A DNA stretch of 15,441 nt from Chlamydiia bacterium (GTDB lineage: Bacteria; Chlamydiota; Chlamydiia; Chlamydiales; 2-12-FULL-49-11), in NCBI GenBank assembly GCA_044359535.1, contig JBIKLZ010000029.1, positions 1 to 15,441 on the forward strand, read 5' to 3'. Made by a program: the position numbers and the translations under genes. This document shows positions 1 to 15,441 of this stretch, one piece after another (position 1 is the first letter of the stretch; every line of letters begins with the position of its first letter). The notes under the pieces were generated by a model, which worked only from the letters and a program-made list of their open reading frames with translations, was not told the DNA's origin and ran no database searches.

Positions 1-2
1 CC

Positions 3-2702
3 CGAGAATTTCATCCTACTAAAAATGGCGCTATTACTGCGGATCAAGTCCTAGGTGGTTCAGAAAAAAAATATTGGTGGAAATGCCCCAAGGGACCAGA
101 TCATGAATGGGAGGCTTCTGTTGGAAACCGAACTAAACAAAAGGGAACCGGATGTCCTTATTGTAATTGCGGTTGGACACTGGAAAAAATAAGACTTTTT
201 GTTAAAGATATTTTACCGCATTTAGAATGTCTTACCCCCGCAGAATTGTATGTGATTTTCCAACAGAATGGAATATTAAATTACCAAGGAAAAAATAAAA
301 CCTTTATTCAAGCTCTGAAAACTGGAAAATTTCCAAAAGATGAATTACAGAAATTTATTGATGGCGAACAATCTTTAGTGGATGAATTCATTGAAAATGA
401 AGACAAAGAGATTGATCAATTAGAAGAAAACATGCAAAAACTCTCATCTATTATTTCAGAAGAAGAGATTTCAAACCTAGAAGAAGAACTCCCCCTTGTA
501 GAAACCAAAGATGTTTTAGCTACTCTTAGTAATAAGATTATCTCAAACATTGATAAAGAGGCAATAGAGTTTTTTACTAACTCAGCTGTTGCAAAAATTT
601 GGCATCACGCATTTATTAATGAAAAAGCTGCTCTTGAGCAGCTTTCTGAAAGACCTTTAGATACCTACTCAGAAGAAGTCAAAGCAATATTTTTAGAGCA
701 ATATAATGGAACAAAAAGTTTAACCATCCCCTCTGGCTATAGTTTTAAAGTAAATGGAAAGCTATCCCCTCCTAACTTAATGCAGCAATTCACTGCGTTT
801 AGGGTGAAAACACGAAAAAGACTTGGTAATTGGTCTGGAACAGGTGCTGGAAAAACATTATCAGCAATCCTTTCTAGCAGAGTAATTGATGCGCGCTTTA
901 CTATTATTTGTTGTCCAAATAACGTCATAGAAGGGTGGAAAAATAATATAGAAACCATCTATCCAGATAGTGTAGTTTTTATCAAAGATACGAAGATAAC
1001 TCTTCCAGCAAATAAGCATTCCTATTTGATACTCAACTATGAGTTTTTCCAGCAACCTAAATCAGAGATCAAACTAAAGGCTCTTGTAGAAAGGGAAAAA
1101 ATAGATTTTATTGTCATCGATGAAATTCACTATTCTAAACAGCGAGTTGTTGACAACGTATCAAAACGTAAAAAAGCCATTTCAGCTCTTTTGTCAGAAG
1201 CAGCTAATAAAAATGAAAATCTATATACTATAGGAATGTCCGCTACTCCTGTTATTAACAACCTTTATGAAGGAAAGACCTTAGTTGAACTTATTACAGG
1301 TTTGCACCATGACGATTTAAACACCAAACCATCTGTTGGCAATTGTATATCCCTATACCAAAAACTAGTATCTAATGGGATTAGATGGCTTCCTTGCTAT
1401 CACCAAAAGATAGATGTGAAAACTGTTGAAGTCGATTGTGGTTCATATCTTGAGGAAATCAAAAATGTTAACCTTAAAGGTTCAATGGCTGATCTTGAGG
1501 CGATTTTAACCAAAGTAAAAATCCCAACAATTTTAGAAAATCTCAAACCAAAAACCATCATATACACCTACTATCTCAAAGACATTGTGGTCCCTTTGAA
1601 AGAAGCTATTGAACTGCAAGGTTGGAAAACAGCCATTTTTACAGGAGATGATAAAAGTGGTTTGGAGGAGTTTATTAAATTTGATGCAGACGTTTTAATT
1701 GCTTCAAGTTGTTTAGGTACTGGAGTTGATGGATTACAACATGTTTGTAACCGAATTATTATTAACACATTGCCATGGACTCATGCGGAATTTGAACAAC
1801 TTAAGGGTAGAGTCTATCGGCAAGGACAAAAAAGCGATCATGTCGACATTATTGTCCCTCTAACCTATGCAAATGTTAACGAAGAACGCTGGTCATGGTG
1901 TGATTCAAGGTGGAAGCGTATCCTCTTTAAAAAATCAATAGCAGATGCAGCTGTGGATGGAGTCATCCCTGAGGGTCACCTCAGAACTCCTGCTCAAGCG
2001 TATAAGGATATTATGAACTGGTTAAAACGATTAGAGGAAGGAAAACTACATGAGATTGAACGGAAGAAAATCAACCTTCAACTTTCGGAGGAAGCTGTTC
2101 AACAAGGTCTAAGAAAATTCGGCGATTTTTCTAAAATGAACCATCAGCTCAATTCTTCGAGCAGTGCCACGACTCATAAAAAATTTCAGAAGGATCCAAA
2201 AGATTGGGAATATTATCATTCTATGTATCGGGAAGCACGAAAAGGGTGGACTATTATCCCCTATAAAGAGGCTGCTAAATGGTGCAAAGCGAGACCACAT
2301 CTAGTTATTGGAGACTTTGGTTGTGGTGAAGCTTTACTTGCACAGGAGATTGAAAATATGATTTTTTCTTTTGATCATATTGCAGTTAATACAGAGGTAA
2401 CCTGTTGTGATATAGCTAATGTTCCGTTAGATGATGAATCTTTGGATGCTGCGATTTTTTCTCTTTCTCTTATGGGGACAAATTATCTTGACTATCTTAA
2501 TGAAGCTCATAGGTGTCTTAAATTAGATGGTCATCTTTGGATAGCGGAGACAACCTCTCGCTATAAAAATCTTTCTTCATTGGAAGGAGAACTTTCCAAA
2601 ATAGGGTTTGATCTTGTTAAAAAGCAAGAAAAAGGAAATTTTACTTTCTTACGGTTGATCAAAAGCGATAGACAGATATCTAGCTTGCAGATTTTTAGAT
2701 AA
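3..2702 (+). CDS. 5'-truncated multidomain protein: DUF4379-type zinc ribbon + SNF2-like SF2 helicase/ATPase + C-terminal Rrp8-like (Methyltransf_8) SAM-dependent methyltransferase
   Basis: The frame of ORF 246..2702 is open back to position 3 (REFHPTKNGAITADQVLGGSEKKYWWKCPKGPDHEWEASVGNRTKQKGTGCPYC), so the true start is outside the window. SF2 motifs: Walker A SGTGAGKT (~834-857), Ia ICCP, LNYE, Walker B DEIH (1119-1130), III SATP, V GTGVDGLQ, VI QLKGRVYRQGQ. C-terminus: VIGDFGCGEALLA (DFGCG 2313-2327), FSFD, CDIANVPLDDESLDAAIFSLSLMGTN, EAHRCLKLDGHLWIAE. Confidence 0.9.
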   Translation, partial: REFHPTKNGAITADQVLGGSEKKYWWKCPKGPDHEWEASVGNRTKQKGTGCPYCNCGWTLEKIRLFVKDILPHLECLTPAELYVIFQQNGILNYQGKNKTFIQALKTGKFPKDELQKFIDGEQSLVDEFIENEDKEIDQLEENMQKLSSIISEEEISNLEEELPLVETKDVLATLSNKIISNIDKEAIEFFTNSAVAKIWHHAFINEKAALEQLSERPLDTYSEEVKAIFLEQYNGTKSLTIPSGYSFKVNGKLSPPNLMQQFTAFRVKTRKRLGNWSGTGAGKTLSAILSSRVIDARFTIICCPNNVIEGWKNNIETIYPDSVVFIKDTKITLPANKHSYLILNYEFFQQPKSEIKLKALVEREKIDFIVIDEIHYSKQRVVDNVSKRKKAISALLSEAANKNENLYTIGMSATPVINNLYEGKTLVELITGLHHDDLNTKPSVGNCISLYQKLVSNGIRWLPCYHQKIDVKTVEVDCGSYLEEIKNVNLKGSMADLEAILTKVKIPTILENLKPKTIIYTYYLKDIVVPLKEAIELQGWKTAIFTGDDKSGLEEFIKFDADVLIASSCLGTGVDGLQHVCNRIIINTLPWTHAEFEQLKGRVYRQGQKSDHVDIIVPLTYANVNEERWSWCDSRWKRILFKKSIADAAVDGVIPEGHLRTPAQAYKDIMNWLKRLEEGKLHEIERKKINLQLSEEAVQQGLRKFGDFSKMNHQLNSSSSATTHKKFQKDPKDWEYYHSMYREARKGWTIIPYKEAAKWCKARPHLVIGDFGCGEALLAQEIENMIFSFDHIAVNTEVTCCDIANVPLDDESLDAAIFSLSLMGTNYLDYLNEAHRCLKLDGHLWIAETTSRYKNLSSLEGELSKIGFDLVKKQEKGNFTFLRLIKSDRQISSLQIFR

Positions 2703-2742
2703 ATTCATCTAACTTATCTCTTGAATAGATCAAAATTTTCAT

Positions 2743-2771
2743 TTAAAAGTTCTCATTCAAAATGTCATAAT
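2743..2771 (+). promoter_or_regulatory. Possible sigma70/sigma66-type promoter for the 217-aa gene
   Basis: TTAAAA (2743-2748), 17-bp spacer, TGt-CATAAT (2763-2771, extended -10 form). The AT-rich context weakens this. Confidence 0.3.
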
Positions 2772-2799
2772 TTAATAAAAGTCTAAAGAGATCGAATCC

Positions 2800-3453
2800 A
2801 TGTTATTAAAACACTCAGAACCTATTAAAAAATGGTTTAGCTTTCCCAAAAAGCTCAAATACGAATCTAAATGGATAATTATGTTCATTATTTTTTTAGC
2901 GCCTATTTTAATTTTTGTGTCTTACTTTAACCCTATATTTGGGAAAAAACTTCATCACTCCACCCAATGGTTAGGTAATATTTCACCTTTACTAATTGTT
3001 GTTGCTGGCTATTTTCTCAAAGAAGAAATAACCAACTGGCGTTACAAAACAAGGGCAGAAGCTGCGTCTGAAATTATTGGTAAATTTAGAGTTTGCTCAA
3101 AAGACTTAACTTACTGGGTTAATGCAGGGGGTGTGACACCAGCCACTGGCGAGGAAGCTGCCGGGCGTAAAATCCACCTTTCTATAAACAAATATGTGGA
3201 AAGCTGCCTAAAACCTTCTGCTCAATTTCCTATCCCCACTAGAAAGGAGTTAGACAATCATTTTAATAAGATGAGGGTGCTTGCAAACAAAATTTCAGGG
3301 AACTTAACCATTATTACTTCTCCCGAACCAAATAAAACCTTTGGACCTGAAATTACGATGAAAGCTTGTGCCAATCTTCAATCCCTCAACTCTAAGCTGG
3401 AAGAGATTCAAGATTTCTTGGATCAAAAACTTGGTCAGTACTTGGAAAGATAA
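2800..3453 (+). CDS. Hypothetical membrane protein (two N-terminal hydrophobic segments, soluble helical C-terminus)
   Basis: 217-aa ORF. Hydrophobic stretches WIIMFIIFLAPILIFVSYF and WLGNISPLLIVVAGYFL. No family recognised; the start could be the ATG at 2881. Confidence 0.7.
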   Translation: MLLKHSEPIKKWFSFPKKLKYESKWIIMFIIFLAPILIFVSYFNPIFGKKLHHSTQWLGNISPLLIVVAGYFLKEEITNWRYKTRAEAASEIIGKFRVCSKDLTYWVNAGGVTPATGEEAAGRKIHLSINKYVESCLKPSAQFPIPTRKELDNHFNKMRVLANKISGNLTIITSPEPNKTFGPEITMKACANLQSLNSKLEEIQDFLDQKLGQYLER

Positions 3454-3625
3454 GTAGAGTCATATCTTCTTCTAATCAATTTAATCAAATTTTAGGCGTC
3501 TAAGTCACCTTTCTTACTCTCCTTCTTTTATTGTAGAATAATTAAAAATAAGAACTTTTGTATCTTCATTAGAAAACTCTACCCTGATATATTTTAGAGA
3601 GTTCAGAGTTTTGTAGTAAACAAGT

Positions 3626-3667
3626 CTGAAAATCCGTAGGTCCACACTTCAAGTTTGCGCTGCCCCG
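3626..3667 (+). pseudogene. Degenerate 3' half of tRNA-Phe(GAA); probable attachment-site scar
   Basis: Canonical tRNA spacing: anticodon loop CTGAAAA (3626-32), 3' anticodon stem TCCGT, variable loop AGGTC, T-stem CACAC, T-loop TTCAAGT, T-stem TTGCG, 3' acceptor strand CTGCCCC (3660-66). No 5' half, no CCA, mismatched T-stem. Confidence 0.7.
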
Positions 3668-3690
3668 CTTCTATAAGTTTATTTCTCTCT

Positions 3691-3714
3691 ATCTTTGCAG
3701 TTAACTGCAAAGAT
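3691..3714. repeat. Perfect 24-bp palindrome ATCTTTGCAGTTAACTGCAAAGAT
   Basis: The sequence equals its own reverse complement; as RNA it forms a 10-bp stem with a 4-nt loop. It lies between convergent genes with no U-tract on either strand. Confidence 0.9.
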
Positions 3715-3834
3715 TAGGAGTATTATCATTTAAGAGAAATTTCATATTTATAAGAGTTATAAAGAACAAAAGAAAACCTCATCTAAATTTTTAACTAAAA
3801 CACCGCAGGCTATATAAAAATAGTACTGCTATAT

Positions 3835-4950
3835 CTATAAAAAAACTTCTTCAATCTCTATATGAGAGCTCTCTATTTGAAGACCAGGATCTCGTTTCAA
3901 AATTCGAGATGGATTAAAAGTTACTATTTTTATGGATTCTTTTACCTTATCAAAAGAATAGAAAGCACCAGGCAATACTTCATGTTTTATTCTTGGTGTT
4001 GCACCGACATTATTATCTAAGGGATTTTGTGCATAAGCTAGAAACTCTTGATACTGTTTAACAGAGGAAAAAGTTTTATCAAATGGATCTTGAGAAAGCA
4101 CAATAATTGGTGTAAGTTTTTCTGATGAGCAAAACCATCCAAAGCCTAATGCATGTATGATAAAGCTATCAATAGTATCATCATGTGGTCTAAGTAATTT
4201 TGCAGGATGAAAATCACTACTATATTTTCTTTTCAATCGCTCTAACTCTATTGCCATTATTCGGTAGGCACTAGTATTGATACCTTTTTCCCAAAACATA
4301 AAACAAAGTGCAGATAGATACTCTACCCATCTATGGGTTAGTTCCTTATCTCCTGGATATAACTTTGCAATCAGGGTCCTTCCATATCGATAAATAGCTT
4401 CTACTGAAAGGTCTTCTATGATATCTTTTATAAAATTTTCATTTAAATTTTCTTTTATGTAATTGTATTGATGTAAGAAAAGACTACTAGGATCCTTAAT
4501 TTGCTTATTTTGAAATTCGATTTGCATTTCGAAACTTAGCAATTGGAGGTCAGGTTCGTTACAATGCAAATGGTTATAAATACCATTGTATAATACCTCA
4601 TAGCCCTTATCAAACCCCTTACATAGTTTATGTAATTTTTCAGAATTTTTGACCTTGCATTTAAACTCTTTGACAGAGGCCTTCATAGCTTTTTTTACGC
4701 CTTCTTCAAGCGAAGGAATTATCTTTTCCAACCTCTGATGGATAAATTTTTGCTTGAAACCAAATAATTCAATAAATGCTACAGGGTGCTTGATCAAGTC
4801 TTCTGACTTTAAAGGAGCCACTAACTCCAGCGCAGCTTTGTTCTCTGATTTTTCCAGCTTCTCAATAAAAGAATCATATCTGTTTTTATCAGAAAGATAC
4901 CCAAAAGAGTTGGTATCGCAATAAAGAGGCCTTGAAATCTTACCATTCAC
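3835..4950 (-). CDS. Hypothetical protein with putative PIN-like nuclease motifs
   Basis: 371-aa ORF with GTG start and a good upstream promoter. N-terminal LYCDTN, then HPVAFIEL, and C-terminal HDDTIDSFII...IIVLSQD resemble the ordered acidic PIN motifs. Gene existence is well supported; the fold call is tentative. Confidence 0.6.
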   Translation of the reverse strand: MNGKISRPLYCDTNSFGYLSDKNRYDSFIEKLEKSENKAALELVAPLKSEDLIKHPVAFIELFGFKQKFIHQRLEKIIPSLEEGVKKAMKASVKEFKCKVKNSEKLHKLCKGFDKGYEVLYNGIYNHLHCNEPDLQLLSFEMQIEFQNKQIKDPSSLFLHQYNYIKENLNENFIKDIIEDLSVEAIYRYGRTLIAKLYPGDKELTHRWVEYLSALCFMFWEKGINTSAYRIMAIELERLKRKYSSDFHPAKLLRPHDDTIDSFIIHALGFGWFCSSEKLTPIIVLSQDPFDKTFSSVKQYQEFLAYAQNPLDNNVGATPRIKHEVLPGAFYSFDKVKESIKIVTFNPSRILKRDPGLQIESSHIEIEEVFL

Positions 4951-4965
4951 TATTTTTTTGACTAA

Positions 4966-4994
4966 AGAATAACATTTTTAAATCTTATATTCAA
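4966..4994 (-). promoter_or_regulatory. Sigma70/sigma66-type promoter for the 371-aa gene
   Basis: Minus strand reads TTGAAT (4994-4989), a 17-bp spacer ending in TGt, then TATTCT (4971-4966). The GTG start is 15 nt after the -10 box and there is no SD. Confidence 0.6.
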
Positions 4995-5045
4995 GACTCA
5001 GTTTATCTAAAAATTTACTATCTACATGATTTCTAGATATTCTGA

Positions 5046-5649
5046 CTAAAAGAAATATTTAGCGAAGCTACAAAGTTGTCTATGTGTTTAAAAGGAATTG
5101 ATGTAAGTAGTGAAGAGTATGGTGAAAAGACTTCTGATGATCTTTCAAGAAGAATGTCAGGTATCAGACTTCGAGAAGATCAACGAATTACTACTATGGT
5201 CGAAATCTTATTAAAACTCAGAACTCAGCAGGAAGAAGGTCTTATTTTTGCTTGTGGGGGCACTTCACGCAAAAGGATCAATTGATCAGTTTAAGAAGCT
5301 GAGATTGGATGATGAGGTTCTCTATTACTTCCCGCATTCATCAAGTCGCTATGATGAAAGTGTAGATGATATAGAAGTTCTCATGGATGGCACTTCAGGT
5401 ACTTTAGTAGATCATACGTACTTTTTGGCTCAAAAAGATATTAGGCCATTTTGCAAGAGAGTAATTGCTGAAATTACTGGAAAAACAAAGTATACAAGAG
5501 AAATTCTTGGTTACAACTCCCAATCTCAGTTTTTAAGTGATTATTTTAAAACAAACTTCAGAGCATTTCTTCGTCCAGGGTATCATGTAGATGCATTAGT
5601 AGATGCTACAGACAAAGGAAAACCAATAGAGAGATTGGATCGGAATTAA
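5046..5649 (+). pseudogene. Frameshifted, probably 5'-eroded and 3'-truncated hypothetical gene (ORFs 5076..5285 and 5248..5649)
   Basis: Removing one G from the G5 run at 5256-5260 joins the ORFs as ...EGLIFACGALHAKGSIDQFKK.... The first frame is open from 5046 with no ATG/SD start. The last codons overlap IS30 transposase sequence. Confidence 0.6.
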
Positions 5650-6210
5650 AAAGGTCACATACTACCATTGCTAGAGAGCTTAAAAGATGTGAGGCTCGCC
5701 TAGAGTACTCTCCGTCTAAAGTACACAGTCATGCTGGGAGACTTTTACCATCAAAAGGTAGAAAAACTATTATTGATATTAGGTCAAATGTTTGGTATGA
5801 GGCTATGCAAAAACTTGTAGAAGATTTTTCTCCAGAGCAAATTAGCAAGACAGTCAAAGCAGAATATGCTGATGAGCCTTTAAAGTGGATCTTTCATGAG
5901 ACCATTTATAAATATATTTATGCTACCCCAAAACGGGAATTAAGAAAAGTATTCACCTCTCACTTACGCAGAAAAAGACGGGAGAGAAAAGATTCCTTTT
6001 CATCTCATGAGCAAAGGGGAACAAATGAGAACACCAATGGGCTTTTAAGACAATATTTTCCTAAGCGGACTGATTTTACAAAGGTAACACTAGAAGAAAT
6101 CAAGTTTGCCCAGCATCGCCTGAATCACCGTCCTAGAAAAGTTTTAAATTGGCAAACACCGCAACAAGCATTTAAAAAACATCTTGGTGCGTTAAAAACT
6201 TGAATTCAAG
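5613..6210 (+). mobile_element. IS30-family insertion sequence remnant (transposase pseudogene with left-end and internal deletions)
   Basis: The frame of ORF 5805..6203 continues upstream as TNREIGSELKRSHTTIARELKRC (IS30 HTH). It then has FSPEQIS, HETIYKYIY and the C-terminal QRGTNENTNGLLRQYFPK...LNHRPRKVLNWQTP. The segment carrying the first two catalytic Asp residues is missing near 5990. Probable right end GGTGCGTTAAAAACTTGAATTCAAG (6186-6210). Left boundary approximate. Confidence 0.9.
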
Positions 6211-6248
6211 TTGTTCTTTTTCATAAAAAAATATATATAGTATTTAAT

Positions 6249-7088
6249 ATGAAAAAAACAATTCTCTTTTCAACAGTAATTCTTTCTCTTTCTCTAATTT
6301 TAGCGGCATCTATGGTTGTTTTTTTTAGTAGGGGAAAAGGGGATAATGAGCTCACGCTCTATGGAAATGTCGATGTGAGGCAGGTTGATATCGCCTTTAG
6401 AGTCAGTGGAAAAATTCAATCTTTACACTTTCAAGAGGGAGATAAAGTTAAACAAGGGGAGCTTCTTTGCTCTTTAGAAAAAGATCCCTATGATAGTTTA
6501 TTGCAAGAAGCTATAGCTCGTAAAGAGGTTGTTGAAGCTGACTACCTTAATGCAGAGCTTCAGTATAAAAGGCGATTAGAAGTCATTGATTCTGGGGCCA
6601 TTTCTGGCGAAGATTTAGATAATAGTTTAGCACGATACAAGGCTTTAAAAGCCTCTCTTGCAGAGGTTGAGCAGTCCATTGCTGTTGCAAAAGACAATTT
6701 AAACTACACTCAATCTTATGCACCCAACGAGGGGATTATTTTATCACGCATTCGAGAACCTGGAAGTGTTGTAAATCCTGGAAATCCTGTCTACACACTT
6801 TCTTTAGTTTCCCCTATATGGATCCTTGCCTTTGTCGATGAGCCCAATTTAGGGGTTGTTCATTATGGAATGGAGGCCACTGTCTACACCGACATCAAAG
6901 GGGGAAAGCGCTATAAGGGAAAGGTGGGGTACATCTCTTCCATGGCAGAGTTTACCCCTAAATCTGTACAAACCACTGCTTTAAGGACAGATTTAGTCTA
7001 TCGAATAAGGGTATACATCGACAAACCAGACAATCAACTTATTCAAGGGATGCCAGTGACTGTAAAATTGCACCTTGATAAGGGGTGA
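6249..7088 (+). CDS. ybhG: HlyD-family membrane fusion (periplasmic adaptor) protein, YbhG-like
   Basis: N-terminal TM anchor. LYGNVDVRQVDIAFRVSGKI lipoyl-like motif and AEFTPKSVQT..LRTDLVYRIR signature. First gene of the ABC operon. Confidence 0.9.
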   Translation: MKKTILFSTVILSLSLILAASMVVFFSRGKGDNELTLYGNVDVRQVDIAFRVSGKIQSLHFQEGDKVKQGELLCSLEKDPYDSLLQEAIARKEVVEADYLNAELQYKRRLEVIDSGAISGEDLDNSLARYKALKASLAEVEQSIAVAKDNLNYTQSYAPNEGIILSRIREPGSVVNPGNPVYTLSLVSPIWILAFVDEPNLGVVHYGMEATVYTDIKGGKRYKGKVGYISSMAEFTPKSVQTTALRTDLVYRIRVYIDKPDNQLIQGMPVTVKLHLDKG

Positions 7089-8797
7089 TCCTTTTGAAAG
7101 AAGGTGCGATCAATATAAAAGGGCTTGTAAAGCAATTTAAAGGAAATAACGATTTTACTTTAACAGTGGAGGGTGCAAACATCCCTGAGGGAAAAATTAC
7201 AGGTATTGTAGGTCCAGATGGAGCTGGAAAAACCACTTTAATACGTATTTTAGCTAACCTTTTACCCTTCAACCAAGGTTCAATTACAATCCTTGGAAAG
7301 GATCTTTCTAAAGAATACGAAAAAATTACCGATCAGATGGGCTATATGCCTCAAAAATTTGGTTTATATGAGGATTTAACCGTTATTCAAAACTTAAATC
7401 TTTATGCAGAACTTAAAGGAGTGGCTAAAAATCATAAGGAGCAAGTTTTTCAAACCCTTTTAGAGTTTACACATTTAACCCCCTTTCAAAAGCGATTTGC
7501 AAAACATCTATCGGGGGGGATGAAGCAAAAGCTGGGTCTTGCCAGTGCATTAATACAAAAGCCCTCAGTGCTTCTTCTTGATGAACCAAGTGTTGGGGTC
7601 GACCCTATTTCAAGGAGGGAACTTTGGGCTATTGTTCAAGGTCTTAGCAGGGAAAATGTCACAGTAGTGTGGAGTACAGCCTATTTAGATGAGGCTGAAA
7701 AATGTGACAACGTCTTATTACTTAATCAGGGGCAACTTCTATATCAAGGAAATCCTAAAGAGCTCACTGAAAGATTAAAAGACCGGGTCTTTATGATCCT
7801 TCCAAAAGAAAAAGATAAAAGAGAAGAGCTTTTTAATTATCAAAAAAATGAAGAGATCATCGATGCACTCATTCAAGGAAACTACATTCGTGCAGTTATA
7901 AAAAAGGATGCTCCTTCTTTAAGAGGGCTAAATATTCAAAGTGTTTCCCCCCGTTTTGAGGATGCTTTTATCGATATTTTAGGGGGAGGAATAAAAGAGG
8001 CTTCTAAGCTTGCACATAGTTCCCCTCAAAAGGCAAAAGGGGAAAATCTCCCTATTGTAGCAAAAGATCTTCTTAAAATGTTTAATGCCTTTATTGCAGT
8101 AGATAGGGTCTTTTTAGAGGTAAAACCCGGAGAGATTTTTGGCTTATTAGGTCCAAACGGAGCGGGTAAAACAACTATTTTTAAAATGCTTTGTGGCCTT
8201 TTACAACCCACTTCTGGAGAAATCTATGTCAATGGGTTAAATGTAAAAACTTCTCCTGATAAAGCCCGAATGAATATTGGCTATATGTCTCAAAAATTTT
8301 CTCTTTATGGAAACTTAAGTGTTATCCAAAATTTAGATTTTTTTGCTGGTATGTATGATTTGCACTATCAAAGAAAAAAAGAGGCAATAGAGGAGATGAT
8401 TGATATTTTTAAGTTAGAGAATTTCCTCTCTTTTAATGCAGAAACGCTCCCTTTAGGGTACAAACAACGGTTAAGTTTAGCCTGTGCTAACATGCATAGA
8501 CCCTCTATACTTTTTCTTGATGAACCCACATCAGGAGTAGACCCCCTTACAAGGCGGGAGTTTTGGAGTCATATCAATGGACTTGTGAGAAAAGGGGTCA
8601 CTGTCATGATCACTACCCATTTTATGGAAGAGGCCGAATACTGTGATAAAATTGCCTTTATTTATCAGGGAAAAATTGTTAAAACAGCCTCTACTACTGA
8701 AATAAAAAATGAGGCAATCACACATGCAATCCCTAATCCCACCCTTGAGGATGCGTTTATTCAGATGATTGAGACAATTGATGGGGGCTTAAAATAA
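7085..8797 (+). CDS. ybhF: ABC transporter ATP-binding protein with two ATPase domains, YbhF-like
   Basis: Domain 1: GPDGAGKTT, LSGGMKQK, LLLDEP. Domain 2: GPNGAGKTT, LPLGYKQR, LFLDEP, TTH. The GTG start overlaps the upstream TGA. Confidence 0.92.
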   Translation: MILLKEGAINIKGLVKQFKGNNDFTLTVEGANIPEGKITGIVGPDGAGKTTLIRILANLLPFNQGSITILGKDLSKEYEKITDQMGYMPQKFGLYEDLTVIQNLNLYAELKGVAKNHKEQVFQTLLEFTHLTPFQKRFAKHLSGGMKQKLGLASALIQKPSVLLLDEPSVGVDPISRRELWAIVQGLSRENVTVVWSTAYLDEAEKCDNVLLLNQGQLLYQGNPKELTERLKDRVFMILPKEKDKREELFNYQKNEEIIDALIQGNYIRAVIKKDAPSLRGLNIQSVSPRFEDAFIDILGGGIKEASKLAHSSPQKAKGENLPIVAKDLLKMFNAFIAVDRVFLEVKPGEIFGLLGPNGAGKTTIFKMLCGLLQPTSGEIYVNGLNVKTSPDKARMNIGYMSQKFSLYGNLSVIQNLDFFAGMYDLHYQRKKEAIEEMIDIFKLENFLSFNAETLPLGYKQRLSLACANMHRPSILFLDEPTSGVDPLTRREFWSHINGLVRKGVTVMITTHFMEEAEYCDKIAFIYQGKIVKTASTTEIKNEAITHAIPNPTLEDAFIQMIETIDGGLK

Positions 8798-9922
8798 ATG
8801 ATATGTCTACGAAGGATTAAAGCCCTTCTTTTAAAAGAGGGGATGCAAATTATAAGGGATCCAAGTACTCTTTTAATCACTGTTTTTCTCCCCCTCTTAT
8901 TGATCTTCATCTATGGATCAGGGGTCTCTTTGGATATTAAACATCTAAAAATCGCCCTTGTTTTAGAAGATCGATCCAAAGAAGCTTTTGACTTTTCTTC
9001 AACCTTGACACACTCTCCCTATTTTGAAGTGACTACAACAAATCATCGACACTTTCTTGATGAAAAGCTGATGGAGGGTTCAATAAGTGGTCTGATTGTG
9101 ATCCCTAGCTATTTTACAAAGTATCTCCATAGAGAGGGGAAAATTGCCCCCATCCAACTTATTGCCGATGGTTCAGAGACAAACACGGCAAATTTTGTGA
9201 TTAACTACGTCAATGGGGCCTATACAAATTTTCTTACCCAAGAAGTACTTGCAAAAAGCTCCCTTGTAGAAAAGCCTATCATCAATGTTAAGTCCCGTTT
9301 TTGGTATAATGAAGAACTTGAAAGCAGATATTACATCCTTTCTGGATCTCTTGCGATCACAATGACTTTAATTGGAGCCATGCTTACTGCATTAGTTGTT
9401 GCAAGAGAATGGGAAAGAGGGACGATGGAGTCGTTACTTTCTACGCCGGTAAGAAGTCTTGAACTTGTCTTAGGAAAAGTGTTTCCCTATTTTGCCCTAG
9501 GGATGATTTCAATGGCTATTTGTGTCGCCTTTACAGTTGTTGGATACAAAGTCCCCTTTAGGGGCTCGTATTTACTTTTAACCCTTGTTTCAGCAGTCTT
9601 TTTATACTGCTCTTTAGGGCTTGGTTTGATGATCTCAACAATTGCAAAAAGTCAAGTTCTTGCTTATCAAATCACTTTAATTGTCGCTTTCCTTCCCGCC
9701 TATATGCTCTCGGGTTTTTTATTTGAAATCTTAAGTATGCCTACATGGATACAAATGATGACAACCTTTATTCCTGCAAAATATTTTGTCCAAAGCCTTC
9801 AAACACTATTTCTTGTCGGAAATGTCTGGAGCCTTATTTTTTTCGATATTCTTGTCATTGGTTCTATTGGTTCCATTTTTTTTATCATCACCGCCTATAA
9901 AACAGAGAGGAAAATCTCTTGA
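8798..9922 (+). CDS. ybhS: ABC-2 type transporter permease, YbhS-like
   Basis: KEGMQIIRDPS, RFWYNEELES and VVAREWERGTMESLLSTP motifs. Multiple TM segments. Starts immediately after the ybhF stop. Confidence 0.9.
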   Translation: MICLRRIKALLLKEGMQIIRDPSTLLITVFLPLLLIFIYGSGVSLDIKHLKIALVLEDRSKEAFDFSSTLTHSPYFEVTTTNHRHFLDEKLMEGSISGLIVIPSYFTKYLHREGKIAPIQLIADGSETNTANFVINYVNGAYTNFLTQEVLAKSSLVEKPIINVKSRFWYNEELESRYYILSGSLAITMTLIGAMLTALVVAREWERGTMESLLSTPVRSLELVLGKVFPYFALGMISMAICVAFTVVGYKVPFRGSYLLLTLVSAVFLYCSLGLGLMISTIAKSQVLAYQITLIVAFLPAYMLSGFLFEILSMPTWIQMMTTFIPAKYFVQSLQTLFLVGNVWSLIFFDILVIGSIGSIFFIITAYKTERKIS

Positions 9923-11028
9923 ATCGGATTTTTTCCCTTATAAAAAAGGAACTTTTAACAGCTTTTAAAGATAAAAAGATCCGCCTTTCCCTCCTTGTTC
10001 CCCCAATCATCCAATTTTTTGTCTTTACTTATGCAGCCACTTTGGATGTAAAAAATGTCCCCATTGGAATTTTAAACAAGGATAACGGGAAAAAAGGGGT
10101 TGAGTTAATCGAGCGCTTTTTGGGAGCAAAAACCTTTAATAAACATATGTACTTTTTACAAAATGAAAAAGAAATTGCCCCATTTATTGATAAACAAAAA
10201 GGGATTATGGTTTTATCGATAAATGAACATTTTTCAAGAGATCTAGAAGGGGGAAAGGTCACTGAACTACAACTTATTTTTGACGGGAGAAAAAGTAATA
10301 CCGCTCAAATTGTTGCTGGATATGCAACAGAAATTATCCACACCTTTAATATGGAAAAAATAAACCCATCAGGTGGAGGTCTTGTCAATACGGCAATTAT
10401 TCCAAGAGTATGGTTTAATCCAAATTTACACTATTATTGGTATAACATTCCCTGCTTAGTGGTGATCTTAGCCATGGTTCTATGTCTTGTGATCACAACA
10501 CAATCAATAGCTAGAGAAAGAGAAATGGGGACATTTGATCAACTCCTTGTCTCCCCACTTCTCCCTTTTGAAATACTTATTGGAAAAATAGTTCCAGGAA
10601 TTATTGTGGGGCTCTTAGAAGGGCTTTTGATGCTTTTAATAGGGACATTTCTTCTACAAGTCCCTTTCACAGGCTCTTTCATCCTTTACACAATAAGTCT
10701 TTTTGTTTTTGTAAGTTCTATAAGTGGGGTAGGGCTTTTTATTTCCTCATTGTCAGCAACTCAACAACAAGCGATGTTTGGGACATTTTTCTTTATGCTC
10801 CCTTCAGTGTTACTTTCTGGATTTGCAACCCCCATTGAAAATATGCCTTCCTATTTTCAAATAATCACATATGCCATTCCATTAAAATATATGCTTGTCA
10901 TTTCTAAGGGCCTTTTTTTAAAAGCCATGTCAGCAAAAATGGTTTTTAGTCAACTTTGGCCCCTGATGGTCATTTGTGTAGTCAATGTGAGTGGGGCAAC
11001 TCTTTTTTTTAGAAAGCGAATTCAATAA
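9919..11028 (+). CDS. ybhR: ABC-2 type transporter permease, YbhR-like
   Basis: LIKKEL, DGRKSNTAQI, WFNPNL, SIAREREMGTFDQLLVSPL and LLSGFATPIENMP motifs. The TTG start overlaps the upstream TGA. Confidence 0.9.
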   Translation: MNRIFSLIKKELLTAFKDKKIRLSLLVPPIIQFFVFTYAATLDVKNVPIGILNKDNGKKGVELIERFLGAKTFNKHMYFLQNEKEIAPFIDKQKGIMVLSINEHFSRDLEGGKVTELQLIFDGRKSNTAQIVAGYATEIIHTFNMEKINPSGGGLVNTAIIPRVWFNPNLHYYWYNIPCLVVILAMVLCLVITTQSIAREREMGTFDQLLVSPLLPFEILIGKIVPGIIVGLLEGLLMLLIGTFLLQVPFTGSFILYTISLFVFVSSISGVGLFISSLSATQQQAMFGTFFFMLPSVLLSGFATPIENMPSYFQIITYAIPLKYMLVISKGLFLKAMSAKMVFSQLWPLMVICVVNVSGATLFFRKRIQ

Positions 11029-11113
11029 AATAAATATTTTATAATTAAATTGTTTCTTCTTAATTTTATTTTTTGTATAATAATGTTCAATTATAAATAA
11101 TAAAGGAGTATTT

Positions 11114-11569
11114 ATGAGTGTTGATTCTATCTGAGGTAAAAGCTTTGAAGCATTAGATAACGATTATAAAGAGATGTTATCCACTGGAGATCAAAAAATG
11201 CGCGCGCTAAATGCGATAATAGATGTAGCACAAAAAGTTTTAGAGTTTATAAAAAGCAATAACCGTCCTGAAACATATGAAATCAGGACAAAGCATCGTC
11301 ATGCAATCCTCTCATTTATGAACAAAAAAAGAGCCATCTATAAGGATGTTGTTGATCATATTACATCTATCGAAACGTGGCAGAAAAAGGTAGAGGAAGT
11401 TTTTCTAGGAACCATTGGATTCAATTGTTTATCCCTTTCAATACCGATAGCAAGAGAACTTTTAGATCAAGAAAGGTGGTTATATAAGCAGATAAAACAC
11501 TTAAATTTGCAAATAGAGCCCGATGCTAATGATGGAGCTTCTGAACTCGTTAGTTTTTTTATGGTGTGA
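11114..11569 (+). pseudogene. Hypothetical gene with an in-frame TGA at codon 7 (residual ORF 11174..11569)
   Basis: TATAAT at 11076-11081, SD AAGGAG at 11103-11108, ATG at 11114. Reads MSVDSI*GKSFEALDNDYKE then continues in frame into MLSTGDQK...; the TGA is at 11132-11134. Confidence 0.65.
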
Positions 11570-11590
11570 TCCGATGTAGCTGCCCCTTTA

Positions 11591-11635
11591 TTGACTAAAT
11601 TTCATGTTGCTTTCTAGTTTCTTTTCTGTTACTTT
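11591..11635 (+). promoter_or_regulatory. Candidate promoter(s) of the V-type ATPase operon
   Basis: TTGCTT (11607-12), 17-bp spacer, TGt-TACTTT (-10 at 11630-35). Alternative: TTGACT (11591-96), 18-bp spacer, TAGTTT. Confidence 0.4.
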
Positions 11636-11684
11636 GTACATTCTCTTAGAGTGACTCAATAATAAAAGATAAAGGACAATAGTT

Positions 11685-12293
11685 ATGGCATTAGATGAGG
11701 CAGCAGATAAAGTTAAGGAAATAAGCAACATCCTTTATAAGGAAACTGTTTTACCCGCTAAAGAAGAGGGGAAAAAGATCATAAAAGAGGCTCAGATCCT
11801 TGCTGAGCAAATCATCAATAAAGCAAAGGAGGAAGCCGATCATATTGTTAAAGAAGGCTTATCCCACATCCATGAGGAAAGAAAAGTTCATGATGCGTCT
11901 TTAACTTTAGCGGTAAAGCAAGCCCTTGCAACGGTAAAAAACAGTGTGATGCATCTTTTTCAAGAGGATTTATTAACACGTTTACAAATCACTTTAAACG
12001 AGCAAAAGAATCTAGAAGATCTCCTTAAGACCTTGATGGATGGGATAAAAAAAGAGGGTATCTCTTCAGATTTAAAGCTATTTGTTGCAAAAGGGGTTGA
12101 TTTTGATAGTTTAAGTAAAAGTGTGATTGCTTCTGTAGAAAAAAGATTAGAAAAAGGAGAGGTGGAGCTTTCTTCTGGAATAGCCCTTTTAATTAAGGAT
12201 AAAAATTTCACCCTTAAAATCACTGATAAAACATGTATGGATCTACTTGCCGATAAACTCCCTCCAATTTTAAGAGCTAAGGTCTTTGTGTAA
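11685..12293 (+). CDS. ntpE: V/A-type ATP synthase subunit E
   Basis: 202 aa with an N-terminal coiled coil (ETVLPAKEEGKKIIKEA...AEQIINKAKEEADHI). AAAGGA SD. First gene before DUF2764 and subunits A and B. Confidence 0.85.
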   Translation: MALDEAADKVKEISNILYKETVLPAKEEGKKIIKEAQILAEQIINKAKEEADHIVKEGLSHIHEERKVHDASLTLAVKQALATVKNSVMHLFQEDLLTRLQITLNEQKNLEDLLKTLMDGIKKEGISSDLKLFVAKGVDFDSLSKSVIASVEKRLEKGEVELSSGIALLIKDKNFTLKITDKTCMDLLADKLPPILRAKVFV

Positions 12294-12296
12294 TTT

Positions 12297-13076
12297 ATGA
12301 GTCTATTGTTTGCCTACTCTAGTTTGCCCCCTTTAGATTTTTCAGGTTCATCGACCCTTTCAATTAAAACCTTCTATGAGCTTGTAGAAGCGACCCTAAC
12401 AGAAAAGGGTAAAGAGGCTCTATCCTCTTTAAAAAGAATCATCGATATAAAAAACATATTTTCTTTACAAACCGGTGTTTTATTTGATCCAAAAGGGAAT
12501 CTTTTAGAACAACAACTCCGCCTTTCTATAGCCGAGCTTGAAGATCTCCCTCCTTATATTTTAGACTTTTTAGAAGAAAACAAAGAGCCTAAGGCACTTT
12601 TAGAAAACATACCTAAACTCTATACCCTTTTTTATAAAGAAGAAATCTCTAAAGGGGGGGTTATAAAAAAATTCTTAGCTTTTGAAAGAGATATTCAACT
12701 CCTTCTTTTTGGGTGTGCGGGAAAACAATTAGGGGTCGATCTTGAAAAGTTTTTGAACTATGAGGATCTAACTGATCCCATAGTGGCTCATCTGTTTCTC
12801 CAAAAGAAAAGTTCATCCCCGTTTATTTTTCCTTATGAATATAAAGCTTTGGAAGAAAAGTTATTAAAAAGTGGCGCTAATCCAATGAAACAGTATTTAA
12901 GTGTGGCTACGTACCGTTTTGATTTTTATAAAGGGCTATTTGAGGAAAATATGTGCACTTTTGAGGGGATTTGTGCCTATATGATGTGTTTATGGATTCT
13001 AGAAGAAAAGAAAATGCTCGATGAAAAGCAGGGTCGAAAGGTCTTAATCGAATTAGTGGAGGGTGAAAATGAGTAA
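12297..13076 (+). CDS. DUF2764-family protein (putative V-type ATPase subunit C equivalent)
   Basis: N-terminal SSLPPL, FLAFERDI and C-terminal LDEKQGRKVL. Sits between subunits E and A, as in chlamydial, spirochaete and Bacteroidota operons. Confidence 0.8.
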   Translation: MSLLFAYSSLPPLDFSGSSTLSIKTFYELVEATLTEKGKEALSSLKRIIDIKNIFSLQTGVLFDPKGNLLEQQLRLSIAELEDLPPYILDFLEENKEPKALLENIPKLYTLFYKEEISKGGVIKKFLAFERDIQLLLFGCAGKQLGVDLEKFLNYEDLTDPIVAHLFLQKKSSSPFIFPYEYKALEEKLLKSGANPMKQYLSVATYRFDFYKGLFEENMCTFEGICAYMMCLWILEEKKMLDEKQGRKVLIELVEGENE

Positions 13077-14838
13077 AACAACTGGCAAGGTGATTTTTGT
13101 CCTTGGAAATTTAATAAAAGTAGAATTTGATCACGAACTTACTCAAGGGGAAATAGGCTATGTTCAGGTGGGTGAAGCTTCTTTAAAAGCTGAGGTGATC
13201 GCAATTAGTGGCAAAGAGGCAAAGTTACAGGTCTTTGAAGACACTCGAGGGATTAAATATCACCAAAAGGTTGTCTTTACAAAGGAACTGTTAGAAATCG
13301 AACTAGGGCCTGGGTTGTTGGGACAGATTTTTGATGGGTTGCAAAATCCATTAGAAAAAATTGCCGATGTGTCAGGACTGTATTTAGAAAGAGGGGTCTA
13401 TATTGAGGCTCTTGATCGGGTTAAACGTTGGCCGTTTACCCCAAAAGCCATTATTGGGGAAGTTGTTTCTAGAGGAAGTATTTTAGGGACAGTTCCAGAA
13501 TCCCATTTTACCCATCAGATTTTTTTACCGTTTTCTCTTTATGGCAACTATAAAGTAGAGTGGGTGGCACCAAATGGCAATTACTCGGTCGATGCTGAAA
13601 TTGCAAGGGTTAAAGATGAGGATGGGGCTATACATTCCATTTCAATGATTCAAAAATGGCCGGTAAAATTTCCTTTAATTGAGGGTAAAAAGCTTGTGCC
13701 AAGGGAGATGATTTGTACAGGACAGAGGGTGATTGATACAATGACCCCTTTAATGAAAGGGGGAACAGCCTGTTCACCTGGACCATTTGGGGCTGGAAAA
13801 ACCGTGTTACAACAAGGGATATCAAAATATTCAAACGTCGATATTGTCATATTAGCAGCCTGTGGAGAAAGGGCTGGAGAGGTTGTTGAAACCTTAAAAA
13901 CCTTTCCAAAGCTCAATGACGTTCATACAGGGATGCCTTTGATGGATCGAACCTGTATTATTTGTAACACTTCCTCAATGCCTGTAGCTGCTCGTGAAGC
14001 CTCTGTATATGTTGGAATGACAATAGCTGAGTATTATCGTCAAATGGGCCTTGATGTGCTCCTTCTTGCGGATTCAACCTCAAGGTGGGCTCAAGCCATG
14101 CGTGAAATGTCAGGTCGTCTTGAGGAAATTCCTGGAGAGGAGGCTTTTCCCGCTTACCTTGCTTCTAGAATTGCTTCCTTTTATGAAAGGGCGGGGGTTT
14201 TACAAACAAAAGAAAGTGGGCAAGGATCAGTTTCTGTTTTAGGAGCTGTCTCTCCTGCAGGGGGAAATATCAATAGTGATCCTGTATCGCAAGAGACCTT
14301 AAAGTTTGTGGGAGTTTTTTTATGTTTATCAAGAGAACTATCCGATGCACGAAAGTATCCAGCGATTGACTCCATTCAATCTTGGTCAAAATACTCTGAG
14401 AGGGTAAGTCAAACGATGAAAAAGCATTTTCCTCTTTGGGGAACGTGGGTTGTTAAAGCTCGAAACATCATGATTGCTGGCGATGAAATTGGAAGACGAA
14501 TGGAGGTTGTGGGGAAAGAAGGGACAAGTATGGAGGATTATTTAGTCTATCTTAAGGCAGAGCTTTTTTCTTTTGCCTATTTGCAACAAAACGCCTTTGA
14601 TAAAGAGGATGTTTATTGCGGATTAGATCAACAGCAACAGCAATTTCGTTTAGTGAATGAAATTTTTGATCAAGAATTTGATTTTTCCTCAAAAGATCAA
14701 GCAAAAGAGTATTTCTTACAGTTGCAAAATCAGCTGAGAAACCTTAATTTCCTCCCTTTTAATACAGAAAAATATCACAGTCTCATGACAGAGATTAGGG
14801 AAAGACTAGAAAGAATTGAAGAAAAGGTGGGGGGGTAA
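13069..14838 (+). CDS. ntpA: V/A-type ATP synthase subunit A (catalytic)
   Basis: Walker A GPFGAGKT, ACGERAGE, NTSSMPVAAREAS, ADSTSRWAQAMRE, PGEEAFPAYL. ATG at 13069 is preferred over GTG at 13063 because of the GGAGGG SD at 13058-13063. Confidence 0.96.
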   Translation: MSKTTGKVIFVLGNLIKVEFDHELTQGEIGYVQVGEASLKAEVIAISGKEAKLQVFEDTRGIKYHQKVVFTKELLEIELGPGLLGQIFDGLQNPLEKIADVSGLYLERGVYIEALDRVKRWPFTPKAIIGEVVSRGSILGTVPESHFTHQIFLPFSLYGNYKVEWVAPNGNYSVDAEIARVKDEDGAIHSISMIQKWPVKFPLIEGKKLVPREMICTGQRVIDTMTPLMKGGTACSPGPFGAGKTVLQQGISKYSNVDIVILAACGERAGEVVETLKTFPKLNDVHTGMPLMDRTCIICNTSSMPVAAREASVYVGMTIAEYYRQMGLDVLLLADSTSRWAQAMREMSGRLEEIPGEEAFPAYLASRIASFYERAGVLQTKESGQGSVSVLGAVSPAGGNINSDPVSQETLKFVGVFLCLSRELSDARKYPAIDSIQSWSKYSERVSQTMKKHFPLWGTWVVKARNIMIAGDEIGRRMEVVGKEGTSMEDYLVYLKAELFSFAYLQQNAFDKEDVYCGLDQQQQQFRLVNEIFDQEFDFSSKDQAKEYFLQLQNQLRNLNFLPFNTEKYHSLMTEIRERLERIEEKVGG

Positions 14839-14842
14839 AGGT

Positions 14843-15441
14843 ATGCAAACTGTATATGAAGAGATCTTAGAGATTAGTAATAGTATTTTTATCGTTGAAG
14901 CGGAAAATGTTGAAATTGGTGAAATGGTCTGTGTCGATAAAAAGGATAGGACAAAATTGTATGGACAGGTCATCAGCTTTGATGGAAAAAAGGTTGCTAT
15001 TCAAGCAATGGGGGATACAAGGGGGCTTTGTACAGGGGACAAAACTGTTTTTCTAAAAAGAAAAATGAGGGTTGTTGTTGGAGATGCTCTCCTTGGAAGG
15101 GTTCTTGGAGCAAGTGGAAATCCTCTAGATGACGGACCTATGCTAGATGGATTAGAGATTGAAATTGGGACCCCTACTGCAAATCCAGTACGAAGAATTA
15201 TTCCCCATAGAATGATTCAAACCTATATTCCAATGATTGATTTATTCAACACCCTTGTTGAATCTCAAAAACTCCCGATCTTTACTGTTCCAGGAGAGCC
15301 TTATAATGAATTGTTAATGCGTATTGCGAACCATACCGATGCCGATGTGGTTATTATTGGCATTATGGGTGCACGATTAGATGATATGCATGCATTTATT
15401 GAAAACACCAAAAACACAGGGGCGTTAAATAAGACCGTTAT
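14843..15441 (+). CDS. ntpB: V/A-type ATP synthase subunit B (partial, runs off the right edge)
   Basis: Not in the ORF track. Manual translation gives MQTVYEEILEISNSIFIVEAENVEIGE...LLGRVL...NPVRRIIPHRMIQTYIPMIDLFNTLVESQKLPIF...YNELLMRIANHTDADVVIIGIMG, open to the window end. Confidence 0.95.
   Translation, partial: MQTVYEEILEISNSIFIVEAENVEIGEMVCVDKKDRTKLYGQVISFDGKKVAIQAMGDTRGLCTGDKTVFLKRKMRVVVGDALLGRVLGASGNPLDDGPMLDGLEIEIGTPTANPVRRIIPHRMIQTYIPMIDLFNTLVESQKLPIFTVPGEPYNELLMRIANHTDADVVIIGIMGARLDDMHAFIENTKNTGALNKTV

Follow-up and report, generated by a model that had tools for sequence, protein, structure and literature searches.

A large, horizontally mobile family joins zinc-finger arrays to a Snf2-type motor and an Rrp8-type methyltransferase

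Results

Architecture of the gene

The first gene of the window (the whole 15,441-nt stretch of DNA analysed here, from a lake Chlamydia-like bacterium) is a member of a large, horizontally mobile and hitherto unstudied family, the methyltransferase of which is otherwise known only from the eukaryotic nucleolus. We propose, with a probability of roughly 45%, that its product is a single-chain, array-guided, motor-coupled nucleic-acid methyltransferase of the mobile or conflict gene pool, acting most likely on double-stranded DNA. The gene is genuine but was cut by the assembly: its frame is uninterrupted over 899 codons and open at the 5′ end, since base 1 of the window is also base 1 of contig C37. 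The missing 5′ part lies on contig C26, where it encodes an HTH_38 domain and two further DUF4379 fingers and overlaps the first 137 bases of the window with 99% identity. The parts of the gene are as follows.

3..2702, plus strand: 3′ part of the zinc-finger-array/Snf2 ATPase/Rrp8-type methyltransferase gene, 899 codons and stop, 5′-open
3..167, plus strand: last DUF4379 treble-clef zinc finger, residues 1-55 (Pfam, invariant columns, repeat HMM)
171..767, plus strand: linker region, mostly helical, acidic and conserved, residues 57-255, net charge -14
768..1982, plus strand: Snf2-type two-lobe ATPase, residues 256-660 (Pfam, Foldseek, phrog_62)
2100..2699, plus strand: Rrp8/nucleomethylin-type class I SAM methyltransferase, residues 700-899 (PF05148, 2zfu, Foldseek)
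G000:C26:1-585, minus strand, outside the window: 5′ part of the gene

A reading of this DNA made from the sequence alone had described an open frame with a complete SF2 motif set, and every motif that it quoted was recovered by regular expression. Pfam profiles likewise bore out its three domain identities. The DUF4379 profile (PF14311) matches residues 1-55 (E 5e-19; 68.6 bits against a cut-off of 24.5), with zinc ligands C28, H34, C51 and C54 in C/H/C/C columns that are invariant or nearly so in the family. What had been called a zinc ribbon is indeed a zinc finger but, since C26 carries more fingers, it is the final unit of a tandem hypervariable array and not a single module. Its C-terminal knuckle (CPYCNCGW) is the array-terminating form conserved in the family. 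The linker has no Pfam match and no usable ESM Atlas match, and its model contains a low-confidence loop at residues 146-162. No nuclease domain was detected in Pfam or NCBIfam.

In the ATPase, the Walker A motif GTGAGKT (279-285, with GAGKT at 281), DEIH (373-376), SATP (413-416) and QLKGRVYRQGQ (599-609, the QxxGRxxRxGQ form), together with two RecA-like lobes, identify an SF2 enzyme. Above-cut-off matches were obtained for ResIII (264-416, E 5e-11, 43.3 bits) and Helicase_C (511-608, E 2e-6, 28.8 bits); SNF2-rel_dom (280-432) scored 24.9 bits, exactly its cut-off value, and DEAD scored 20.1 bits, under its cut-off of 26. A Foldseek search with the AF2 model (pLDDT 84.7) returned, at all of ranks 3-50, Snf2-family double-stranded DNA translocases or RapA, comprising Mot1, BAF/PBAF, ISWI, INO80, CHD, CSB, ALC1, DDM1 and RapA. 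Nearest folds and profiles thus place the motor with Snf2 rather than with DEAD/DExH enzymes. To our knowledge, Snf2-family enzymes translocate on duplex DNA, not on RNA. Among phage profiles, the protein matches phrog_62, a 'DNA helicase' (E 1e-38).

The C-terminal domain matches Methyltransf_8 (PF05148) over residues 707-889 (E 4e-47; 161.2 bits against a cut-off of 27), the alignment spanning profile positions 13-199 of 219. It contains GDFSKMNHQLNSSSS at 707, motif I GDFGCGEA at 770-777 (DFGCG at 771) and FSLSLMGTN at 819-827. Among solved structures, sequence comparison matched only the methyltransferase domain of nucleomethylin, 2zfu (E 1e-37, query 709-883), and at the level of sequence this match is far beyond chance. 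In Foldseek, comparison with 2zfu_A/B gave TM scores (target) of 0.86-0.87, an rmsd of 2.1-2.2 over 204 columns and 35-36% identity, so that the full-length resemblance to Rrp8 already seen from the letters holds in the predicted fold. Assignment to a generic small-molecule methyltransferase, which would have counted against the earlier proposal, finds no support here, as Methyltransf_8 scores 136 bits above Methyltransf_11. The NPPY/DPPY motif was rightly reported as absent: [NDS]PP[YFW] occurs nowhere in the protein, nor in the last 230 residues of any of 115 family members.

Variability and exchange of the finger arrays

Full-length relatives mostly carry five to seven tandem fingers of 72 residues, with a mean net charge of +3.06 per repeat (n=679). 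The bodies of these enzymes are strongly conserved across the family, and the window gene shows a dN/dS of 0.10 in its body against its closest relatives. Within the fingers, variability is concentrated at about 10 of the 72 positions, where R, K, N, Q and S are enriched about 2-fold. There were 551 distinct 7-residue signatures among 564 repeats, and a TALE-like small code was rejected as a simple model on this count.

Pairs of proteins with bodies 90-100% identical (n=11 pairs) have only 35% identity at the variable array positions. Between loci L013 and L014, divergence of the array (dS 1.81, dN 0.46) exceeds that of the body (dS 0.48, dN 0.05), while L013 and L015, which have their array in common, show a dN/dS of 0.10 in array and body alike. 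These two comparisons indicate that arrays are swapped as cassettes and thereafter maintained by purifying selection, the behaviour to be expected of a module that sets specificity. Exchange is also visible at the level of whole N-terminal modules: the same Snf2 and Methyltransf_8 core is found behind DUF4379 arrays, DUF723, INT_rpt, Sigma70_r4/HTH_7 with fingers, or no recognised module. An HTH followed by fingers is a natural architecture elsewhere in the family, and HTH or integrase-repeat N-termini occur on phage copies.

Tandem CapR/DUF4379/DUF723-like units are presented as DNA-binding modules of phage homing endonucleases in the portions of PMC12350094 consulted and, in those of PMC5513546, as joined to a restriction-endonuclease domain in Lausannevirus. 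These enzymes place fingers of the same family, three to five or more in tandem, before their effector; this effector is a nuclease, whereas here it is a motor and a methyltransferase, behind longer arrays (mode 6, maximum 14). The solved structures of the DUF4379 fold are exclusively kinetoplastid mitoribosomal proteins and assembly factors, with no DNA complex among them. One of these, mt-SAF33, is listed among factors on the immature h22/h23 region of 9S rRNA in an excerpt of PMC8784144. From DUF4379 to the I-TevI DNA-binding domain there is a profile link of marginal score (E 0.018). With a predicted structure of a three-repeat array (pLDDT 94.3), the VIA-align wide search gave four chains at Z >= 2, all of them kinetoplastid mitoribosomal DUF4379 proteins; the same search contained no DNA-bound analogue, which does not prove that there is none.

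Distribution and gene context of the family

A search for homologues of the same architecture yielded 339 loci in the species-genome set, spread over many phyla and archaea, as well as phage contigs, so that the architecture is no one-off. NCBI names relatives 'RRP8 family class I SAM-dependent methyltransferase'. In the full-text collection searched (main texts) no description of the family turned up; DUF4379 appeared in passing mentions only, and Methyltransf_8 in an unrelated context. Occurrence is patchy, with the gene in only 4 of 61 related genomes, and the copies in two relatives (G017 and G023) are broken or partial. Each of five genomes checked holds a single copy, and hence no repertoire of specificities.

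The closest relatives (55-88% identity) are found in Chlamydiota, Dependentiae/Babeliales and Berkiella, which are intracellular bacteria of protists. Together with the eukaryotic nucleolar type of the methyltransferase, this could point to a secreted 'nucleomodulin' acting on host rDNA, chromatin or ribosomes. We regard such a role as very improbable: the same architecture is common, at 44-55% identity, in cyanobacteria, Planctomycetota, Verrucomicrobiota and Myxococcota, mostly free-living lineages, it is present in phages, and the eukaryotic Rrp8 clade is separate (see below).

All-against-all clustering of 1061 ORFs from 80 loci and the window revealed no conserved partner gene. The most frequent neighbour family, a tyrosine integrase, lies within 10 kb of the gene in 10 of the 80 loci, and the next families reach at most four. 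Among 118 immediate neighbours, 37 have a Pfam match and 81 have none; at least 15 of the 37 are of mobile-element or defence types (a raw count), and the 118 include neither an AlkB-type repair enzyme nor any evident partner in immunity. Many of the copies lie in chromosomes and are not surrounded by a recognisable element. IMG/VR contributed 12 loci, six of which were examined. Phage-type genes (terminase, lysis amidase, NUMOD/GIY-YIG or LAGLIDADG homing-endonuclease genes, DNA methylases) adjoin the gene in five of these six (L093-L096 and L098), the neighbours at L097 being not diagnostic. The earlier suggestion of a single chain of recognition module, translocase and methyltransferase belonging to the conflict or mobile pool fits this sporadic presence, these neighbours and these phage copies.

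Comparison with known systems

Type ISP enzymes (LlaGI/LlaBIII) also combine target recognition, an SF2 translocase and a methyltransferase in a single chain. Their recognition is performed by a C-terminal TRD, against an N-terminal finger array here (a comparison made by layout), and both their N-terminal Mrr/PD-(D/E)xK nuclease and their NPPY-type N6-adenine methylase are absent from our protein. Fungal DNMT5 fuses a Snf2 ATPase to a cytosine-5 DNA methyltransferase and thus couples an ATP-driven motor in cis to a base methyltransferase; this is an analogy only, since methyltransferase class and domain order differ, the enzyme is eukaryotic, and no homology is claimed beyond the Snf2 fold. 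DISARM DrmD, BrxH and DpdE show weak similarity to helicase lobe 2. Scores (DrmD 30.8 bits against a cut-off of 610, DpdE 18.2 against 500) and the lack of drm, brx or dpd partner genes nearby in the window place the protein outside DISARM, BREX and Dpd. PADLOC found no matching system, the protein giving weak lobe-2 matches only.

A closer parallel is the Snf2 ATPase-DNA methylase dyad, a theme of conflict proteins of phages and conjugative elements in the sections of PMC5512222 consulted. According to these sections, a Snf2-type motor and a methyltransferase share one polypeptide, are carried by phages and mobile elements and are proposed to perform translocation-coupled methylation, as here, but there the methylase is of the N6-adenine DNA type and precedes the motor within giant multi-domain proteins. 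Our protein instead has a Methyltransf_8 domain of Rrp8 type C-terminal to the motor and a zinc-finger array at its N-terminus; the word Rrp8 has no occurrence in the text of PMC5512222.

By this parallel the family could be a self-protective (anti-restriction or self-marking) methylase of mobile elements, whose motor would run along the DNA of the element itself while the methylase marks it, so that host or rival nucleases spare it, like DarB of phage P1, the archetype of the dyads in the same sections. The phage copies and a weak match to phrog_11801, a phage 'DNA methyltransferase' profile of DarB-like size (2269 positions; E 3e-8, helicase lobe only), agree with it. Yet blanket marking needs no long, highly specific finger array, the methyltransferase has neither the type nor the position of that in the dyads, and many copies sit in chromosomes with no recognisable element. 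We therefore hold this explanation to be decidedly improbable.

The likeness to Rrp8/NML, the eukaryotic 25S/28S rRNA m1A methyltransferase, extends over the whole methyltransferase domain and includes the SAM motif GDFGCGE and the (F/C)SLSLMGTN block. The N-terminal region of Rrp8 is missing here, the domain standing instead behind a Snf2 motor and a finger array, and the hosts are prokaryotes or phages, with a patchy distribution, rather than eukaryotes. In a methyltransferase tree, the seven identified eukaryotic Rrp8 sequences group in a clade of 27 rows (SH-aLRT 100, stem 0.84), none of them Snf2-fused, from which the window domain is excluded; this tree has no outgroup and no resolved root, so that it does not indicate which way the domain passed between eukaryotes (Rrp8) and the prokaryotic family.

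The main rival to a DNA target is RNA or the ribosome, since those relatives of the two end domains that have been studied are all associated with ribosomes. Fingers would bind structured rRNA or RNP, the SF2 motor would remodel it, and the Rrp8-type domain would write m1A on large-subunit rRNA or tRNA, resulting in an accessory ribosome modification, an antibiotic- or toxin-resistance mark, or a translation poison. With Rrp8/NML, proven writers of rRNA m1A (in helix 25.1, according to the part of PMC6085284 consulted), the methyltransferase shares 35-45% identity, and solved DUF4379 domains come solely from mitoribosomes or their assembly intermediates, as illustrated by mt-SAF33. We nevertheless judge this target unlikely. 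The motor is of Snf2 type, arrays differ nearly throughout where bodies are more than 90% identical and are exchanged as cassettes, which is hard to fit with a conserved rRNA target, the gene is in few related genomes, phage copies can bear HTH or integrase-repeat N-termini, and the window methyltransferase lies outside the well-supported eukaryotic clade.

The copy in this genome

The copy of the lake bacterium is rearranged. The first 170 nt of the gene derive from an IS30-type transposase gene, and the HTH so provided is followed by near-identical fingers (98% identity among themselves; across the family the mean is 54% and the 95th percentile 74%). Contigs from three runs (X1, X3 and X4) span the junction of HTH and fingers, which is in frame, X1 being possibly the source run of the assembly. 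Logan unitig depth of the finger units relative to unique flank is about 3-4.6x in runs X1-X3 and 1.7x in X4, a summed contig depth that does not equal copy number; the gene in this genome has two to three fingers at the least, and probably more.

Two further features of the window are as follows.

2800..3453, plus strand: 217-aa ORF following the gene here and in L014, no Pfam, PADLOC or PHROG match
5613..6203, plus strand: IS30-family transposase remnant, lacking its first ~19 codons and its catalytic core

The 217-aa ORF has a counterpart of ~70% amino-acid identity in L014, the closest relative with full context, and was not found at the other 79 loci. The first 113 nt of the remnant (5613-5725) share 94% identity with the 5′ end of the gene on C26, so that the gene and three ORFs are bracketed by direct copies of this segment. 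Within the remnant, ORF 5805-6200 matches phrog_4646, a transposase (E 1e-28). Five of six hypotheticals scanned had no PHROG match (ORFs 2800-3450, 3838-4950, 5248-5646, 11174-11566 and 11685-12290), and four hypothetical neighbours had none in PADLOC. No tRNA gene that could provide an attachment site lies within the window. No usable match to the downstream flank (2703-6300) was found in five same-genus genomes, in which even conserved genes reach no more than about 70-76% identity, and the copy in genome G005 is on a contig other than those of both flank homologues; no empty site and no insertion boundary could be defined from this comparison.

These traces raise the possibility of a decaying remnant, in which the 5′ end would have been replaced through an IS30 event and the array reduced to copies of a single finger, as the IS30-type segment, the homogeneous fingers and the damaged copies in G017 and G023 would suggest. 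Against this, the 899-codon body is unbroken and keeps all invariant family residues, its dN/dS is low, the junction is in frame in three runs, and HTH-finger fusions exist naturally in the family. We find decay of the gene quite unlikely, although targeting by this particular copy may be altered or lost, and the copy may perhaps be non-functional.

Discussion

We favour a DNA target because the motor is of Snf2 type, the N-termini are interchangeable, related tandem units serve as DNA-binding modules in homing endonucleases, the array is variable, charged and exchanged as a cassette, Snf2-methylase dyads recur in conflict proteins, a phage 'DNA methyltransferase' profile matches weakly, and the distribution is mobile, with copies in phages. 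According to this model, tandem DUF4379 fingers, of about +3 net charge each, would bind a long protein-specific site through a variable surface to which the second beta-strand, the short helix and the loop joining the two zinc knuckles contribute. The ATPase, anchored at that site, would pump or distort the adjoining duplex, and the Rrp8-type domain would methylate the bases offered to it. By homology the position modified would be N1 of adenine, which would block Watson-Crick pairing, and the modified DNA (a competing element, a phage or a chosen chromosomal site) would be marked or disabled. Speaking against this model are the rRNA substrates of the only characterised relatives of the methyltransferase, the mitoribosomal origin of all solved DUF4379 structures and the marginal link to I-TevI, the lack of repair or immunity partners among the neighbours, the single copy per genome, the lack of a PADLOC system, and the homogenised array and chimeric N-terminus found here.

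A bolder and rather doubtful version would make the array a modular, exchangeable DNA reader steering a motor-coupled N1-adenine DNA methylase, with Rrp8 as a domesticated offshoot. One 72-residue finger would then read a few base pairs through combinatorial residues on the strand-helix-loop surface, and the enzyme would be a site-directed writer of a pairing-blocking DNA mark in genome conflicts.

If the arrays read DNA, they would join TALE-like repeats and homing-endonuclease modules as a third natural multi-module scaffold for DNA recognition in prokaryotes, and one already wired to a motor and a base-modifying enzyme, which would be of interest for targeting tools. If m1A, or another mark, is written on DNA, this would be a new chemistry in prokaryotic DNA modification and conflict systems. 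We know of no explanation for the origin of Rrp8/nucleomethylin or for its link to chromatin in eukaryotes, and the family described here gives it its first large prokaryotic and phage context.

Domain composition of the gene

The gene under study is cut by the assembly (1.21 Mb in 57 contigs, of which the window is C37; completeness 92.6%), and its parts lie as follows:

Window 3..2702, forward strand: reading frame open from the window's first bases, with a stop at its end; 899 residues
Residues 1-55 of this frame: DUF4379 finger (Pfam, E 5e-19)
Residues 264-608: ResIII, SNF2-rel_dom and Helicase_C (Pfam)
Residues 707-889: Methyltransf_8 (Pfam, E 4e-47)
Contig C26 of the same genome, 1..585, reverse strand: 5′ part of the gene, with start codon, HTH_38 and two further DUF4379 fingers

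The end of C26 overlaps the first 137 bases of the window with 99% identity, and a second C26 stretch matches window positions 6-164 with 98% identity. The sequence-only reading had described a zinc ribbon fused to an SNF2-like ATPase and an Rrp8-type methyltransferase, with no NPPY-type motif. All the motifs it quoted were found in the frame, no NPPY-type motif was, and the sole solved relative retrieved with the protein sequence is the nucleomethylin methyltransferase domain (2zfu, E 1e-37). Together with the Pfam domains, these results confirm that observation. The gene is present in one copy in its genome, and its 899-codon body is intact, with a dN/dS of 0.10 against relatives.

The 899 residues were modelled with AlphaFold2 from a 113-sequence alignment (pLDDT 84.7, pTM 0.71). 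When the model was compared with the PDB using Foldseek, the top match was nucleomethylin (TM on the target 0.86-0.87, identity 35-36%), and ranks 3-50 held nothing but Snf2-family motors (Mot1, BAF/PBAF, ISWI, INO80, CHD1/4, CSB, ALC1, SMARCAD1, DDM1) and bacterial RapA. The extended blocks of the ATPase (CPN.V..W after motif I, TPV.NNL.E after motif III, and LPW....F.Q..GR..R.GQ) resemble the Snf2 consensus, and among PHROGs the protein matches phrog_62, 'DNA helicase' (E 1e-38). The motor is of Snf2 type, and the methyltransferase is of Rrp8 type with an intact SAM motif.

A family with a constant core and a variable N-terminus

A word-index search yielded 984 relatives among 7994 candidates, Heimdallarchaeota and Thermoplasmata being named among their sources. 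The best 120 of the 984 have lengths of 963-1536 residues and share 45-85% identity across the 899 residues, and nearly all of these combine DUF4379, ResIII/Helicase_C and Methyltransf_8. Seven example relatives scanned with Pfam carry 6-8 DUF4379 units, except for one in which a tyrosine-integrase N-terminus replaces them. A repeat HMM found 679 repeats of 71-72 residues in 115 proteins, with 1-9 repeats per protein and a mode of 6 (47 proteins); the longest array encountered in the family has 14 tandem DUF4379 fingers, in a 1939-codon frame of a cyanobacterial MAG (locus L040, G062:C8). An intact member, with an open frame of 1407 codons, was matched on the complete chromosome of Novipirellula sp. 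SH528 (L062). Members are named by NCBI 'zinc-ribbon domain-containing protein' or 'RRP8 family class I SAM-dependent methyltransferase', and no function for the family was described in the literature searched.

Searching with the methyltransferase domain alone gave 2869 cluster representatives at E <= 1e-3 and 334 at <= 1e-30, among 1.84 billion. Methyltransf_8 was joined to at least one SF2/Snf2 ATPase family in 44 of the 45 representatives scanned; the region ahead of this core varies among the 44, with DUF4379, DUF723, INT_rpt, Sigma70_r4 plus one finger, or no recognised domain. The exception, P0379 (693 residues), has methyltransferase families only and is placed in the eukaryotic clade of the tree described below.

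This tree comprised 135 methyltransferase domains drawn from 387 proteins (rows P0242-P0387 with at least 170 profile positions, P0001 and seven named relatives, with fragments and the remaining close relatives, P0002-P0241, set aside). The seven proteins identified as eukaryotic Rrp8 fall within one 27-row clade (SH-aLRT 100) on the longest internal branch (0.84); this clade contains no Snf2-fused row, and the window's domain lies outside it. The tree has no outgroup and hence gives no direction of descent between eukaryotic Rrp8 and the prokaryotic and phage family.

The finger array behaves as an exchangeable module

A three-finger segment of the protein of L014, the closest full-length relative, was modelled from 60 aligned segments (pLDDT 94.3). 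Each unit consists of two short helices, a beta-hairpin bearing C and H ligands, a short helix and a CxxC knuckle. Column entropy over 564 non-terminal repeats showed near-invariance at the zinc ligands (C40, H46, C62, C65) and at W37, W38, W48, R55 and N20. The most variable positions are 6, 22, 33, 49, 51, 53, 54, 57, 58 and 60; on the models, positions 49-60 form the second strand, the helix and the loop ahead of the second knuckle. R, K, N, Q and S are enriched about twofold at the variable positions, the seven-residue signatures are almost all distinct (551 different in 564 repeats), and the mean net charge per repeat is +3.06 (n=679).

We then compared the arrays of protein pairs with equal repeat number (at least 5) and post-array bodies aligned over more than 600 residues, and computed substitution rates for pairs of related loci.

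Table. Divergence of arrays and bodies
Body identity 90-100% (11 pairs): identity at variable positions of same index 35%; scaffold 65%; variable positions of non-corresponding repeats 13%
Body identity 40-50% (390 pairs): identity at variable positions of same index 13%; scaffold 49%; variable positions of non-corresponding repeats 12%
L013 versus L014: array dS 1.81, dN 0.46; body dS 0.48, dN 0.05
L013 versus L015 (same array): dN/dS 0.10 for the array, 0.10 for the body
L016 versus L018 (same array): dN/dS 0.14 for the array, 0.09 for the body

The pair identities and dN/dS values show that arrays have a history separate from that of the bodies, through recombinational replacement, and that they are conserved once in place. 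Such a history is the mark of a putative target-recognition module, one whose target would differ by lineage. The array is, in short, positively charged, hypervariable and exchanged as a cassette.

Distribution and genomic surroundings

The protein was found in 4 of 61 genomes drawn from the genus, family and order to which the window belongs, its own genome counted, and in 2 of the 41 with completeness of at least 90%. Within the genus, one of eight other genomes has it (G005, 83% identity). Two copies in relatives from the wider family and order (G017:C69:1771-3798 and G023:C22:3540-5718) keep only the finger-linker-ATPase part, with one TAA interruption or a two-frame split, which suggests that the gene is decaying in some Chlamydiota lineages. 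In the species-genome collection, 339 of 493 pattern matches were confirmed as loci. The best 80 of these come from Chlamydiota (Simkaniaceae, Parachlamydiaceae and Rhabdochlamydiaceae among them), Dependentiae/Babeliales, Berkiella, Verrucomicrobiota, Planctomycetota, Cyanobacteriota, Melainabacteria, Chloroflexota, Gemmatimonadota, Myxococcota (many of them Polyangiaceae), Tectimicrobiota and archaea.

No conserved neighbour was found in the 80 loci: the commonest, a tyrosine integrase, occurs in 10, and the next family in at most 4. Among the nearest ORFs of at least 90 residues on either side (n=118), 81 had no Pfam hit at 1e-5. At least 15 of the 37 with a hit are of mobile-element or defence types, a descriptive count with no background frequency: two integrases, a DDE transposase, a reverse transcriptase, gp25, HNH_5, NERD, Mrr_cat, Uma2, a type I R subunit, SIR2_2, Abi_C, a Tad2-like protein, Peptidase_M78 and a CHC2 primase-type finger. 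The 37 also include the housekeeping genes PheRS, MutS, sigma-70 and lactate permease.

Of 58 pattern matches in IMG/VR, 12 are loci of the family, and the contigs that carry them measure 16-379 kb. Six viral copies were scanned with Pfam: L093, L094, L096 and L097 have INT_rpt, DUF4379 or HTH N-termini on the same core, and in L095 and L101 the core has no recognised N-terminal family. In the neighbour scan, which also covered six loci (L098 replacing L101), genes beside the viral copies encode a terminase, a lysis amidase, NUMOD/GIY-YIG and LAGLIDADG homing endonucleases and DNA methylases, so that the viral loci with such neighbours, at least, are phages. One family copy was present in each of five genomes checked. 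The distribution is mobile, patchy and partner-less, and includes phages.

At the viral locus L096 (6548-13235), the Snf2-Rrp8-type gene and a GIY-YIG/NUMOD homing-endonuclease gene are flanked on one side by a complete mnmA-like tRNA methyltransferase gene and on the other by its duplicated 3′ third. This arrangement looks like a mobile cassette that carried in, or left, a replacement gene end.

The rearranged copy in the window

The gene is followed in the window by four ORFs without family hits, an exporter and a V-type ATPase operon:

Window 2800-3453: 217-residue ORF without family hit, adjoining the gene on its 3′ side
Window 5613-6203: gutted IS30-family transposase gene, 2.9 kb downstream of the gene
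Window 6249-11028: HlyD-type adaptor, ABC ATPase with two nucleotide-binding domains, two ABC-2 permeases
Window 12297-15439: V-type ATPase gene set (DUF2764, A and B subunits)

The 217-residue ORF is also found next to the gene in L014, a locus of a Simkaniaceae MAG (about 70% identity), and was not found in the other 79 loci; it is possibly a lineage-specific companion. Taken with the source taxa of the closest relatives, the exporter and V-type ATPase genes fit a Chlamydiota genome.

On C26, the gene opens with ~56 codons for an IS30-type HTH. The 113 nt at the 5′ end of the IS30 remnant (5613-5725) are 94% identical to the gene start (G000:C26:406-585 region). Because this segment recurs, the gene and three ORFs are bracketed by direct IS30-segment copies, and the stretch is possibly what is left of a composite transposon, or else arose when the gene inserted into that of a transposase. 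Window 2703-6300 has no usable match among five same-genus genomes, where the transaldolase side of C26 does match. The HTH-finger junction is spanned by contigs of public lake-water runs, X1 and X3 (192-nt records) and also X4; X1 and X2 are possibly the source sample. The fingers of this copy are 98% identical to each other (44/45 residues), against a family mean of 54% and a 95th percentile of 74%. Unitig depth over the fingers is about 3-4.6x that of the flank in X1-X3, suggesting several collapsed finger copies, although depth gives no count.

Target and proposed mechanism

The main rival to a DNA target is that the enzyme acts on RNA or the ribosome. We keep it because the characterised relatives of both end domains are all ribosome-associated, Rrp8 itself methylating rRNA, and because the match of the finger to the DNA-binding domain of I-TevI is only marginal (E 0.018). 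In the PDB, the fold of DUF4379 was found only in proteins and assembly factors of kinetoplastid mitoribosomes: mt-SAF33 (6sga_Fd; E 9e-12, Z 10.8, rmsd 1.3 over 65 residues), which PMC8784144 names among factors on immature h22/h23 of 9S rRNA, mS66 (6hiv_DS/7aor_at) and a DUF4379 protein from an LSU assembly intermediate (6yxx_E2). Their fingers are 12-32% identical to the bacterial array model. An RNA or ribosomal target, however, accounts poorly for an Snf2 motor, for arrays that are swapped as cassettes and for the patchiness of the distribution, and we consider it unlikely.

We prefer to view the gene as encoding a predicted motor-coupled methylase of the kind used in conflict systems, in which the methyltransferase is of an unusual class and a finger array would do the targeting. 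Its nearest precedent in logic is the Snf2-DNA adenine methylase dyad known from phages and conjugative elements, with DarB as archetype (PMC5512222), which differs in methylase class and domain order and has no finger array. By analogy with tandem units related to DUF4379, through which homing endonucleases are considered to bind DNA (PMC12350094; PMC5513546), the array would read a long DNA site. The motor, anchored by the array, would feed or distort the neighbouring duplex, and the methyltransferase would modify bases in it. Since Rrp8/NML methylates rRNA at N1 of adenine (PMC6085284), the modified atom would by homology be the same, abolishing base pairing. By placing a pairing-blocking mark at sites set by its array, the enzyme would disable or label DNA in a site-directed way where genomes and mobile elements are in conflict.
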